Under the pieces are notes generated by a model. The model did no database searches. It saw only the letters and a program-made list of their open reading frames with translations, and was not told where the DNA came from. Shown here in pieces: positions 1 through 52,116 of a stretch of 52,116 nt of DNA (position 1 is the stretch's first letter; every line of letters begins with the position of its first letter). Source of the DNA: Candidatus Methanofastidiosum methylothiophilum (GTDB lineage Archaea > Methanobacteriota_B > Thermococci > Methanofastidiosales > Methanofastidiosaceae); contig LNGD01000001.1 in the NCBI GenBank assembly GCA_001587675.1, positions 1 through 52,116 on the forward strand. Reading direction: 5' to 3'. The translations under genes and the position numbers were made by a program.

Positions 1-399
1 TTTAAGAAAATCTATTTGTGGACTCCAAGGAACGTTTGTACCACCATAAACCCCAACAGTTGTTTTGTTTTCAAGGAAAGGAAGAAATATCATAATAGAT
101 TGCAACAGTAAGGTTATACTACCAGCTGTTCCAATGTTAATTGTAACTCTCCTCTTAAATTCTTTCTTTGGGGTGAACCTAATCTCAGTCGAGCCAATTG
201 ATTTCCCAGATACTTCTGAACCTGTTAGTTCTTCAATTGCTGATATTGTCATTAAATGCTGAGGCGAAAGTCCTTCTTTTGGCCTATTTTTTCGGATATT
301 GTAAATGTGAATTGGAATTTCGGTAAGAACAGATAGTGCAAGGGATGTTCTAAGAATTTGCCCCCCTCCTTCACCAAAACTACCGTCAATTTCAATCAT
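1..399 (-). CDS. rtcA: RNA 3'-terminal phosphate cyclase, N-terminal 133 codons (gene runs off the window edge)
   Basis: Not in the ORF track because there is no stop in the window. My translation from ATG 399-397 on the minus strand is MIEIDGSFGEGGGQILRTSLALSVLTEIPIHIYNIRKNRPKEGLSPQHLMTISAIEEL... The GEGGGQILR and R-x-RP-x-x-GL-x-x-QHL blocks are the RtcA N-terminal signature. An AAGGT SD-like element lies upstream. Confidence 0.8.
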   Translation of the reverse strand, partial: MIEIDGSFGEGGGQILRTSLALSVLTEIPIHIYNIRKNRPKEGLSPQHLMTISAIEELTGSEVSGKSIGSTEIRFTPKKEFKRRVTINIGTAGSITLLLQSIMIFLPFLENKTTVGVYGGTNVPWSPQIDFLK

Positions 400-420
400 T
401 CAAATACCTTTCCTTAAAAA

Positions 421-1101
421 TTAGATATATTGATTAAAATATGGAATTACAACATAAATGAAATTAGCTCCTAGATAAATAAGAAACAAGCCACAGATCA
501 AAAGAATGACTTCGTATACTTTAGGACTTATGAATTTCTTCCCCTTGTATACTGAAAATGAAAGAAACGAATACCAAGAAATATCTGCAATCCAGTGCCC
601 GATAAATAAAAGAAAAACTCCTATGAATCCTATTAATAATCCTCTCATTACAAGGCTATTCCCAACTGTGGCCCACCAGATAATCATCGCAGGATTTAAG
701 ACTGTAAAAATAAAACCTGTTTTGATAGGTGGGAATAGATCGTTTTTAAACTTATTAGGATTAATTTGAATGTTATGAAGAGAGGATTCAGATATCTTCT
801 CAAATTTTTTCCTTTCCTTAACTATTTGGGCGCCAAGATAAATTAAACTTAAGCCTCCAATGAGCCCTATCAATGCTCTAACTAGAGGGATATTTATGAG
901 ATAAGAAATTCCAAGGGAAAGCCCAATAATAATAGGTATTTCAACAAAAAGATGGCCTATACATATCATTGGACCCGATAGAGGCCCATACTTCAATGTG
1001 TCCTTTATTGTTGCCATGAAAAGTGGGCCTGGTGCAATAGCTCCAGATAATCCAACACCAAATCCAATTGATAGAAGCAATAATTCCTCCATTAAAATCA
1101 C
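421..1101 (-). CDS. LysE/RhtB-family amino-acid exporter (multi-TM)
   Basis: 226-aa hydrophobic ORF. The N-terminal GLSGAIAPGPLF block is typical of LysE-type translocators. It lies co-directionally just upstream of rtcA. Confidence 0.6.
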   Translation of the reverse strand: MILMEELLLLSIGFGVGLSGAIAPGPLFMATIKDTLKYGPLSGPMICIGHLFVEIPIIIGLSLGISYLINIPLVRALIGLIGGLSLIYLGAQIVKERKKFEKISESSLHNIQINPNKFKNDLFPPIKTGFIFTVLNPAMIIWWATVGNSLVMRGLLIGFIGVFLLFIGHWIADISWYSFLSFSVYKGKKFISPKVYEVILLICGLFLIYLGANFIYVVIPYFNQYI

Positions 1102-1193
1102 TAATAGAATAGTGTTAATATATTTTTTGATTTAAGTAAAAACTATAATTATGTTTAAATATAATAAGAACATATACGGATATGGTGAAAAAA

Positions 1194-1517
1194 ATGAAGT
1201 ATGAAGTATTTTATGGAAGAGGAATGGGCAAGGTAAAAAAAGAATATCCTGATATTTATGAAGCTATTAAAACACTAAATGAAGTGGCTTATTCTGGAAA
1301 GGTTTTAGATTACAAGACACAGAAACTAATTGCAATAGGAATTACTGCAGGCCACTGTGATGAAACTGCTACGGAAAGGCAGATGCGCTCAGCTATGAAG
1401 GAACTAAATGTAACGCCAGAAGAAATAGCCGATGTACTAAGAGTAGTCCTACTAACTTCTGGTCAGCCGGCATTTACGAAAGGAATGAGAATTTTGGATG
1501 AATTAACTAAGAAATGA
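1194..1517 (+). CDS. Carboxymuconolactone decarboxylase (CMD/AhpD-like) family protein, paralog A
   Basis: Small CMD-type helical protein (YKTQKLIAIGITAGHCDETATERQM...VLRVVLLTSGQPAF). I moved the start from the track ATG 1182 to ATG 1194, because GGTGAA lies 4 nt upstream and the paralog at 4427-4750 begins at the equivalent Met. Confidence 0.6.
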   Translation: MKYEVFYGRGMGKVKKEYPDIYEAIKTLNEVAYSGKVLDYKTQKLIAIGITAGHCDETATERQMRSAMKELNVTPEEIADVLRVVLLTSGQPAFTKGMRILDELTKK

Positions 1518-1701
1518 TAGGTATAGTTAAATAAATTATCGAAATTGATTTCTATATTATATATTGTTAAATTCTATTGCTAAACATAGATAATAATTGA
1601 AAATAATATTAAGATTTAATAATTTTATAATATATTTAAAAAAAATGTAGAAAAGCTTATAAATTAGTATTAATACCATAAACATCATGAAGGTGATTTC
1701 A

Positions 1702-2259
1702 ATGAAAAAGGTTGGAATTGCTCTGTTATCAATTGCAGTTTTGTCATTGATAGTGGCCATCCCTGTATTCAGTGACAATTATACTTATAATTTTGAAAAA
1801 GGTACCGATGGTTGGGAAGCTACAGGCATGTGGCATATAGTAAATGAAAAATCCCAATACAGAAATGCAAACAGCGGAGTTTCTAGTTTCTGGTACGGAA
1901 ATGAGGTTACAGGAACGTACGATTCTGGAACAGCCAACAGTGGAAGATTAGTATCTCCTCAGATTAACCTAAAGAATTCTGAGAAAGCTACTTTGACTTT
2001 TTGGTACTGGTATCAAACTGAAACAATGGGAAAGCTTTACGACCAAAGATTTGTTCAAGTAAGAGAAGTTGGAACTGTCGAATGGAAAGATTTAGAGCAG
2101 TTAAACGGAGACCCGATGGAGAAATGGATTCAGAAAACTTACGACCTAACTCCTTACAAGGGCAAAGTTATTGAGGTAAGCTTTTACTTTGACATGAGCG
2201 ATGAATTGGCCAATGATTACCGTGGCTGGTACATTGATGATGTCGAAATACAAGCCTAA
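1702..2259 (+). CDS. Secreted beta-sandwich protein (MAM / choice-of-anchor-J-like; ends in GWYIDDVEI)
   Basis: Signal peptide MKKVGIALLSIAVLSLIVAIPVFS. The C-terminal W-Y-I-D-D-V motif is typical of MAM-like/anchor-J jelly-roll domains. I moved the start from 1687 to 1702 because AGGTGAT lies 4 nt upstream. Confidence 0.5.
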   Translation: MKKVGIALLSIAVLSLIVAIPVFSDNYTYNFEKGTDGWEATGMWHIVNEKSQYRNANSGVSSFWYGNEVTGTYDSGTANSGRLVSPQINLKNSEKATLTFWYWYQTETMGKLYDQRFVQVREVGTVEWKDLEQLNGDPMEKWIQKTYDLTPYKGKVIEVSFYFDMSDELANDYRGWYIDDVEIQA

Positions 2260-2375
2260 ATTTATTTTATTTTCTAACTTTTTTGAATAATTTTTTGTAA
2301 CTGATAACATAATAACAATTACTGATTACCAAAACTTTATAAACTAATTCAGATTGGTATGTTAGAGGTCAAAAA

Positions 2376-2759
2376 ATGAAAAAAGTAATTACCATAAGCC
2401 TAGTTTTGGTATTTTTACTGGGAACCTTAACTGTTGCTATGACTTTAGCAAACGGCGATATAACAGTCAACAGCACTAAAGTACAGAAAGGAGACATAAT
2501 AATTGTAACTTCAGTTGGTTGCTCAAATCCAAACGATCCAACTATCTCAAATGAAGAGGCATACAGAGTTGAAAAATTCTCTAATAGAGAAACTATATCC
2601 GAAGCTACACAAACATATCAGTGGAAATATAAGGCGAAACAGATTGGAAATGTTACCTTTACAGGTTACTGTGGAGGAACAGCAACAGTTTACATAGCAC
2701 CAAAAGAACAGCCAATGTATTTCTTTATGAAAATAATTGGATTTGGAAAGAAAAAGTAA
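2376..2759 (+). CDS. Small secreted protein, unknown function
   Basis: 127 aa with an N-terminal signal/TM segment (MKKVITISLVLVFLLGTLTVAMTLA) and a GAGGT SD. No family recognised; it faintly resembles a chagasin-type inhibitor fold. Confidence 0.45.
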   Translation: MKKVITISLVLVFLLGTLTVAMTLANGDITVNSTKVQKGDIIIVTSVGCSNPNDPTISNEEAYRVEKFSNRETISEATQTYQWKYKAKQIGNVTFTGYCGGTATVYIAPKEQPMYFFMKIIGFGKKK

Positions 2760-2768
2760 AAATTAAAA

Positions 2769-3128
2769 CTATTTTATTTCTATTTTAAAGTGTCTTATTT
2801 TCTTTGGTATTTCGAGAACTAGAATGCCTTTTCTAAAGACAGCTGAAACGTTCTCTGGATCAGTAGGGAAAGGTAATCTTATTTCTTTCTTAAAACATAC
2901 GCCTTTTGTAGTCGGTGCACAAACTCTTATACAGTATTCTTCAGAGGTCACATCAATGTTTTCCTTCTCAACACATGGTAAATCTAGATTAGCAATTAGG
3001 GCATCATTTGTTTCATGAAATTCAGTTAAAGGTTCAACGCTATGTGGGATACAATAATTAACATACCAATATTTTTCAGTTGTTGAATTTTGTTTATTCT
3101 CCCTTATTACATAATATCTTCTAATCAT
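2769..3128 (-). CDS. Hsp20/alpha-crystallin-like small heat-shock protein (divergent)
   Basis: DLPCVEKENIDVTSEE...IRLPFPTDPENVSAVFRKGILVLEIPKK follows the alpha-crystallin-domain pattern (DLPG-x-K-x-x-I-x-V ... A-x-[FY]-x-NGVL-x-I-x-PK). Confidence 0.45.
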   Translation of the reverse strand: MIRRYYVIRENKQNSTTEKYWYVNYCIPHSVEPLTEFHETNDALIANLDLPCVEKENIDVTSEEYCIRVCAPTTKGVCFKKEIRLPFPTDPENVSAVFRKGILVLEIPKKIRHFKIEIK

Positions 3129-3133
3129 AGAAC

Positions 3134-3880
3134 CTACCTATACATTGTTGGAATTTCTACTTTAGTTTCCTTCTGCATTGATGCATTTGTCTGTTCCATT
3201 AATGCACGATAGTTAATCTTTACTTCTTGTGCTTGATCTATTAACTGTTTAACATCTATATTAATATCAATCATCTTGTTTATGGTCTTAAGAATTGATG
3301 CGGCGGCACCTGGGTCCGGATAACTTGGGTAGCTCTGTGAAAGTAGCACAGAGGAATTTATACCTAATTCAATGCAATTTTTTAAGATAAGCGCATAGAA
3401 ACCTGAGATAAATCCCTCTTCTAGTATCTGCACACCTATTTCTTCCATTTTATTAAGAAGCTCTTGTTTATTAGAGGTTCCGAAGACGATAGGATCATCA
3501 ATATCAATTCTTTCTTGGACTGGTGTTCCACTTATCGAAATAACTAACTCTGCACCTTTTTCTTTATACCAATCGACAAGTCTTTTTGAAAGAAGAAATC
3601 CAAGTTTTGGATCAACTGGTATCTCGGCAAGGATCGCCAAAATTTTTCCCTTTTGGAAAATTCTTATTGGGTTCAATACCTTCCTTTCATGGATAACCAT
3701 TACAGGTGGTAAAAGATCTGATTTAATGTAACCTACTTCTTCAAATTTATTTTCGAGTACCATATGGCTTACTGCGATTGAACCTACAAGACCGATGTCA
3801 GGTACGCCTTCTATTATAATTGGACTTTCTATATCAATCTTTTTTGTTTCAACAATAGCTATGTCTTCAGAAAGACCCAT
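3134..3880 (-). CDS. PAC2-family protein (proteasome-assembly-chaperone-like, COG1938)
   Basis: PIIIEGVPDIGLVGSIAVSHMV is the characteristic N-terminal block of archaeal PAC2 proteins. I set the start to ATG 3880 (GGTGAG-TTT-ATG) rather than the track start 3976, which would overlap the upstream gene. Confidence 0.65.
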   Translation of the reverse strand: MGLSEDIAIVETKKIDIESPIIIEGVPDIGLVGSIAVSHMVLENKFEEVGYIKSDLLPPVMVIHERKVLNPIRIFQKGKILAILAEIPVDPKLGFLLSKRLVDWYKEKGAELVISISGTPVQERIDIDDPIVFGTSNKQELLNKMEEIGVQILEEGFISGFYALILKNCIELGINSSVLLSQSYPSYPDPGAAASILKTINKMIDINIDVKQLIDQAQEVKINYRALMEQTNASMQKETKVEIPTMYR

Positions 3881-3956
3881 AAACTCACCTTCTTTAGATG
3901 AATGATTAAAGTTTAAATATCTAATCCCGATAGAAAGAAAAAAAATTATTAATAGT

Positions 3957-4268
3957 TTATTCTTGTCTCTTCTCAACGACTATTTTACATTTTACAGCCA
4001 ATGCTGCTATAGCTCCCACTGCTGCAAGCCAAGGCGCTATAAGGGCCCCAACAAGCCCCGCTACGACAGGTATATCCAGTAACGTTCTATCCTTTTCATC
4101 TTTTATTATGATCCTTGTGGCGATACCCTCATCAATTAGCTTTTTTATTTCTTCAACAAGATGATCAGAATCAACAAAAAATTCTTCTCTTTTACCTGTT
4201 GAAGAACCACATTGAGGACAGAATTTTGCCGTATCATCTATCTCAATATTACAATTTTTGCATATCAT
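3957..4268 (-). CDS. Zinc-ribbon plus DUF4342-like protein
   Basis: The N-terminal CxxC...CxxC (CKNCNIEIDDTAKFCPQCG) is a zinc ribbon. The C-terminal RIIIKDEKDRTLLDIPVVAGLVGALIAPWLAAVGAIAAL resembles DUF4342. Confidence 0.55.
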   Translation of the reverse strand: MICKNCNIEIDDTAKFCPQCGSSTGKREEFFVDSDHLVEEIKKLIDEGIATRIIIKDEKDRTLLDIPVVAGLVGALIAPWLAAVGAIAALAVKCKIVVEKRQE

Positions 4269-4426
4269 TTTATCCCAATATAAATACAGAATTCTAGTTT
4301 AAATTATTATTTAGTATCCTCCCAATTATATATAGGTTTAACATAGATAAAGAAATGATGCAAATTTAATCTAATGAATTTAAGAGATTATCTTTATAAA
4401 ATTGAAATAAAAATTTAGAAAAGAAA

Positions 4427-4750
4427 TTATTGTTTTTCTATTTCATCTAGTAATCTCATGCCTTTATTGAATGCAGGCATTCCTGAAGTTAATAGTACAA
4501 CTCTAAGAACATCTACTATTTCATCTTTTGTTATTTTAAATTCATTCATAGCTGAGATCATTTGCCTTTTTGTTGCACTTTCATCAGATCTCGATGCAAC
4601 AATAGCCAATGCAACTAATTTTTGAGTTCTATAATCAAGGACTCTTCCAGTGAAAACTGCTTCATCAAGTTTAACTATAGCCTCAAATATTTCAGGGTAT
4701 TCAGTTTTTATTTTGTTGACTCCTTTGCCATAAAACACTCCATCTTTCAT
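4427..4750 (-). CDS. Carboxymuconolactone decarboxylase (CMD/AhpD-like) family protein, paralog B
   Basis: About 60% identical by eye to the protein at 1194-1517, in inverted orientation. GGTGAT-ATA-ATG start geometry. Confidence 0.6.
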   Translation of the reverse strand: MKDGVFYGKGVNKIKTEYPEIFEAIVKLDEAVFTGRVLDYRTQKLVALAIVASRSDESATKRQMISAMNEFKITKDEIVDVLRVVLLTSGMPAFNKGMRLLDEIEKQ

Positions 4751-4953
4751 TATATCACCAGACGAAATAATAAAAATTTGAATATAAAATAATTTGTTGA
4801 ATAATCATATGCAAACTTAATCCCTTTTTAAATCCTAAAATCATCACCAAACAAAGGTGGCGTCATAAAAGAAAAATATGTCAATATGGGAAATTTTTGC
4901 ATATACCCCAATATATAGAAAAATATTTAAGGTTTAATTTAATCTATTATTTT

Positions 4954-5976
4954 ATGAAGAGAGAAGAATTATTGTCAAAAGAAATAGAACATATAGATAT
5001 TAAACGTTTTGATTCTAGAGATTTAGTCGATGCTTTTTCAAAAATGGCTTTTCAGGCCAAAAACCTTGCAAGGGCATCATACATTTATGACAAAATGATT
5101 GAAGATAAAGACTGCTCAATTATTTTATGTTTAGCAGGGTCAATTTTTAGTGCAGGGCTAAAAAAAGTAGTATACGATATGGTTAAGCATAATATGGTCG
5201 ATGCAATAGTATCAACAGGAGCCATAATTGTTGATCAGGAATTTTTTGAAGCCCTAGGATTTAAACATTACCAAGGGACCCCTTTTATCGATGATGAGAT
5301 GCTTAGACAACAGAATATTGATAGAATTTATGATACCTACATCGATGAGGAAGAATTAAGGGTATGTGACATGACTATTGCAGAAATTGCTAACTCACTT
5401 GAGCCAAGGCCTTATTCTTCTAGAGAATTCATCGTTGCTATGGGAGAATATCTTGATAAGCATGGTTCTAAAGTTAATGATTCAATAGTTCTTGAAGCAT
5501 ACAAAAAAGCAGTCCCTATATTTGTACCCGCTTTCTCAGATTGCAGTGCAGGATTTGGGCTTGTTTATCATCAGAATGAAAGAGGTAACAAACCAAAGGT
5601 ATCCATTGACAGTGCTAAAGATTTCTTGGAATTGACAAAAATTAAAATAGCTTCCAAAGACACAGGTCTTTTCATGATTGGTGGCGGAGTTCCAAAAAAC
5701 TTTTCTCAAGATGTCCCAGTAGCAGCAGATATCTTAGGCAAGCAAGTAAATATGCACAAATATGCAGTCCAAATTACTGTTGCTGATGAAAGAGACGGAG
5801 CACTTTCAGGTTCAACTTTAAAAGAAGCTCACTCTTGGGGAAAAGTAGATAGTGGAAGCGAACAAATGGTCTATGCCGAAGCAACTATTGCAATGCCATT
5901 AATTGTTAGCTACGCTTACCATAAAGGTGGATGGAAGAATAGAAAGGAAAATAGATTCAACGATTACTTAAAATAA
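4954..5976 (+). CDS. dys: Deoxyhypusine synthase
   Basis: GGGVPKNF and EAHSWGK (catalytic Lys) motifs, and the length fits. The track start 4897 is a TTG. ATG 4954 lies about 25-40 nt downstream of a TATA-like ATATATAGAAAAATATTTAAGG, so the transcript is probably leaderless. Confidence 0.9.
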   Translation: MKREELLSKEIEHIDIKRFDSRDLVDAFSKMAFQAKNLARASYIYDKMIEDKDCSIILCLAGSIFSAGLKKVVYDMVKHNMVDAIVSTGAIIVDQEFFEALGFKHYQGTPFIDDEMLRQQNIDRIYDTYIDEEELRVCDMTIAEIANSLEPRPYSSREFIVAMGEYLDKHGSKVNDSIVLEAYKKAVPIFVPAFSDCSAGFGLVYHQNERGNKPKVSIDSAKDFLELTKIKIASKDTGLFMIGGGVPKNFSQDVPVAADILGKQVNMHKYAVQITVADERDGALSGSTLKEAHSWGKVDSGSEQMVYAEATIAMPLIVSYAYHKGGWKNRKENRFNDYLK

Positions 5977-5983
5977 TTTTTTT
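5977..5983 (+). terminator. Oligo-T tract (T7) immediately after the dys stop codon
   Basis: TAA at 5974-5976 is followed directly by TTTTTTT. Archaeal RNA polymerase terminates on oligo-T, but T runs are common in this AT-rich DNA. Confidence 0.35.
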
Positions 5984-6019
5984 ATAATTTTGAAACTTAA
6001 TAAAGATTTTTTAAATAGA

Positions 6020-6439
6020 TTATTGTTTCTTTTGGAGTATTTCTTCCGCTTTCCTTTCAATTTCATTCATTCTAGAACTTATATTTTGTAAAGTTGCTTC
6101 GTTTTGTCCAATATTTTTTTCAACTTCTTTTAAAGTTTCATTTAGCTTAGATATAGTTTCTTCTATTGTCCTTTCCATAGTGACGTCTCTTGCAAGGGTA
6201 GTAATTATATTTTTTACATCTCCTATTTTACCCTTAACAAAATTTCCGGCGCCTATTGGTATAAGTATTTCATTACCTTCTTTTACATTCTTTAGACCTT
6301 CAAGTGTAATTATTGACATGCCAAGTTCATTTCTGTGAGAGGAAAGTAAAGATAGATTACTTGATAATATTTTTGATTGTTCATTTAGATAGTTTAGTTC
6401 AGAGCTAAGCCTTCTAATAGCTTCTTCCTCACCGGCCAT
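6020..6439 (-). CDS. pfdA: Prefoldin alpha subunit
   Basis: Coiled-coil ends flank ILIPIGAGNFVKGKIGD (the alpha-type double beta-hairpin). It sits in the conserved L39e-L31e-eIF6-LX-PfdA block. Confidence 0.8.
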   Translation of the reverse strand: MAGEEEAIRRLSSELNYLNEQSKILSSNLSLLSSHRNELGMSIITLEGLKNVKEGNEILIPIGAGNFVKGKIGDVKNIITTLARDVTMERTIEETISKLNETLKEVEKNIGQNEATLQNISSRMNEIERKAEEILQKKQ

Positions 6440-6631
6440 TTACATTTCACCTTGTTTTTCAACGATGCTCTTTATTTCAATATTTCTTCTCTTACATCCG
6501 TAAATAGATCCATATTTAGAATATATATCTTCAAGAACATCTTCTTCCTTTATTCCTTGAAAATCCTTAACAAAGTGTTTTTTACTATTTCTTAAGTTAA
6601 TAATTCCTTCAACTGTATAGGTTTTAATCAT
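6440..6631 (-). CDS. rplX: 50S ribosomal protein LX (L18Ae)
   Basis: 63 aa with the ...YSKYGSIYGCKRRNIEIKSIVE pattern. It lies in the conserved position between eIF6 and prefoldin alpha. GAGGTGAT-TTA-ATG start. Confidence 0.7.
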   Translation of the reverse strand: MIKTYTVEGIINLRNSKKHFVKDFQGIKEEDVLEDIYSKYGSIYGCKRRNIEIKSIVEKQGEM

Positions 6632-6640
6632 TAAATCACC

Positions 6641-7294
6641 TCATATGCCCATAATATCTTCAATATAGCTCATTTCTATACCCGTAGTAGTTTCTCCAAC
6701 GATTGCACCTTTATCATTTGCTATAATACAAGCGCTAATATAAGATACTCCCCGATTCAATGTTGCCATTTTTACATCAACCTTCAAAAGGTCTTTTATC
6801 AAGGATATATCATCCTCTTTTGCCTCTTTGTGAACTAAGCATCCCATGTTATTAGTGCTAGCAACGCTTCCAACATATTTATGATTGCCTATTGTTGAAA
6901 TGGCTGTTTCAACTCCAAGGATATCTTCGATTAATTGTTGTTCGCTTGACAGTATAGGGCTAATAATAGCTCCTTTATCATTTGATAATATTAAGTTTCC
7001 AACTGCTGTTTCTTTAGTATCTAGGATACATTTGTTTATACCCATATTTTCAATTAATTGAAGTTCTTCATCTTCTATTACATATGGGAGTATTATTCCA
7101 TTATTATTCCCTGATAGATAAATACCTGCCAAATCAGTTGAGGCAACAGTACTAAGTATCACTTCAGTTCCTAAAGTATTCATTAGAACTTCTTCGTTAT
7201 CTCCAATATCTCCTCTGACTAGAGTAAAGCTATTATTTGTGAAGCCGAATAGTCCAACGAAGGGATTCCCACTGAAATTCAACTGTCTAATCAT
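6641..7294 (-). CDS. eif6: Translation initiation factor 6 (aIF6/eIF6)
   Basis: 217 aa with pentameric pseudo-repeat character (GNPFVGLFGFTNNS..., repeated ...GN...SN..GAI..). Conserved operon position. Confidence 0.9.
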   Translation of the reverse strand: MIRQLNFSGNPFVGLFGFTNNSFTLVRGDIGDNEEVLMNTLGTEVILSTVASTDLAGIYLSGNNNGIILPYVIEDEELQLIENMGINKCILDTKETAVGNLILSNDKGAIISPILSSEQQLIEDILGVETAISTIGNHKYVGSVASTNNMGCLVHKEAKEDDISLIKDLLKVDVKMATLNRGVSYISACIIANDKGAIVGETTTGIEMSYIEDIMGI

Positions 7295-7299
7295 TAGCT

Positions 7300-7581
7300 T
7301 TACTCCGCAAGATACGCAGTAACAACTTCTCTTTTTTCTTCCCCTTCTTCTCCTTTAACGACTCTAATCTTTATTTTTGAAGGAGAACTCTCTATTCCTC
7401 TCTCCCAAAGTTTTTCATTGAGTTGTTTGTCAATTTTAATATTCTCACATTTCGAATGTTTCTCAACAAATTCCTTCAAAACTCTTGTTGCTCTAGCCGC
7501 TCTCTGAGTTCTGGGGGCATCTTTAACTTTTCTTAAAGGTACTACATACATTCTCTCTTCATTAATATCCAAAACTCTCAC
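7300..7581 (-). CDS. rpl31e: 50S ribosomal protein L31e
   Basis: YVVPLRKVKDAPRTQRAARATRVLKEFVEKHSK...IDKQLNEKLWERGIESSPSKIKIRV matches the L31e pattern. GTG start 2 nt after the L39e stop. Confidence 0.9.
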   Translation of the reverse strand: MRVLDINEERMYVVPLRKVKDAPRTQRAARATRVLKEFVEKHSKCENIKIDKQLNEKLWERGIESSPSKIKIRVVKGEEGEEKREVVTAYLAE

Positions 7582-7583
7582 CT

Positions 7584-7739
7584 CTACTTCTTAAGAGAAG
7601 TTCTTCGCCAATTTCTTCTTTTCGGGTGTGATCTTACTTTCAACTTAGTCTTGGCCCATACCCAAACAGGGACTCTTCTGTTCTGGTTCATAGCCTTACC
7701 AAGTCTCTTCTTTTTTCCGAGTCCTTTGTTTCTCGACAT
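7584..7739 (-). CDS. rpl39e: 50S ribosomal protein L39e (51 aa; absent from the ORF track because it is under 60 aa)
   Basis: My translation is [51 protein letters not shown], which is an unmistakable L39e. A GGAGG SD lies 6 nt upstream (7746-7750). Confidence 0.9.
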
Positions 7740-7781
7740 GATAATCCTCCAATAATAGCGAGTTTAATAGGCATTTAAGTA

Positions 7782-7802
7782 TCCATTTATATGTCTTTTG
7801 TT
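7782..7802 (-). promoter_or_regulatory. Candidate BRE/TATA promoter of the rpl39e-rpl31e-eif6-rplX-pfdA operon
   Basis: The minus strand reads CAAAAGAC-ATATAAAT (purine-rich BRE-like element plus TATA) about 45 nt upstream of the L39e ATG. This would give a short leader containing the GGAGG SD. Confidence 0.35.
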
Positions 7803-7849
7803 TATGTCTTTCAGAGATAAATTCCTTTTAAAAGCCTTTCATAGGGCAA

Positions 7850-8209
7850 TTATCTCCTAAAAATATACCTTGCAGGGCTTCTTCCAAGGCCTATTTCAAA
7901 TCTACAGTTTTTGCACATTTTGCCAATCGTTGTTGCTCTTCCAAACAAATCCTGGGACATTATATTCTGAAGATCTTTTCCACAAAAAGGACAAATTTTG
8001 ATCTCTTTTCCTTTCCTAGAGTGTACTTGGACTTTAACTCCATACCTTTTAGCCACTTTTCTTATTCTTTCAGCTGAAACCTGTATTCCTTTATTTATAG
8101 ATAGTTTGTTTTTCACTTTTTCTAAAAGCTCTTTTTGTGAATGAATTATTGTATCTTCACTTAATACCTTTTTAATGGCCTCAAGAATTTGTTGATCAGT
8201 AACCCTCAT
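7850..8209 (-). CDS. Hypothetical protein, helical N-domain plus C-terminal zinc ribbon
   Basis: CPFCGKDL...CKNCRF is a four-Cys ribbon, and the C-terminus is basic. I prefer ATG 8209 to the track GTG 8224, because a TTTATATTTTAAAG TATA-like element lies about 25-30 nt upstream (leaderless). Confidence 0.5.
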   Translation of the reverse strand: MRVTDQQILEAIKKVLSEDTIIHSQKELLEKVKNKLSINKGIQVSAERIRKVAKRYGVKVQVHSRKGKEIKICPFCGKDLQNIMSQDLFGRATTIGKMCKNCRFEIGLGRSPARYIFRR

Positions 8210-8254
8210 GATATTTATAAACACTTTAAAATATAAATGATTATCTAAGAGTTA

Positions 8255-9439
8255 CTACTTTGCTTTCATAAATTCTTCAAGCCTTGTAAATGCATCTTCC
8301 ATAACTTCTATTGTGGGTAAAAATACTGACCTAAAATGATCTTTTCCATAAACTGGACAAAATCCACTGCCGTGTACTAAAAGAACTTTTTTCATTCTTA
8401 AGAACTCATAAACAAATTCTTTGTCATCCTTCCATCTTTTTTCTAATTCTACCTTTGGAAATATATATAGGCCGCCCATTGGTTTTGTGGTACTTATCCC
8501 TGGGATCTCATTTAGTCGCTTGTATGCAAATTCACTCCTTTCTTTTAATTTTGAAACCATTTCCACGACATATTTTTCACAGCTCTTGTAAGCTTCAATT
8601 GCACCTACTTGGCAGATTGAATTTGCAGCTATTCTAGCGCGAAGTTCTTTCATTATTCCTTCTTTTATCTCAAATAGTGTATCCCAGTTGTAAAATGCCA
8701 TATATCCCACTCTCCAACCAGGTGCTAAATATATCTTAGAAATTCCATTAAACGTAAGTATTGGGACTTCATCGGTCATTGAAGCCGGGCTTACAAAGGA
8801 GTTATTAAATGATATTCGATCGTATATTTCATCAGATATTATAAATAAGTCGTAATCTATTGCAATGTCAAGAATTTCTTCAAGACATTTTTTTTTGTAC
8901 ATTGCACCTGTTGGATTGTTTGGATTTATTAAAACTATACATTTTGTATTGTTTGTAATCTTTGATTTAAGATCTTCGACATCGATATTCCAATTTTCAC
9001 TTTCTATAGTTCTGTATGTTATGGGATTTGCACCAAAAAAAGTTGCATATGATGTATAAGTTGGGTATCCTGGACCAGGAACTAAAACTTCATCACCGGG
9101 TTCAAGAGTCGCCCCAAAAACAAGTTGTACACCTTCTGTTACGCCTGAAGTTATAACTACATCTTCAAAATATATCTTACCATTATTCTTTGATTCTCTC
9201 TCGGCAATAATTTTCCTTAGTTCTGGATTTCCCAATGAATCTTCGTAACCGTTAAAATTAGTTTTAGCCGCATTGATAATAGCATCAACCATAGGTTCAG
9301 GAGTATTAAAGTCAAATTTTAATGGGTCTCCAATATTCAATTTTAGAATTTGATCTCCCTTGGACTCAAGTTTTCTCGCATATTCTACAACATCTCGAAT
9401 TGCATAGCTTATTGTCGATGACCTTTCTGAAACGTTCAA
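8255..9439 (-). CDS. Class I/II PLP-dependent aminotransferase (alanine/aspartate aminotransferase-like)
   Basis: NPNNPTGA and SKIYLAPGWRVGY (PLP lysine) motifs. The track start is GTG 9448, but that GTG lies inside GGTGAT, so the in-frame TTG at 9439 four nt downstream is the more likely start. Confidence 0.85.
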   Translation of the reverse strand: MNVSERSSTISYAIRDVVEYARKLESKGDQILKLNIGDPLKFDFNTPEPMVDAIINAAKTNFNGYEDSLGNPELRKIIAERESKNNGKIYFEDVVITSGVTEGVQLVFGATLEPGDEVLVPGPGYPTYTSYATFFGANPITYRTIESENWNIDVEDLKSKITNNTKCIVLINPNNPTGAMYKKKCLEEILDIAIDYDLFIISDEIYDRISFNNSFVSPASMTDEVPILTFNGISKIYLAPGWRVGYMAFYNWDTLFEIKEGIMKELRARIAANSICQVGAIEAYKSCEKYVVEMVSKLKERSEFAYKRLNEIPGISTTKPMGGLYIFPKVELEKRWKDDKEFVYEFLRMKKVLLVHGSGFCPVYGKDHFRSVFLPTIEVMEDAFTRLEEFMKAK

Positions 9440-9580
9440 TGATATCACCTTATCTATCCAGCTATTGAAGTTTAATTCATGAGTATTTAAATTTATCTAT
9501 GATATTAGAACATAATACTAAAAAATAAATAAAATTGTAGAATTTGTTCTATAATATCTATTATATTAAAATAATGTAGT

Positions 9581-10204
9581 TTACTTAGGTATAAACAAAT
9601 AAATATAGTATACTCCTATAAGAATAAGCAGCACCCCACTGATTTTGTCCAATAGTTTTGAATACTTTTTAATGAATTCTTCAACTTTATTGAGTCCAAA
9701 AATTGAAGCTATAATTATTAATGGTGCCCCTACCATAAATGAGTAAATTAAAAGAGAAATTACTCCTATTACTATATTTTTTTCTAAAGCTACTATTGAA
9801 AGCAATGATATCAATAAAGGTGCTGCTCTAGCTATTGTAATAAGCCCAAATGAAATACCATACGTATATGGTGTAGAACCATAAAATTTCTTGTCTTTTT
9901 TTACAGAGAGTATGTAACTAATTTTTATTAATCTTAATAGTATTAAACCTATAACTATTGACAATACCCCTCCAAATAAAAATCCCAATTTAGTATCGGA
10001 ACTTAATATAAAAGAGATTCCTAAATTAGCCAATAGTCCTAGTGGAACAAAAATAGTTGAAATTCCAATTGAAAAATAAATCGCGTTTAAGAAAGACTTA
10101 TCCTCAATAACTTTTGGAAAAATAGGAAGAATAAAAAAAAGATTAAGTGGACAAAAACCTGCAGTAACCCCTAAGACTATAGAGGATATAATTGTTTCAA
10201 GCAT
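9581..10204 (-). CDS. Polytopic membrane protein (DsbD_2/CcdA-like topology, no redox cysteine pair)
   Basis: 207 aa with about 6 TM segments and an N-terminal GVTAGFCPLNLFF block resembling CcdA/DsbD_2. It starts 2 nt after the ppsA stop. Confidence 0.35.
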   Translation of the reverse strand: MLETIISSIVLGVTAGFCPLNLFFILPIFPKVIEDKSFLNAIYFSIGISTIFVPLGLLANLGISFILSSDTKLGFLFGGVLSIVIGLILLRLIKISYILSVKKDKKFYGSTPYTYGISFGLITIARAAPLLISLLSIVALEKNIVIGVISLLIYSFMVGAPLIIIASIFGLNKVEEFIKKYSKLLDKISGVLLILIGVYYIYLFIPK

Positions 10205-10206
10205 TC

Positions 10207-12648
10207 TTAGATGAACCCCATCTCTTTTTCCTTTTCTCTCACATTTAATCTAGTTTTTATAACTGTATCAGGATTTAAACTGATTGAGTCTATACCACTT
10301 TCGACTAAGAAGGAAGCAAATTCTGGGAAATCAGAAGGTGCTTGTCCACAGATACCAATTTTTTTACCTTTTGATTTAACAACTTCTATGGCTTTTTTGA
10401 TTAGTCTCTTGACTGCAATGTTTCTCTCGTCATAGATACTTGATACTATTTCAGAATCTCTATCAAGACCTAATGTAAGTTGAGTCAAATCATTTGAACC
10501 AATTGAGAATCCATCAAATATTTCACAGAATTCATCTGCAGCTAGGACGTTTGAAGGTATTTCACACATTACATATATTTCAAGACCGTTTTCACGTTGT
10601 ACAAGGCCAAATTCTCTCATTGTATTAACAACTTTTCTTCCTTCAGCTGGAGTCCTACAGAAAGGTACCATTACCTTTATGTTGTTTAAACCGATTTCTT
10701 CTCTTGCTTTCTTAATAGCTTTACATTCAAGAGCAAAAGCCTTTTTGAAATTCTCATCATAGTATCTAGAAGCTCCTCTCCACCCAATCATAGGATTATG
10801 TTCTTTAGGTTCATACAGTTTTCCACCAATTAGATTCTCATATTCATTTGATTTGAAATCACTTAAACGAAGGATGACATCTTTAGGATAGAAAGCTGCT
10901 CCTATCATAGATATTCCATAAGTTAACTTGTCAACATAGAAATTAGTTTTTTCTTCGTATCCGGCAGTTTTATCTTCAATTTGCTTTACTACTTCAGCAA
11001 CTGACATATCATATCTTGATTTTTCTTTTAGTTCATCGAAGTTTACAAGTGCTAAAGGATGAATCCCTATGTAAGAATTAATAATAAACTCTTCTCTTGC
11101 TAAGCCAACACCATCGTTTGGGATTTGAGATTGCATAAAAGCTTTCTCTGGAATACCAACATTCATCATTATTTTTGTCTTGGTTTCCGGAAGTTTTTGT
11201 ATATCAATTTCTTCTATTTCATACTTTAAAATCCCATCATATACTGCCCCTACTTCTCCCTCTGCACAGCTTACGGTGATTTTTTGACCATCTGATAGAA
11301 CTTCAGTTGAATTATCTGTACCAACAATGCAAGGTATTCCCAATTCACGTGACACTATAGCAGCATGACAAGTTCTTCCTCCTCTGTTAGTTACTATGGC
11401 GCTTGCTTTTTTCATTACAGGTTCCCAATCAGGGTCGGTCATTTCTGTTACAAGAACCTCTCCTTCCCTAAAAAGAGATATTTCTTTAGGAGTTCTTATT
11501 ATATGAGTCATTCCTTGCCCAATCATGTCTCCAACTGCTTGTCCAGTGACGAGTTTCTTTCCTTTTTCTTTTAGTATATATGTTTTAATAGTGTTAAAAT
11601 CTCGTTGAGACTGTACAGTTTCAGGCCTTGCCTGAAGTATATAAAGTTCTTTGGAATTTCCATCTTTTGCCCATTCAATATCCATGGGTGAAAATTTACC
11701 TCTTTTTTTAGAATAGTGATCTTCAATAATTACAGCCCATCGTGCTAGATTCAAAACATCTTCATCTGAAATTGAAAATTTATTTCTTTCTTTTTCTTCA
11801 ACTCTTATATTTTTTGTACCTTCATTGGGATCATCTGAATAAATCATCTTTCTTTGCTTTGCCCCTAATTTTTTGCTAATGATAGATTTGTATCCTTTCT
11901 TTAAAGTAGGCTTGAACACATAAAATTCATCAGGATTAACGGTTCCTTGAACAATGTTCTCCCCAAGACCAAAGATAGAGGTAATCAAAACAACGTCTTT
12001 GAAACCCGATTCTGTATCTATAGTGAATATAACCCCACTTGAACCGTGGTCGCTTCTTACCATTTTCTGGACGCCAATTGAAAGTTTTACTGAAAAATGG
12101 TCAAATCCTTTATCGTGTCTATACGAAATAGCCCTATTAGTAAAGAGAGACGCAAAACATTTTTTACACGCTAAAATTAGTCCTTCTGCTCCTGTGATAT
12201 TTAGGAAAGTTTCTTGTTGTCCTGCAAAAGAGGCATCTGGTAAGTCTTCGGCCGTTGCAGATGATCTTACTGCTACATCAACATTTTTGCCATAAGTAGA
12301 TTCTAGTTTACCATATGCATTTACTATTTCTTTTTTTAGTTCTTCAGGAAATTCAGCTTCAATTATGGCATTCCTTATCTTTTCTCCTCTCGTTGCAAGA
12401 TTTTCATAAATGTTTGTATCAAGATCCTTTAAAATTTCTCGTATTTTTTCTTCAATTCCAGCTTCTTTTACAAAATAATCATAAGCATAAGATGTAATTG
12501 CAAATCCTTCAGGTATTTTAATCCCCTTACTTTTTAGATTGCGTATCATCTCACCAAGAGATGCATTTTTACCACCAACAAAAGGAATATCATCGATATC
12601 TATCTCTTCAAAAAATAGTATTAGTTTACCTTCCTTACCCTGAGGCAT
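10207..12648 (-). CDS. ppsA: Phosphoenolpyruvate synthase (pyruvate, water dikinase)
   Basis: 813 aa. GGRTCHAAIVSRELGIPCIVG contains the phospho-histidine swivel, and there is a C-terminal PEP-utilising block ...GFSIGSNDLTQL...GICGQAPSD. AGGTGG SD. Confidence 0.95.
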   Translation of the reverse strand: MPQGKEGKLILFFEEIDIDDIPFVGGKNASLGEMIRNLKSKGIKIPEGFAITSYAYDYFVKEAGIEEKIREILKDLDTNIYENLATRGEKIRNAIIEAEFPEELKKEIVNAYGKLESTYGKNVDVAVRSSATAEDLPDASFAGQQETFLNITGAEGLILACKKCFASLFTNRAISYRHDKGFDHFSVKLSIGVQKMVRSDHGSSGVIFTIDTESGFKDVVLITSIFGLGENIVQGTVNPDEFYVFKPTLKKGYKSIISKKLGAKQRKMIYSDDPNEGTKNIRVEEKERNKFSISDEDVLNLARWAVIIEDHYSKKRGKFSPMDIEWAKDGNSKELYILQARPETVQSQRDFNTIKTYILKEKGKKLVTGQAVGDMIGQGMTHIIRTPKEISLFREGEVLVTEMTDPDWEPVMKKASAIVTNRGGRTCHAAIVSRELGIPCIVGTDNSTEVLSDGQKITVSCAEGEVGAVYDGILKYEIEEIDIQKLPETKTKIMMNVGIPEKAFMQSQIPNDGVGLAREEFIINSYIGIHPLALVNFDELKEKSRYDMSVAEVVKQIEDKTAGYEEKTNFYVDKLTYGISMIGAAFYPKDVILRLSDFKSNEYENLIGGKLYEPKEHNPMIGWRGASRYYDENFKKAFALECKAIKKAREEIGLNNIKVMVPFCRTPAEGRKVVNTMREFGLVQRENGLEIYVMCEIPSNVLAADEFCEIFDGFSIGSNDLTQLTLGLDRDSEIVSSIYDERNIAVKRLIKKAIEVVKSKGKKIGICGQAPSDFPEFASFLVESGIDSISLNPDTVIKTRLNVREKEKEMGFI

Positions 12649-12777
12649 AATCCCACCTAGAATTAATCAATAAACAATCCTTAAATAGTTTTGGTTATCT
12701 AACTTAAATCTTCATATATGAGATAATTTTTATCAATAGTTTTAAATAAAAGAAAACTATACTTTTTTCGTGATTAT

Positions 12778-14109
12778 ATGAATTATAAGATGATATCTTT
12801 ATTAATGACTATATTATTATCTATAGGCACAATCTCTTCTGTAGCATCAGTTGAATTCAATAACAGTGTAATCTATACCGATAAATTTGACATTCTAGAA
12901 ATCCAATCTGATGATCTGAATAATGATGGCAGCAACGAGATAATTGCCTATACCGCTGGTAAAAAACTCATATGCCTTGATGATAAAGGCAATGTCAAGT
13001 GGAACGTTGAATCAAATAACTCATTTTCTATTGTAAAAATAATGGATGTTTATGGAGAATCTGAAAAAGAAATTATTGCAGGAACAGAAAATAGAGTTAT
13101 TTCAAAAAAAGAGATTTATAATGGATTATTTTATTTACTCGACTCAGAAGGAAAAGAAATAACTGTCATTCCTATCGTAGGGTCTGTATTGGATTTTGAT
13201 ATAGGGGATGTGGATTCAAACGGCACTTATGAAACTATTATAGGTGCAGATGATGGCAATGTTTACTTATTTAATCAAGAATTAACTTTTCTATGGGATT
13301 ATAAGACCAAAGGATATAACTTCAGAACTCTTATAACAGATCTTAATCAAGATGGGAAAAATGAAATCTTAGTTGTATCATTTGATAATACCTTTATACT
13401 TGATGGTCAAGGAAAACTAACAAACTCTTACAATACAAAGAATATCTTAAGAGAACTTTTTTTAGACAAGTTCAATAACATGATTCATGTTTCTAGATGG
13501 TACAGAGACGAATCTCAAGATTGGAAAGGTACTATTGTATATTCACTAAACAGGAATCTAGCTCCAATGTGGGAATTTAAAACTGAAACAGATTCTGTAG
13601 CTTCAGCATTATTTGATATAAATAACGATGGAAAAGAAGAAATCATATTGGGTGGTTCTAAAGGAGAGATAATTGTATTAGATTCTAAGGGTACATTCAT
13701 TAAAAGATTTGATTTACCTGATAGAATATTCAAAATCGGCGTTATTAAATTCGAAAATCAACCTTCTTTAGTCTTAGGATGTAAAGACAATAATCTGTAT
13801 ATTTTGAATACAAACTCTGGAATTACGGAATACACTTTGTCTACAGGAGGATGGGTAGAAACATTTTTCATCAAAGACTTGAACAACGATGGGCTAGAAG
13901 ATATTTTAGTTGGTTCAGATGATAATAAAATATACTTATTAACTCAGAAAAAAGTCGTAATTCCTTCAAATAACGACACAAATAAAACCGAAACTAAACC
14001 AATTGAAGAGCCCAAATCTGAAACAAAAAATACCCCTTTTGAAGAAGTGGGAATAATAGGGGGAACTATATTCGGAGCTATTTATCTTGCCTTTAGAAAA
14101 AGAAAGTAA
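12778..14109 (+). CDS. Surface-anchored FG-GAP/VCBS-type beta-propeller protein
   Basis: Signal peptide, then at least 6 repeats with the Ca-binding-type D-x-N-x-D-G-x-x-E-I motif (DDLNNDGSNEI, GDVDSNGTYETI, TDLNQDGKNEI, FDINNDGKEEI, KDLNNDGLEDI). These are followed by a Thr/Lys/Glu/Pro linker, a C-terminal TM segment and RKRK. Confidence 0.6.
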   Translation: MNYKMISLLMTILLSIGTISSVASVEFNNSVIYTDKFDILEIQSDDLNNDGSNEIIAYTAGKKLICLDDKGNVKWNVESNNSFSIVKIMDVYGESEKEIIAGTENRVISKKEIYNGLFYLLDSEGKEITVIPIVGSVLDFDIGDVDSNGTYETIIGADDGNVYLFNQELTFLWDYKTKGYNFRTLITDLNQDGKNEILVVSFDNTFILDGQGKLTNSYNTKNILRELFLDKFNNMIHVSRWYRDESQDWKGTIVYSLNRNLAPMWEFKTETDSVASALFDINNDGKEEIILGGSKGEIIVLDSKGTFIKRFDLPDRIFKIGVIKFENQPSLVLGCKDNNLYILNTNSGITEYTLSTGGWVETFFIKDLNNDGLEDILVGSDDNKIYLLTQKKVVIPSNNDTNKTETKPIEEPKSETKNTPFEEVGIIGGTIFGAIYLAFRKRK

Positions 14110-15630
14110 TTAATTTCTTTCTTGAATTTTTCTTTTTCTTACGTTTTTAGATATATTTTTTTTTGTTTGATTTATAGTTACTTTTTGTTTAGGGATTTTC
14201 TTTTTTGGAATATCCCTAGAGGGTAAAGTTTGCATTGATGAATAGACTATTATTGTGCCAGATATTGCTATTCCTATATAAAAGAAAATATTGATTGAGT
14301 TTTGAATAAATTTGATTCTTTCTTGTGTCAAGATGTAATTTTTTGCAATAAAAATTAAGGCTTGTGTTGGCCCTTCTCTCAAAACTGAAGTTACTTTCGA
14401 TTTAATGTTAACATCTTTCTGAAAGTTTTGAGAAAATTGTCCTGAAGAAACACCAATATTAATTATATAACTACCTGGTTCATTGTATTTAGCCTTAAAA
14501 ATTAAATCTTTTGTTTCTCCAGATTTTAGCGCACCTTTCCAAGAGCCATCAATTATACTTAATCCAGACCCTTGTAAGATTACCTCTAAATTTTCAGCAT
14601 TTGCTTTGCCTGTGTTAGCTAGAGTAAAAGGAATTTCAATAACATCTCCTTCTTCAGCTTCAAGTTTTTTTGTTACAGTAAGAGTGACATTAGGGCTATA
14701 TTCTGTGACATTAATTGATAGAGGGTGATAAACGTTTATATTTGCACTGTCAGCACCACTATCACTTAGTTCAAAAAGATAGCCATTTATTGATTTTATA
14801 GATCGTTTCTTTAGTATAAACTCTTGGTCTTGGAACTTTATTGTAGTTGAGAGATTTGAAGTGTCTATGACTTTAAAATCAGAGCCACCTATATTGAAAG
14901 ATTCTCCTTTTTTTATAGATATCTCTGATTTAGAAAGAGAATTAATGCCCGATATGGAATATACAGTAAATTTAATTCCGTTATTAGTTTTATTAAGTAC
15001 TTTAACTCTTATGTTACCGAAGGGAAGTATATCATCGGATACACCATAGAGAGTTTCTGAATCAATGTTATTTCTTACATTTACAATAAGTTTATCTTCA
15101 CTTCTATTAACTATCATTGAATAGACTTTATCTGCTTCACCGAAATATAGAGATATTGGACTTTCTATCATTTCTCCTGAATAAATTGGAGTCATTTCTC
15201 TCAAAACGTCTTTAGCCGTATATCCTAATTTAAAGTTAGCCGCTCCTTGGTCAAAATAAATTGTGATTACAAAAATTGACGTAAATTTGATATCCTCAAA
15301 CTCAATTGTCAAGGGGATTTCCCTTACCTTAATTATATTAGGAACTACGACAGTTTTTATTGTTTCATTATTGTATTTATTCTTTTGGAGAATATTAAGC
15401 TCAATAGTGTTTATACATGAACCATCAAATAAGTCTTTATCACATTTTGTTATTTCTACAAGCCTTATAGAATAATTATAAAGGTCGCCTTTTATAGTAT
15501 ATTCCTCATTTTTTTCTTGATAAAGAGGAATCATTATAGTAACTTCCTTATCCACATTTGCCCCATAGACTAGATTTATCGAACAAATAAGTATAAAGCA
15601 CGTTAAAATTGACAAAAAACGCTTGTCCAT
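14110..15630 (-). CDS. Surface protein with CARDB/COG1361-like domain, C-terminal TM and strongly basic tail
   Basis: NVTLTVTKKLEAEEGDVIEIPFTLANTGKANAENLEVIL is a CARDB-like strand pattern. I set the start at ATG 15630 (signal peptide MDKRFLSILTCFILICSINLVYG) rather than the track TTG 15675. Confidence 0.5.
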   Translation of the reverse strand: MDKRFLSILTCFILICSINLVYGANVDKEVTIMIPLYQEKNEEYTIKGDLYNYSIRLVEITKCDKDLFDGSCINTIELNILQKNKYNNETIKTVVVPNIIKVREIPLTIEFEDIKFTSIFVITIYFDQGAANFKLGYTAKDVLREMTPIYSGEMIESPISLYFGEADKVYSMIVNRSEDKLIVNVRNNIDSETLYGVSDDILPFGNIRVKVLNKTNNGIKFTVYSISGINSLSKSEISIKKGESFNIGGSDFKVIDTSNLSTTIKFQDQEFILKKRSIKSINGYLFELSDSGADSANINVYHPLSINVTEYSPNVTLTVTKKLEAEEGDVIEIPFTLANTGKANAENLEVILQGSGLSIIDGSWKGALKSGETKDLIFKAKYNEPGSYIINIGVSSGQFSQNFQKDVNIKSKVTSVLREGPTQALIFIAKNYILTQERIKFIQNSINIFFYIGIAISGTIIVYSSMQTLPSRDIPKKKIPKQKVTINQTKKNISKNVRKRKIQERN

Positions 15631-15681
15631 TGAAGATAATGTTAGAGTAAGGCTTAAAAGACTTATTATCAACACTCTTTC

Positions 15682-16797
15682 ATGGTAAAAAAGGTACTTC
15701 CTTTAGTCATTATCTCATTTTTATTAATCCCGCTATATGGGGCTGCAGACGCTGATCCAAGAGTAGACCTTGTATACCCATCACAGATTGAACCTGGCAA
15801 ACAAATTATAATAGAAGTAAAATTGAAGAATACGACTTCTGAAATGCTTTGGGATCTAGCGGCAGTTATAGAATCGAATAATATCCCCCCTGAGATTAGA
15901 GACTACATAAAAATAATAGACGGGGAAGAAAAATTTGTTGAGGATAATGATCACAGTATTAATGTGCAAGATGAAGTATCAGTTAAATTGTCAATTGAAG
16001 TTGATAAAAATGTTGAAGCTGGAACATATACCATACCATTAAAAATTAAAGGGGAAATTGGAAACTGCAGACAAGGGTGCAAACCCTATTTACTCATGAA
16101 AGACATTCAGTTTAAGATAATCAAAGAATATCCTTCTATTAAAATAGAATTATCTTCTACCCCTAGAGAAGTACTTCAAGGGCAGAGCATAGATATTCCA
16201 TTTAAAGTATCTAACTATGGTTTAGGATATGGTAACAATATTAAATTAAACGTTCCCTCAACAAATAATTTTAGTACTTCTTTGGATGTAGACTCAATAG
16301 GACTTATGAAAGCAAATGAATCAAGAAATGTAACATTAAACATAACAGCTAAAGGCGACGCCCCTTCAGGAGCTTATAAGACCGATATTATAATCGAATA
16401 TTTTGATTCATATGGAACTAAAAGAGCTGCAACTGAATCTGTCTCTTTTACTATTAAAGATTCAGCACTAGTTAAAGATGCGGAAAACTACTATTCCCAA
16501 GCAAATTCTTACTTTGAAAAAAAGAATTATTCAAAATCACTTGAATATTACCAAAAATCAAAGGAAGCTTACCAGAAACTAGGCCTGACAGAAAAAGTTA
16601 ATGAGATTGAAGCCAAGATAGAAATAGTTAATAACGCTTTAGAATCTTCGAAATCAAGTGTAGGGCCATCCATATATATTGCCTTTGGGGTATTGCTTAG
16701 TGCAGTTACAATGGAAATTGGAGTTTTACTGGGCACCTTAATGAGAAAACCCAAATCTTCTTCAAAACAGTCTTCTATTCCCAAAACTGAATATTAA
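15682..16797 (+). CDS. COG1361/CARDB-like surface protein with C-x-x-G-C-K-P motif, TPR-like helix pair and C-terminal TM
   Basis: Signal peptide, two Ig-like modules (EPGKQIIIEVKLKNTTSEMLWD...; QGQSIDIPFKVSNYGLGYGNNIKLNV), GNCRQGCKPY, then YYSQANSYFEKKNYSKSLEYYQKSKEAYQKLG (TPR-like). It is a paralog of 42750-43667. Confidence 0.5.
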   Translation: MVKKVLPLVIISFLLIPLYGAADADPRVDLVYPSQIEPGKQIIIEVKLKNTTSEMLWDLAAVIESNNIPPEIRDYIKIIDGEEKFVEDNDHSINVQDEVSVKLSIEVDKNVEAGTYTIPLKIKGEIGNCRQGCKPYLLMKDIQFKIIKEYPSIKIELSSTPREVLQGQSIDIPFKVSNYGLGYGNNIKLNVPSTNNFSTSLDVDSIGLMKANESRNVTLNITAKGDAPSGAYKTDIIIEYFDSYGTKRAATESVSFTIKDSALVKDAENYYSQANSYFEKKNYSKSLEYYQKSKEAYQKLGLTEKVNEIEAKIEIVNNALESSKSSVGPSIYIAFGVLLSAVTMEIGVLLGTLMRKPKSSSKQSSIPKTEY

Positions 16798-17840
16798 AGT
16801 GGAATGTATTCAGCGACAAGTCTTTTGTAAATTGGGTATTCTTTTATTATGCCAATTTTTATTTTTCTAGAAAAATTTGTATCTTCGGATATTTCTTCAG
16901 CAATTGCCCAATGTGTGTAAACTTTGTCATCTTCAATTTCGTACATTCTCTTTGAGATATTTATTTTATTTATTAGATATTCAACTATTTCTTCTGTATC
17001 CCCTTCTAATACTCCTTTGACAATTAAACAGTCTTCTATTTCTTCATAGTACTTTTTAGTGTTTCTAGCCCTTATTTCCCATCTTCTTCTCAGTTGGATT
17101 GCGTCTTTTAGAACAGAAGGGCAGAAATGAATAGGAATATTTGAATCCTCAAAAGTTTCTATCAATTCAAGTGAAAGTTCTTTACTACCTTTAATCATGC
17201 TTGTATCGCTATCAAATTCAAATCCTCTTTCACAAAGATTATCCCAATTAGTATCAGTGTACTCAAATTCATTTAAATTAACAAAGGAAAGGTGAGTTTT
17301 TTCAGCCGCTTGTATTATTTTTTTTATCCTTTCAAAATCCCCAGGTATAGCAGGTATCTCAATACCAAAAATAAAGTTCATATCCAGAAAAGCATCGAGC
17401 TTCTGTATTTCATCTGCATTTTTAACATGAAATCTAACTTCATCGACATAACCTTCTAATTTCTTAAGATTTAATACAGATTTATCAGTTGTTCCCGTAT
17501 ACAAATGGATATGCGCACTATTATAATTGTCTTTAATTAACTTGGAATACTCTAAGCATCTGTTTATTCTTAAAAGTGGATCTCCACCGGTCAAACTTAT
17601 TCCTTTTGAACTACATGCTTTTAATTCTTCTAAAATATCTTGGTTCCCCTCTATTTTTCTTTCATTTATATATGAAAAGTCCCTCCCCTTCTTCTCTTCT
17701 GACAATGGGCAGTAATAACAATTAACGTTGCAGACTCCAGTTACAAATAAAACTGATTTTCTACCTTTAATACATAATTTGCACCCTTTAGAAATTTTAC
17801 CTGTATGATATGAGTTAGCATCAGTTTTTTTAATGGACAT
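16794..17840 (-). CDS. Radical SAM protein (COG2108-like, PFL-activase-related)
   Basis: CNVNCYYCP is the CxxxCxxC radical SAM cluster motif, and it is preceded by CKLC. Its end overlaps the convergent gene by 4 nt. Confidence 0.8.
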   Translation of the reverse strand: MSIKKTDANSYHTGKISKGCKLCIKGRKSVLFVTGVCNVNCYYCPLSEEKKGRDFSYINERKIEGNQDILEELKACSSKGISLTGGDPLLRINRCLEYSKLIKDNYNSAHIHLYTGTTDKSVLNLKKLEGYVDEVRFHVKNADEIQKLDAFLDMNFIFGIEIPAIPGDFERIKKIIQAAEKTHLSFVNLNEFEYTDTNWDNLCERGFEFDSDTSMIKGSKELSLELIETFEDSNIPIHFCPSVLKDAIQLRRRWEIRARNTKKYYEEIEDCLIVKGVLEGDTEEIVEYLINKINISKRMYEIEDDKVYTHWAIAEEISEDTNFSRKIKIGIIKEYPIYKRLVAEYIPL

Positions 17841-17925
17841 TAAATTTTATATTGCCTATTCCCTTTAAAAGATATCTTCAAAACTTATTTAAACTAATAT
17901 ATAAAAATTGTTTAAAGGTGTACCA

Positions 17926-19041
17926 ATGGACTTTGTTAAGGTCACAAGTGAACTAAAAAAAGAAGTAGAAGACGAGATCAAATCCTTCTTTGAAATAGAA
18001 TTGCAATCTATTAAAAATGATATAATTTGTGATTTTTATAAAGATATAAGGCATCATACACTTCTTGGTGGAAAAAGACTTAGACCAATTATGTGTATTA
18101 TGGCTTATAGCGGTTATTCTTCTTATGACAATAGAATACTAAGAGCCTCGATAGCGTTTGAACTTCTACATTCTTCTTCGCTTATATTGGACGATGCGAT
18201 GGATGAGGACGTTATCAGACACGGAGAGAAAACTTTCAATGCGATATATGCTGATAAATTTCTTAAGTCGGCCAGGTTTGATCTTACCCCTTACTCAGAC
18301 GGAGGTAATTGGATAAAAAAAGATGGTCTTTCACGACTTCTTCTTATTCAAAGATCCATTTCAAGGTATTCTTATGCATTATCTGTTCTTGGTTCAAATA
18401 TAATGTATGCATTAAGTGAAAAGGCAATAAGGTCTAGTGGGTTTAATGAAAGTCTAATTTCAAAAGCGTTGGATATGCACAGAGAAATGTACACTAAATT
18501 AAATGAAGGCCAGCTTTTAGATATCCTTATGGAACAAAAAGGGGGTAACGAAGAAAAGTATTTTGAAATGATAGATAATAAAACAGGTATTCTTTTCAAA
18601 TATCCTTTAAGAATTGGGCTTTTATTTACAGATAAAGTCGATATTAATTCTTTAGATAGGTACTCTCAATATCTTTCAAGAGCTTTTCAGGTTCATGATG
18701 ATATACTTGGTATTTTTGGAGAAGAGAATACTACTGGAAAACCTGTCGATAGTGACATTAAAGAAGGGAAGAATACCCTATTGGTCATAAAGACTTTTGA
18801 GTTGGCAGATGAAACTCAACTAAGAAAAGTAAAAGCAATCATTGGAAACAAAAATGCTTCTCCTGGGGATATTGAGGAAATTAAAGATATTATGCGTGAA
18901 TGTGGTTCACTTGACTACTGTTGTAAAAAAGAAAATGAATTTATCACAGCTGCTAAAGAATCAATTGATCCTCACATGGAAGAAAAATCTAAAAATTTTC
19001 TAACTGAACTTTGTGATTTTATTATAAAAAGAAAGTATTAG
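17926..19041 (+). CDS. trans-Polyprenyl diphosphate synthase (GGPP synthase-like, with an internal insertion)
   Basis: The first aspartate-rich motif is LILDDAMDEDVIRHG and the second is QVHDDILG. The start was moved from TTG 17908 to ATG 17926 (GGTGTA-CCA-ATG). Confidence 0.85.
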   Translation: MDFVKVTSELKKEVEDEIKSFFEIELQSIKNDIICDFYKDIRHHTLLGGKRLRPIMCIMAYSGYSSYDNRILRASIAFELLHSSSLILDDAMDEDVIRHGEKTFNAIYADKFLKSARFDLTPYSDGGNWIKKDGLSRLLLIQRSISRYSYALSVLGSNIMYALSEKAIRSSGFNESLISKALDMHREMYTKLNEGQLLDILMEQKGGNEEKYFEMIDNKTGILFKYPLRIGLLFTDKVDINSLDRYSQYLSRAFQVHDDILGIFGEENTTGKPVDSDIKEGKNTLLVIKTFELADETQLRKVKAIIGNKNASPGDIEEIKDIMRECGSLDYCCKKENEFITAAKESIDPHMEEKSKNFLTELCDFIIKRKY

Positions 19042-19045
19042 AAAA

Positions 19046-19552
19046 TTACTCAAAAACAATATCTACGTTCTCGCCCGTAATTAACAAAAGTATTTCTTTA
19101 ACACTTTTTGTTGTAATAGGAAGCTTCTTTTCAAACTCTTTTCCTAATCTTAATCTCTTTAAGATGGAACCGTCTGGCAAGTAAACAATATTTATCCCAT
19201 GAACTTTAGCTGGGTATAATAGGTCAGAAGCAACTTTTTTGATATCTTTACTTTCTTCAATTACTCTTATTTTTTTGTTTAATTTTTTGCTTAATACCCT
19301 AATTACATTGCCACCTTTACCAATAATACTCCCTATCTCTCCTGCTTCAATGAGAATAATTATAAGATTACCTACCTTAATGCTCCTCTTGAACTTTACC
19401 TCTTTAAGCCCTTTATTTTCTTGGGCAAGTCTGTAAAGCTCTTTTGCAATTTCGAGGTCAGTGTCATTAAGTTCGCCATCTTTAATTTTTTCGGTACAAC
19501 CTGGGCAGAGCATTCCAGTCTTCAAACAAATCTCACAAAAAGGTAGCTCCAA
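19046..19552 (-). CDS. Zinc-ribbon plus KH-domain RNA-binding protein (NusA-like KH)
   Basis: N-terminal CEIC...CPGC ribbon. IGKGGNVIRVLSKKL contains the KH GxxG loop. TTG start with GGGTGA upstream. Confidence 0.5.
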   Translation of the reverse strand: MELPFCEICLKTGMLCPGCTEKIKDGELNDTDLEIAKELYRLAQENKGLKEVKFKRSIKVGNLIIILIEAGEIGSIIGKGGNVIRVLSKKLNKKIRVIEESKDIKKVASDLLYPAKVHGINIVYLPDGSILKRLRLGKEFEKKLPITTKSVKEILLLITGENVDIVFE

Positions 19553-19719
19553 TTCTCTTTCACCCTCTATATTACAACTTTATTTTCCTATCTTAGCCCT
19601 TTTTAAAAAGGTTTCGGTAATTATTTTTTTAAAAATAAATGGTAAAATAAATCTTTCCCGAAACTCTTAAATAATAAATAAAAATAGAGTATTCACTATT
19701 ATTTAGAGGATGAATTTTT

Positions 19720-20736
19720 ATGAAAAAAGTAAAACTAGGCGTTGTAGGATTTGGCGTCGTTGGAAAAGGAGTATGCAAGGTAATAAGAGATAGAGCAGAA
19801 CAATACAAAAACAAATATGGCGTTGACTTTAGAATAGTATGCGTTGCAGATATGCTAAATTCTATTTATGATGAAAACGGAATTGACTTAGTTAAGTTAA
19901 TGGATCATAATCAAGAAAGATCCCTCATGATTAATTATCCTGATTCTTCCAAAGATAAAAAATGGAATGGAGAAATGGCCATAGAGAATATAGATGCAGA
20001 CATAATCATAGAAGTTACCCCAACAAACATCAAAGATGCTCAACCCGGAATGAATCATATTATGAAAGCTTTTGAAAAAGAAATGCATGTTGTAACCTCA
20101 AATAAAGGTCCCTTAGCACTTCATTATGACAAGGTAATAAAGGCAAAGGAAAAAAGCGGTAAAGATTTTAGATATGAAGCAACTGTTGGGGGGACAATGC
20201 CTGTAATTAATCTTGCACAAGAAGCATTAAAAGGAAATGAGATTATCTCTGTAAAAGGTATTTTAAACGGTACAACAAATTATATACTTTCGAACATGGC
20301 GTTTGAAGGAAAAAAATTTGGCGAAGCACTAAAGGAAGCACAGGAGAAAGGCTATGCGGAAGCAAATCCTGCCCAAGACATTGAAGGCTGGGATGCAGCA
20401 TGCAAAGCTACCATTCTTTCAAATACATTAATGAATAAATCAATGACCTTGAAAGATGTAAAAGTTCAAGGAATATCTGGAGTAATGATGGAAGATGTCA
20501 TAGAAGCAAAAAATAATGGGAATATAATTAAATTAATCGTAGAGGTTACTGAAAAAGGTGCAAAGGTAGAACCAACAGCGGTTCCACTCAACTCCCCTCT
20601 TGCAGTCACCGGTACTTTAAATGTCGCTGTTTTTGATACAGATTTATCCAAAGATATAACTGTAATGGGCAGGGGTGCAGGCCAGATAGAAACAGCGGCT
20701 GCAATCATGAGCGATGTATTTGCAATAGTTAGATAA
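19720..20736 (+). CDS. hom: Homoserine dehydrogenase
   Basis: N-terminal GVVGFGVVGKG Rossmann motif, plus GILNGTTNYIL and EANPAQDIEGWDAACKATIL signature blocks. Confidence 0.9.
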   Translation: MKKVKLGVVGFGVVGKGVCKVIRDRAEQYKNKYGVDFRIVCVADMLNSIYDENGIDLVKLMDHNQERSLMINYPDSSKDKKWNGEMAIENIDADIIIEVTPTNIKDAQPGMNHIMKAFEKEMHVVTSNKGPLALHYDKVIKAKEKSGKDFRYEATVGGTMPVINLAQEALKGNEIISVKGILNGTTNYILSNMAFEGKKFGEALKEAQEKGYAEANPAQDIEGWDAACKATILSNTLMNKSMTLKDVKVQGISGVMMEDVIEAKNNGNIIKLIVEVTEKGAKVEPTAVPLNSPLAVTGTLNVAVFDTDLSKDITVMGRGAGQIETAAAIMSDVFAIVR

Positions 20737-20745
20737 GGTGCTCCA

Positions 20746-21498
20746 ATGAAGCTTCTAAGGTACAGCTACAACGAAAAAATTGAAAATGGGATACTTGAAA
20801 AAGATATAATAAAAAGAATTAAAGGAGATTATTTTTCTAGTTTTCAAATAACTGAAGATGAAGTTAATTTAAGCAAAGTAAAGTTGCTTTCACCAACAAC
20901 GCCTTCCAAAATTGTAGCTGTAGGTCTAAATTATGTAGATCATGCAAAGGAACTAAAAATGGAAATACCAAAAAATCCAATCATATTTATAAAGCCCGCT
21001 AGTACAGTTATTGGGCCAGAAGAACCTATAATCTACCCCGAATCTTCAACTCAAGTTGATTATGAAGTTGAACTTGGAGTAGTTATAGGAAAAAGAGCAA
21101 AGAATGTGGAAAAGGATGAAGCAGAGGAATATATATTAGGCTACACAGTATTCAATGACGTTACAGCAAGAGATCTTCAAAGAAAAGATACTCAATGGAC
21201 AAGGGCCAAATCATTTGATACATTTGCTCCGATTGGACCTTTAATCGAAACAAATCTTGATCCTTTAGACCTTCAAATATCCTTAAAATTAAACGGGGAG
21301 TTAAGACAGAATTCATCTACAAAAAACATGATATTTAATTGTTATGAGCTATTAGAATTTATATCTGAAATAATGCCTCTCGAACCTGGGGATGTCATAG
21401 CAACAGGCACCCCTCCCGGGGTAGGGCCAATGAAAAGAGGGGACGTAGTAGAAGCAAAAATAGAAGGAATTGGAACATTAAGAAATTATGTTATTTAA
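20746..21498 (+). CDS. Fumarylacetoacetate hydrolase (FAH) family protein
   Basis: VGLNYVDHAKE...DYEVELGVVIG...FNDVTARDLQ...KSFDTF.PIGP...GDVIATGTPPGVG is the canonical FAH-fold motif series. Confidence 0.85.
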   Translation: MKLLRYSYNEKIENGILEKDIIKRIKGDYFSSFQITEDEVNLSKVKLLSPTTPSKIVAVGLNYVDHAKELKMEIPKNPIIFIKPASTVIGPEEPIIYPESSTQVDYEVELGVVIGKRAKNVEKDEAEEYILGYTVFNDVTARDLQRKDTQWTRAKSFDTFAPIGPLIETNLDPLDLQISLKLNGELRQNSSTKNMIFNCYELLEFISEIMPLEPGDVIATGTPPGVGPMKRGDVVEAKIEGIGTLRNYVI

Positions 21499-21518
21499 TT
21501 TAGAATAATGGTGATATT

Positions 21519-22601
21519 ATGGAAAAAATAAATGTAGGTGTCATTGGAGCCACAGGAATGGTCGGTCAAAATTATATTAGACTATTAGACAATCACCCAT
21601 GGTTTAACGTTACATATGTTGCCGCATCACCTAAGAGTGCAGGTAAATCGTATGAAGAAGCAGTAATGGGCAAATGGCAAATGATTACAGATCCGCCAGA
21701 AAAAGTGAAAAAGCTAATAGTTGGAGATGCTAATAACGTAAGTAATGCAATAGGAAAATGTAATTTAGTTTTCTCTGCTCTTGAAATGGAAAAAGAAAAA
21801 ATAAAAGAGCTCGAAGTTGAATACGCTAAAGCAGGCATACCTGTGTTTTCTAATGCATCTGCAAATAGAAATGTTGATACAATCCCAATGTTAATTCCTG
21901 AAATAAACAGTAATCATATTGAGGTAATATCTCATCAGAAGAAAGTATATGGATTTGATAAAGGTTTCATAGTTGTAAAGCCAAATTGTTCTTTACAAAG
22001 TTATATGACACCAGTATATGCATTAATTAAAGCCGGATACGAAGTCAAAAGAATGATAATCACAACAATGCAAGCAGTATCGGGAGCTGGATACCCTGGT
22101 GTACCATCCCTTGATATGATTGATAATATTGTACCTTTCATTTCGGGAGAAGAAGAAAAATCTGAAGTGGAGCCTCAAAAAATTATGGGTAAAATAGTTA
22201 ATGGTAAAATAGTAAACGATACAAGTATTAAGATATCTGCCCATTGTAACAGGGTTCCGGTAATTGATGGACATACAGCATGTGTAAGTTTAGAATTTGG
22301 ACCAAAAAAACCTTCTTTAGACGAAATTAAAAAAATTTGGAGGGAATTCAAATCCGAACCACAAGAATTAAACTTACCTTTTGCACCAAAGCATCCAATC
22401 ATTTATAGAGAAGAAAACAATAGGCCACAGCCCAAAAAAGATAGAGATAGTGACAAAGCTATGGCAGCTACAATAGGTAGATTAAGAGAATGCAAAGTAT
22501 TTGATATCCGTTTTGTTTGCCTTTCTCATAATACAGTTAGAGGTGCAGCCGGCGGAGGAATATTAAATGCTGAGCTTCTCAAAGCCAAAGGATACCTTTG
22601 A
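21519..22601 (+). CDS. asd: Aspartate-semialdehyde dehydrogenase (archaeal type)
   Basis: GVIGATGMVGQ Rossmann motif, an active-site KPNCS block, and ...GHTACVS.... GGTGAT-ATT-ATG start. Confidence 0.9.
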   Translation: MEKINVGVIGATGMVGQNYIRLLDNHPWFNVTYVAASPKSAGKSYEEAVMGKWQMITDPPEKVKKLIVGDANNVSNAIGKCNLVFSALEMEKEKIKELEVEYAKAGIPVFSNASANRNVDTIPMLIPEINSNHIEVISHQKKVYGFDKGFIVVKPNCSLQSYMTPVYALIKAGYEVKRMIITTMQAVSGAGYPGVPSLDMIDNIVPFISGEEEKSEVEPQKIMGKIVNGKIVNDTSIKISAHCNRVPVIDGHTACVSLEFGPKKPSLDEIKKIWREFKSEPQELNLPFAPKHPIIYREENNRPQPKKDRDSDKAMAATIGRLRECKVFDIRFVCLSHNTVRGAAGGGILNAELLKAKGYL

Positions 22602-22609
22602 GGATTATC

Positions 22610-23155
22610 ATGGGAACAGAAGAAGAAATACTCAAACGCCTTAAATCGATTAAAGGCATTCTTGAAGCTAAAATATTATCCCAAGAGGATATAGAAAAAA
22701 TAAGAGAATTTGAGATCCAAGCTGAAAAAAACAAAGCAGCTGGCGGCATGATGGATTTCATAAATGAGGGGGTATGGGAAGTTTTATCTAAAAAGATAAT
22801 TTTTCTTATTTTTATTGACGAAACATTCTCAGATAGAAAACATGGCCAGAGTTTAACTTTAATGAAGGACCCATCAGGTAATGTTCTCGGTAAGCTTCTT
22901 AGAAAAGACGAATTAACAGAATATAAAAATAGAAACGATGTTTTGTTTATCGGTGAAGATTTTGTTATCTTTTCAAATGTTAAAACTCAGGGTAAGCCTT
23001 ATTTCGTTATTCCTTCTCAAAAAGTTGATGAATTAAAAGATCTAAACGGTATATCTGCAAGTTTATGTGTCCCAACTGATTTGTTTTTTAAGGAAAAATA
23101 TAACATCAAAGGTGAAAATCTAGGAACTGTTATCATTGGAATAGATGAACCCTAA
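22610..23155 (+). CDS. Hypothetical protein (no family recognised)
   Basis: 181 aa from ATG 22610 (GAGGAT SD; the track TTG 22598 overlaps the asd stop). It appears translationally linked to asd. Confidence 0.45.
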   Translation: MGTEEEILKRLKSIKGILEAKILSQEDIEKIREFEIQAEKNKAAGGMMDFINEGVWEVLSKKIIFLIFIDETFSDRKHGQSLTLMKDPSGNVLGKLLRKDELTEYKNRNDVLFIGEDFVIFSNVKTQGKPYFVIPSQKVDELKDLNGISASLCVPTDLFFKEKYNIKGENLGTVIIGIDEP

Positions 23156-23187
23156 AAGTTTAAATCTAAATATTTTATTTTCATATT

Positions 23188-23979
23188 ATGATTAAGTATT
23201 CAATGTATGTCAAGGAATCTTCTTTTTTTCATAGCCTTGACCCAAGGACAAAAATAGTAATCCTTTTCTCAATATTTGGTCTCGCACTTTTATACAAAGA
23301 CCCATTATACCTTGGTATACTTGCATTTTTAGTTCTTTTTATTATTAGATTTTTATGTAAAATTAAAATCAGGAAACTTGCTATGTATATAAAACCTATT
23401 TTACCTTTGATTATAATGTCGTTATTACTCTGGCCTTTTTTCCAACCTACAGGAAAAATATTACTAGAATTTTGGCAAATAAAAGTAAGTGAAGATGGAA
23501 TTAAAATGGGACTTGCAATGACTTTTAGAATATTTACTATAATTATTGCGACCTTTCTACTTTTAATGACTACACTCCAAAGGGATCTAGTATTAGGTTT
23601 AATGAAATTTAAAGTTCCATATGAGTATTGTTTGACGCTTGCTATATCCCTAAGATATGTACCTACTCTAGCAGGGATAACTTATACTATAATGGACGCC
23701 CAGAGGTCAAGAGGCCTTGAGCTTGACAAAGGACCTATTCTAAAAAGAATAAAGAATTATGTTCCCATAATAACTCCCTTAATTATTGGTTCCATAAGAA
23801 TGGCTGAAGAGCTTGCAATTGCTATTGAATCTAGGGGATTTGGTTATGGAGAAAGAACTTTTCTGAAAGAAATCTCCTTTAGGAAAATAGATTATTTTGT
23901 AATAATTGTTTCCATAATTATTCTAATGTTAGGAATTTATATTCGAATATTGGGATATGGAGAAATGGTTTTTAATTAG
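23188..23979 (+). CDS. ecfT: Energy-coupling-factor transporter transmembrane subunit (EcfT/CbiQ family)
   Basis: SFFHSLDPRTKI near the N-terminus, and LRYVPTL...AQRSRGLEL...AEELAIAIESRGFG coupling-helix motifs typical of EcfT. Confidence 0.75.
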   Translation: MIKYSMYVKESSFFHSLDPRTKIVILFSIFGLALLYKDPLYLGILAFLVLFIIRFLCKIKIRKLAMYIKPILPLIIMSLLLWPFFQPTGKILLEFWQIKVSEDGIKMGLAMTFRIFTIIIATFLLLMTTLQRDLVLGLMKFKVPYEYCLTLAISLRYVPTLAGITYTIMDAQRSRGLELDKGPILKRIKNYVPIITPLIIGSIRMAEELAIAIESRGFGYGERTFLKEISFRKIDYFVIIVSIIILMLGIYIRILGYGEMVFN

Positions 23980-24072
23980 TTAATGATTTTACTAGGATAA
24001 TTAAGTAATTATTTTTCAGATGAAATATTAAATTTTCAAAAGACTTTTAAAAGATTAACACCATCGAAATAT

Positions 24073-25875
24073 GTGGAATTAACAGATTCAAAAAAGATCG
24101 AGAAGATACGTGAATATCTAAAAAAGGAATATACTTATTTTGATTTAATCAATGTTTTAAAGGAAAAAGGGATTCCCTCTGAAATTCTTGATAGAGAAGA
24201 TGTAAAACTAACAGTATTATCCTCTCAGGAAATTGTTAATCAGATTCAACATGAACGTGATATTCTAAAAAATGAAATAAAAATTTTTCTAGAAGGCCGT
24301 ATAAGAAGATTGGAGCAGAGAATAAATGAACTAAATCAGCCCCCCTTCATGATTGGTATTTACATTAGAAAACTTGAATCTGAGGGGATGCATGAAATAT
24401 TTGATTATGTCGGATACAGAATTATTGCTTACATGATTGATGACATTGATATCAAAAAGGGAGATAAAGTAAGATACAAGTTTATTGAAGCTAAAGAAGG
24501 AGGAAAATTTGTAATACTTGAAAGACACCCTGGGATAGTTGAAACAACTTTAGGAGAGATAATTAAGATTGAAGGTAGATATGCAACAGTTAGATTTGAC
24601 ACTTATCATGAGATGATACTTGATATAGGAGAATTTATTGATTCTAATAATGCTTACCTAAAGGCAGGTGCTTCAGTAACTCTATTTGGCAATTCAAAAG
24701 ATTGGGAAATACTTGATATAAAATCTAATGTTAAGTATGGTGACGACCTTCTACTTGAAAAGAAACCTAGAGTTAAAAGAGAGGACATAGGTGGACTCGA
24801 CGAGGCTATTTTAGAAATTGACCAAGCAGTTGGCTCTGCTTTAAGCTATGATTTTATTAGAGAAAAAGTCTTGAAATTAAAAATAGATAGAACTAAAGGT
24901 ATTATGCTCTATGGTCCACCTGGTTGTGGTAAAACTTTACTTGCAAGATACGCTGCCTCTATATCTTCTAGAAATTTTATTAATGTAGATAAAGAACTCA
25001 GGAGCAAATGGTTTGGAGAAACACAACAGAATATAGAAGAGCTTTTTAGATATGCTGAAGAAAAAGCCCCATCTGTTCTATTTTTTGATGAATTTGATAG
25101 CTTAGTCCCAGAAAGGGAAAGTGGGTCTGAAGCTGCTAGATTAGAAAATCCAATAGTTAATAAATTTTTACAACTTCTAGACGGTCTTGAAGAGATGGGG
25201 GATGTAATTGTAATAATTGCTACTAATAGACCAGATATAATTGATCCAGCTATCTTAAGGCCAGGTAGAATTGATAAGCACATTAGAATAGGTAGACCAG
25301 ATACAAGAGAAGCTGGTGAAAAAATATTAAACATTTACCTAAAGATTGATCAAGTTATTCCGCATCCAAACGAAATTGAGAAATACGGTTCAATAAAAAA
25401 TTTTGTTGAAGAGATGAAAAATACAATAATAGATCAACTCTATAACAAAAATAGGATATGCAATGTTGAAAAACTAGGATTAATTAATGTATCTGTTAAG
25501 GAAATCATATCTGGGGCCATGATTAAAAATATTGTTATTAAAACAAAAAAATATTACATAAATAGGCTCGATAAATATGCAAAACTCATCGATGTAATTA
25601 ATAACATATATCACAGTCAGCTGTATGTTGATAAAACTTGCAAAGTATTGTGTGAACATATAATACATGAATGTTATGAAGTTTCAAAGGAACTAGGACA
25701 AACAGCCGAGAAAGTTATTAACGAGGCCAAAAAAGAATTTAGCACTGATATTGATGAAAAGATTGAAGAGGAGTATTTACTGAAGAAAGTTGAAGCGTAC
25801 ATCGATAGAAACGAAGGAATGCTCATAGAAGATGCAATAAAAGCAATAGATGAAGAATGCGGTGGACAAATTTAG
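24073..25875 (+). CDS. Classical-clade AAA ATPase with proteasomal-ATPase architecture, closer to ARC/Mpa than to PAN
   Basis: Coiled coil (RIRRLEQRINELNQPP), then about 145 residues before DIGGL, which is room for two OB domains. Walker A is GPPGCGKT, Walker B is VLFFDEFD, and the second region of homology is ATNRPDIIDPAILRPGRID. The Mpa-like blocks GSEAARLENPIVNKFL and SGAMIKNIVIKTKK are present. GTG start; there is no in-frame ATG before residue 93. Confidence 0.8.
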   Translation: MELTDSKKIEKIREYLKKEYTYFDLINVLKEKGIPSEILDREDVKLTVLSSQEIVNQIQHERDILKNEIKIFLEGRIRRLEQRINELNQPPFMIGIYIRKLESEGMHEIFDYVGYRIIAYMIDDIDIKKGDKVRYKFIEAKEGGKFVILERHPGIVETTLGEIIKIEGRYATVRFDTYHEMILDIGEFIDSNNAYLKAGASVTLFGNSKDWEILDIKSNVKYGDDLLLEKKPRVKREDIGGLDEAILEIDQAVGSALSYDFIREKVLKLKIDRTKGIMLYGPPGCGKTLLARYAASISSRNFINVDKELRSKWFGETQQNIEELFRYAEEKAPSVLFFDEFDSLVPERESGSEAARLENPIVNKFLQLLDGLEEMGDVIVIIATNRPDIIDPAILRPGRIDKHIRIGRPDTREAGEKILNIYLKIDQVIPHPNEIEKYGSIKNFVEEMKNTIIDQLYNKNRICNVEKLGLINVSVKEIISGAMIKNIVIKTKKYYINRLDKYAKLIDVINNIYHSQLYVDKTCKVLCEHIIHECYEVSKELGQTAEKVINEAKKEFSTDIDEKIEEEYLLKKVEAYIDRNEGMLIEDAIKAIDEECGGQI

Positions 25876-26546
25876 ATATAAATGTCCCCTATTTTACCAA
25901 GATAAGTTCCATCTAAAAGATAACAATCAAATTCTTTTATCTCAAATCTCCCACTTTCAAAATAAGGGCCTGGAATTTCTTCATCCTTATTGACCGGAAT
26001 ACCTTCGATAATAGGATTAAATGAGGGCAATACCACAACATTGTAAGGACTATCCGTTCTTAGAAAACACTTTAGGCGACTAATTTTACCGTTACTGTCT
26101 ATGAATTCAATAACTGGATGTACATGCCCCATTATTAAATTACTATCTTCAATTAAAATATGCCCGTGGGTCAAGATATAGTCTTCTATTTTCAGAGCCC
26201 TCACTACATTATTATTTGTTATATCTTCTATATTTCCATCATGATTTCCTTTGATTATAGTAGTTGGTATATCAAATTCTAAAAACTTTGGTATATTTAA
26301 TTTTTCAAAATAGGAAGTGAAAGGAAGATTATGTTTTATATCCCCTAAAAGGATAAGTTCTTCGACATTCTTTCTTTTAATTATTTTTTTTATATCTTCT
26401 TTAATTTTGTCTCCAATATGAGGTACTTTGATTCCTTTTTGATAATACTCGTATTCCTTTCCTAAATGAAGATCTGCAATAACTAGGTATCTTTTATCAG
26501 ACTCAATTATTATCGCTGGTTTATTGATTACTGGATACAAATCCAT
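25872..26546 (-). CDS. Calcineurin-like metallophosphoesterase (Lhr-associated MPE type)
   Basis: The DLHLG, GDIKHN, GNHD and GHVHP motif series is present. It is divergently paired with the Lhr-like helicase. Confidence 0.8.
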   Translation of the reverse strand: MDLYPVINKPAIIIESDKRYLVIADLHLGKEYEYYQKGIKVPHIGDKIKEDIKKIIKRKNVEELILLGDIKHNLPFTSYFEKLNIPKFLEFDIPTTIIKGNHDGNIEDITNNNVVRALKIEDYILTHGHILIEDSNLIMGHVHPVIEFIDSNGKISRLKCFLRTDSPYNVVVLPSFNPIIEGIPVNKDEEIPGPYFESGRFEIKEFDCYLLDGTYLGKIGDIYI

Positions 26547-26604
26547 AATTTAAAACCATTAACTATAAATTTAAATACTTTGGCTATTTTTTAATAGGGA
26601 TCCT

Positions 26605-29379
26605 ATGACATTCGATCTTCTTGGCAAAGACATCGCAAGAGTTCTAGAAGAATTTAATTTTACTACTCCTACCGATATTCAAATGAATGCTATCCCAGAA
26701 ATTCTGAAAAGAAAAAATGTTCTTCTTATGGCTCCAACTGGATCAGGTAAAACGGAAGCTGCCATACTACCTTTGCTTAAACTTGTTAAGGAAAGCAATT
26801 CCAACGGAATAAAAATTCTTTACATAGCCCCACTACGTGCTTTGAATAGGGATCTTTTACTAAGGCTTGAAAAGATTGGAGAGGCAATGGGGATTAGCAT
26901 AAAGACACGTCATGGCGACACAGTTACGAGCGAGAGAAGAAAGCAAAGTTTGAAACCACCTGATATATTAATCACTACGCCAGAAACTCTCCAGGCGCTT
27001 TTTACTGGGAAAAAGCTTAGAGAGCATCTAAAATCTATCATTGCCGTCGTAGTAGATGAGATTCATGAAATTGCCGAAGATAAAAGAGGCGTACAGTTAA
27101 GTCTTGCTTTAGAAAGACTCGAAAGATTAAAAAATGGCAGAATACAGAGAATAGGATTATCAGCGACTGTAGGTTCCAAAGAAGAAGTTTCAAAATTCTT
27201 AGTTGGTGTTGGAAGAGATGTCCAAATAATAGAATCTAAAACAAAAAAAGAATTTAGCATTGAAGTAGAAACTCCGCAGATTATAGAAGAGGACATAATG
27301 ACGGCAGAAAATCTAAAAATTTCTCCATATGTAGCCTCATCAATTCGAAGAATTAAAAATTTAATTGATGCTCACAACAGCATTCTTTTATTTGTAAATA
27401 CAAGACATATGGCAGAAACTTTGTCTTCAAGATTTAATCTAATGGGGATGAATTTTATAGATGTTCATCATTCGTCTCTCTCTAAAGAAACTAGAATAGA
27501 CGTCGAAACAAGATTTAAGAAAGGAGATATTAAAGGGATTGTTTGCACTTCAAGCATGGAGCTAGGTATTGATGTTGGAGCAGTTGATCTTGTTATACAG
27601 TATGGTAGCCCAAGACAAGTTTCTAAGTTATTGCAAAGGGTAGGCAGAGCCGGACATAAAACTTACTTAGTATCTAAGGGTATAATCCTTACCAGTGAGG
27701 AGGAGATTTGTGAATCAGCCATTATTGCAAATAGTGCTTTAAACTATCAAATTGAAAGGTCAGAAATACCAGAAAAGTCTCTTGATGTTTTAGCCCACCA
27801 AATAATTGGTCTATCTATGGAATCAAACGAAGTTTCTATAGAAGAGGCTTACGTTCTTTTTAAGAAATCCTATCCCTATCGAAATATGACCATTGATGAA
27901 TTTTGGAAGGTATTGTCCTTTTTAGAAAGTATAAAACTCATCTGGATAAACAATCAAACAACGTATAAAAGATCAAAACAGGGTATGTTTTATTATTTTG
28001 AAAACTTATCAATGATCCCAGAAACTAAACAGTATAGGGTTGTTGAAGTTGGAACAGGTACGTCACTTGGTGTTCTTGATGAAAACTTTATTGTTTCTAA
28101 CATTGAAATTGGTGGAAATTTTATAGTTCGAGGGAGAACCTGGAAAGTCTTAAACATTGGGGAAGAAAAGATTGAAGTAACTGAAACTCGATCAGTAGGT
28201 TCAATTCCATCATGGGAAGGAGAACTTATACCTGTCCCTTTATTTATTTCTCGAGAGGTCAATGAAATTTTTTATAATAATTCAAAAATCAATGAATTGC
28301 CTTTGAACTTAGAAACTAAAGAAACTTTGAAAGAATTGATTTCTGAACAATCAAATTATTTTTCCTATTCAAGGGACTCACTAATAATTGAAGATTTAGG
28401 TGAATTTGTCATACTACATGTTTTTAATGGGTCAAAAGCAAACGACACTTTAGGTCGAGTCATAACTTCTCTTTTAGCGCAGAGATTTGGTGAATCTATA
28501 GGTATGAGGACTGACCCATACCATATTATGATTAAATTTCCCCCTGGGATAAAAGATGGAGGATCTGTAGTTAAGAATACCATTCTTGAATTAAATGAAG
28601 ACCACGTCATTCCAATTCTTGACATTATCCTAAAAAACACACCCTTATTTGAATGGAAAATGATTCAGATAGCAAAAAGATTTGGAGTTGTAAAAGCGAA
28701 TTCGGATAAATATTTGATGAAAAACATACTTAAGCTCTATAAGAATACGCCACTATACGAGGAAACTATAAATGAACTTTATCATGACAAATTAGAAATT
28801 GAACCAGTCAAGGAATTCATCAGAGAAATAAAAAATGGTAATTTAAAAACTATTATTTGCAAAAACGATGAACCTTCAACCTTCACCCGATACCTTCTGG
28901 AAGGCTCTTCATTCGAGTTGTTATATCCTAAAAGACCAGATAAAGAAATCATCAAATTCCTTAAAAAAAGGATTATGGAAAAAAGGATTACAATTGGATG
29001 TCTTCATTGCCGTGAGTGGAAAACAACTCTTTCTGTGAACAGTTACGAGGATATTCCAAAATGCCCTCTTTGTGGAGCAAGATATCTAGGCATTTTAAGA
29101 AGAAGAAACGACCTCGAGCTAGTTAAGAAAGGTACAAAAGGAAATATAGATGAAGAAGATAAAAAGACTCTAAAAGAGATCAAAGATTCAGGAGATTTGA
29201 TTCTCTCTTATGGTAAAAAAGCAATAATAGTATTGGCCGGAATTGGTATAGGGCCTAGAACAGCCAAAAGAATACTTGTCAGAGATAGAAAGAATGAAGA
29301 GGACTTATTCAAAGACATTCTAGACGCCGAAAGGGTATATGCAAGGACCAAGATGTTCTGGCAATCAAACAAACAATAA
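26605..29379 (+). CDS. lhr: Lhr-like large DExH-box helicase (archaeal Lhr2 type)
   Basis: Motif I is APTGSGKTEAA, motif II is VVDEIHE, followed by SAT, with QRVGRAGH in motif VI. There is a long DEAD-associated C-terminal region ending in the zinc ribbon CLHC...CPLCG. Confidence 0.9.
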   Translation: MTFDLLGKDIARVLEEFNFTTPTDIQMNAIPEILKRKNVLLMAPTGSGKTEAAILPLLKLVKESNSNGIKILYIAPLRALNRDLLLRLEKIGEAMGISIKTRHGDTVTSERRKQSLKPPDILITTPETLQALFTGKKLREHLKSIIAVVVDEIHEIAEDKRGVQLSLALERLERLKNGRIQRIGLSATVGSKEEVSKFLVGVGRDVQIIESKTKKEFSIEVETPQIIEEDIMTAENLKISPYVASSIRRIKNLIDAHNSILLFVNTRHMAETLSSRFNLMGMNFIDVHHSSLSKETRIDVETRFKKGDIKGIVCTSSMELGIDVGAVDLVIQYGSPRQVSKLLQRVGRAGHKTYLVSKGIILTSEEEICESAIIANSALNYQIERSEIPEKSLDVLAHQIIGLSMESNEVSIEEAYVLFKKSYPYRNMTIDEFWKVLSFLESIKLIWINNQTTYKRSKQGMFYYFENLSMIPETKQYRVVEVGTGTSLGVLDENFIVSNIEIGGNFIVRGRTWKVLNIGEEKIEVTETRSVGSIPSWEGELIPVPLFISREVNEIFYNNSKINELPLNLETKETLKELISEQSNYFSYSRDSLIIEDLGEFVILHVFNGSKANDTLGRVITSLLAQRFGESIGMRTDPYHIMIKFPPGIKDGGSVVKNTILELNEDHVIPILDIILKNTPLFEWKMIQIAKRFGVVKANSDKYLMKNILKLYKNTPLYEETINELYHDKLEIEPVKEFIREIKNGNLKTIICKNDEPSTFTRYLLEGSSFELLYPKRPDKEIIKFLKKRIMEKRITIGCLHCREWKTTLSVNSYEDIPKCPLCGARYLGILRRRNDLELVKKGTKGNIDEEDKKTLKEIKDSGDLILSYGKKAIIVLAGIGIGPRTAKRILVRDRKNEEDLFKDILDAERVYARTKMFWQSNKQ

Positions 29380-31305
29380 GCTCATTAAATCTTCAAGGGC
29401 TTTGTTTGTTGTAGAGCCGTCTTTTCCACCAACTATCAGAACACTATTTCCATAAAATACATTCTGTATATACTCCCACTGGCCAAAGGATCTGGACCAT
29501 GATACTTTTGAAATCTCTAGATCTAAAAGTTCTTTTATGATTAAATTATTGTTCTCATTTCCTATAAGTATGAGATTCTTTTTTACTCTATCTTCGCCAG
29601 TTAATTCTGTATCTCTTTTTATTATACTAGTTGGTTCAATCTTGATAGTTGCGTCAAAGTATAAATATAATTTTGATTTTTTCTGGCTAACTTCAAGTTC
29701 TACTCCATCATCATCTTTTTGCTTGAAATTAGAATCAAGAATGTCAATTTTGAAGTAATTCTTTGGACCATAGACTACTTGGGGATCACAGCATGTGAGA
29801 TCAATTTTATCGCATAAAGAAACATCTATTGTATCATAATTACACAATTTAAATCTTCTATGAGAGGCATTTATGTCTAAAAAATCATCGCATGTTCCAT
29901 ATTTTCCATCTTTACCTGGATTTATGTATACGGGGGATATGAAAGGAAATTTTATTGATGCATTGCATTCCTCGCCTGGGGTTTCATAAACAGGTATTTG
30001 TGACTCAAAGCCAGAAACATTGCCATTAAGGTCTATATCTACTCCTAGTGCAATCATATCCTGCCAAAGGTTAGATATTGAAAGATTATAATCATTTGGG
30101 TAGGTAACAAAGGGCATACAACAAGAAGTTTCTTCAATAGCCCCGTAGTCTTTTAGAGAATAAACATCAAACTCTGCCAACAAACTCTTATCTGCACCTT
30201 CAAAGACTTTTATCCCATCTATGTAGAATACAGGTATGGCCCAGATAGTTTCTTCAATGCCATCGATTACCCTTGTTCCTCTCTGAAATATAAAGAAAGG
30301 ATCGTTTTCGTATTGTCTTGTTGGAACAGTTGTAAAAGCGCCGTATCCTCCGTTTGGGTCACAAAGAGGAACGCAACTGCAGCATCTAGAACTATTTGCA
30401 TCCATGACCATCAAAAAGTCACTACTTTTTCCAGTGAAATCTGAAACCCTTAGATAGACTTTATACTCTCCAGAGAAGTTACCCCCACTTTTAACTTTGT
30501 ATTTGTCTTCTTTTGATGTTTCTTCAGTAGTTGGGCTATGAATGTCTAGCAGTGTAACAGTGTACCATCCAAATACTTTACTATCCCCAACTTTAAATAT
30601 CGTTTCAGGATAATAGATTGGAATTCCATAAACGAAATATCCTATGTTATGGTCAGTTGTTTTATACTTACCATTGTAGATTATTGGGTACTCCTTTTCA
30701 AAGAGTCTTATCTTGTATGAGTTGTATGGTATATCATATAATGGTCCCCCACATCCAGCATATACTTTCCTTTTGAAAGGTGTATGAATATAAGTAACCC
30801 TGTAGATTATATCAGAGTGATTAAAATCAACACAATAATCATCTGGCACTTCAATATCAGAAAGCTTTAGAATTATTTCTTCGTGAGTTTCATTATAATC
30901 AAAGACTTTGTCACCGTCACCGTAAGGATACAAAAATGAGGGGTATTTATAACCATCATCCCACCACAATGATTTTAGTCCTTCAGCAACTTTTACCGAA
31001 TTAACTGATGTATTTGCTGGATCTATTCTAATAATATTACTTGCGTTCAAATTTTTCAATGACACTTTGTACTCTTCATAAATTGTGTTTTCTATTCTCT
31101 CAGTATGCCTATTTGCAATAAGAAAAGCGAGTTTCGAAGCTGAGATAATATCTGAAGAAGTCGCAGTTTCACCCACTACTATCAATGACTTAACAGAATC
31201 TCCATCAAAAAAGAAATCGTCTCCTGGAACAGAAGAAGTACTTATATTAAATGGGAAAAATATAGAAAATACAATAATAAATAATAATATAAGTCCTCTT
31301 CTCAT
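29365..31305 (-). CDS. S-layer-family protein (Methanococcales/Thermococcales S_layer_N + S_layer_C type), cysteine-rich paralog
   Basis: Signal peptide. The N-terminal LIVVGETATSSDIISASKLAFLIAN and the C-terminal NLILIGNENNNLIIKELLD ... VLIVGGKDGSTTNKALEDLM mirror the conserved termini of M. jannaschii-type S-layer proteins. It contains 14 Cys. GGTGGA-TGT-ATG start. Confidence 0.65.
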   Translation of the reverse strand: MRRGLILLFIIVFSIFFPFNISTSSVPGDDFFFDGDSVKSLIVVGETATSSDIISASKLAFLIANRHTERIENTIYEEYKVSLKNLNASNIIRIDPANTSVNSVKVAEGLKSLWWDDGYKYPSFLYPYGDGDKVFDYNETHEEIILKLSDIEVPDDYCVDFNHSDIIYRVTYIHTPFKRKVYAGCGGPLYDIPYNSYKIRLFEKEYPIIYNGKYKTTDHNIGYFVYGIPIYYPETIFKVGDSKVFGWYTVTLLDIHSPTTEETSKEDKYKVKSGGNFSGEYKVYLRVSDFTGKSSDFLMVMDANSSRCCSCVPLCDPNGGYGAFTTVPTRQYENDPFFIFQRGTRVIDGIEETIWAIPVFYIDGIKVFEGADKSLLAEFDVYSLKDYGAIEETSCCMPFVTYPNDYNLSISNLWQDMIALGVDIDLNGNVSGFESQIPVYETPGEECNASIKFPFISPVYINPGKDGKYGTCDDFLDINASHRRFKLCNYDTIDVSLCDKIDLTCCDPQVVYGPKNYFKIDILDSNFKQKDDDGVELEVSQKKSKLYLYFDATIKIEPTSIIKRDTELTGEDRVKKNLILIGNENNNLIIKELLDLEISKVSWSRSFGQWEYIQNVFYGNSVLIVGGKDGSTTNKALEDLMSLLFV

Positions 31306-31326
31306 ACATCCACCGATATCGATTGA

Positions 31327-32883
31327 TTATTTTTTCTTTATATAAGTGTTGTATACGTAGTATCCCCCAACGAGCAATATTACAATTAAACCGATAATTA
31401 CTCCAAGTCTTAAATTATTTATTGACTTTTGGACTGGAACATCTATGTTTTTTTCAAAGAGGTATACATTTAAATCTTGTTTTTCCTTGTTTCCAACTGC
31501 CCTAATTCTGAGATTTAATTGATAAGTTTTGTCTTCGGCATCCGATTTGATATCGGTATTTAATATTACTTCAGCTTTTTGTCCGGGTTCTAAAACTCCA
31601 ATATAATCATTTTTTGAAGTGAAATCAAAAGGCTGCTCCGATCTTTCAATCGCTTCAACAATTATTGATTCTGCTTTGTCCTCTCCTTTGTTTTCTATTG
31701 TTAAATATATCTTTGCATTTCCTCCAGCTCTAGGTGTTTCAGGGACTAGATGATACTCAGTAATCTCCAATTCAGGCTTCCCTTTGATATCTATGTTTAA
31801 TTCGAACTCTTCCTTAAGCAGATTATTTGATGAGTCTCTGTATTCAACTACCATGGGCACTTTGTAGTTCATTTTTTTTGCATTCTTGTTAACATTAATA
31901 AGAAATTCTGCTTCCTTGCTTTGACCTGCTGAAAGTGTACCAATATTATATGAACTCTCATATGATCTAGACAATGAAAATGGCTCTTCCACGTTTAGAG
32001 AAGCTTTAACGTACTTTGCACTCTCTGTTCCTTGATTTGCTAAATTAACTTTTAATTTAACATTCTCATTTCCTGGCCTTATATTATCTGGTAGTGATGA
32101 GAAATTAATTACCATTATTTCTGATCGTCCAGCTACATGAAGCCCAAATTGGATTGTATAAGGTCTAGGGTAAGGTGTTGTTCCGTCATAGAAGTATAAT
32201 ACAAGCGTCATAGGATAGTTACCTGAGGTTATTTTTTCATTTGCCCTTAATTTAAATGACAGAATTTTTTCTTCATTAGCTTCAATATTTCCTATATATA
32301 CTGAATCAGAGGTATTTTCAGGTATAAATGGAATTAATCCCATAGTCGAAGTCATCTGGGAGGAAACTGACGTAGCCTGAGATCCAGTAGGAATTGCTCC
32401 AACGGGAGGAACTGTAAGTGAAGCTTTCACAGTATATGCCCTCATTGATCCTTCATTAGACAAAAGAATTTCAAGATCGAAAGCCTCGCCTGGCTCAACA
32501 TTCAAGGGATTAGTTTTTATTTCTTTAATTACAAACTCATACTGGCTTCTGCCAACTTTGTAACCAACAGGCCCTTTAATTATTACATTAACCCCCACTT
32601 TTGAAACATCAATTAGGTTAATCGTAATATCGTCTACTTTCAATGAATCTCCTTCAGAAATATAAACACCCAATGGCCCAATTGGGGCGGTTCCGTCTAG
32701 CACCATAAACGATGCAATTGTATCCTTGTAGTCAGTAAGCGCCACTGCATAAGGTCCAACAAAAATAAATTCATTATCGTAAAGATTTCCTGAATATATC
32801 ACCGTATCCGTGCTTCCATATGCAAATGGCATAACAACGCTCAAAACAAAAATTCCTATTAAAAATATACTAATTTTCTTCAT
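31327..32883 (-). CDS. COG1361-type surface protein with tandem CARDB-like domains and C-terminal TM anchor
   Basis: Signal peptide and repeated modules (NPLNVEPGEAFDLEILLSNEGSMRAYTVKASL; DNIRPGNENVKLKVNLANQGTESAKYVKASL; ETPRAGGNAKIYLTIENKGEDKAESIIV). C-terminal TM plus KKK. GGAGGAT SD. Confidence 0.6.
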   Translation of the reverse strand: MKKISIFLIGIFVLSVVMPFAYGSTDTVIYSGNLYDNEFIFVGPYAVALTDYKDTIASFMVLDGTAPIGPLGVYISEGDSLKVDDITINLIDVSKVGVNVIIKGPVGYKVGRSQYEFVIKEIKTNPLNVEPGEAFDLEILLSNEGSMRAYTVKASLTVPPVGAIPTGSQATSVSSQMTSTMGLIPFIPENTSDSVYIGNIEANEEKILSFKLRANEKITSGNYPMTLVLYFYDGTTPYPRPYTIQFGLHVAGRSEIMVINFSSLPDNIRPGNENVKLKVNLANQGTESAKYVKASLNVEEPFSLSRSYESSYNIGTLSAGQSKEAEFLINVNKNAKKMNYKVPMVVEYRDSSNNLLKEEFELNIDIKGKPELEITEYHLVPETPRAGGNAKIYLTIENKGEDKAESIIVEAIERSEQPFDFTSKNDYIGVLEPGQKAEVILNTDIKSDAEDKTYQLNLRIRAVGNKEKQDLNVYLFEKNIDVPVQKSINNLRLGVIIGLIVILLVGGYYVYNTYIKKK

Positions 32884-33949
32884 TATAATCCTCCATTTTT
32901 TTCTTAATTAGATTTTTTGTATCTTGAAATACTTTTTCTTGAATAACTAAAAATGATGGGAGGAATATTAATGTTACTCCCATGCAACTAAATACGCCAA
33001 TGAAAAGCATTTTTCCCATAGTATCTAACATAGATAGCGAGCCTGCCAACATAGCAATAAATCCAAATCCTGCTACAATAGATGAAACTACTATTGGTTC
33101 AATAACACCTTCTAAAGTTCTAACAATTTTTTCTACAATAATTGGGGATCTTTCCATATTGAACCTATTTATAGTTTGGATTGCAAAATCAATCCCTATC
33201 CCTGCCATCATTGAGACTACTCCAACTAGCTCAGAACTTAATGAAATACCGATAAATCCAGAGATACCCATCATCCATACTATACCTACCCCAACACATA
33301 TCAGTGGGATTATACCATATCTTATCGATCTAAATGTTAGGATAACACATAACAAGACCCCAATCATCCCAAAAGTAGAGATTTTTGACATTTCTGGCAA
33401 AATAATATCTGTTAATTCTTTGCCCATAGCTATATTCCCCCCGGGCTGAACTGTCAATATTGTTCTTGACATTGTCTCCTTAACATCGTCATAGACTACC
33501 AAGGGGTCTACCCCCTTCATAACATTTAGACGGATTAACATATATCCTAAGCTATCTGAAATTTCTAATTTATTCATTAGCTGTTCTTTTGGCAGATATA
33601 TTTCATCTAATTCAAGATTAAATGATGAGCTTTCTATACCATAAATGCTTTTAAGTTCTTGATTTAGGAGATAAGCTTCCTTTAGAACATCAGGGGAAAA
33701 TACATTATCAGAATTTATAACTATAATAATTGAGTTATATCTTTCAAACTTATCTTCCATTTTCATAAATACTTTAATTTCTTCAATAGTTTTAGGTAAC
33801 TGATCTGAATCTTCTTCTTGTTTAACTTCTATTAGAGACATTCCTATTCCTAGTATTATTGTGATTATTATTGAAACAACTAAAAGTCTCTTAGGATGTT
33901 TACCATGTGCCTCTGCAAATTTTTTGATTACTTTGTCTATATTTCTCAA
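32870..33949 (-). CDS. MMPL/RND-superfamily exporter, half-size protein (second half)
   Basis: One N-terminal TM segment, a soluble loop, then a 5-TM bundle with FRSIRYGIIPLICVGVGIVWMMG...GIGIDFAIQTINRF. TTG start 1 nt after the preceding stop, with a GGAGTGGT SD-like element. Confidence 0.75.
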   Translation of the reverse strand: MRNIDKVIKKFAEAHGKHPKRLLVVSIIITIILGIGMSLIEVKQEEDSDQLPKTIEEIKVFMKMEDKFERYNSIIIVINSDNVFSPDVLKEAYLLNQELKSIYGIESSSFNLELDEIYLPKEQLMNKLEISDSLGYMLIRLNVMKGVDPLVVYDDVKETMSRTILTVQPGGNIAMGKELTDIILPEMSKISTFGMIGVLLCVILTFRSIRYGIIPLICVGVGIVWMMGISGFIGISLSSELVGVVSMMAGIGIDFAIQTINRFNMERSPIIVEKIVRTLEGVIEPIVVSSIVAGFGFIAMLAGSLSMLDTMGKMLFIGVFSCMGVTLIFLPSFLVIQEKVFQDTKNLIKKKMEDYNEEN

Positions 33950-33950
33950 A

Positions 33951-35033
33951 TTACCACTCCCTCAGAGCCATTATTGAAGGTAAAAAGACCAGTGCCCCGA
34001 TCAAACAAGTTACTATCCCTAACGATAAAGCTGTTCCAAGATGTACCATCATTGGCATTGATGAAAGAGCTAAGGCCAAAAATCCAGCAATTGTAGTTGA
34101 GCTAGAGCCTATCGTTCCCACACCGACACCTGCAACCATAGCTACAATTCTTTCTTCATTTGTTTTTCCTTTTTTTGCTTCTTCGTTATATCGGGCCATC
34201 ATGAATATTCCATATTCAGCACCCAATCCGATAACTATAGCACCAACACTAGCAGTAACAAGACTAATTGGTATCCCAACATATGATAAAATTCCGGCAG
34301 TCCAAAAGACCCCACATAATAAAGGAATGATTACAAAAAATGATTTCCATCTTAGTATAAGAGTTAATAAAATGAAAACTATTATTGCAGATATGGCCAT
34401 AGTCTTTAACGAATCTTCTCTTAGTACTCTAATAATTGTTTTATTCAAAACAGGAGAGCCTGTAATGGTGTAATTTAATCCATAAAGCTGCGTTTTTTCA
34501 GTTTCTTCTTCAACTATATCAATTGCAGCTTGTATCTCTTCTTCCCCTCTTACTCCGCTCATTCTTATTATAACAAGAGCGGAGGTGTAGTCTTTTGATA
34601 TAAGACCTGGCATAGTTTTTGCAACTTCTCTCAATGTGGCCTCATCTGAAGGTATACTCTTGAAAATAGAATAATAAATACTGCCTGGGCCAACTACATC
34701 TAGAATTTCTGGTCTGGCTTTTAATCTCTTTTCAAGTTCGTATATGCTGTCTAAACTTTGTTTATTCCGAATATCCTTTACAATATCTAAATCAGTTTCC
34801 AATAATATTATTATTCCCTCTTCCTGACCAAATTCACTATCTATTAAATTTTGTGTCTTTACTACATCAAAGTTTTGAGGAAGTTCTTTCATAAAGTTGG
34901 ATTCAAATCGTAGATTTAATGCCCCAAAAGATAAAAATAATGTTAGAAGTAACATTAATGTAACTATAATTTTACTATACCTATATTCAAAAAGTGCAAG
35001 TTTTCCGAATAATGTATCTCTGAGTTCTATCAT
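33951..35033 (-). CDS. MMPL/RND-superfamily exporter, half-size protein (first half)
   Basis: Same architecture as its partner: LRWKSFFVIIPLLCGVFWTAGILSYVG...GLGAEYGIFMMARYNEE. GAGGTGGA SD, and the ATG overlaps the padR stop (ATGA). Confidence 0.75.
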   Translation of the reverse strand: MIELRDTLFGKLALFEYRYSKIIVTLMLLLTLFLSFGALNLRFESNFMKELPQNFDVVKTQNLIDSEFGQEEGIIILLETDLDIVKDIRNKQSLDSIYELEKRLKARPEILDVVGPGSIYYSIFKSIPSDEATLREVAKTMPGLISKDYTSALVIIRMSGVRGEEEIQAAIDIVEEETEKTQLYGLNYTITGSPVLNKTIIRVLREDSLKTMAISAIIVFILLTLILRWKSFFVIIPLLCGVFWTAGILSYVGIPISLVTASVGAIVIGLGAEYGIFMMARYNEEAKKGKTNEERIVAMVAGVGVGTIGSSSTTIAGFLALALSSMPMMVHLGTALSLGIVTCLIGALVFLPSIMALREW

Positions 35034-35377
35034 TGTTCCACCTCAAAGACTTCCTTTAGAAAATCTTCATAATAAAGTAAATCTCTTTTTAGATAATTCA
35101 TTTTTTCTTTAAGCTTTACCATTCCTTTCGGTGTGATTTTATAATATTTCTTCCCTCGGGTTCCCTTATTCGTTTCCTCAATTAGGCCTTCTGTGGCCAT
35201 GAACAATATTTTTGGATAGATCAGTGCAGGAGAAAGTTTCCAGTTACCACTAGATCTCCTCTCTATCTCTTTTATTATATCATAGCCACAAAGTTCCTTT
35301 TTGCTGAATAACCAAAGGCCAAAAGTATCAAATATATGGAAGTAATGAATACTGTTATGAATTTGTTTAAACGTCAT
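35030..35377 (-). CDS. padR: PadR-family transcriptional regulator
   Basis: CGYDIIKEIERRSSGNWKLSPALIYPKILFMATEGLIEE...KKYYKITPKG is the PadR winged-helix pattern. It is the first gene of the exporter/surface operon. Confidence 0.7.
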   Translation of the reverse strand: MTFKQIHNSIHYFHIFDTFGLWLFSKKELCGYDIIKEIERRSSGNWKLSPALIYPKILFMATEGLIEETNKGTRGKKYYKITPKGMVKLKEKMNYLKRDLLYYEDFLKEVFEVEQ

Positions 35378-35389
35378 AATTGCACCGAC

Positions 35390-35437
35390 ATATCATATTA
35401 TGATATATCAAAAAAAGATATCTTATATATAAATTTT
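35390..35437 (-). promoter_or_regulatory. Candidate padR promoter with palindromic operators
   Basis: A perfect 8-1-8 palindrome ATATCATA-T-TATGATAT lies at 35390-35406, and the 10-nt palindrome AAGATATCTT at 35415-35424. A TATA-like TTATATATAAATTTT lies at 35423-35437. All of these are within 60 nt upstream of the padR ATG (35377). Confidence 0.4.
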
Positions 35438-35445
35438 ATGATTAA

Positions 35446-36741
35446 TTAACCTACTATTTTCTCCCATTTTTTAAGTTTAAGCACTTTTGATAGGGTTGAC
35501 CCTCTTTTTATTTCTTCCCTGATTCTATTTTCTTTTTCCTTGACATCAAGGCTTCTATTGATTATCTCTTGAGCTTCTTCTTGTGGAATTACAACAACTC
35601 CACTATCGTCACCTATTATATAATCACCAGTATTGACTTTTAGCCCTCCACAGATGATTTCACATCCTATTTCTCCAAAACCTTTTGGGTCTCCTGCATC
35701 TGGAACTTCATACCTAGAGAATACTGGAAAACGTATTTCTTTAAGATCGTCTATATCTCTAACGGCACCATCTATAACAATGCCACCAAGACCTCTCATA
35801 ACTGCACTCCATGTTGCAAGTTCCCCCCACACTGCAATGTTTCCACCGTTTGTATCTACTACTAATATATCCCCTTTGTTGGCTAGATCTATTGCTTCTA
35901 CAACTTTAGCCCAATCTCCATTCATGCTTTTCACGGTAAAGGCTTTACCTGCCATCTTAAGGCCAGGAATAACTGAGTGTATGCCCTTCATAGCCCCTCC
36001 TCTGTGCATAGCATCAGAAACATTAGAAGATGAGACTTTTTTCAAGGCATCAATCAATTCATCTTTTTTATATTTTCGGAATTCTAAACTTTCAATTGGT
36101 TTTGAAAGGTCAATACTTTGTCTAATTCTTTTAGTGGCTTCTAAGAGATTGGCAGCTTTAGTGATTGCGCCGCCGACAATTACTATATCTGCACCAGCGG
36201 ATACTACTTCAGGGGCATTTTCAGAATTTAATCCACCTGCAGTAGCTATAGTAATATTTACGGCTTCTTTTACGTCTTTAATATCTTGTAATGGATTTTC
36301 ACCTTTCATTTGTTGGTCAATACCTACATGAATACATACGTACTTTGCACCCATTTTTTGGACTTCCGCAGCTCTTCCAACTTTGTCTTTTACATTTATT
36401 AGATCAACCATAATTTCAGAATTGTATTTTTTTGCCGCCTTAATAGCTTCCTTTATGGTGCTGTCATCTGAAGCTCCTAAAATTGAAATAATATCTGCAC
36501 CAGCCTTTGAAGCCATTTCAGTTTCAAAATCGCCGGTATCCATTGTTTTCATATCTGCAACTATTTTTTTTCCAGGAAAAGTCTTTTTTAGTTCTCTAAT
36601 AGCTTCCATGCCCTCACTCTTGATGAGAGGGGTTCCAGCTTCAATCCAATCTATTCCACCCTCAACAGATTCTTTTGCAATTGATATAGCTCGATCAAGA
36701 TTTAACATGTCTAATGCAAGTTGAAGAATTATTTTGTTAAT
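35446..36741 (-). CDS. Bifunctional 3-hexulose-6-phosphate synthase (OMPDC-fold) / RraA-like class II aldolase-family fusion
   Basis: The N-terminal half has ...LQLALD..., GGIDWIEAGTPLIK, VADMKTMDTG and IVIVGGAITKA (HPS/KGPDC pattern). The C-terminal half has GDILVVDTNGGNIAVWGELATWSAVMRGLGGIVIDGAVRD...GDDSGVVVIP (RraA family). I extended the start to ATT 36741 (see finding); the first ATG is 36708. Confidence 0.8.
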   Translation of the reverse strand: MNKIILQLALDMLNLDRAISIAKESVEGGIDWIEAGTPLIKSEGMEAIRELKKTFPGKKIVADMKTMDTGDFETEMASKAGADIISILGASDDSTIKEAIKAAKKYNSEIMVDLINVKDKVGRAAEVQKMGAKYVCIHVGIDQQMKGENPLQDIKDVKEAVNITIATAGGLNSENAPEVVSAGADIVIVGGAITKAANLLEATKRIRQSIDLSKPIESLEFRKYKKDELIDALKKVSSSNVSDAMHRGGAMKGIHSVIPGLKMAGKAFTVKSMNGDWAKVVEAIDLANKGDILVVDTNGGNIAVWGELATWSAVMRGLGGIVIDGAVRDIDDLKEIRFPVFSRYEVPDAGDPKGFGEIGCEIICGGLKVNTGDYIIGDDSGVVVIPQEEAQEIINRSLDVKEKENRIREEIKRGSTLSKVLKLKKWEKIVG

Positions 36742-37503
36742 TCAATCACCCTTAATTAGTTTATTTTCACTATAAAGAAGATTTTCTCTCATAATTCTAA
36801 TCGACTCTCTTAAATTCTCCTTATTATCAAATACTAATTCTTTTTTTTTATTGCTGCTCTTAAAGATTTTTATTTCTTCAATTAATCTAGGAAGAACTCT
36901 TTTAACATTGTCCACAATTGTAATGTCAGAATATAACGAAGTTCTCGAAATTGGATTTAAATCAATAGAAATTACCTTTTTACCCATATTTTTTAGTGCA
37001 ATTGTCCTATCGCCATCTTCTAAAGGTACAAGTACTACATCTGCTGTAAATATTCCTTCTCGTGAAACTTTTCCTCTCATAGAATTTAGTCCTGGGATAT
37101 ATTCGCTCGCATTTTCTCCAACACCCAAAACATTCTTGGCGCCTTTACTTTGCAATTTTTCTTTTATCTTGAGTTCTCTTTCTAATGTTCTATAAAATAA
37201 ATTGATTTCAATTTTTAAAGGTACTAATTCTGATAATTCAACTATCTCATCTGGAACAAGACATGCTACATTTCCATTAACGGATACAACGGGATTCTTT
37301 GCATGACATAATAATATTGCAGCCGCCTTAATGGCTCTTTGAGCAGTTTCAGTTGTCTTTTCACCTAAAAAATAATCAAAAGCCTCTCCTCTGCCATGTG
37401 CAGCCATACCAACTTCGGCTATTATTCCCTCTTTTAGGCAGGTCTTTACTTGCTCTCTCATTATTAGAGATTCATAACGAGGGTGAGTTTTTGGTATATC
37501 CAT
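36742..37503 (-). CDS. Phosphopantothenate synthetase (4-phosphopantoate--beta-alanine ligase, COG1701)
   Basis: HPRYESLIMRE...GMAAHGRGEAFDYFLGEKT...NPVVSVNGNVACL is the archaeal PPS signature. GGTGTT-TAA-ATG start. Confidence 0.85.
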   Translation of the reverse strand: MDIPKTHPRYESLIMREQVKTCLKEGIIAEVGMAAHGRGEAFDYFLGEKTTETAQRAIKAAAILLCHAKNPVVSVNGNVACLVPDEIVELSELVPLKIEINLFYRTLERELKIKEKLQSKGAKNVLGVGENASEYIPGLNSMRGKVSREGIFTADVVLVPLEDGDRTIALKNMGKKVISIDLNPISRTSLYSDITIVDNVKRVLPRLIEEIKIFKSSNKKKELVFDNKENLRESIRIMRENLLYSENKLIKGD

Positions 37504-37511
37504 TTAAACAC

Positions 37512-38402
37512 CTATAATAAAGAATTTGCTATAGATGAGATAATTACTTCTCCTTTAATATCCTTTAATGTATTTAAAACCTTCACTTTATCCTTATCAT
37601 TAACAAAGGTGAATACTCCATCACCAATCATAATTCCTGAAGCGTTGTAGGTATTTACTTCACTTATAATATCGGTTATATCTAGAACTTGTTTGGACAT
37701 AATTTCTGTTTTGTAAGTGAATTCTCTCGAACATTCCATTAATTTTTCAACAGTTTGTTCTTCAATTAAATTATTTAATAACTTACTTCCATATTCTTCA
37801 ATAATCTTCAATTTTTCAGGATTATTAAGTATATTCTCTGTTTTCTTACTACCTAGACTTAAAGCCAAAACCTCTAATTTTTCTTTTAATTCAATATTCT
37901 TTAATAAGCCTGATATACCTGGAGTTCTTCTAATCTCCACTCCTCCCTTTACTATTGCTACAACGTCTCCAAGTCCACTTAGACTTATTACTTCAGTTTC
38001 ATGGGCGATTTTGATACATTCTTCTGGAGTAATTGGAATTAGATCTTTAACTGCAAAACAAATACCTAGTGCTGCTGCTGCAGAGGCCCCAAATCCAGCT
38101 TCAATTGGGACGTGGCATTCATGCTCAATTATGATCTCTTTATTTTTAAAATATCTTGGGTATCTACTATTCAAAATTTTAATACAATTCAAAGTAACTG
38201 GAACTTTATTGTTTGAAACTCTTTTGCCATTTAGAATAACATTGGTAGATTCTATACCCTCCTTTATTTTAATTTTTGTTCTCACGCCTTTTGAAAGAGA
38301 AACACCTGCGCCGGTGGATCCAGTTTTCAGAATATTTTTATTAAAAAATGGAACAAAAAACCCAGTTATGTGGGAAGGTACATAAAACTCTGAATTGTAC
38401 AT
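37512..38402 (-). CDS. Pantoate kinase (GHMP-kinase family, COG1829)
   Basis: VPSHITGFF N-terminal block and a GHMP motif EAGFGASAAAALG. It lies directly upstream of PPS, as in other archaea. Confidence 0.8.
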   Translation of the reverse strand: MYNSEFYVPSHITGFFVPFFNKNILKTGSTGAGVSLSKGVRTKIKIKEGIESTNVILNGKRVSNNKVPVTLNCIKILNSRYPRYFKNKEIIIEHECHVPIEAGFGASAAAALGICFAVKDLIPITPEECIKIAHETEVISLSGLGDVVAIVKGGVEIRRTPGISGLLKNIELKEKLEVLALSLGSKKTENILNNPEKLKIIEEYGSKLLNNLIEEQTVEKLMECSREFTYKTEIMSKQVLDITDIISEVNTYNASGIMIGDGVFTFVNDKDKVKVLNTLKDIKGEVIISSIANSLL

Positions 38403-38411
38403 GCAACGCCT

Positions 38412-38945
38412 TTAAATTTTATTTAAGTTATCAATAAACTTTTTGCATCTAATTCTATCAAGCTTATTGACTATTGGCATGAAAACAAGGTCTTCTTTTT
38501 TAACAGGCTTTCCTATTTCACTAAAGAAATTCACTATCCTTTCTTGATCTTTTATATCTAAAATTTTGGGGTTAAATACGCCACCGAGAACGTCTTCTAA
38601 GACTATGCTATCTTTTGGCAGATACTTTTTCAAAATATCAAGATTGTATTTTCCGCCCTTTTTTTTGTCTTCATATTCAATTTCTTCAATGTCATTGCAT
38701 ACTACAAAAATCGCAATTTTTTTATCTTTTAGTTTTTCTTTGAACTTATCTATAAATGAACGTATGCTCTCCAAAGGTTCATCGTCATAATCCGGGGAGC
38801 CTATAATTATTAGAGAGTAGTTGTCAATTGATAATACTTCATTAGGTTTTTTAACTTCAATATCTTTTACTTCTTCGGAAATCCATCTAGCAATTATCTC
38901 TGTAGAACCATATTTTGTATCATAAACTAGAAGTTTATTAATCAT
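38412..38945 (-). CDS. Flavodoxin-like fold protein
   Basis: MINKLLVYDTKYGSTEIIARWISEE followed by IIIGSP is the flavodoxin-type FMN-loop pattern. I set the start to ATG 38945 (GGTGAA-ACA-ATG) rather than the track start 39044. Confidence 0.6.
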   Translation of the reverse strand: MINKLLVYDTKYGSTEIIARWISEEVKDIEVKKPNEVLSIDNYSLIIIGSPDYDDEPLESIRSFIDKFKEKLKDKKIAIFVVCNDIEEIEYEDKKKGGKYNLDILKKYLPKDSIVLEDVLGGVFNPKILDIKDQERIVNFFSEIGKPVKKEDLVFMPIVNKLDRIRCKKFIDNLNKI

Positions 38946-38976
38946 TGTTTCACCTATTGATGTTACATAATAACAA

Positions 38977-38987
38977 TTTTTATAAAG
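38977..38987. promoter_or_regulatory. Near-palindromic TATA element in the 64-bp divergent region between the flavodoxin-PoK-PPS-HPS operon and coaBC
   Basis: TTTTTATAAAG is centred about 27 nt upstream of the coaBC ATG (39010), which fits a leaderless transcript, and about 35-40 nt upstream of the divergent ATG at 38945. Confidence 0.3.
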
Positions 38988-39009
38988 ATTTAGGCTATAT
39001 CCAAAGTCA

Positions 39010-40227
39010 ATGCACAGAAAATCAATTAAAGGAACTAAATCCAATAAGTTGCTCGGAAAAGGAATAGTATTGGGGATTACTGGAAGTATTGCAGCAGTTG
39101 AATCTGTGAAGCTTTCTAGAGAGCTTATGCGGCATGGTGCAGAAGTATATGCAGTAATGTCAGCCGACGCAAAAAAGATAATTCATCCCTATGCACTTGA
39201 ATTTGCTACCGGAAATCCTGTAGTTGACGAAATAACTGGAAAAATTGAACATGTTTACTATGCAGGAGATCATGATAAAAGATGTGATTTAATTTTGATA
39301 GCTCCTGCAACAGCAAATACAATATCAAAAATAGCTTCTGGAATTGATGACACCCCAGTTACAACAGTAGCGTCTACTGGATTTGGAAAAGTTTCTATGT
39401 TGATTGTTCCCGCTATGCATAGTTCAATGTATAAGAATCCTATTATACTTGAAAATATTGAAAAACTGAAAAAGTATGGTGTTCAGTTTCTTACTCCTAA
39501 ATTTGAAGAAAACAAAGCAAAACTGCCGGAAATAGATGATATTGTAAGAGCAGTAATAAAGACTCTTTCTAATAAGGATTTTCAAGGATTAAAAGTACTT
39601 GTAACAGCAGGACCTACAATTGAAAAAATTGATGATGTTCGCTTTATTACAAATAAGAGTACTGGGCTTATGGGTATAAAAATAGCCGAGGAATTCGACA
39701 TTAGAGGTGCAGACGTTACTTTAATTCTAGGCCATACACAGTTAAAATCTCATGTAAAAACTATAAAGGCCGAAACATTTTTAGATATGCACAAAGCAGT
39801 TATGGCTAATAAAGATGTAGACATTGCTATCTTTGCAGCTGCTACTTCAGATTTTCATGTTGAGTCTTCTTGTGAGGGTAAAATATCTTCAGATAAATCC
39901 TTTAATATTAATCTAGTTCCAAACAAGAAAATAATAGAAGAATTTTCTAAAGTATCAAAAGCTTTTATTGTAGGATTTAAAGCAGAATACTCTTTACCAG
40001 AAGAAGAGCTTATTAGAAGAGCATACGAAAGACTTCAAAGTTCTGAAATGGATTTAATAATTGCAAACGATGTTGGAAAAGAAATGAGGGGATTTGAATC
40101 CATAACTAATGAAGTATATGTAATTGATAAAAATCAAAAAATTTACCACTTACCTCTTGATGAAAAGGAGAAACTTTCTGAAAAAATTGTAAATATAATA
40201 AAAAAATATTTTAATGAAAAAAAGTAA
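39010..40227 (+). CDS. coaBC: Bifunctional phosphopantothenoylcysteine decarboxylase / phosphopantothenate-cysteine ligase
   Basis: GITGSIAAVE and PATANTISKIASGIDD belong to the flavoprotein decarboxylase half. VTAGPTIEKIDDVRFITNKSTGLMG belongs to the CoaB half. Confidence 0.9.
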   Translation: MHRKSIKGTKSNKLLGKGIVLGITGSIAAVESVKLSRELMRHGAEVYAVMSADAKKIIHPYALEFATGNPVVDEITGKIEHVYYAGDHDKRCDLILIAPATANTISKIASGIDDTPVTTVASTGFGKVSMLIVPAMHSSMYKNPIILENIEKLKKYGVQFLTPKFEENKAKLPEIDDIVRAVIKTLSNKDFQGLKVLVTAGPTIEKIDDVRFITNKSTGLMGIKIAEEFDIRGADVTLILGHTQLKSHVKTIKAETFLDMHKAVMANKDVDIAIFAAATSDFHVESSCEGKISSDKSFNINLVPNKKIIEEFSKVSKAFIVGFKAEYSLPEEELIRRAYERLQSSEMDLIIANDVGKEMRGFESITNEVYVIDKNQKIYHLPLDEKEKLSEKIVNIIKKYFNEKK

Positions 40228-40228
40228 T

Positions 40229-41167
40229 CTATTTCTTAATCTGACTTTCAGCAACTGTACCTTGTTCTAAGATTTCTACTTGGAAAGGTTTACAACCCTT
40301 ACCTTCTTTTTCACTGATGTAGCATGAGAAGTCAAGTTCAACAAAATCTATCACTTCATCTAGTTTTATGTAGTATCTTGAAAGTGTACCAATCTTTTCT
40401 CTGTATGGGTCAACTGGAATCCATTTTCCGTTAATGTAAATCTCTGTCCATGCATAAGGTTTCCATACTCCACCCTCTTCAATATCGTAGTATAATCCAT
40501 ATACTAGTTTAGTGGGCTCCATTAATGATCTCATAAGAGCTGCGTATAACGTAGCATAGGGACCATATCCCATTGCTTTATGTGATTCTGCACTTATAGT
40601 GTAAGAAGCAGGTTGCAGCCACCAGTACTGGTAACCCTGTTTTAAGTATGGACTTTCGTCAACTACAATTACTTGTTTCTGGTCCTTCATAATCAAGTAA
40701 GCTGTGCCTACAATACTGTAATTTGTGTCTTTAGCATATAACTTTGCAACTCTTTCTCTCATAAAAGCATCCCATTCAACTGTATCTGTCGGCAATACAT
40801 AAGGTACAACATTCTTTGGTAATTTCTTTAGTGTTGCATTAGCATCCTCTTCTGTTTGAATATAAGGCAATGTCGCATACTCATCTACAAAGTAATCTTC
40901 AGAATAAGTAGTAACTTCTGCTACTAGCTTAGTACCGTAATCCCTAATTATAATGACCTTTTGTCTTGATGAATTTAAATCTGAAATATCATATGGCTTT
41001 GATATCGTAATTTTTGTTTTTAAATAAGAAACTGTCTTTTCAGGCTGAGTTGTAGGCGTCGTATTGACATCTACTTTATTATCTTCTTTTTTCTGTGACA
41101 CACACCCTGAGAACATAGCAAAGGTAATTAAAAATATCAGGGCAAACACAATAGTAGCTTTTTTCAT
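40229..41167 (-). CDS. Lipobox-bearing secreted protein with a transglutaminase-like core lacking the catalytic Cys and His
   Basis: Signal peptide plus FSGC lipobox. GYGPYATLYAALMRSL...YAWTEIYINGKWIPVDP aligns by eye to the transglutaminase core (G-x-C-x-x-F-A ... H-A-W-x-E-x-Y ... W-x-x-x-D-P), with Cys and His substituted. ATG 41167 has GGTGAG-CCT-ATG geometry. Confidence 0.45.
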   Translation of the reverse strand: MKKATIVFALIFLITFAMFSGCVSQKKEDNKVDVNTTPTTQPEKTVSYLKTKITISKPYDISDLNSSRQKVIIIRDYGTKLVAEVTTYSEDYFVDEYATLPYIQTEEDANATLKKLPKNVVPYVLPTDTVEWDAFMRERVAKLYAKDTNYSIVGTAYLIMKDQKQVIVVDESPYLKQGYQYWWLQPASYTISAESHKAMGYGPYATLYAALMRSLMEPTKLVYGLYYDIEEGGVWKPYAWTEIYINGKWIPVDPYREKIGTLSRYYIKLDEVIDFVELDFSCYISEKEGKGCKPFQVEILEQGTVAESQIKK

Positions 41168-41221
41168 AGGCTCACCATCCTTCAAGAAATGGATACTTAA
41201 TAAATATCTTTCGGTGAAAAA

Positions 41222-42709
41222 TTATTCGTCAATTGCCTTAATAAGTTTACATTCAAGATGCTCTCTATGGATAGAGTTGTAGCTACAGAAAGGAATAATA
41301 GAGCCATCAGGGAGTGCATAGTGTATAGCGCATCTTTTTACTCTATCTAAATCAAAGTTAAAAGGATCCATAAAGTGCATTGTTCCTATAAAAATTGACT
41401 TTCTATGCAATTTTGCTAAAAATTCTTTTCCACCGCCGTTTAGAATGCCTTTTGTAATCTCTAATAGATTTAGATCTTTTGGCATTTTTTCTTTATCCAT
41501 ATAAGAATTCATATTTTTAATTATTTTTGCTATTTCTATTCCCTTTCTAATCTTGCCATTATTGGCCATATTTTCATTTCTTTCTTTAACATATTCAAAT
41601 AACCCTTCTACATCTACAAACCTGGTGATTGGGATCATTTTATTGTTTTCTAGAAATACATATGTTGCAACTCCACATTGGGGATGAACAGTAAAATGTG
41701 ACATACTATTTCCTTTCAATGACTCAATAAATTGAGATATAGGAACTACAAAAGGAATCGGATAAAAATCTTCTTTTCCAATTTCTCCATTTGTCTGCTG
41801 TTCAATTAATTTTACCAAGTCTGTAATAGTTATTCTATGACTATTAATCTCTTCTTTACTTGCGCGTCCAGAAAAAGATAGAGGCTGGAAATTAATCCCC
41901 CTTATAACATCAAAATTGTCCCTTCCGAAATAGATTATGTCTCCTATCTCATGGTCATTTATACCTTTTGAAACTGTAGGAACTAAAACCACACTAGTTT
42001 CTCCAAGCTCTCTTAGATTCTGTATTGCCTTTTTCTTTTCAGGTAAAGTATCGTATCCTCTGAATTTTTTGTAAGACTCGTAAGTTAATCCATCAAATTG
42101 CAGATAATAAGTATTTATTCCAGCTTTTATTATTTTATCTAAATAATCTCTTTCTTTGGAAAATCTTTTACCGTTTGTTGCTACTTGAATTTGAGAAAAT
42201 CCCATTTCTTTAGCTGAGCGTATTAAGTCAGGTAAATCCTCTCTCATCGTTGGCTCTCCTCCTGAGAACTGTATTGCAAATGGTGGATTTGGTTTTATTG
42301 AAGCCAATTTTTGGAGAAGATTTATTACTTCTTCATAACTGGGCTCATAGAGGTTCTTTGTAGCACCGGCACTGGCAAAGCATATGGGGCAATTCATGTT
42401 GCATCTATTTGTTAAATCAATATTTACAAAAATTGAAGGTGTTTTGTGGTCTTGACATAATCCACAATCGTAAGGACATCCTTTATTAATATCTTTTTTC
42501 ATTTCAAAGTGATTTTCTACTATATTGTCTAGGCTTTCAAGTCTATGGTAATATTCGGGGTCATCGGAAAGAATATCTGAAAAGAAGCCGTGGTCACTAC
42601 ATTCCTTCTCCATTATAATTTTTCCTTGATCTTCCTTGATATGGGCCTTTACTCTTTTTAGACATCTTGGGCATATGGATTCTGTCGTTCTTAAAATATT
42701 AGGAGACAC
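41222..42709 (-). CDS. Radical SAM protein with N-terminal Cys4-type knuckle and auxiliary cluster motif; tetraether-lipid-synthase (Tes/GDGT-MAS)-like
   Basis: CPRC...C-x-x-HG N-terminal motif, CPYDCGLC auxiliary motif, and a TNRCNMNCPICFA radical SAM motif. At about 495 aa, the architecture matches my recollection of the archaeal Tes/GDGT-MAS family (COG1964-type). GTG start with AAGGTG. Confidence 0.55.
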   Translation of the reverse strand: MSPNILRTTESICPRCLKRVKAHIKEDQGKIIMEKECSDHGFFSDILSDDPEYYHRLESLDNIVENHFEMKKDINKGCPYDCGLCQDHKTPSIFVNIDLTNRCNMNCPICFASAGATKNLYEPSYEEVINLLQKLASIKPNPPFAIQFSGGEPTMREDLPDLIRSAKEMGFSQIQVATNGKRFSKERDYLDKIIKAGINTYYLQFDGLTYESYKKFRGYDTLPEKKKAIQNLRELGETSVVLVPTVSKGINDHEIGDIIYFGRDNFDVIRGINFQPLSFSGRASKEEINSHRITITDLVKLIEQQTNGEIGKEDFYPIPFVVPISQFIESLKGNSMSHFTVHPQCGVATYVFLENNKMIPITRFVDVEGLFEYVKERNENMANNGKIRKGIEIAKIIKNMNSYMDKEKMPKDLNLLEITKGILNGGGKEFLAKLHRKSIFIGTMHFMDPFNFDLDRVKRCAIHYALPDGSIIPFCSYNSIHREHLECKLIKAIDE

Positions 42710-42749
42710 TAAAACACCTTATCTGTCAAAATAAAAATTATTTAAAACT

Positions 42750-43667
42750 TTATCCTTTGATTAGGTATATAACGAATCCAAATACAAGAATTATTGAGAT
42801 TATAGATATAAAAATCAAAAAATAAAACATTAAAGGTGGAGAATTTTTCATCTCAACTTCATTTTTTTCCGTATCAAGATTGGATATATTTGATTCAGGT
42901 TCAACTATCTTTTCAATAATGTTAATCTTTATATTCTTGTATATTAAACCCTCATTTCCATTTATATCTTGAAATTTCACAACTATGATTGGGTTTAAGT
43001 TTATGTTAGAGAAATTCTTATCCAATGACACTAAAAGTACATTAGATGAATCTATTCCTGGATTAATATAAGGAATATTTATTTTTTCATCTGAAACAAT
43101 ATCTCCTTTTAATTCTACAGTGACATTTCTTATTTGAATATCTCCAATATTTTTTACAATAAATGGTATTTCTAGCTTCTCTCCACTTTCAATATTGTAT
43201 TCATTTTTATCAAGTTCAATAGTTGCTTCAGCTCTTTTTTCTTTTAGAGAAATGTTTACCGTCTTTTCTAGATAAAACGGCCTACATCCTCCTCTACACA
43301 TACCCTTTCCACATTTCAAAATTATTTTAAAACTGACTTGATCAATAGGTATTTCTTTATCAAAGGATAAGATAAAAGAGTCTTTTACACTTCTTCCAGG
43401 TTCAACTATTGAAAATTGAAAAGGATTGTTCTGATAATTTATTTCAGAGTGTATATAATTTTTGTATTTGTTGATAAATTCATCGTCTATAGATATTTTC
43501 CCATCCCACAGCCTGTCATTAGAGTTATTGATTATTTCAAATGTTATTCTAATCTCTTCTCCTTTTATTGATTCAGTTGGATAAGTTAAATTCATATCTA
43601 CATATTCTGCAACTACAGGTTGTATCAAAATAATTAGTAAAAAAAATACAATGGCTATCTTCTTCAT
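42750..43667 (-). CDS. COG1361/CARDB-like surface protein with C-x-x-G-C-R-P motif and C-terminal TM (paralog of 15682-16797)
   Basis: Signal peptide MKKIAIVFFLLIILIQPVVA, then GEEIRITFEIINNSNDRLWD, GKGMCRGGCRPFY and GEKLEIPFIVKNIGDIQIRNVTVEL. ATG 43667 (CGTGAT-TTT-ATG) is preferred to the track TTG 43718. Confidence 0.5.
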   Translation of the reverse strand: MKKIAIVFFLLIILIQPVVAEYVDMNLTYPTESIKGEEIRITFEIINNSNDRLWDGKISIDDEFINKYKNYIHSEINYQNNPFQFSIVEPGRSVKDSFILSFDKEIPIDQVSFKIILKCGKGMCRGGCRPFYLEKTVNISLKEKRAEATIELDKNEYNIESGEKLEIPFIVKNIGDIQIRNVTVELKGDIVSDEKINIPYINPGIDSSNVLLVSLDKNFSNINLNPIIVVKFQDINGNEGLIYKNIKINIIEKIVEPESNISNLDTEKNEVEMKNSPPLMFYFLIFISIISIILVFGFVIYLIKG

Positions 43668-43782
43668 AAAATCACGCTTAACAGGTATTAAAAACTTTGG
43701 ATTGATATCTAAACTCAAAGAACAAATCGATAATAAACTTTTTAAAGATAACTCTTTTCATCATCTTAAATGGTGAGTTTTT

Positions 43783-44049
43783 ATGGATGACAATCATAAA
43801 ATAGGTCTTGTTTTTGCGCTTACAGGATTAATAGCAGGAATAATCTCTGGATTTGGATACTTGCCAAAGGTAGCCGGAATGGATACTAGCATAGTAGTTG
43901 CAATTGTCATATTTTACGTTTCACAGTACCTAGTTAAAATGGTAGGCGTTGACATGACAAAATTCAGCAGGAGCAGTATCTTAAAATCAGGATTTTTTTC
44001 ATTTCTTGGCAGTTGGCTATTGTTTTGGATAATTATTTTTAACGCATAA
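43783..44049 (+). CDS. Small 3-TM membrane protein (possibly EMC6-like; unknown function)
   Basis: 88 aa with three hydrophobic segments, a GGTGAG SD, and a position immediately upstream of ABCE1. Confidence 0.4.
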   Translation: MDDNHKIGLVFALTGLIAGIISGFGYLPKVAGMDTSIVVAIVIFYVSQYLVKMVGVDMTKFSRSSILKSGFFSFLGSWLLFWIIIFNA

Positions 44050-44077
44050 TTATCATTAATTTTTTCAGGTGAAAGCT

Positions 44078-45853
44078 TTGAGAATTGCTGTAATAGATTA
44101 CGATAAATGTCAACCAAAAAAATGTAATCTAGTTTGCTTAAACTATTGCCCTGGGCCCAGAATGAACGAAGAAACTATAATAATTGATGAATTAACAAAA
44201 AAACCAATTATCTCTGAGGTCTTATGCACAGGCTGCGGCATATGTATTCATAAATGTCCATATAAGGCAATCTCAATAGTCAATTTACCTGAAGAACTTT
44301 CTCAACCTATTCACCAATACGGCCCAAATACCTTTAGACTCTATAGATTACCTGTCCCAAAAGAAGGGAAAGTATTGGGCTTAATCGGTCAAAATGGAGT
44401 TGGCAAAACTACAGCAATAAGAATACTTTCAGGAGAGCTTTACCCCAATGTCGGAGATTACAAATCCAAAGAGATGAAGGATTTAACACCATACTTCAGA
44501 GGTACTGAACTTCAAGGATATTTTGAAAAAATTAAGGCTAGAAATATCAAGAGTTCATTAAAACCTCAGTACGTTGATAAACTTCCTCAAGTTGCAAAAG
44601 GAAATACTGGAGATCTTATAGAAAAAGTTGATGAGAGAGGGATTTCCAAAGAATTAATAGAAGAACTTGATTTAAATGATGCCTTGGATAAAGACATTTC
44701 AGTATTAAGCGGGGGAGAGTTACAAAGAGTTGCAATAATAGCATCGATGTCTAAAGATGCAGATATATATTTTTTAGATGAGCCTACCTCTTATCTTGAT
44801 ATAAAACAGAGATTAAATGTTGCCAAAGCAATAAGAAAACTTGCTGAAGAAAAAACAGTTGTTGTTATTGAACATGACCTTGCTATTCTTGATTATCTAA
44901 GCGATTATATCCATATCTTATATGGGCAGCCTGGTGTCTATGGGATCGTTTCAACACCATTGAGTGTTAGAATTGGTATTAATATGTACCTTGATGGTTA
45001 CATTAAAGAGGATAATGTCAGATTTAGGAACGAATCAATCAAATTCTACCAAAAGGAAGATAAAACATCTAAATCAAAGAAAATACTATTCGAATACCCT
45101 GCATTTGAAAAAACTTTTGATAGCTTTTCTCTGAAAACTGAAAGTGGTGCTCTACACAAAGGTGAGGTTGTCGGGATTGTAGGTCCAAATGCTACTGGTA
45201 AAAGCACTTTCATCAAAATATTAGCAGGAGTCTTAGAACCTGACGGCGGTAATAAATTTGAATCTGAACTAAAAATATCTTATAAACCACAATACATCAA
45301 GCGAGATTATGACGGTACTGTGAGAAATCTACTATCAGAAGTTGCAAAAGAAAAACTCTATACAAATATATTCAAAGCAGAAATATTAAGGCCACTAGAA
45401 ATTGATCCAATTATTGATAACAATGTTTCTGAATTGTCAGGAGGAGAGTTACAGAGAGTAGCAATAGCAGTATGTCTTTCCCAGGATGCAGAAATATATC
45501 TTCTTGATGAGCCTTCAGCTTACCTTGATATTGAGCAGAGACTTAACTTTTCCAAAGTTCTAAGAAGATTTATTGGCGACAAAGAATTAACAGCGATTAT
45601 CGTTGAGCATGATCTAGTTTCATTAGATTACACATCCGATAGAACAATAGTATTCTCCGGTAGGTCAAGTGTATCTGGAAATGCTTCTTCACCACTATCA
45701 CTTAGAGATGGTATGAATCGATTCTTAGAAGAGATAGGGGTCACATTTAGAAGAGACCCCGAATCTGGAAGACCAAGATCCAATAAGATTGACTCACAAA
45801 AGGATAGAGAACAAAAATCGTCTGGAGAATATTACTACTTTAAGGCGGATTAA
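44078..45853 (+). CDS. ABCE1 / RNase L inhibitor-type ribosome recycling ATPase
   Basis: N-terminal 2x[4Fe-4S] domain (CQPKKCNLVCLNYCP; CTGCGICIHKCP), two ABC cassettes (GQNGVGKTT, GPNATGKST) and LSGGELQR twice. The TTG 44078 start gives M-RIAVIDYDKC. The track GTG 44069 lies inside the GGTGAA SD. Confidence 0.95.
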   Translation: MRIAVIDYDKCQPKKCNLVCLNYCPGPRMNEETIIIDELTKKPIISEVLCTGCGICIHKCPYKAISIVNLPEELSQPIHQYGPNTFRLYRLPVPKEGKVLGLIGQNGVGKTTAIRILSGELYPNVGDYKSKEMKDLTPYFRGTELQGYFEKIKARNIKSSLKPQYVDKLPQVAKGNTGDLIEKVDERGISKELIEELDLNDALDKDISVLSGGELQRVAIIASMSKDADIYFLDEPTSYLDIKQRLNVAKAIRKLAEEKTVVVIEHDLAILDYLSDYIHILYGQPGVYGIVSTPLSVRIGINMYLDGYIKEDNVRFRNESIKFYQKEDKTSKSKKILFEYPAFEKTFDSFSLKTESGALHKGEVVGIVGPNATGKSTFIKILAGVLEPDGGNKFESELKISYKPQYIKRDYDGTVRNLLSEVAKEKLYTNIFKAEILRPLEIDPIIDNNVSELSGGELQRVAIAVCLSQDAEIYLLDEPSAYLDIEQRLNFSKVLRRFIGDKELTAIIVEHDLVSLDYTSDRTIVFSGRSSVSGNASSPLSLRDGMNRFLEEIGVTFRRDPESGRPRSNKIDSQKDREQKSSGEYYYFKAD

Positions 45854-45857
45854 TTTG

Positions 45858-46247
45858 TTATAAAATTTCAACTATACCTCTGTCACCATCAACTCTAATC
45901 TTTTTTCCATCTTCTAGTATATCCAATTCTATTTTGTCAACCATTGGTATATCAGAAATAATTGCCCCTACTGCAACTATTGTTTCTGCTTCTTTATTGA
46001 TTATTGCAATAGGTGCAACTCCATTTTTCTTTAACTGGTATATGACATATGAACCCACAGTGGAGCCTTTTCCCATCGGGAAAACAAATATTTTATCTTT
46101 GATACTTTTCCCAAATGCATTTGAGTTTTTGTCCAATACAATACCTGTTTTTGGGTCAATGCCTCCGAGAAAAGAAATTGGAGAAGTACTCTTTAGTACT
46201 TCACCCTCTGCTATGCCTTTTGAGATCTTCCGCCCTTTTAGGATCAT
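45858..46247 (-). CDS. Aconitase-X swivel-domain protein (DUF126; putative phosphomevalonate dehydratase small subunit)
   Basis: GKGIAEGEVL...SFLGGIDPKTG...FVFPMGKGSTVGSYVIYQLKKNGVAPIAII is the DUF126/AcnX small-subunit pattern. Confidence 0.75.
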   Translation of the reverse strand: MILKGRKISKGIAEGEVLKSTSPISFLGGIDPKTGIVLDKNSNAFGKSIKDKIFVFPMGKGSTVGSYVIYQLKKNGVAPIAIINKEAETIVAVGAIISDIPMVDKIELDILEDGKKIRVDGDRGIVEIL

Positions 46248-49087
46248 TTGTTTCCCTCTAGGGATTCAAGTTTGTTTAGTATTGAAATAATTTCTTCAGT
46301 AAGTTTATTGTATTCTGTAGATTTTGGGTCTAAAGACTGTCTTTGGATATAGATTTTAATAAGTGATGCTAACAATTCCTCTTTTTCTCCAGTCGGCTGA
46401 ACAGTTGGCTTGCCATCAGTTGGTGGTGAAGTAATCTCAGTTTGGGTAACTTTTGTAAATAAATCTTTTAGAGCATCATCAACAGTTTGTCCTCGGCCAA
46501 ATGTCATAGATCTAGGTTCAATTGCCACAACATCCCATAGATTAACAGATTCTGCTCTCTGAACATAAACAGAAAGTAAGTATAGGGGAACTACTCTGTC
46601 TTTGTATCTGAATGGATAAAGTATCATGTTACCTTGGCCCTTAGTTTCACCAAGAAGTCTAAACTGCTCTTGATATTCGCTGTTCATGAATTCTTGTGTA
46701 ATTCTTTTTCCGGTGATATTTTCTCCAGATATGTCAATAGCGTAGAACTTTGTTTCAGAACTTACATCATCGATATACCCATACATAAGTGTTGTAAGCT
46801 CCTTTGACTCAGCTCTTCTAAGTACCATCTGAACAAATGTTGAATATTCAAAATCATCTGTTACGGGATTCTGGGCTATAATATTGTATATGAAGTCAGT
46901 ATATCTGCCAATATTGTCACCAAGGTCAAATTCATAGAACTTTGTAGCTTCAATGTATTCTTTTGGATCTGTAATGTGATAAGTTGTGTAGGCATCAGAT
47001 ACATAATAGAAGTAATCATCAGGAGCTCTTAACTGCGACCTAATCTCATCAGGAATTTCGCTACCGTCTTTAATCCATGGGTATATCCTTAAATATATTT
47101 TTTTAAATACATCTTCTGGCCCTACATAATAAACCGTAACGTCTCCAGTTTTCATATTTGTTAATACTTTAGCTACATTTCTCTTGTAATCTAGATTTAC
47201 GTAAGGCATATATGAAGCCGAATCAATTCTTAAATTGTAATCAGTTAAGAAATAGGGCTCTCCTTTGTACAAAACAATGTAGCTATCAAGGTCTCTCTCA
47301 AACTCGCTTGGCAAATACAATGCGTTCCTGTCATTTAAAGACCTGTAAGGGACATAATCAAGTGATGAGTATTCAGACCAGACACCATAACCTTCCAGTC
47401 TGAAAAGCATCAATCCGCTGACATTTATTGTCTTAGTGTTTAAGGTGGTAATGTCATCTCCTAAATTTGTTTTTCTATCTTTTGTCATGTACATATTTGT
47501 TTCATAGGAATTAGTTATGATATTTTCACTTTCCTCTCCATCAGAATATACATACTCAGTTTGACCTTCACCAAAATAGGTCTTGTAAGGCGCATTTACT
47601 ATTTCTTTTGTGTTTGAATCCATCAGTATTATTTCATCTGTTCCAACATAGAATAAGTTTTGATTATAGAAGTTATCCGTAACTGGTGATTCGGGCTTTA
47701 TTGTTTTATAAGTTGCCCATAGTATTTTTTCTTCCTTCGGGTCTAGTAATAGGTCAGTATCTGCTATTAGGTAGTATCTGGGCCCTAATTTTGGTCTTGC
47801 AAGAACATATGCTGTTACATAATCCCATACCCTAACTCTATCAATAAGATACCTATTCTCTTTTAAGAAATCCTGGAATACTATGTTCTTAAGATTCTCC
47901 TGAGGCAATATATCTGCCCTAACTCTTTCAACGTTATCAACATAAGATACCCACCTGTTTGAATCAATTTCACGTTGTATATAAGGGGTGTTCAATAAGG
48001 GGTTTCCTGCAACGCTTCTATCAAGCAAAAATCCCTTTGTAGCAGCTGCAACTGTTGGAGATATAATTAGAAGTATAATCAATATTGCTATTATCCCGCG
48101 TTTGCTAAGGAACTTATTTCTGTAATCTTGAATGTTTTCATCTGAGAATCTCATATCAAATAGATTCTTCAAAGTAGGTATGAAAAGGATGCTTATTACG
48201 AGCAAGGCCGCTTTGATTATTCCTGGCATAAATAATGAAACAAGAGATATGCCACTCATTATGCCAAGTTCTGTCCTGTCCCTAGAAACAACTAAATTCA
48301 TTATGCCTATCCCAACTAGAATAGCAGATTCAACTATCCAGCCAATTCTAAGGAAATCAAGTATACCAAATTTAACATAATCTGGGTTTTGTATGTAGAA
48401 ATTGAAAAGATTGCTAAAGAATAGAAGAACTGCAAATAGTAGCAGTGAAATGAAAAGAATCCCAGCAGTAAGAGTCATATGTGTTTTTTCTAGGACCACT
48501 TCTTTTTTATCTTCTTCAAAATGGCTGCTTAATTTCTTTGCCCTTTCAATGAACAAGTTAACAATGTACGGTACCGCAACAACAAGTGTTAGTAAAAAAA
48601 GTAATCCTCTTCCAATATTAATCATATTAACGTAAAGGTAGCTTTGGTAGAAGCTATCCGTATTATAAATAAAGTCCATTATGAGCGGCCTTGTTATTTC
48701 AGGTAATTCTTGGAGGTAAATAGAATATCTTAGGTATAAAAATGGCACCGGCACAAAAAGAAATATCAAAAAGAAAAGAATTAGATAAATCAATTTTCCA
48801 GCTGCATTTTTCCCGATCTCGTTTTTTACTATATTCCTTAAAGGAGTGACAAAAAACATTATCAAGAAAAGTATAGATGCTATGAGGAGACTCCAGATTA
48901 GCCCTATCAAATACAGAGATAATTTAACCATAAATTGTTCATTAAACAAAGTGTATAATACTTTGAAGTTAAAGTAAAGGGGTAAAGCAAAAAAGTAGCC
49001 AACTATCAAGGCAATAATAATGAGATAAATTATTCCTTTTGGATTAAAACTTCTTTTCTTCTCAACAGTATTAGAATTTTTCTTCAT
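46244..49087 (-). CDS. UPF0182-family large membrane protein (N-terminal multi-TM, large extracytoplasmic domain)
   Basis: 947 aa with about 7-8 N-terminal TM segments. The C-terminal blocks LRAPDDYFYYVSDAYTTYHITDPKEY, GNMILYPFRYKDRVVPLYLLSVYVQ and ...GQTVDDALKDLF resemble conserved UPF0182 (COG1615) motifs. Confidence 0.6.
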   Translation of the reverse strand: MKKNSNTVEKKRSFNPKGIIYLIIIALIVGYFFALPLYFNFKVLYTLFNEQFMVKLSLYLIGLIWSLLIASILFLIMFFVTPLRNIVKNEIGKNAAGKLIYLILFFLIFLFVPVPFLYLRYSIYLQELPEITRPLIMDFIYNTDSFYQSYLYVNMINIGRGLLFLLTLVVAVPYIVNLFIERAKKLSSHFEEDKKEVVLEKTHMTLTAGILFISLLLFAVLLFFSNLFNFYIQNPDYVKFGILDFLRIGWIVESAILVGIGIMNLVVSRDRTELGIMSGISLVSLFMPGIIKAALLVISILFIPTLKNLFDMRFSDENIQDYRNKFLSKRGIIAILIILLIISPTVAAATKGFLLDRSVAGNPLLNTPYIQREIDSNRWVSYVDNVERVRADILPQENLKNIVFQDFLKENRYLIDRVRVWDYVTAYVLARPKLGPRYYLIADTDLLLDPKEEKILWATYKTIKPESPVTDNFYNQNLFYVGTDEIILMDSNTKEIVNAPYKTYFGEGQTEYVYSDGEESENIITNSYETNMYMTKDRKTNLGDDITTLNTKTINVSGLMLFRLEGYGVWSEYSSLDYVPYRSLNDRNALYLPSEFERDLDSYIVLYKGEPYFLTDYNLRIDSASYMPYVNLDYKRNVAKVLTNMKTGDVTVYYVGPEDVFKKIYLRIYPWIKDGSEIPDEIRSQLRAPDDYFYYVSDAYTTYHITDPKEYIEATKFYEFDLGDNIGRYTDFIYNIIAQNPVTDDFEYSTFVQMVLRRAESKELTTLMYGYIDDVSSETKFYAIDISGENITGKRITQEFMNSEYQEQFRLLGETKGQGNMILYPFRYKDRVVPLYLLSVYVQRAESVNLWDVVAIEPRSMTFGRGQTVDDALKDLFTKVTQTEITSPPTDGKPTVQPTGEKEELLASLIKIYIQRQSLDPKSTEYNKLTEEIISILNKLESLEGNK

Positions 49088-49206
49088 AAAATACTATTGG
49101 GTTTATCATTTAAATAATTTACCGGCTTAATCAAATGCTTTAATACTAGATTATCTTATTATACCTGTTACAAATCATATATAGTTAGTTATTTGTGGAG
49201 ATTAAC

Positions 49207-49504
49207 ATGAAGATTTCTAATAATAATCGAAAAGAACTATATTCTACAATTGAAGAATTTTTAAAAAAAAGGTGCTAACAAAATCTCTATTTTTGGCTCG
49301 TATTCAAGAGGAGAAGAAACAGATAGTAGCGATATCGATATACTAGTTACATTTTCTGAAAGGAAGAGTTTATTTGATTTAGTAGAAATTGAATATGAAC
49401 TTGAAGAATTAATTGGGATCAAAGTTGATTTGTTAACTGAGAAGTCTATAAGCCCCTATATAATTGATTATATCCGAAAGCAAATGGTAGTGTTATACGA
49501 ATGA
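49207..49504 (+). pseudogene. mntA: MNT-type nucleotidyltransferase antitoxin, frameshifted in an A8 run
   Basis: Frame 1 gives MKISNNNRKELYSTIEEFLKKRC and stops at 49276. The next frame, open from 49265, gives KKGANKISIFGSYSRGEETDSSDIDILVTFSE...KVDLLTEKSI..., with the GS-x9-DxD nucleotidyltransferase motif. Removing one A from the A8 run at 49263-49270 restores a single 98-codon ORF. Its stop overlaps the hepT ATG (ATGA). Confidence 0.75.
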
Positions 49505-49848
49505 AAAAGAACATTTTATACCTTAAACACATATTAGACTCTATTGAAAGAATAGAAGAATATATTAGAGGAGTTGACTATGAAGATTTTATGGAAAGTT
49601 CGTTAATACAAGCTGCTACTATAAGAGAAATAGAGATAATTGGAGAAGCAACAAAAAATTTAGATGTGAAATTTAGAGAGAAGTATAATACTCTTCCATT
49701 GAGAAAAATGTCCGGAATGGGGGATAAACTTATTCATGACTATTTTGGTGTTGATTTAGATGCTGTTTGGGATACTGTAACTATAGACCTTCCTCCTCTA
49801 AAAGATAAAATCATTAGTATCCTAGAGGAGATTGAGTTATTATCTTAA
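49501..49848 (+). CDS. hepT: HepT (DUF86/HEPN) toxin homolog with substituted catalytic Arg
   Basis: IQAATIREIEIIGEATKNL and ...GMGDKLIHDYFGVDLDAVW... match the DUF86 pattern, except that the R-x4-H-x-Y motif (usually GMRN.L.H.Y) reads GMGDKLIHDY. Confidence 0.75.
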   Translation: MKKNILYLKHILDSIERIEEYIRGVDYEDFMESSLIQAATIREIEIIGEATKNLDVKFREKYNTLPLRKMSGMGDKLIHDYFGVDLDAVWDTVTIDLPPLKDKIISILEEIELLS

Positions 49849-50787
49849 AGAAACATCACCGGAATAAACTCTAATTTCTTTTTCATTGGTTTCTAATATA
49901 AGTGCCCCATTTTCATCAATGTCTTTTGCCAAGCCTTCATAAGTTTCATTGATTCCAATTATCTTAACCTTTTTTCCAAGAGTATCAGAATTTTTCTTCC
50001 ACCTTTCAATTATTTGGTCTATCCCACCATTTAGATATTCTAAGTATAATTTATCATAATGATTAAAAAAAGACTTTAAAAATTGCTTAACTGGCACCTG
50101 CTCTTTTGTTTCTATCTCTAGAGAAGTCGCATTTTCTGGTAAATTTTCAATTGTGGAGTTTAGATTGACCCCCACCCCAACAACAACATAGTTTATCTTT
50201 TCCATATCCGCTGATAGTTCAGTAAGTATTCCTGATATTTTTCTACCAGATATTAGAATATCATTTGGCCATTTAATTTTTGCATTCAATCCATTATGAA
50301 TTGTATTCAGAGTTTCTACAAGTGCCAACGAAGATATCAATGTCATCTGGGGTGCCCTCTCTGGAGAAACATTTGGTTTTAGAATAAATGATATCGCAAT
50401 TCCTCCTTCTGGAGACTCCCAGTTCCTCCCACGTCTGCCCCTGCCAGAGGTCTGCTTTTCAGAAATTACAACTGTCCCCTCTTTTTCTTCTAATGCAATC
50501 TGCTTTGCTCTATTATTTGTAGAATCTACTTCTTTTAAGAAAAGAATCTTTTTACCGATGATCTTTGTATTAAGTAATCTTTCAAGTTCATATTGGATTT
50601 GACTATCCGGAGTTTTAATTAGCTTGTAGCCTTCATTTGTCTTTGATTCAATCTCATAACCAAGCTCTCGAAGTTTCTGAATATGCTTCCAAATAGCAGC
50701 TCGTGAAATTCCTAATTCTTTCGATATTTCCTCCCCTGAAACAAAAGTTGATCTTTTTTCAAGGATTTCAAGAATTTTTGATTTCAT
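49840..50787 (-). CDS. birA: Bifunctional biotin-protein ligase / biotin operon repressor
   Basis: N-terminal HTH (VSGEEISKELGISRAAIWKHIQKLRELG) and the biotin-ligase motif GRGRRGRNWESPEGG. GGTGAA-GTA-ATG start. Confidence 0.9.
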   Translation of the reverse strand: MKSKILEILEKRSTFVSGEEISKELGISRAAIWKHIQKLRELGYEIESKTNEGYKLIKTPDSQIQYELERLLNTKIIGKKILFLKEVDSTNNRAKQIALEEKEGTVVISEKQTSGRGRRGRNWESPEGGIAISFILKPNVSPERAPQMTLISSLALVETLNTIHNGLNAKIKWPNDILISGRKISGILTELSADMEKINYVVVGVGVNLNSTIENLPENATSLEIETKEQVPVKQFLKSFFNHYDKLYLEYLNGGIDQIIERWKKNSDTLGKKVKIIGINETYEGLAKDIDENGALILETNEKEIRVYSGDVSLR

Positions 50788-51320
50788 TACTTCACCGATG
50801 AAAAATTAAAATGGATCTCAGCACCAGTATTTAAGAGAATAGAGAGCCTATGGTCTCCAGCTTCATTAAATTTAATCTCATTATAAAGGATTTTTTTCTC
50901 ATTTGATCTGACTGATTCTTTCCCTTCAAGTATTTTTTTGTCATCAATAAGAATTGTATAAGAATAATCTTTATCGGACCCTTCTACGTTCTCAATGGTA
51001 TACTCAAAGAAAATTAATCCATTCACTTTCTTTGTATAGTTATATAAAAGAATAGAATCGTTATTAATCATCCCAATGGTATAACCTTTTCCGTTTATGA
51101 AAAAAGAGTCTCCAACATTGTACTGGCTGTCATTTAAAGTTATATTTCCTTCATTTACTTTTATTCCATATTCGTTATTTTTCTCAAGGATTTTAGTATT
51201 AAAGTAAATCTTTGTGAAATGGTCTTCTTGAATTTTAACTTCACTGAAGGACAAAAGAACAAATGCTGAAACAAATATGAATGAAAATGCTATTGCATAA
51301 AAGAAATATCTTTCATTCAA
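50787..51320 (-). CDS. Membrane-anchored hypothetical protein (N-terminal TM, beta-rich ectodomain)
   Basis: 177 aa with a single N-terminal TM segment (FFYAIAFSFIFVSAFVLLSF). Its stop shares one nt with the birA ATG (TAATG), and its start overlaps the upstream gene by 8 nt. Confidence 0.45.
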   Translation of the reverse strand: MNERYFFYAIAFSFIFVSAFVLLSFSEVKIQEDHFTKIYFNTKILEKNNEYGIKVNEGNITLNDSQYNVGDSFFINGKGYTIGMINNDSILLYNYTKKVNGLIFFEYTIENVEGSDKDYSYTILIDDKKILEGKESVRSNEKKILYNEIKFNEAGDHRLSILLNTGAEIHFNFSSVK

Positions 51321-52107
51321 TTAACTCAAATCCATCTTCCTTTGATTTTATTTTATTTTCGTCAATGAGGTCCTTTATTGCAAGTTCAACATCAAGCTCA
51401 TCTATGCTCAAAACATTTGATATTTCAGACTTCGATATTTTAGGATCGGTCTTTAATAGATCATAGACATTTTCCTTAATCTTTTCTTCATCTAGATCAT
51501 CGAAGAAGGAAATTTCATCTTTGTCCTTTGATATTTCATTGGTAATTTTCTCTTCTGATACTTCTTCCATCAAATCTTCAATTTCTTGCTCATTTAATAT
51601 TTCTTCAACTTCGCTGATCTTGACTTCCTCAGTTGTTTCATATTCAATCTCATCTTTTTTATATGAATCTTCTTTAGTAGTTGGTGGCTGAGAAGTATCT
51701 ACCTTTGATTCATATTCAAATGAAAGGCCCCTTTCCATTAGTTCCTTTATTCTTTTAGAAAGCTCCAATTCTCTGTAAATCCAGTAGTCTGGTGTAACGG
51801 CAATTATCATATCTGGCACAATATAGAGTTCGTCTTGAAATTCTCCTACCCTTCCAATTATGTCTACAATCTCGCCTTCCTTAAATTTATTTAGAATCTC
51901 AATTTTATCTGACCATGCCTTTAATCTAGTTGTGGCAGTTCCATCATCTATTGTAAGTGAGCCATAGGTATTTTCACTATTCCTGTAAGAGCCAATTATT
52001 GTTCCAAGGATTCTAGCTTCTTTGGATTCCCCAAAGGGAGTAGATAGAACAACTCCGCCCATCGAATCATTTTTTAACTTACCGTTGACAAGGTCAATAA
52101 TCCTCAT
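51313..52107 (-). CDS. OB-fold plus C-terminal winged-helix protein (RPA32/Stn1-like architecture)
   Basis: EARILGTIIGSYRN...GSLTIDDGTATTRLKAW...EGEIVDIIGRVGEFQDELYIVPDMI is an OB-fold (tRNA_anti-like) pattern. It is followed by a long acidic linker and a C-terminal wH-like ISKSEISNVLSIDELDVELAIKDLIDENKI. Confidence 0.4.
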   Translation of the reverse strand: MRIIDLVNGKLKNDSMGGVVLSTPFGESKEARILGTIIGSYRNSENTYGSLTIDDGTATTRLKAWSDKIEILNKFKEGEIVDIIGRVGEFQDELYIVPDMIIAVTPDYWIYRELELSKRIKELMERGLSFEYESKVDTSQPPTTKEDSYKKDEIEYETTEEVKISEVEEILNEQEIEDLMEEVSEEKITNEISKDKDEISFFDDLDEEKIKENVYDLLKTDPKISKSEISNVLSIDELDVELAIKDLIDENKIKSKEDGFELIE

Positions 52108-52116
52108 CTTGTAGGC

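Follow-up and report, generated by a model that had tools for sequence, protein, structure and literature searches.

We describe a gene of the archaeon Candidatus Methanofastidiosum methylothiophilum that probably encodes a functional ATP-driven unfoldase from a deeply divergent lineage within the ARC/Mpa clade, a lineage that is confined to Methanofastidiosum and would act without canonical tail docking to the 20S proteasome. The original prediction had identified the product as an ARC/Mpa-type proteasomal ATPase. Its closer relationship to ARC/Mpa than to PAN is borne out by the best family model (pup_AAA), the lid, the tree and a colinear BLASTP alignment, but the family score (212 against a cutoff of 505 bits), an orphan N-domain and the absence of a beta-grasp domain, tail and linked genes set the protein apart. 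The best reading is a divergent, tail-less unfoldase of the ARC clade rather than a true Mpa/ARC.

The searchable literature, including a 2025 review and a 2008 comparative-genomics paper, assigns ARC/Mpa and pupylation to bacteria and describes archaea as users of PAN and Cdc48; a search for literature on Methanofastidiosa and the proteasome, or on archaeal ARC, Mpa or Pup, found nothing relevant. The premise of ARC as a purely bacterial protein, shared by the original prediction, calls for revision. Archaeal MAGs of the Thermoplasmata type have already contributed at least 120 deposited clusters of a clearer ARC homologue (P0243-P0362; L005, L007, L164 and L165), which bear the JGI automatic label 'proteasome-associated ATPase', and a protein of this type scores 349.6 bits against pup_AAA. 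We compared the Methanofastidiosum protein with these sequences and with three established families, namely Mpa/ARC (TIGR03689; M. tuberculosis Mpa, PDB 5KWA and 7PX9), PAN (TIGR01242 and PRK03992; M. jannaschii PAN, PDB 3H4M) and Cdc48/VAT (TIGR01243).

The gene and its conservation in Methanofastidiosum

The gene lies on the forward strand of a 52,116-nucleotide stretch of contig LNGD01000001.1, referred to here as the window. Its 600-residue reading frame begins with GTG, a start that is also found in several orthologues. The features discussed below are as follows.

24045..24052, +, putative TATA-like box TTTTAAAA, about 21-28 nt 5' of the GTG, read from the sequence
24073..25875, +, complete CDS, 600 residues plus stop (ORF call), single-domain AAA+ ATPase of the classical clade
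24073..24195, +, N-terminal helical segment, residues 1-41 (AF2 helices 4-17, 25-31 and 36-39, pLDDT 57-82)
24196..24345, +, coiled-coil helix 42-87 (a single helix in AF2) and LNQPP linker, residues 42-91
24346..24528, +, beta-rich unit 1, candidate first OB-like domain, residues 92-152, motif IDIKKGDKVRY
24529..24765, +, beta-rich unit 2, candidate second OB-like domain and linker to the ATPase, residues 153-231, motif YLKAGASVTL
24766..25302, +, AAA alpha/beta nucleotide-binding subdomain, residues 232-410 (AF2 pLDDT about 70-85)
24913..24936, +, Walker A GPPGCGKT, residues 281-288 (motif scan)
25006..25017, +, pore loop 1 KWFG, residues 312-315 (motif scan; aligns with Mpa KFVG and PAN KFIG)
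25075..25092, +, Walker B VLFFDE, residues 335-340 (motif scan; invariant across orthologues)
25258..25275, +, second region of homology with arginine fingers, RPGRID, residues 396-401 (motif scan; invariant)
25303..25569, +, lid part 1, residues 411-499, with an ARC/Mpa-type insertion (helix 441-457 and beta-hairpin 462-474) before the SGAMIKNIVIKTKK helix
25570..25806, +, all-helical, family-specific lid insertion, residues 500-578 (AF2 helices, pLDDT 32-55)
25807..25872, +, probable last lid helix EGMLIEDAIKAIDEEC, residues 579-600, followed by only 4-6 residues (GGQI) and no flexible docking tail

The gene is real, intact and under strong purifying selection. A homologue search recovered 26 orthologue clusters at 79-100% identity, all from Methanofastidiosum and none from outside the genus, among which dN/dS is about 0.04-0.05 with synonymous sites saturated. 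Nonsynonymous divergence (pN) is 0.03 for the AAA core and 0.095 across residues 92-231, so the beta-rich region is constrained as well. Beyond the genus, the full-length search was discarded as a guide to relatives, since the two domains of Cdc48 double its score and Cdc48 swamps the results, hiding the true relatives.

The upstream neighbour is a CbiQ gene, separated by an intergenic gap of 93 bp in which the putative TATA-like box suggests that the ATPase gene may be transcribed from a promoter of its own with little or no leader sequence, although in so AT-rich a region such a box is weak evidence. The order CbiQ, AAA, phosphoesterase, Lhr is kept at orthologous loci. As had been predicted, the window encodes a PAC2 proteasome-assembly gene (3134-3976), and a search across its 52 kb for PafA/Dop, 20S and PAN genes found none. 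Neither a Pup ligase nor a Pup-like ORF was present in the window or at four orthologous loci, and no association with pup, dop/pafA or prcAB was seen within the same scope.

Affinities of the ATPase core and the lid

The protein contains one match to PF00004 (residues 277-407, E 2.5e-36) and one Walker A, and the catalytic and pore motifs of its AAA+ domain are all intact. Pore loop 1, the aromatic-hydrophobic-Gly loop with which such ATPases grip their substrate, reads KWFG and is of a type similar to that of Cdc48 (SKW-G), while the Cys variant of Walker A is common to Mpa and the Thermoplasmata-type family. A first AF2 run on a 13-sequence alignment gave an unusable model (pLDDT 45.5); a second, with 56 sequences including Thermoplasmata-type relatives, resolved the AAA domain and lid and left the N-domain at low confidence. 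Mpa chains are the top Foldseek matches and thus the best structural match, a ranking that is not independent because the alignment behind the better model held ARC-like sequences.

Profile comparison, which had been proposed as a way of separating ARC from its relatives, gave a divided answer. For the whole protein, pup_AAA is the best NCBIfam model (211.9 bits, residues 75-497), although this amounts to 42% of the curated cutoff of 504.75 bits; the PAN models TIGR01242 and PRK03992 reach 182 and 178 bits, also short of their cutoff of 500. With the core alone the order changes, CDC48 scoring 178, PAN 166 and pup_AAA 160 bits, and family HMMs give 214 bits for Cdc48-type, about 195 for ARC and 165 for PAN, the lowest of the classical families compared. 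Core identity is about 45-46% to ARC and Cdc48 alike and lowest, at 39%, to PAN.

These scores could be taken to mean that the protein arose from a D2-like AAA domain of Cdc48/VAT by loss of the partner domain and acquisition of a new N-terminus, its ARC features being convergent or artefacts of fast evolution. VAT and p97 are the best sequence matches in the PDB, and one source labels a Methanofastidiosum orthologue 'VCP-like ATPase'. The block GSEAARLENPIVNKFL (the GSEAARLENP block), which had been put forward as an Mpa-type signature, is not specific to Mpa, since VAT/Cdc48-D2 (TERIVNQLL) fits it at least as well as Mpa does (ETTVVPQLL). We nevertheless regard such an origin as distinctly unlikely. 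The Cdc48-D2 profile scores genuine ARC proteins (Mpa 250, P0243 236 bits) nearly as high as sister groups do, and therefore acts like a slowly evolving profile to which every sequence is drawn; for this reason the ranking of HMM scores on the core was rejected as a stand-in for phylogeny. Cdc48 itself consists of two AAA domains and a double-psi-barrel N-domain, with an HbYX tail in many archaea, whereas our protein has a single Walker A and no match to the CDC48_N models PF02359 and PF02933. Both its coiled-coil/PP junction and its ARC-type lid insertion are foreign to Cdc48.

In neighbour-joining trees of the AAA core, the Methanofastidiosum protein joined the Thermoplasmata-type and bacterial ARC sequences with 82-92% bootstrap support in eight variants, and grouped with PAN in 0% and with Cdc48 in at most 10% of replicates. 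These trees are distance-based, cover the core with lid insertion and N-domain excluded, and leave the order inside the ARC clade unresolved; the query and the Thermoplasmata type, at about 32% identity, do not appear as specific sister groups (5-13% bootstrap). As judged from these sequence distances, the ATPase core is placed in the ARC clade. The extent of alignment agrees with this. BLASTP aligns the protein with Mpa in one colinear stretch of about 420 residues at 31% identity (query 80-496 to Mpa 87-531, E 1e-45), and in a genome scan the best non-self matches were archaeal ARC-like proteins followed by about 60 bacterial ARCs, all over residues ~76-499, whereas archaeal Cdc48s covered only residues 232-430. 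The core nonetheless lacks two insertions of actinobacterial ARCs (Mpa ~309-325, and SEGT).

A further resemblance to ARC lies in the lid. The predicted insertion before the lid helix is indeed present, with AF2 pLDDT of 71-85 over helix 441-457 and hairpin 462-474, and the adjoining block SGAMIKNIVIKTKK, the SGAMI helix, aligns to Mpa SGAMIQNVVDRAKK. Residues 430-497 alone match a single NCBIfam model, pup_AAA (E 9e-6), and hhalign of residues 403-500 gives 98.0% probability (E 2e-13) to bacterial ARC lids and 97.7% to those of the Thermoplasmata type, against 0.6%, no match, to PAN lids, which are plain and carry no insertion. A hybrid lid profile retrieved only 'proteasome ATPase' fragments of at most 180 residues; because it included Mpa it is not independent evidence, and it served to supply family names. 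From these profile alignments, the lid insertion is of the ARC-specific type.

The N-terminal region and the C-terminus

The layout of the protein is that of Mpa/ARC: a coiled coil, an xPP linker, some 140 beta-rich residues and then a single classical AAA domain. The coiled coil (helix 42-87) is present as had been predicted, and its LNQPP linker joins it to the candidate OB region, but the claim that this junction recalls Mpa in particular was too narrow. A coiled-coil/OB junction of the LNQPP type characterises proteasomal ATPases, whether PAN, Rpt or ARC, and the xPP feature does not discriminate here because PAN has it too: phmmer aligns the segment with A. fulgidus PAN (LRSPPLLVG), and hhalign matches residues 42-91 to PAN-N with 78% probability (P 1.8e-5) and to ARC-N with P 0.002. 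Preceding the coiled coil is the 41-residue helical segment, which has no counterpart in Mpa, PAN or the Thermoplasmata-type proteins, the last of which show no sequence opposite it in the alignment.

The spacing between linker and ATPase bears out its earlier description as ARC-like. With QPP at residues 89-91 and DIGGL at 238-242, PP and IGG are 147 residues apart. The median is 138 for 61 bacterial ARCs and 140 for the Thermoplasmata-type family, but 80 for PAN, in which a single OB domain is present. By contrast, no statistical support was obtained for aligning two OB domains with Mpa block by block. Profile-profile comparison of the N-domain with ARC-N gives 23% probability (P 9e-4), the weak alignments falling at the OB positions, and each beta unit taken alone yields hhalign P values of 0.006-0.05. 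Unit 1 falls at the OB1 position of ARC-N (P 0.014) and resembles Mpa OB1 in Smith-Waterman shuffle tests (z 3.8, P ~0.004). Unit 2 resembles the end of the Thermoplasmata-type OB2 (hhalign P 0.006) and also the PAN OB domain, with which it aligns in BLASTP and in Smith-Waterman tests (z 3.6), and AAA-anchored NCBIfam PAN models reach into it (182 bits from residue 152, as against 158 for the AAA part alone). The single-sequence shuffle tests have low power, since they do not reach significance even for PAN OB against Mpa OB2. AF2 pLDDT is 25-39 over residues 86-228 in both runs, a level at which the OB fold count is not readable.

Searches with the N-terminal 236 residues alone matched none of the family models and none of the Mpa, ARC or PAN chains in the PDB, and the N-terminal profile, run against 1.84 billion representative proteins, found nothing outside the genus. 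These null results exclude an ordinary ARC or PAN N-domain. Against the ARC N-domain the region scores 9-15 bits, where the Thermoplasmata type, many of whose members carry PF16450, scores 47-52 and is clearly recognisable. Because the N-domain is barely recognisable, the double OB stays a candidate.

The junction, the unit 2 alignment and the archaeal host would all suit a highly diverged PAN orthologue acting as a normal proteasome-activating nucleotidase, and the 52-kb window contains no other PAN gene. The protein does share with PAN a coiled coil, a PP linker, an OB-type unit and a classical AAA domain, yet on the core none of the three families is further from it than PAN, the two never group together in the tree, and the BLASTP alignment is limited to residues 151-412, that is unit 2 and the core (37% identity over 262 residues). 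The spacing of 147 rather than 80 residues, a lid that matches no PAN lid, a score well under the cutoff and the lack of the HbYX tail that PAN carries make this explanation very improbable.

The C-terminus departs from that of Mpa/ARC and PAN. Residues 500-578 match nothing in Pfam or NCBIfam, and residues 500-600, predicted by AF2 to be all-helical, gave no alignment with the ARC C-terminal or Mpa beta-grasp region; the beta-grasp domain of Mpa is absent. Within the insertion, H514, C523 and C534 are invariant among orthologues and C527 is nearly so; C596, in the last segment, is also invariant. The absence of an HbYX or GQYL tail, already noted in the original prediction, is confirmed by the orthologues, which end in IQR, GQR, GQS, GQI, QKR, IQL or IQS: none has a penultimate Tyr or Phe, and none, like the query itself (...EECGGQI), has a GQYL-type docking tail, whereas the 61 bacterial ARCs end in G[QH]YL or GGT[YF]L. 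A MAFFT pairing of AIDEECGGQI with the Mpa tail AIDTESNLGQYL was rejected as a spurious likeness to GQYL, because hhalign sets this helix as the last of the lid, as in Thermoplasmata-type and ARC proteins; it matches the Thermoplasmata-type terminal lid helix GLSVEDFAMAVEEECKEH at the expected position (47%, P 2e-4, 42% identity).

An unfoldase without docking elements and the question of pupylation

The Thermoplasmata-type family is also known from archaeal MAGs and is similar to our protein in overall layout, GPPGCGKT Walker A, ARC-type lid and tree clade; it too lacks both a GQYL tail and a beta-grasp domain, and the motif EEC in the terminal lid helix is common to both, but it ends in a conserved tail of its own, FRTGADPMVG. 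Two contigs were examined, and in both the gene for this ATPase is followed immediately downstream by a Pup-ligase gene and a Pup-like ORF of 56-58 aa. No description of such an ARC-like ATPase with a Pup ligase was found in the searchable literature.

This linkage indicates that such systems exist in archaea, and the Methanofastidiosum ATPase might likewise be one arm of a complete Pup-like pathway, its coiled coils capturing tagged substrate and its ring feeding a proteasome, with ligase, modifier and 20S genes elsewhere in the genome. Membership of the ARC clade and the PAC2 gene in the window are in keeping with this, and the part of the genome inspected is 52 kb. On the other side, the window and the four orthologous loci lack a ligase and a Pup-like ORF, the conserved order from CbiQ to Lhr holds no such gene, the docking tail and beta-grasp domain are missing, and the N-terminal region, on which tag binding would depend, does not resemble the ARC N-domain that the Thermoplasmata type retains. 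We consider this pathway unlikely.

For the divergent, tail-less ARC-clade unfoldase that we prefer, the following mechanism may be envisaged. By analogy with the solved structures of Mpa and PAN, six subunits would form a ring, the N-terminal helices pairing as coiled coils above a beta-rich collar where a substrate or adaptor might be recognised. ATP hydrolysis through Walker A and B, sensor 1 and the arginine fingers would move the KWFG pore loops and draw the polypeptide through the central channel. The hexamer, the threading and the OB-like folds of the N-domain are thus modelled on these relatives. The 75-residue Cys/His-bearing helical insertion would stand where Mpa has its beta-grasp domain and tail. 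Given no GQYL or HbYX tail, no beta-grasp domain and no nearby Pup or 20S genes, canonical tail-in-pocket docking on the 20S is most likely not used, and from the absence of proteasome genes within 52 kb we infer independence from the proteasome, although docking without a tail might still occur. The protein would then probably act on its own, as an unfoldase or a disassembly machine, or bind a partner through the helical insertion. There is precedent in Corynebacterium, which has ARC and pupylation without a 20S proteasome and whose ARC is reported to disassemble pupylated ferritin.

A bolder proposal is that the ATPase recognises and unfolds substrates for an undescribed archaeal pathway of small-protein tagging akin to pupylation. 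Its unusual N-terminus, with the additional helical segment, a diverged coiled coil and a beta collar, would read a lineage-specific tag, and the Cys/His lid insertion would replace the beta-grasp domain and tail for docking or regulation. We offer it with little expectation that it is correct; if true, it would, together with the Thermoplasmata-type operon of ARC, Pup ligase and Pup-like ORF, extend pupylation-type tagging beyond bacteria.

An ARC-clade unfoldase appears to have been retained under strong selection in a methanogen lineage, minus every known proteasome-docking element, which raises the question of what role an ARC ring has without a tail, tag ligase or linked proteasome. If confirmed, the much larger Thermoplasmata-type ARC family, with its neighbouring Pup-ligase homologue and Pup-like ORF, would bear both on the origin of the Pup system and on the direction in which proteasome-related genes have moved between archaea and bacteria.

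The ATPase gene and its surroundings

The predicted AAA+ gene is present as an open reading frame at 24073-25875 (+), encoding 600 aa from a GTG start. Its orthologues begin at the same position, several of them likewise with GTG. The host is Methanofastidiosum (class Methanofastidiosa), and an identical protein is deposited simply as 'AAA family ATPase'. The gene lies 93 bp downstream of a CbiQ gene, in the following setting:

About 21-28 nt upstream of the ATPase gene start, +: TATA-like TTTTAAAA, read from the sequence
Upstream: homoserine dehydrogenase, an FAA-hydrolase family gene, aspartate-semialdehyde dehydrogenase, a 185-aa ORF (no Pfam match) and CbiQ
Downstream: a convergent metallophosphoesterase gene, then an Lhr helicase gene

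Gene order around the ATPase is the same in other Methanofastidiosum contigs, and its 3' end is overlapped by 4 nt by the 3' end of the metallophosphoesterase gene (-), which forms a conserved pair with the Lhr-type helicase gene (+, 924 aa) at 25872-29379.

The only Pfam domain in the protein is a single copy of PF00004 (residues 277-407, E 2.5e-36), and a motif scan found the Walker A (GPPGCGKT), pore loop (KWFG), Walker B (VLFFDE), sensor 1 (ATNR) and arginine-finger (RPGRID) motifs intact. A homologue search recovered 25 further orthologue clusters at 79-86% identity, all from Methanofastidiosum. Orthologue pairs have pS values of 0.67-0.83, at which synonymous sites are saturated, and pN values of 0.07-0.12, giving dN/dS of about 0.04-0.05 where computable. 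Because dN/dS is low and constraint is seen in every segment, we judge the gene to be real and functional.

No 20S, PAN, Cdc48, Pup-ligase or Pup-like gene was seen in Pfam scans of the 30 largest ORFs in the 52 kb, and tblastn of the window with archaeal Pup-ligase and Pup-like ORFs gave no match. The reported absence of a PafA/Dop-like ligase and of 20S genes thus holds within this stretch, on Pfam evidence from those ORFs and, for the ligase, also by tblastn. The PAC2-family gene that had been proposed was likewise recovered (PF09754, E 5.5e-42) at 3134-3976 (-), its ORF being extendable to a TTG at 3976; it is 20 kb from the ATPase gene and unlinked to it. Several other features of the window were recorded:

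31327-35377: extra block between an S-layer-like gene and an OMPdecase-RraA fusion gene, containing a CARDB/DUF11 surface protein, two MMPL-family half-transporters and a 115-aa ORF
9581-10204, -: 207-aa ORF, no Pfam match
14110-15675, -: 521-aa ORF, no Pfam match
22598-23155, +: 185-aa ORF, no Pfam match, two genes upstream of the ATPase with CbiQ between, its position kept in the orthologous contigs L001 and L002 (181 aa)
42750-43718, -: 322-aa ORF, no Pfam match

The extra block is read as a strain-specific insertion or deletion, because it is missing from the otherwise syntenic contigs L001 (compare 17236-17297) and L002.

Family placement of the motor and lid

The best NCBIfam model for the whole ATPase is pup_AAA (TIGR03689), the Mpa/ARC equivalog, which scores 211.9 bits over residues 75-497, well below half of its curated cutoff of 504.75 bits. 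PAN models score 182 and 178 bits, beginning only at residue 152 or 167, and the CDC48 model scores 179 bits. When the protein was split, residues 1-236 matched no proteasomal-ATPase model, the AAA core (residues 232-426) scored 178 bits with CDC48, 166 with PAN and 160 with pup_AAA, and residues 427-600 matched pup_AAA alone (24.6 bits, E 9e-6, residues 430-497). BLASTP against Mpa (reference identical to 7px9_A over 609/609 residues) gave a single colinear alignment of ATPase residues 80-496 with Mpa 87-531 (31% identity, E 1e-45), which starts where the coiled coil ends, takes in both beta-rich units and the core, and reaches into the lid. Against M. jannaschii PAN (residues 155-430 identical to 3h4m_A), only residues 151-412 aligned, at 37% identity, corresponding to the second beta unit and the core.

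Searching one genome from each prokaryotic species with an alignment of the ATPase and Mpa returned one Methanofastidiosum locus, followed by L005 and L007, two archaeal MAG loci of an ARC-like family here called the Thermoplasmata type (matching ATPase residues 59-499), and then about 60 ARC genes of bacteria (Actinomycetota, Poribacteria, Nitrospirota, Myxococcota and Methylomirabilales), which match residues ~76-499. In the same search, matches of archaeal Cdc48-like genes were confined to residues 232-430. These matches were combined with PAN, FtsH and Cdc48 from a metagenome scan into a neighbour-joining (distance-based) tree of 95 AAA domains, built with 200 bootstraps on 195 columns that leave out the N-domain and lid insertion. 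The Methanofastidiosum, Thermoplasmata-type and bacterial ARC proteins form one group with 92% bootstrap support, and support ranged from 82 to 92% across eight variants of the tree (distance corrections, removal of the Walker-A Cys column, stricter columns, and removal of FtsH or Thermoplasmata-type sequences). The share of replicates placing the ATPase with PAN was 0%, and with Cdc48 at most 10%; no branching order was resolved inside the ARC clade.

Family HMMs on the same core columns ranked Cdc48-D2 first (214 bits), followed by ARC (about 195), Cdc48-D1 (187), the Thermoplasmata type (175) and PAN (165). We do not take the top score as evidence of descent from Cdc48-D2, since that profile scores genuine ARC proteins nearly as high as sister groups do; in our reading it evolves slowly and so draws in any query. 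By every measure, the ATPase is further from PAN than from any other classical family.

The lid points in the same direction as the tree. In profile comparison, the segment after RPGRID matched the same segment of 61 bacterial ARCs at 98.0% probability (E 2e-13, 39% identity, 92 columns) and that of the Thermoplasmata-type family at 97.7%, versus only 0.6% for PAN lids. An AF2 model from a deeper alignment places a helix (441-457) and a beta-hairpin (462-474) ahead of the SGAMIKNIVIKTKK helix, with pLDDT 71-85. A search with a hybrid lid profile retrieved 966 proteins; among the 120 listed, the named matches were all 'proteasome ATPase' or 'proteasome-associated ATPase' except for one 'Vesicle-fusing ATPase' and one 'hypothetical protein', and since the profile included Mpa, this serves as supporting evidence only. 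From these sequence comparisons, we assign the lid to the ARC type. Of the Mpa-like AAA blocks in the original prediction, the lid insertion is therefore sustained, but the GSEAARLENPIVNKFL block is not Mpa-specific: VAT D2 has TERIVNQLL at this position and Mpa has ETTVVPQLL.

A Foldseek search of the better AF2 model against the PDB placed Mpa chains at ranks 1-6 and in most of the top 30 (5kwa_A, E 6e-19), with TM-scores normalised to the query of 0.39-0.40, compared with 0.29-0.36 for Rpt, PAN and p97 chains. The lead over the other chains is modest, and the match is not independent, as ARC-like sequences were part of the AF2 input alignment; the predicted fold is consistent with an ARC type.

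Divergence of the N-terminal domain and C-terminus

The N-terminal domain was proposed to carry an Mpa-like coiled coil and linker followed by a double OB domain. The xPP linker is present but is equally a PAN feature, and does not discriminate between the two. From the PP linker to IGG there are 147 residues, long enough to accommodate two OB domains; the medians are 138 for ARC, 140 for the Thermoplasmata type and 80 for PAN. Searched as a profile, residues 1-236 had no match beyond the genus among 1.84 billion representatives, and a PDB search taken to E 10 recovered no chain of Mpa, ARC or PAN. In profile-profile comparison, where the PAN, ARC and Thermoplasmata-type N-domains recognised one another as a positive control (about 97%, E about 1e-10), the ATPase N-domain matched PAN at 47%, limited to the coiled coil, PP and first strand, ARC at 23% (P 9e-4), colinear over 117 columns across both units, and the Thermoplasmata type at 10%. 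Each beta unit by itself was non-significant, with weak alignments at the expected OB positions. The bacterial ARC N-domain HMM gave 47-52 bits for L005 and L007 and 9-15 bits for the Methanofastidiosum family, and residues 86-228 have pLDDT 25-39 in both AF2 runs. The spacing thus suits the proposed double OB, but with weak profile matches and low pLDDT, two OB domains are plausible but unproven. Ahead of the coiled coil, residues 1-41 (24073-24195) form a short three-helix segment (…YFDLINVLKEKGIPSEIL…), predicted by AF2 with moderate confidence, that has no counterpart in Mpa, PAN or Thermoplasmata-type proteins.

Beyond the SGAMI helix lie 120 residues predicted by AF2 to be helical throughout. 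The last 22 residues, EGMLIEDAIKAIDEECGGQI, align with the terminal lid helix of the Thermoplasmata type, GLSVEDFAMAVEEECKEH (47%, P 2e-4, 42% identity), and the position is the same in ARC; the best reading of residues ~500-578 is therefore a helical insertion within the lid, specific to this family. Among orthologues, H514, C523 and C534 in this insertion are invariant and C527 nearly so, and C596 in the terminal helix is likewise invariant. The set is suggestive of a metal or redox site; over residues 500-600 (25570-25872), the AF2 confidence is too low to judge its geometry.

The chain ends 4-6 residues past the last helix and lacks both a beta-grasp domain and a tail. Orthologues end in IQR, GQR, GQS, GQI, QKR, IQL or IQS, unlike the G[QH]YL or GGT[YF]L of bacterial ARCs, bearing out the claim that an HbYX or GQYL tail is lacking. 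A MAFFT pairing of AIDEECGGQI with the Mpa tail was rejected as spurious. Bacterial ARC-clade proteins without GQYL occur in Bowdeniella (two copies), Dietzia, Nanopelagicales, a Syntrophobacter MAG and an Actinomycetes MAG (loci L006, L008, L054, L031, L051 and L077), so tail-less ARC variants are not unique to archaea.

Archaeal ARC relatives and a reading of the ATPase

The product of the L007 gene (2893-4497) has 515 aa and shares its layout with the Methanofastidiosum ATPase. Used as a query, it recovered at least 120 clusters of 513-559 aa at 68-99% identity, labelled 'AAA family ATPase [Thermoplasmata archaeon / Methanobacteriota archaeon]' at NCBI and 'proteasome-associated ATPase' at JGI, many of them with PF16450. 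The family scores 350 bits with pup_AAA versus 268 with PAN. Its tail, FRTGADPMVG, is conserved in 111 of 115 members and, being neither GQYL nor HbYX, could serve as a docking motif of another kind. In MAG contigs of 826 kb and 400 kb, the ATPase gene is directly followed by a PF03136 Pup_ligase gene, whose product scores 250 bits with PafA and 247 with Dop, and then by an overlapping ORF of 56-58 aa:

L165, 10001-13018: ATPase, Pup_ligase and small ORF
L164, 10001-13053: ATPase, Pup_ligase and small ORF
L166: same as L165

This order is that of actinobacterial mpa-dop-pup. Pup ends in ...FVRAYVQKGGQ, and the small ORF has a Pup-like end with four extra residues (...LDLDSARYKA[QR]KGQGGDRR[TS]). 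No 20S genes lie within 10 kb either side of these clusters. We found no description of an archaeal ARC, Mpa or Pup in the searchable literature, coverage of which is incomplete.

The best description of the Methanofastidiosum ATPase is as a member of the ARC/Mpa clade that has diverged deeply and is restricted to its genus. It retains the motor, ARC-type lid and coiled-coil/linker architecture, and has an unrecognisable N-domain and a novel helical lid insertion. It lacks the elements through which Mpa is coupled to Pup or the 20S core. The original ARC/Mpa assignment thus stands for the core and lid, but because several marks of ARC membership are lacking, 'ARC-like' is the defensible label. 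It may act alone or with a partner encoded outside the window; Corynebacterium provides a precedent for ARC without a proteasome. The protein would form a ring as in ARC or PAN, in which ATP-driven pore loops would thread the substrate.

Follow-up and report, generated by a model that had tools for sequence, protein, structure and literature searches.

A hexulose-6-phosphate synthase-RraA fusion is a candidate replacement for PanB in archaeal coenzyme A gene clusters

How does an archaeon form ketopantoate when its coenzyme A (CoA) genes stand together and PanB is not among them? The question arises from a Ca. Methanofastidiosum gene cluster for CoA (4'-phosphopantetheine) biosynthesis, which lies in a window of 52,116 nucleotides, the whole stretch of DNA analyzed. 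A first-pass annotation had described five genes here, and each was found at the same coordinates. A Flavodoxin_5-like gene (38412-38945, minus strand; PF12724, 47.7 bits) opens the operon. It is followed on the same strand by a candidate pantoate kinase (PoK) of the GHMP kinase type (37512-38402), by phosphopantothenate synthetase (PPS; 4-phosphopantoate--beta-alanine ligase; 36742-37503) and by the fusion of hexulose-6-phosphate synthase (HPS) with an RraA-like domain (35446-36741). The PoK candidate has a GHMP_kinases_N domain, and its top NCBIfam matches are the two models for pantoate kinase, whose cutoffs it misses (178 against 500 and 150 against 380). PPS scores 219.7 bits with PF02006 and exceeds the cutoffs of NF010324 (332 against 227) and NF041123 (301.4 against 300). 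As the annotation had stated, the fusion already has a named NCBI model, NF005442, which it matches above cutoff (627 bits against 593). The bifunctional phosphopantothenoylcysteine synthetase/decarboxylase gene coaBC (39010-40227, plus strand; TIGR00521, 395 against 219.7; PF04127 and PF02441) is divergent. In the 64-bp intergenic region (38946-39009), which presumably holds promoters, direct reading revealed a TTTATAAAA box and GGTGA, respectively about 35 nt and about 6 nt upstream of the flavodoxin-like ATG.

The gaps of 9 and 8 nt and the 64-bp spacer are exactly as first described, whereas the 0-nt gap before the fusion holds only if translation begins at an ATT. The earliest canonical start, ATG 36708, lies 33 nt past the PPS stop and gives 420 amino acids. 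Between them, the PPS stop TGA (36742-36744) is followed by 11 in-frame codons (36709-36744 with the stop, minus strand), ATT AAC AAA ATA ATT CTT CAA CTT GCA TTA GAC, which encode INKIILQLALD and thus the invariant HPS N-terminal motif Q7-A9-L10-D11. Because this conserved N-terminus is encoded ahead of ATG 36708, the fusion most likely starts at the non-canonical ATT 36741, directly past the PPS TGA, with a predicted length of 431 amino acids. Where relatives start with ATG-AAA-GGT-GAT-TAT, the genome of the window reads ATT-AAG-GGT-GAT-TGA. NCBI holds protein models of both lengths (P0001, 431 amino acids; P0002, 420), and the fusion is 100% identical to P0001 from Ca. Methanofastidiosa.

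In the 52-kb window, tblastn searches with PanB queries (from E. coli, and five from archaea) found no PanB, and those with two ketopantoate reductase (KPR) sequences found no ApbA/PanE-family reductase. Pfam scans of most window ORFs of at least 168 amino acids found neither, in agreement with the earlier reading that nothing recognizable here serves the PanB or PanE/KPR steps. We propose, with a probability of roughly 0.55, that the HPS-RraA fusion is bifunctional and makes ketopantoate, most likely taking the place of PanB. The HPS domain would cleave D-arabino-3-hexulose-6-phosphate, derived from fructose-6-phosphate by a PHI encoded elsewhere, into ribulose-5-phosphate and formaldehyde. 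The RraA-like domain, acting as a divalent-metal class II 2-oxoacid aldolase, would enolize 2-oxoisovalerate and join it to formaldehyde, so that ketopantoate would form independently of folate and methanopterin as C1 carriers. A reductase would then yield pantoate, in other lineages an ApbA-type KPR encoded beside the fusion and in Methanofastidiosum presumably some enzyme encoded elsewhere in the genome. PoK, PPS and CoaBC of the cluster would carry pantoate to 4'-phosphopantetheine. PanB is itself an Mg-dependent enolizing enzyme, and both PanB and the HpcH-type aldolase YfaU take free formaldehyde with 3-methyl-2-oxobutanoate. The characterized RraA-family aldolases use pyruvate or oxaloacetate, and we know of none that acts on a branched 2-oxoacid. 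If the proposal is correct, these archaea have a folate-independent way to the vitamin B5 precursor.

Both halves of the fusion resemble enzymes of known fold. The HPS domain (about residues 1-212; 36106-36741, minus strand) belongs to the OMP-decarboxylase suprafamily (TIGR03128, 232.6 against 200; PF00215, 132 bits) and matches PDB 3AJX (E = 3.8e-47, TM 0.89), and conservation of its residues E34, D63, K65, D68 and H138 across 81 fusions is 97% or higher. The RraA-like domain of class II aldolase fold, with a conserved C-terminal helix (about residues 236-431; 35449-36036, minus strand; PF03737, 150 bits), matches PDB 3K4I (E = 4.7e-27) and the HMG/CHA aldolase 3NOJ (E = 1.3e-21, TM 0.80). 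Its 'GAVRD' motif contains R328 and D329 (codons 35755-35760, minus strand), which align to residues 123-124 of 3NOJ and correspond to Arg123, a catalytic residue, and Asp124, a metal ligand. Each is at least 97% conserved among the 81 fusions, and the residue at the Asp102 position of the aldolase is invariantly acidic. In all, 99 columns reach 97% conservation, many of them within the RraA half, which is at least as conserved as the HPS half and has a mean identity of 62% across context groups. Just five positions are specific to CoA-linked as against other fusions, which argues for one activity needed by every CoA-making cell. An AF2 model (pLDDT 88.5) has halves that match HPS and RraA-fold structures; the geometry between domains is not confidently predicted (pTM 0.63), and any channeling of formaldehyde between them is therefore speculation.

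The NCBI name 'ribonuclease regulator' would imply that the RraA-like half is a non-catalytic regulator of HPS or of an RNA-degrading enzyme, in keeping with the family name and a weak similarity to RraA (NF006875, 64.6 bits; PDB 3C8O and 1Q5X). We consider this highly improbable: the half falls far under RraA equivalog cutoffs (64.6 against 136 and 43 against 241), HMG/CHA aldolase and 3K4I are closer to it, and it keeps the catalytic Arg-Asp pair and an acidic residue where the aldolase has Asp102. E. coli RraA inhibits RNase E, an enzyme not known from archaea.

To place the fusion in context, we compared 80 fusion loci from other genomes with 80 metagenome loci anchored on PPS. CoA genes lie beside the fusion in 12 of the 80 fusion loci (about 15%), and about 65 have no nearby CoA gene. 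The co-location that the first-pass annotation had proposed to look for extends to CoA operons of at least four archaeal lineages, and a KPR gene (TIGR00745) directly follows the fusion in six lineages. The most complete order is PoK-PPS-MfnA-type (aspartate) decarboxylase-[fusion]-KPR-PPAT in Bathyarchaeota BA2 (L058). Elsewhere we found PoK-PPS-[fusion]-KPR-decarboxylase (L075, L151), PoK-PPS-[fusion]-KPR (L032), [fusion]-KPR-decarboxylase in a Helarchaeota genome (L026), [fusion]-KPR (L016, L014) and CoaBC-[fusion] (L079). Genes in these operons abut or overlap, and neighbor identities rest on scores above curated cutoffs (TIGR00745, TIGR03812, NF001985).

Such an arrangement could be a historical accident: a gene block may have hitch-hiked or moved laterally, leaving the fusion functionally unrelated to CoA synthesis. 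In the fusion tree the CoA-linked members fall to one side, so part of the signal could stem from a single transferred block, and identity between fusion-linked and PanB-linked KPRs is no more than 33-41%. Against this, gene orders vary: the fusion may precede or follow the decarboxylase, PoK and PPS may be present or missing, and CoaBC may be the only CoA gene beside it. The association recurs under the labels Methanofastidiosa, Bathyarchaeota, Helarchaeota, Nezhaarchaeales and Nitrososphaerota, and otherwise complete, tightly packed operons lack PanB alone. On a PPS tree, fusion operons fall at at least four places among PanB operons. We therefore regard an accident as very unlikely.

The PPS-anchored loci show what the fusion may stand in for. 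Their usual order is PoK-PPS-KPR-PanB-decarboxylase-CoaBC-PPAT, with PoK as the immediate upstream neighbor of PPS in 58 of the 80. Within 4 kb of PPS, 38 loci have PanB, three have the fusion and none has both. PanB is present in none of 12 fusion operons and in 38 of 48 informative non-fusion operons (Fisher's exact test, p = 4.6e-7; 0.0037 after collapsing to four lineages), an anti-correlation within loci of the kind that the annotation had asked about. PanB is absent from the window, the 80 fusion loci and 10 further loci; a single PanB protein search gave matches in Nitrosopumilaceae. The position of the fusion in PanB's operon slot makes it a strong candidate for a folate-independent pantoate-precursor route. 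The earlier proposal that it supplies ketopantoate in PanB's stead gains from the operon embedding, KPR pairing, PanB exclusion and retained aldolase residues; the aldol reaction and its specificity for 2-oxoisovalerate are what we infer from these. Two observations are counter-points: the Methanofastidiosum cluster lacks a KPR, and in 33 Thermoplasmatota fusion loci the coupled neighbor encodes a DUF362/2x[4Fe-4S] protein.

A possible but clearly less probable explanation is that the fusion is a reverse-RuMP HPS providing ribulose-5-phosphate for nucleotides, with its RraA-like domain disposing of formaldehyde in some general way (for example, pyruvate + HCHO -> 4-hydroxy-2-oxobutanoate) or otherwise employed. 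Its place in CoA operons would then reflect no more than the supply of HPS-derived formaldehyde to the C1 pool of a canonical PanB encoded elsewhere. A distant member (L170) adjoins genes for PRPP synthase, ribulose-phosphate epimerase, transketolase, transaldolase and RuBisCO, a pentose-phosphate/RuBisCO cluster that fits such a general role, and another fusion (L163) adjoins PHI, FTHFS and methionine-synthase modules. Thermoplasmatota loci with FolD and with GPR1/YaaH-family and MFS transporter genes may indicate C1 or formate handling. In L155, a gene joining aldehyde:ferredoxin oxidoreductase (AFOR) to HPS lies between PPS and PanB, so linkage of HPS to CoA genes is possible even with PanB. 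The low share of CoA-linked fusion loci also fits this explanation. Against it stand the exclusion of PanB, the pairing of the fusion with KPR, the consumer of PanB's product, in six lineages and L163, and the scarcity of group-specific positions.

The annotation had also suggested a possible part for the flavodoxin-like protein in the reduction of ketopantoate. In the window and in L005 the gene comes first in the operon and precedes PoK by 9 nt, and the window has no ApbA-type KPR. Yet the close relative L002 lacks it, with 138 bp separating CoaBC from PoK, and so do all the remaining fusion loci and all 80 PPS-anchored loci. The reductases that do accompany the fusion are ordinary ApbA/PanE KPRs of the NAD(P)H type, and ketol-acid reductoisomerase is a known alternative that can serve as KPR (PMC7883664). 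A role in the reduction is thus very doubtful, and by its distribution the gene appears to be a lineage-specific passenger rather than a conserved pathway member.

Compared with the archaeal operons of PoK-PPS-KPR-PanB-MfnA-CoaBC-PPAT order (for example L088, L089, L104, L110 and L111), the cluster in the window shares PoK, PPS, CoaBC and tight packing, but lacks KPR, PanB, the decarboxylase and PPAT, and has the fusion directly 3' of PPS and the additional flavodoxin-like gene. PanB (PF02548) has no sequence or fold relationship to the fusion, which would give the same product from the same 2-oxoacid in the same slot beside KPR, PoK and PPS; for its C1 unit PanB depends on 5,10-methylene-tetrahydrofolate, whereas the fusion would both release free formaldehyde and consume it.

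The two-domain architecture is that of NF005442/PRK07028, 'bifunctional hexulose-6-phosphate synthase/ribonuclease regulator', exemplified by HPS-MenG of Methanospirillum hungatei (Mhun0647). The regulator name goes back to E. coli RraA, and the C-terminal half is without an assigned function; the role that the MenG-like domain plays is likewise stated as unknown (PMC5241800). We found no link of an HPS-RraA fusion to pantoate or CoA synthesis in the searchable literature. The orthologous HPS-MenG has 0.21 U/mg of HPS activity against 6.05 U/mg for the Fae-HPS of the same organism, an approximately 30-fold difference (PMC5241800). Because a highly active Fae-HPS is present alongside this weak enzyme, the earlier caveat that demand for ribulose-5-phosphate far exceeds that for CoA is eased. 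HMG/CHA aldolase (LigK/PcmE/GalC; 3NOJ), an RraA-fold class II pyruvate aldolase/oxaloacetate decarboxylase, shares the fold, the Arg-Asp pair, the acidic position and the proposed reaction type, a metal-stabilized 2-oxoacid enolate adding to a carbonyl. It differs in having only about 26% identity to the RraA half, which falls far under its equivalog cutoffs, in its nucleophile (pyruvate, rather than the proposed 2-oxoisovalerate with formaldehyde as electrophile) and in its aromatic-catabolic context, the fusion being joined to HPS in a biosynthetic one. PHI, a pathway neighbor, aside, HPS fusion partners of known activity are formaldehyde consumers: Fae in methanogens (NF009833) and AFOR (P0135, P0161, P0165, L155). 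The fate of formaldehyde sets these systems apart, with Fae leading to methylene-H4MPT, AFOR presumably to formate and HPS-RraA, as proposed here, to a C-C bond with a 2-oxoacid.

The five genes that the first-pass annotation had named in the CoA cluster were all recovered at their assigned positions by ORF, Pfam and NCBIfam evidence. On the minus strand lie a Flavodoxin_5-domain gene (38412-38945; Pfam Flavodoxin_5, 47.7 bits), a GHMP kinase that is the pantoate kinase (PoK) candidate (37512-38402), the gene for phosphopantothenate synthetase (PPS; 36742-37503; NF041123, 301.4 against 300; NF010324, 332 against 227) and the HPS-RraA fusion gene (35446-36741; NF005442, 627.1 bits against a cutoff of 593), with coaBC divergent from them on the plus strand (39010-40227). 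The 9-nt and 8-nt gaps and the 64-bp divergent spacer described for this cluster were exact. The top NCBIfam matches of the kinase are two pantoate kinase equivalog models, both below cutoff (177.8 against 500 and 149.8 against 380), and the PoK slot directly upstream of PPS is kept in 58 of the 80 PPS-anchored loci that we compared. The pantoate kinase of the Bathyarchaeota BA2 locus likewise falls far under both cutoffs, and the models seem too narrow for the Methanofastidiosum and BA2 lineages. GC content of the window is 30-35%. NCBI and UniRef entries from Candidatus Methanofastidiosum methylothiophilum match the fusion protein with 100% identity, and dozens of proteins from other Methanofastidiosum MAGs match it with 88-94%, so the window derives from that organism or a very close relative.

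The 0-nt gap reported between PPS and the fusion exists if the fusion begins at the ATT at 36741, but not if it begins at the first ATG (36708), 33 nt past the PPS stop. Between that stop and the ATG, 11 in-frame codons encode INKIILQLALD, which includes the invariant N-terminal HPS motif. Close relatives start with ATG-AAA-GGT-GAT-TAT whereas this genome has ATT-AAG-GGT-GAT-TGA at the same site (36705-36760, minus strand), which indicates that the ancestral fusion start was lost and a Tyr codon was turned into the PPS stop. That TGA is now in frame with the fusion ORF and directly abuts it. Judging from the sequence, translation of the fusion must use a non-canonical ATT/ATA start or re-initiation, as otherwise the conserved LQLALD motif would be lost. 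The NCBI protein model (P0001) has 431 aa and an ATT start; other pipelines annotate a truncated 420-aa form. Read-through of the in-frame TGA to give a PPS-fusion product, or triple fusion, was rejected as the main reading, given that the genes of relatives are separate, overlap in different frames and start with ATG.

The window had been described as lacking any recognisable ketopantoate hydroxymethyltransferase (PanB) or ketopantoate reductase (KPR), and our searches bear this out. PanB queries from E. coli and archaea gave no tblastn match in the 52-kb window, and no ApbA/PanE reductase was found there by tblastn with KPR or by Pfam scans of most other ORFs of at least 168 aa. Elsewhere in the window, two genes past coaBC, lies a gene for the tetraether lipid synthase Tes (41222-42709, minus strand; NF045702, 640 bits). 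Downstream of the fusion (32870-35377, minus strand) come genes for a PadR regulator and for two transmembrane proteins, each ~360 aa long, that by eye resemble halves of an MMPL/RND-type exporter, a pair kept in L001, L004 and L005. A small plus-strand cluster (19720-22601) encodes homoserine dehydrogenase, an FAA-hydrolase-family protein and aspartate-semialdehyde dehydrogenase, an unusual placement for an FAA hydrolase between two aspartate-pathway genes.

Both halves of the fusion protein are intact. As the first-pass annotation had noted, the architecture is already a named NCBI model, NF005442, which residues 2-417 match above cutoff on model positions 13-428. The HPS half scores 232.6 bits on TIGR03128 (cutoff 200), has kept the OMP-decarboxylase suprafamily residues for metal binding and catalysis (E34, D63, K65, D68 and H138) and, when modelled, superimposes on Mycobacterium gastri HPS 3AJX with a TM of 0.89. 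The RraA-like half (PF03737, 150 bits) is closest in both sequence and structure to the uncharacterised protein 3K4I (Foldseek TM 0.84-0.88) and to the HMG/CHA aldolase 3NOJ (TM 0.80; E = 1e-21), not to the RNase E regulator RraA. Its GAVRDIDD segment aligns with GVRDTQT of 3NOJ at residues 122-124, so that R328 and D329 correspond to the catalytic Arg123 and metal ligand Asp124 of the aldolase (R-D-x2-E/D motif). These two residues, and an acidic residue at the Asp102 position, are each at least 97% conserved among 81 fusions. The half misses equivalog level both for LigK/PcmE aldolases (TIGR02798, 105.1 against 304.5; NF006731, 119.4 against 179) and for RraA (NF006875, 64.6 against 136; TIGR02998, 43.4 against 241). 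By these sequence criteria it is a distinct subfamily with predicted class II 2-oxoacid aldolase chemistry, not a LigK/PcmE orthologue. The fusion protein has no match to PF02548, and would be an analogue of PanB, not a family member. Mean identity across distant lineages is 62% for the RraA half and 58% for the HPS half, which argues that the former is a constrained catalytic domain and no relic. An AF2 model from a 10-sequence alignment gave the RraA half a pLDDT of 63; with 53 sequences the model was good per domain, with a pTM (0.63) too low for reading an interdomain tunnel.

HPS activity in this family has experimental support. The orthologous fusion of Methanospirillum hungatei, termed HPS-MenG, has an HPS activity of 0.21 U/mg, compared with 6.05 U/mg for the Fae-HPS of the same organism (Kono et al. 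2017, PMC5241800), and the MenG-like domain was stated there to be without known function. The earlier caveat that demand for Ru5P far exceeds demand for CoA is eased by these data, since in an organism with both a bulk Fae-HPS and a weaker HPS-MenG the fusion may serve as a specialised HPS of low flux.

To see what adjoins the fusion, we scanned one genome per species and found at least 560 fusion genes, of which the 80 most similar were taken with 10-kb flanks; flanking ORFs were clustered and then scanned with Pfam and NCBIfam. These 80 loci are mostly from Thermoplasmatota, and also from Methanofastidiosa, Bathyarchaeota, Helarchaeota, Nezhaarchaeales, Nitrososphaerota and unclassified archaea. 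PPS lies upstream of the fusion in nine, including all five Methanofastidiosa loci: directly in L001-L005, L032 and L075, beyond a decarboxylase gene in the BA2 locus (L058), and ~5.8 kb off on the opposite strand in L079, where the order is CoaBC-[HPS-RraA]. In six loci (L014, L016, L026, L032, L058 and L075) a 2-dehydropantoate 2-reductase gene (ApbA plus ApbA_C; TIGR00745, 248-289 bits against a cutoff of 141) begins 4-20 nt past the fusion end or overlaps it. The gene orders are PoK-PPS-MfnA-type PLP decarboxylase-[HPS-RraA]-KPR-PPAT in BA2, PoK-PPS-[HPS-RraA]-KPR-decarboxylase with coaBC divergent upstream in L075, PoK-PPS-[HPS-RraA]-KPR in L032 and [HPS-RraA]-KPR-decarboxylase in the Helarchaeota locus (L026). 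Because MfnA-family decarboxylases are the archaeal source of beta-alanine, the PanB reaction is the one step that the fusion operons leave uncovered on the way from 2-oxoisovalerate and aspartate to dephospho-CoA, and the fusion is the sole extra gene in them. Locus L075 (DATKTP010000209.1), with its archaeal-type PoK-PPS-[fusion]-KPR-MfnA operon, is binned as a bacterium, 'Candidatus Deferrimicrobium', and is probably a mis-binned archaeal contig; the metagenomic locus L130 has its KPR at 100% identity. In two Thermoplasmatota loci (L063 and L071), with no PoK or PPS close by, an MfnA-type PLP decarboxylase gene, likely the beta-alanine source, diverges 11-18 nt from the fusion.

The main alternative to a pantoate function, less likely but still plausible, is that the fusion is a mere reverse-RuMP enzyme with a generic formaldehyde sink, while the C1 unit goes to a PanB encoded at another site in the genome. 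The distribution of PanB bears on this choice. In a PPS-anchored metagenome scan of 80 loci, the commonest orders were PoK-PPS-KPR-PanB-decarboxylase-CoaBC-PPAT and PoK-PPS-PanB-(decarboxylase)-CoaBC. Within 4 kb of PPS, 38 loci carry PanB (all calls being genuine PF02548 proteins), three carry the fusion (L081, L130 and L151) and none carries both; ten of the rest have neither within flanks of at least 3 kb, and 29 are too short to judge. Five archaeal PanB queries likewise found no PanB in the window, the 80 fusion-anchored loci or 10 further fusion loci. The first-pass annotation had called for a comparison of co-location with PoK, PPS and coaBC and anticorrelation with panB, and both are seen across lineages at locus level: PanB is present in 0 of 12 fusion operons and in 38 of 48 informative others (Fisher's exact p = 4.6e-7, or p = 0.004 with the fusion operons collapsed to four lineages). 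The PanB of L149, picked as a protein query since the PPS of that locus fell near Methanofastidiosa on an NJ tree, gave only Nitrosopumilaceae matches, uninformative for Methanofastidiosum; that position on the tree is probably a low-GC artefact.

On the PPS tree, fusion-type operons occupy at least four separate places, each amid PanB-type operons; BA2 and L081, for instance, have as neighbours L083, L088 and L089 with their KPR-PanB genes. Such scattering is what in-situ non-orthologous gene displacement classically produces. Fusion-linked and PanB-linked KPRs share only 33-41% identity, and the KPRs of one group (L026, L032, L058, L075 and L151) are 50-68% identical to that of L075, which suggests that [fusion + KPR] may move as a two-gene pantoate module. 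The evidence for a predicted PanB substitute is strong and spans multiple lineages, and is drawn entirely from genome context.

The reduction step had been tentatively assigned to the flavodoxin-like protein, and here the earlier proposal is not supported: neither the close relative L002 nor any other CoA operon that we examined has the gene, all NCBIfam flavodoxin models score below cutoff, and it is unconserved in related clusters. The reductases linked to the fusion are ordinary ApbA-type KPRs. The Methanofastidiosum reductase must be encoded outside the cluster; ketol-acid reductoisomerase is a known KPR substitute (PMC7883664).

The contexts of the fusion do not all point to CoA. In 33 Thermoplasmatota loci (L007:1551-2555; for example L008-L013 and L017-L025) the 3' end of the fusion runs into a DUF362/2x[4Fe-4S] gene, an overlap which suggests that the two may be translationally coupled. 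Near some of these lie FolD, a GPR1/FUN34/YaaH-family transporter, an MFS protein (by eye like an oxalate/formate antiporter) and, recurrently, a valyl/isoleucyl-type tRNA synthetase. CoA-linked and DUF362-linked fusions differ consistently at only five alignment positions, none of them at catalytic motifs, and the fusion probably does the same chemistry in every context. Of more distant fusions, one with 47% identity (L163:550-7896) lies in the order B12-binding/S-methyltransferase/pterin-binding (methionine-synthase modules)-KPR-formate-THF ligase-[HPS-RraA]-SIS/PHI, a combined C1, pantoate and RuMP cluster. Another with 50% identity (L170:144-7424) heads PRPP synthase, ribulose-phosphate 3-epimerase, split transketolase and transaldolase genes, with the RuBisCO large subunit adjoining, a pentose-phosphate context. 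Of the eight distant contexts retrieved, seven were short or uninformative. For PHI (6-phospho-3-hexuloisomerase), tblastn gave no match to the window or to any of L001-L160, and an SIS gene adjoins the fusion in L163 only.

HPS has other fusion partners. Among 1.84 billion representative proteins searched, it was found fused to aldehyde:ferredoxin oxidoreductase (AFOR_N plus AFOR_C; P0135, P0161 and P0165), an architecture that we did not find in the literature searched, and to PHI. With the known Fae-Hps fusion included, and PHI set aside as a pathway neighbour, the HPS partners of known activity are all formaldehyde consumers. Linkage of HPS to pantoate genes also recurs: an AFOR-HPS gene separates PPS from PanB in one CoA operon (L155:1718-4177, minus strand), and an HPS C-terminus adjoins PPS convergently in L136 (10746-11189, minus strand). 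Among the best 150 of the 1.84 billion representatives, no RraA domain fused to PPS, KPR or PanB was seen.

Gene identities, operon embedding, exclusivity with PanB, conserved residues and the published HPS activity together best support a reading in which the fusion would couple HPS cleavage to ketopantoate formation and so replace PanB. The HPS domain would split Hu6P into Ru5P and formaldehyde, and the RraA-type aldolase domain would add the formaldehyde to 2-oxoisovalerate to give ketopantoate, the two reactions together replacing folate-dependent PanB; the aldol step, the substrates it would accept and any channelling are predictions. In its fullest form, to which we give a probability of about 0.4, the fusion would be the missing archaeal ketopantoate synthase, a self-contained C1-transfer device independent of folate and methanopterin that fixes formaldehyde from Hu6P at once on 2-oxoisovalerate. 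It would have the same function in all contexts, Thermoplasmatota included, and archaeal HPS would routinely be fused or linked to its formaldehyde consumer, be it Fae, AFOR or an RraA-type aldolase. In that case the Thermoplasmatota DUF362/[4Fe-4S] protein might act as its partner, linked to ferredoxin.

Genschel is said to have found, in 2004, PanB and PanE homologues in only a subset of archaea, and to our knowledge pantoate synthesis in the remaining archaea is a gap in an otherwise solved CoA pathway. A ketopantoate-forming fusion would close this last unexplained step of archaeal CoA biosynthesis for many lineages, and the long-standing gap is now reduced to a directly testable one-protein prediction. 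It would also give an archaeal RraA-like protein its first physiological role and put right a misleading name in the annotation of hundreds of genomes (in NCBIfam, as of June 2026, the fusion protein is still a 'ribonuclease regulator'). Biosynthesis would here use free formaldehyde from a sugar phosphate, not a pterin C1 carrier, a route relevant to organisms that, like Methanofastidiosum, are without the methyl branch of the C1 pathway. A natural aldolase building a quaternary carbon from formaldehyde would be of interest for biocatalytic pantoate or pantothenate synthesis. In the literature searched we found no link of RraA/MenG-like domains or of the fusion to pantoate, and PMC5241800 was the one paper there to mention the fusion. 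Both the fusion family and the PoK/PPS/CoaBC cluster were already known; what is new is the functional assignment proposed for the fusion, in which known folds would provide a new enzyme for a known reaction.
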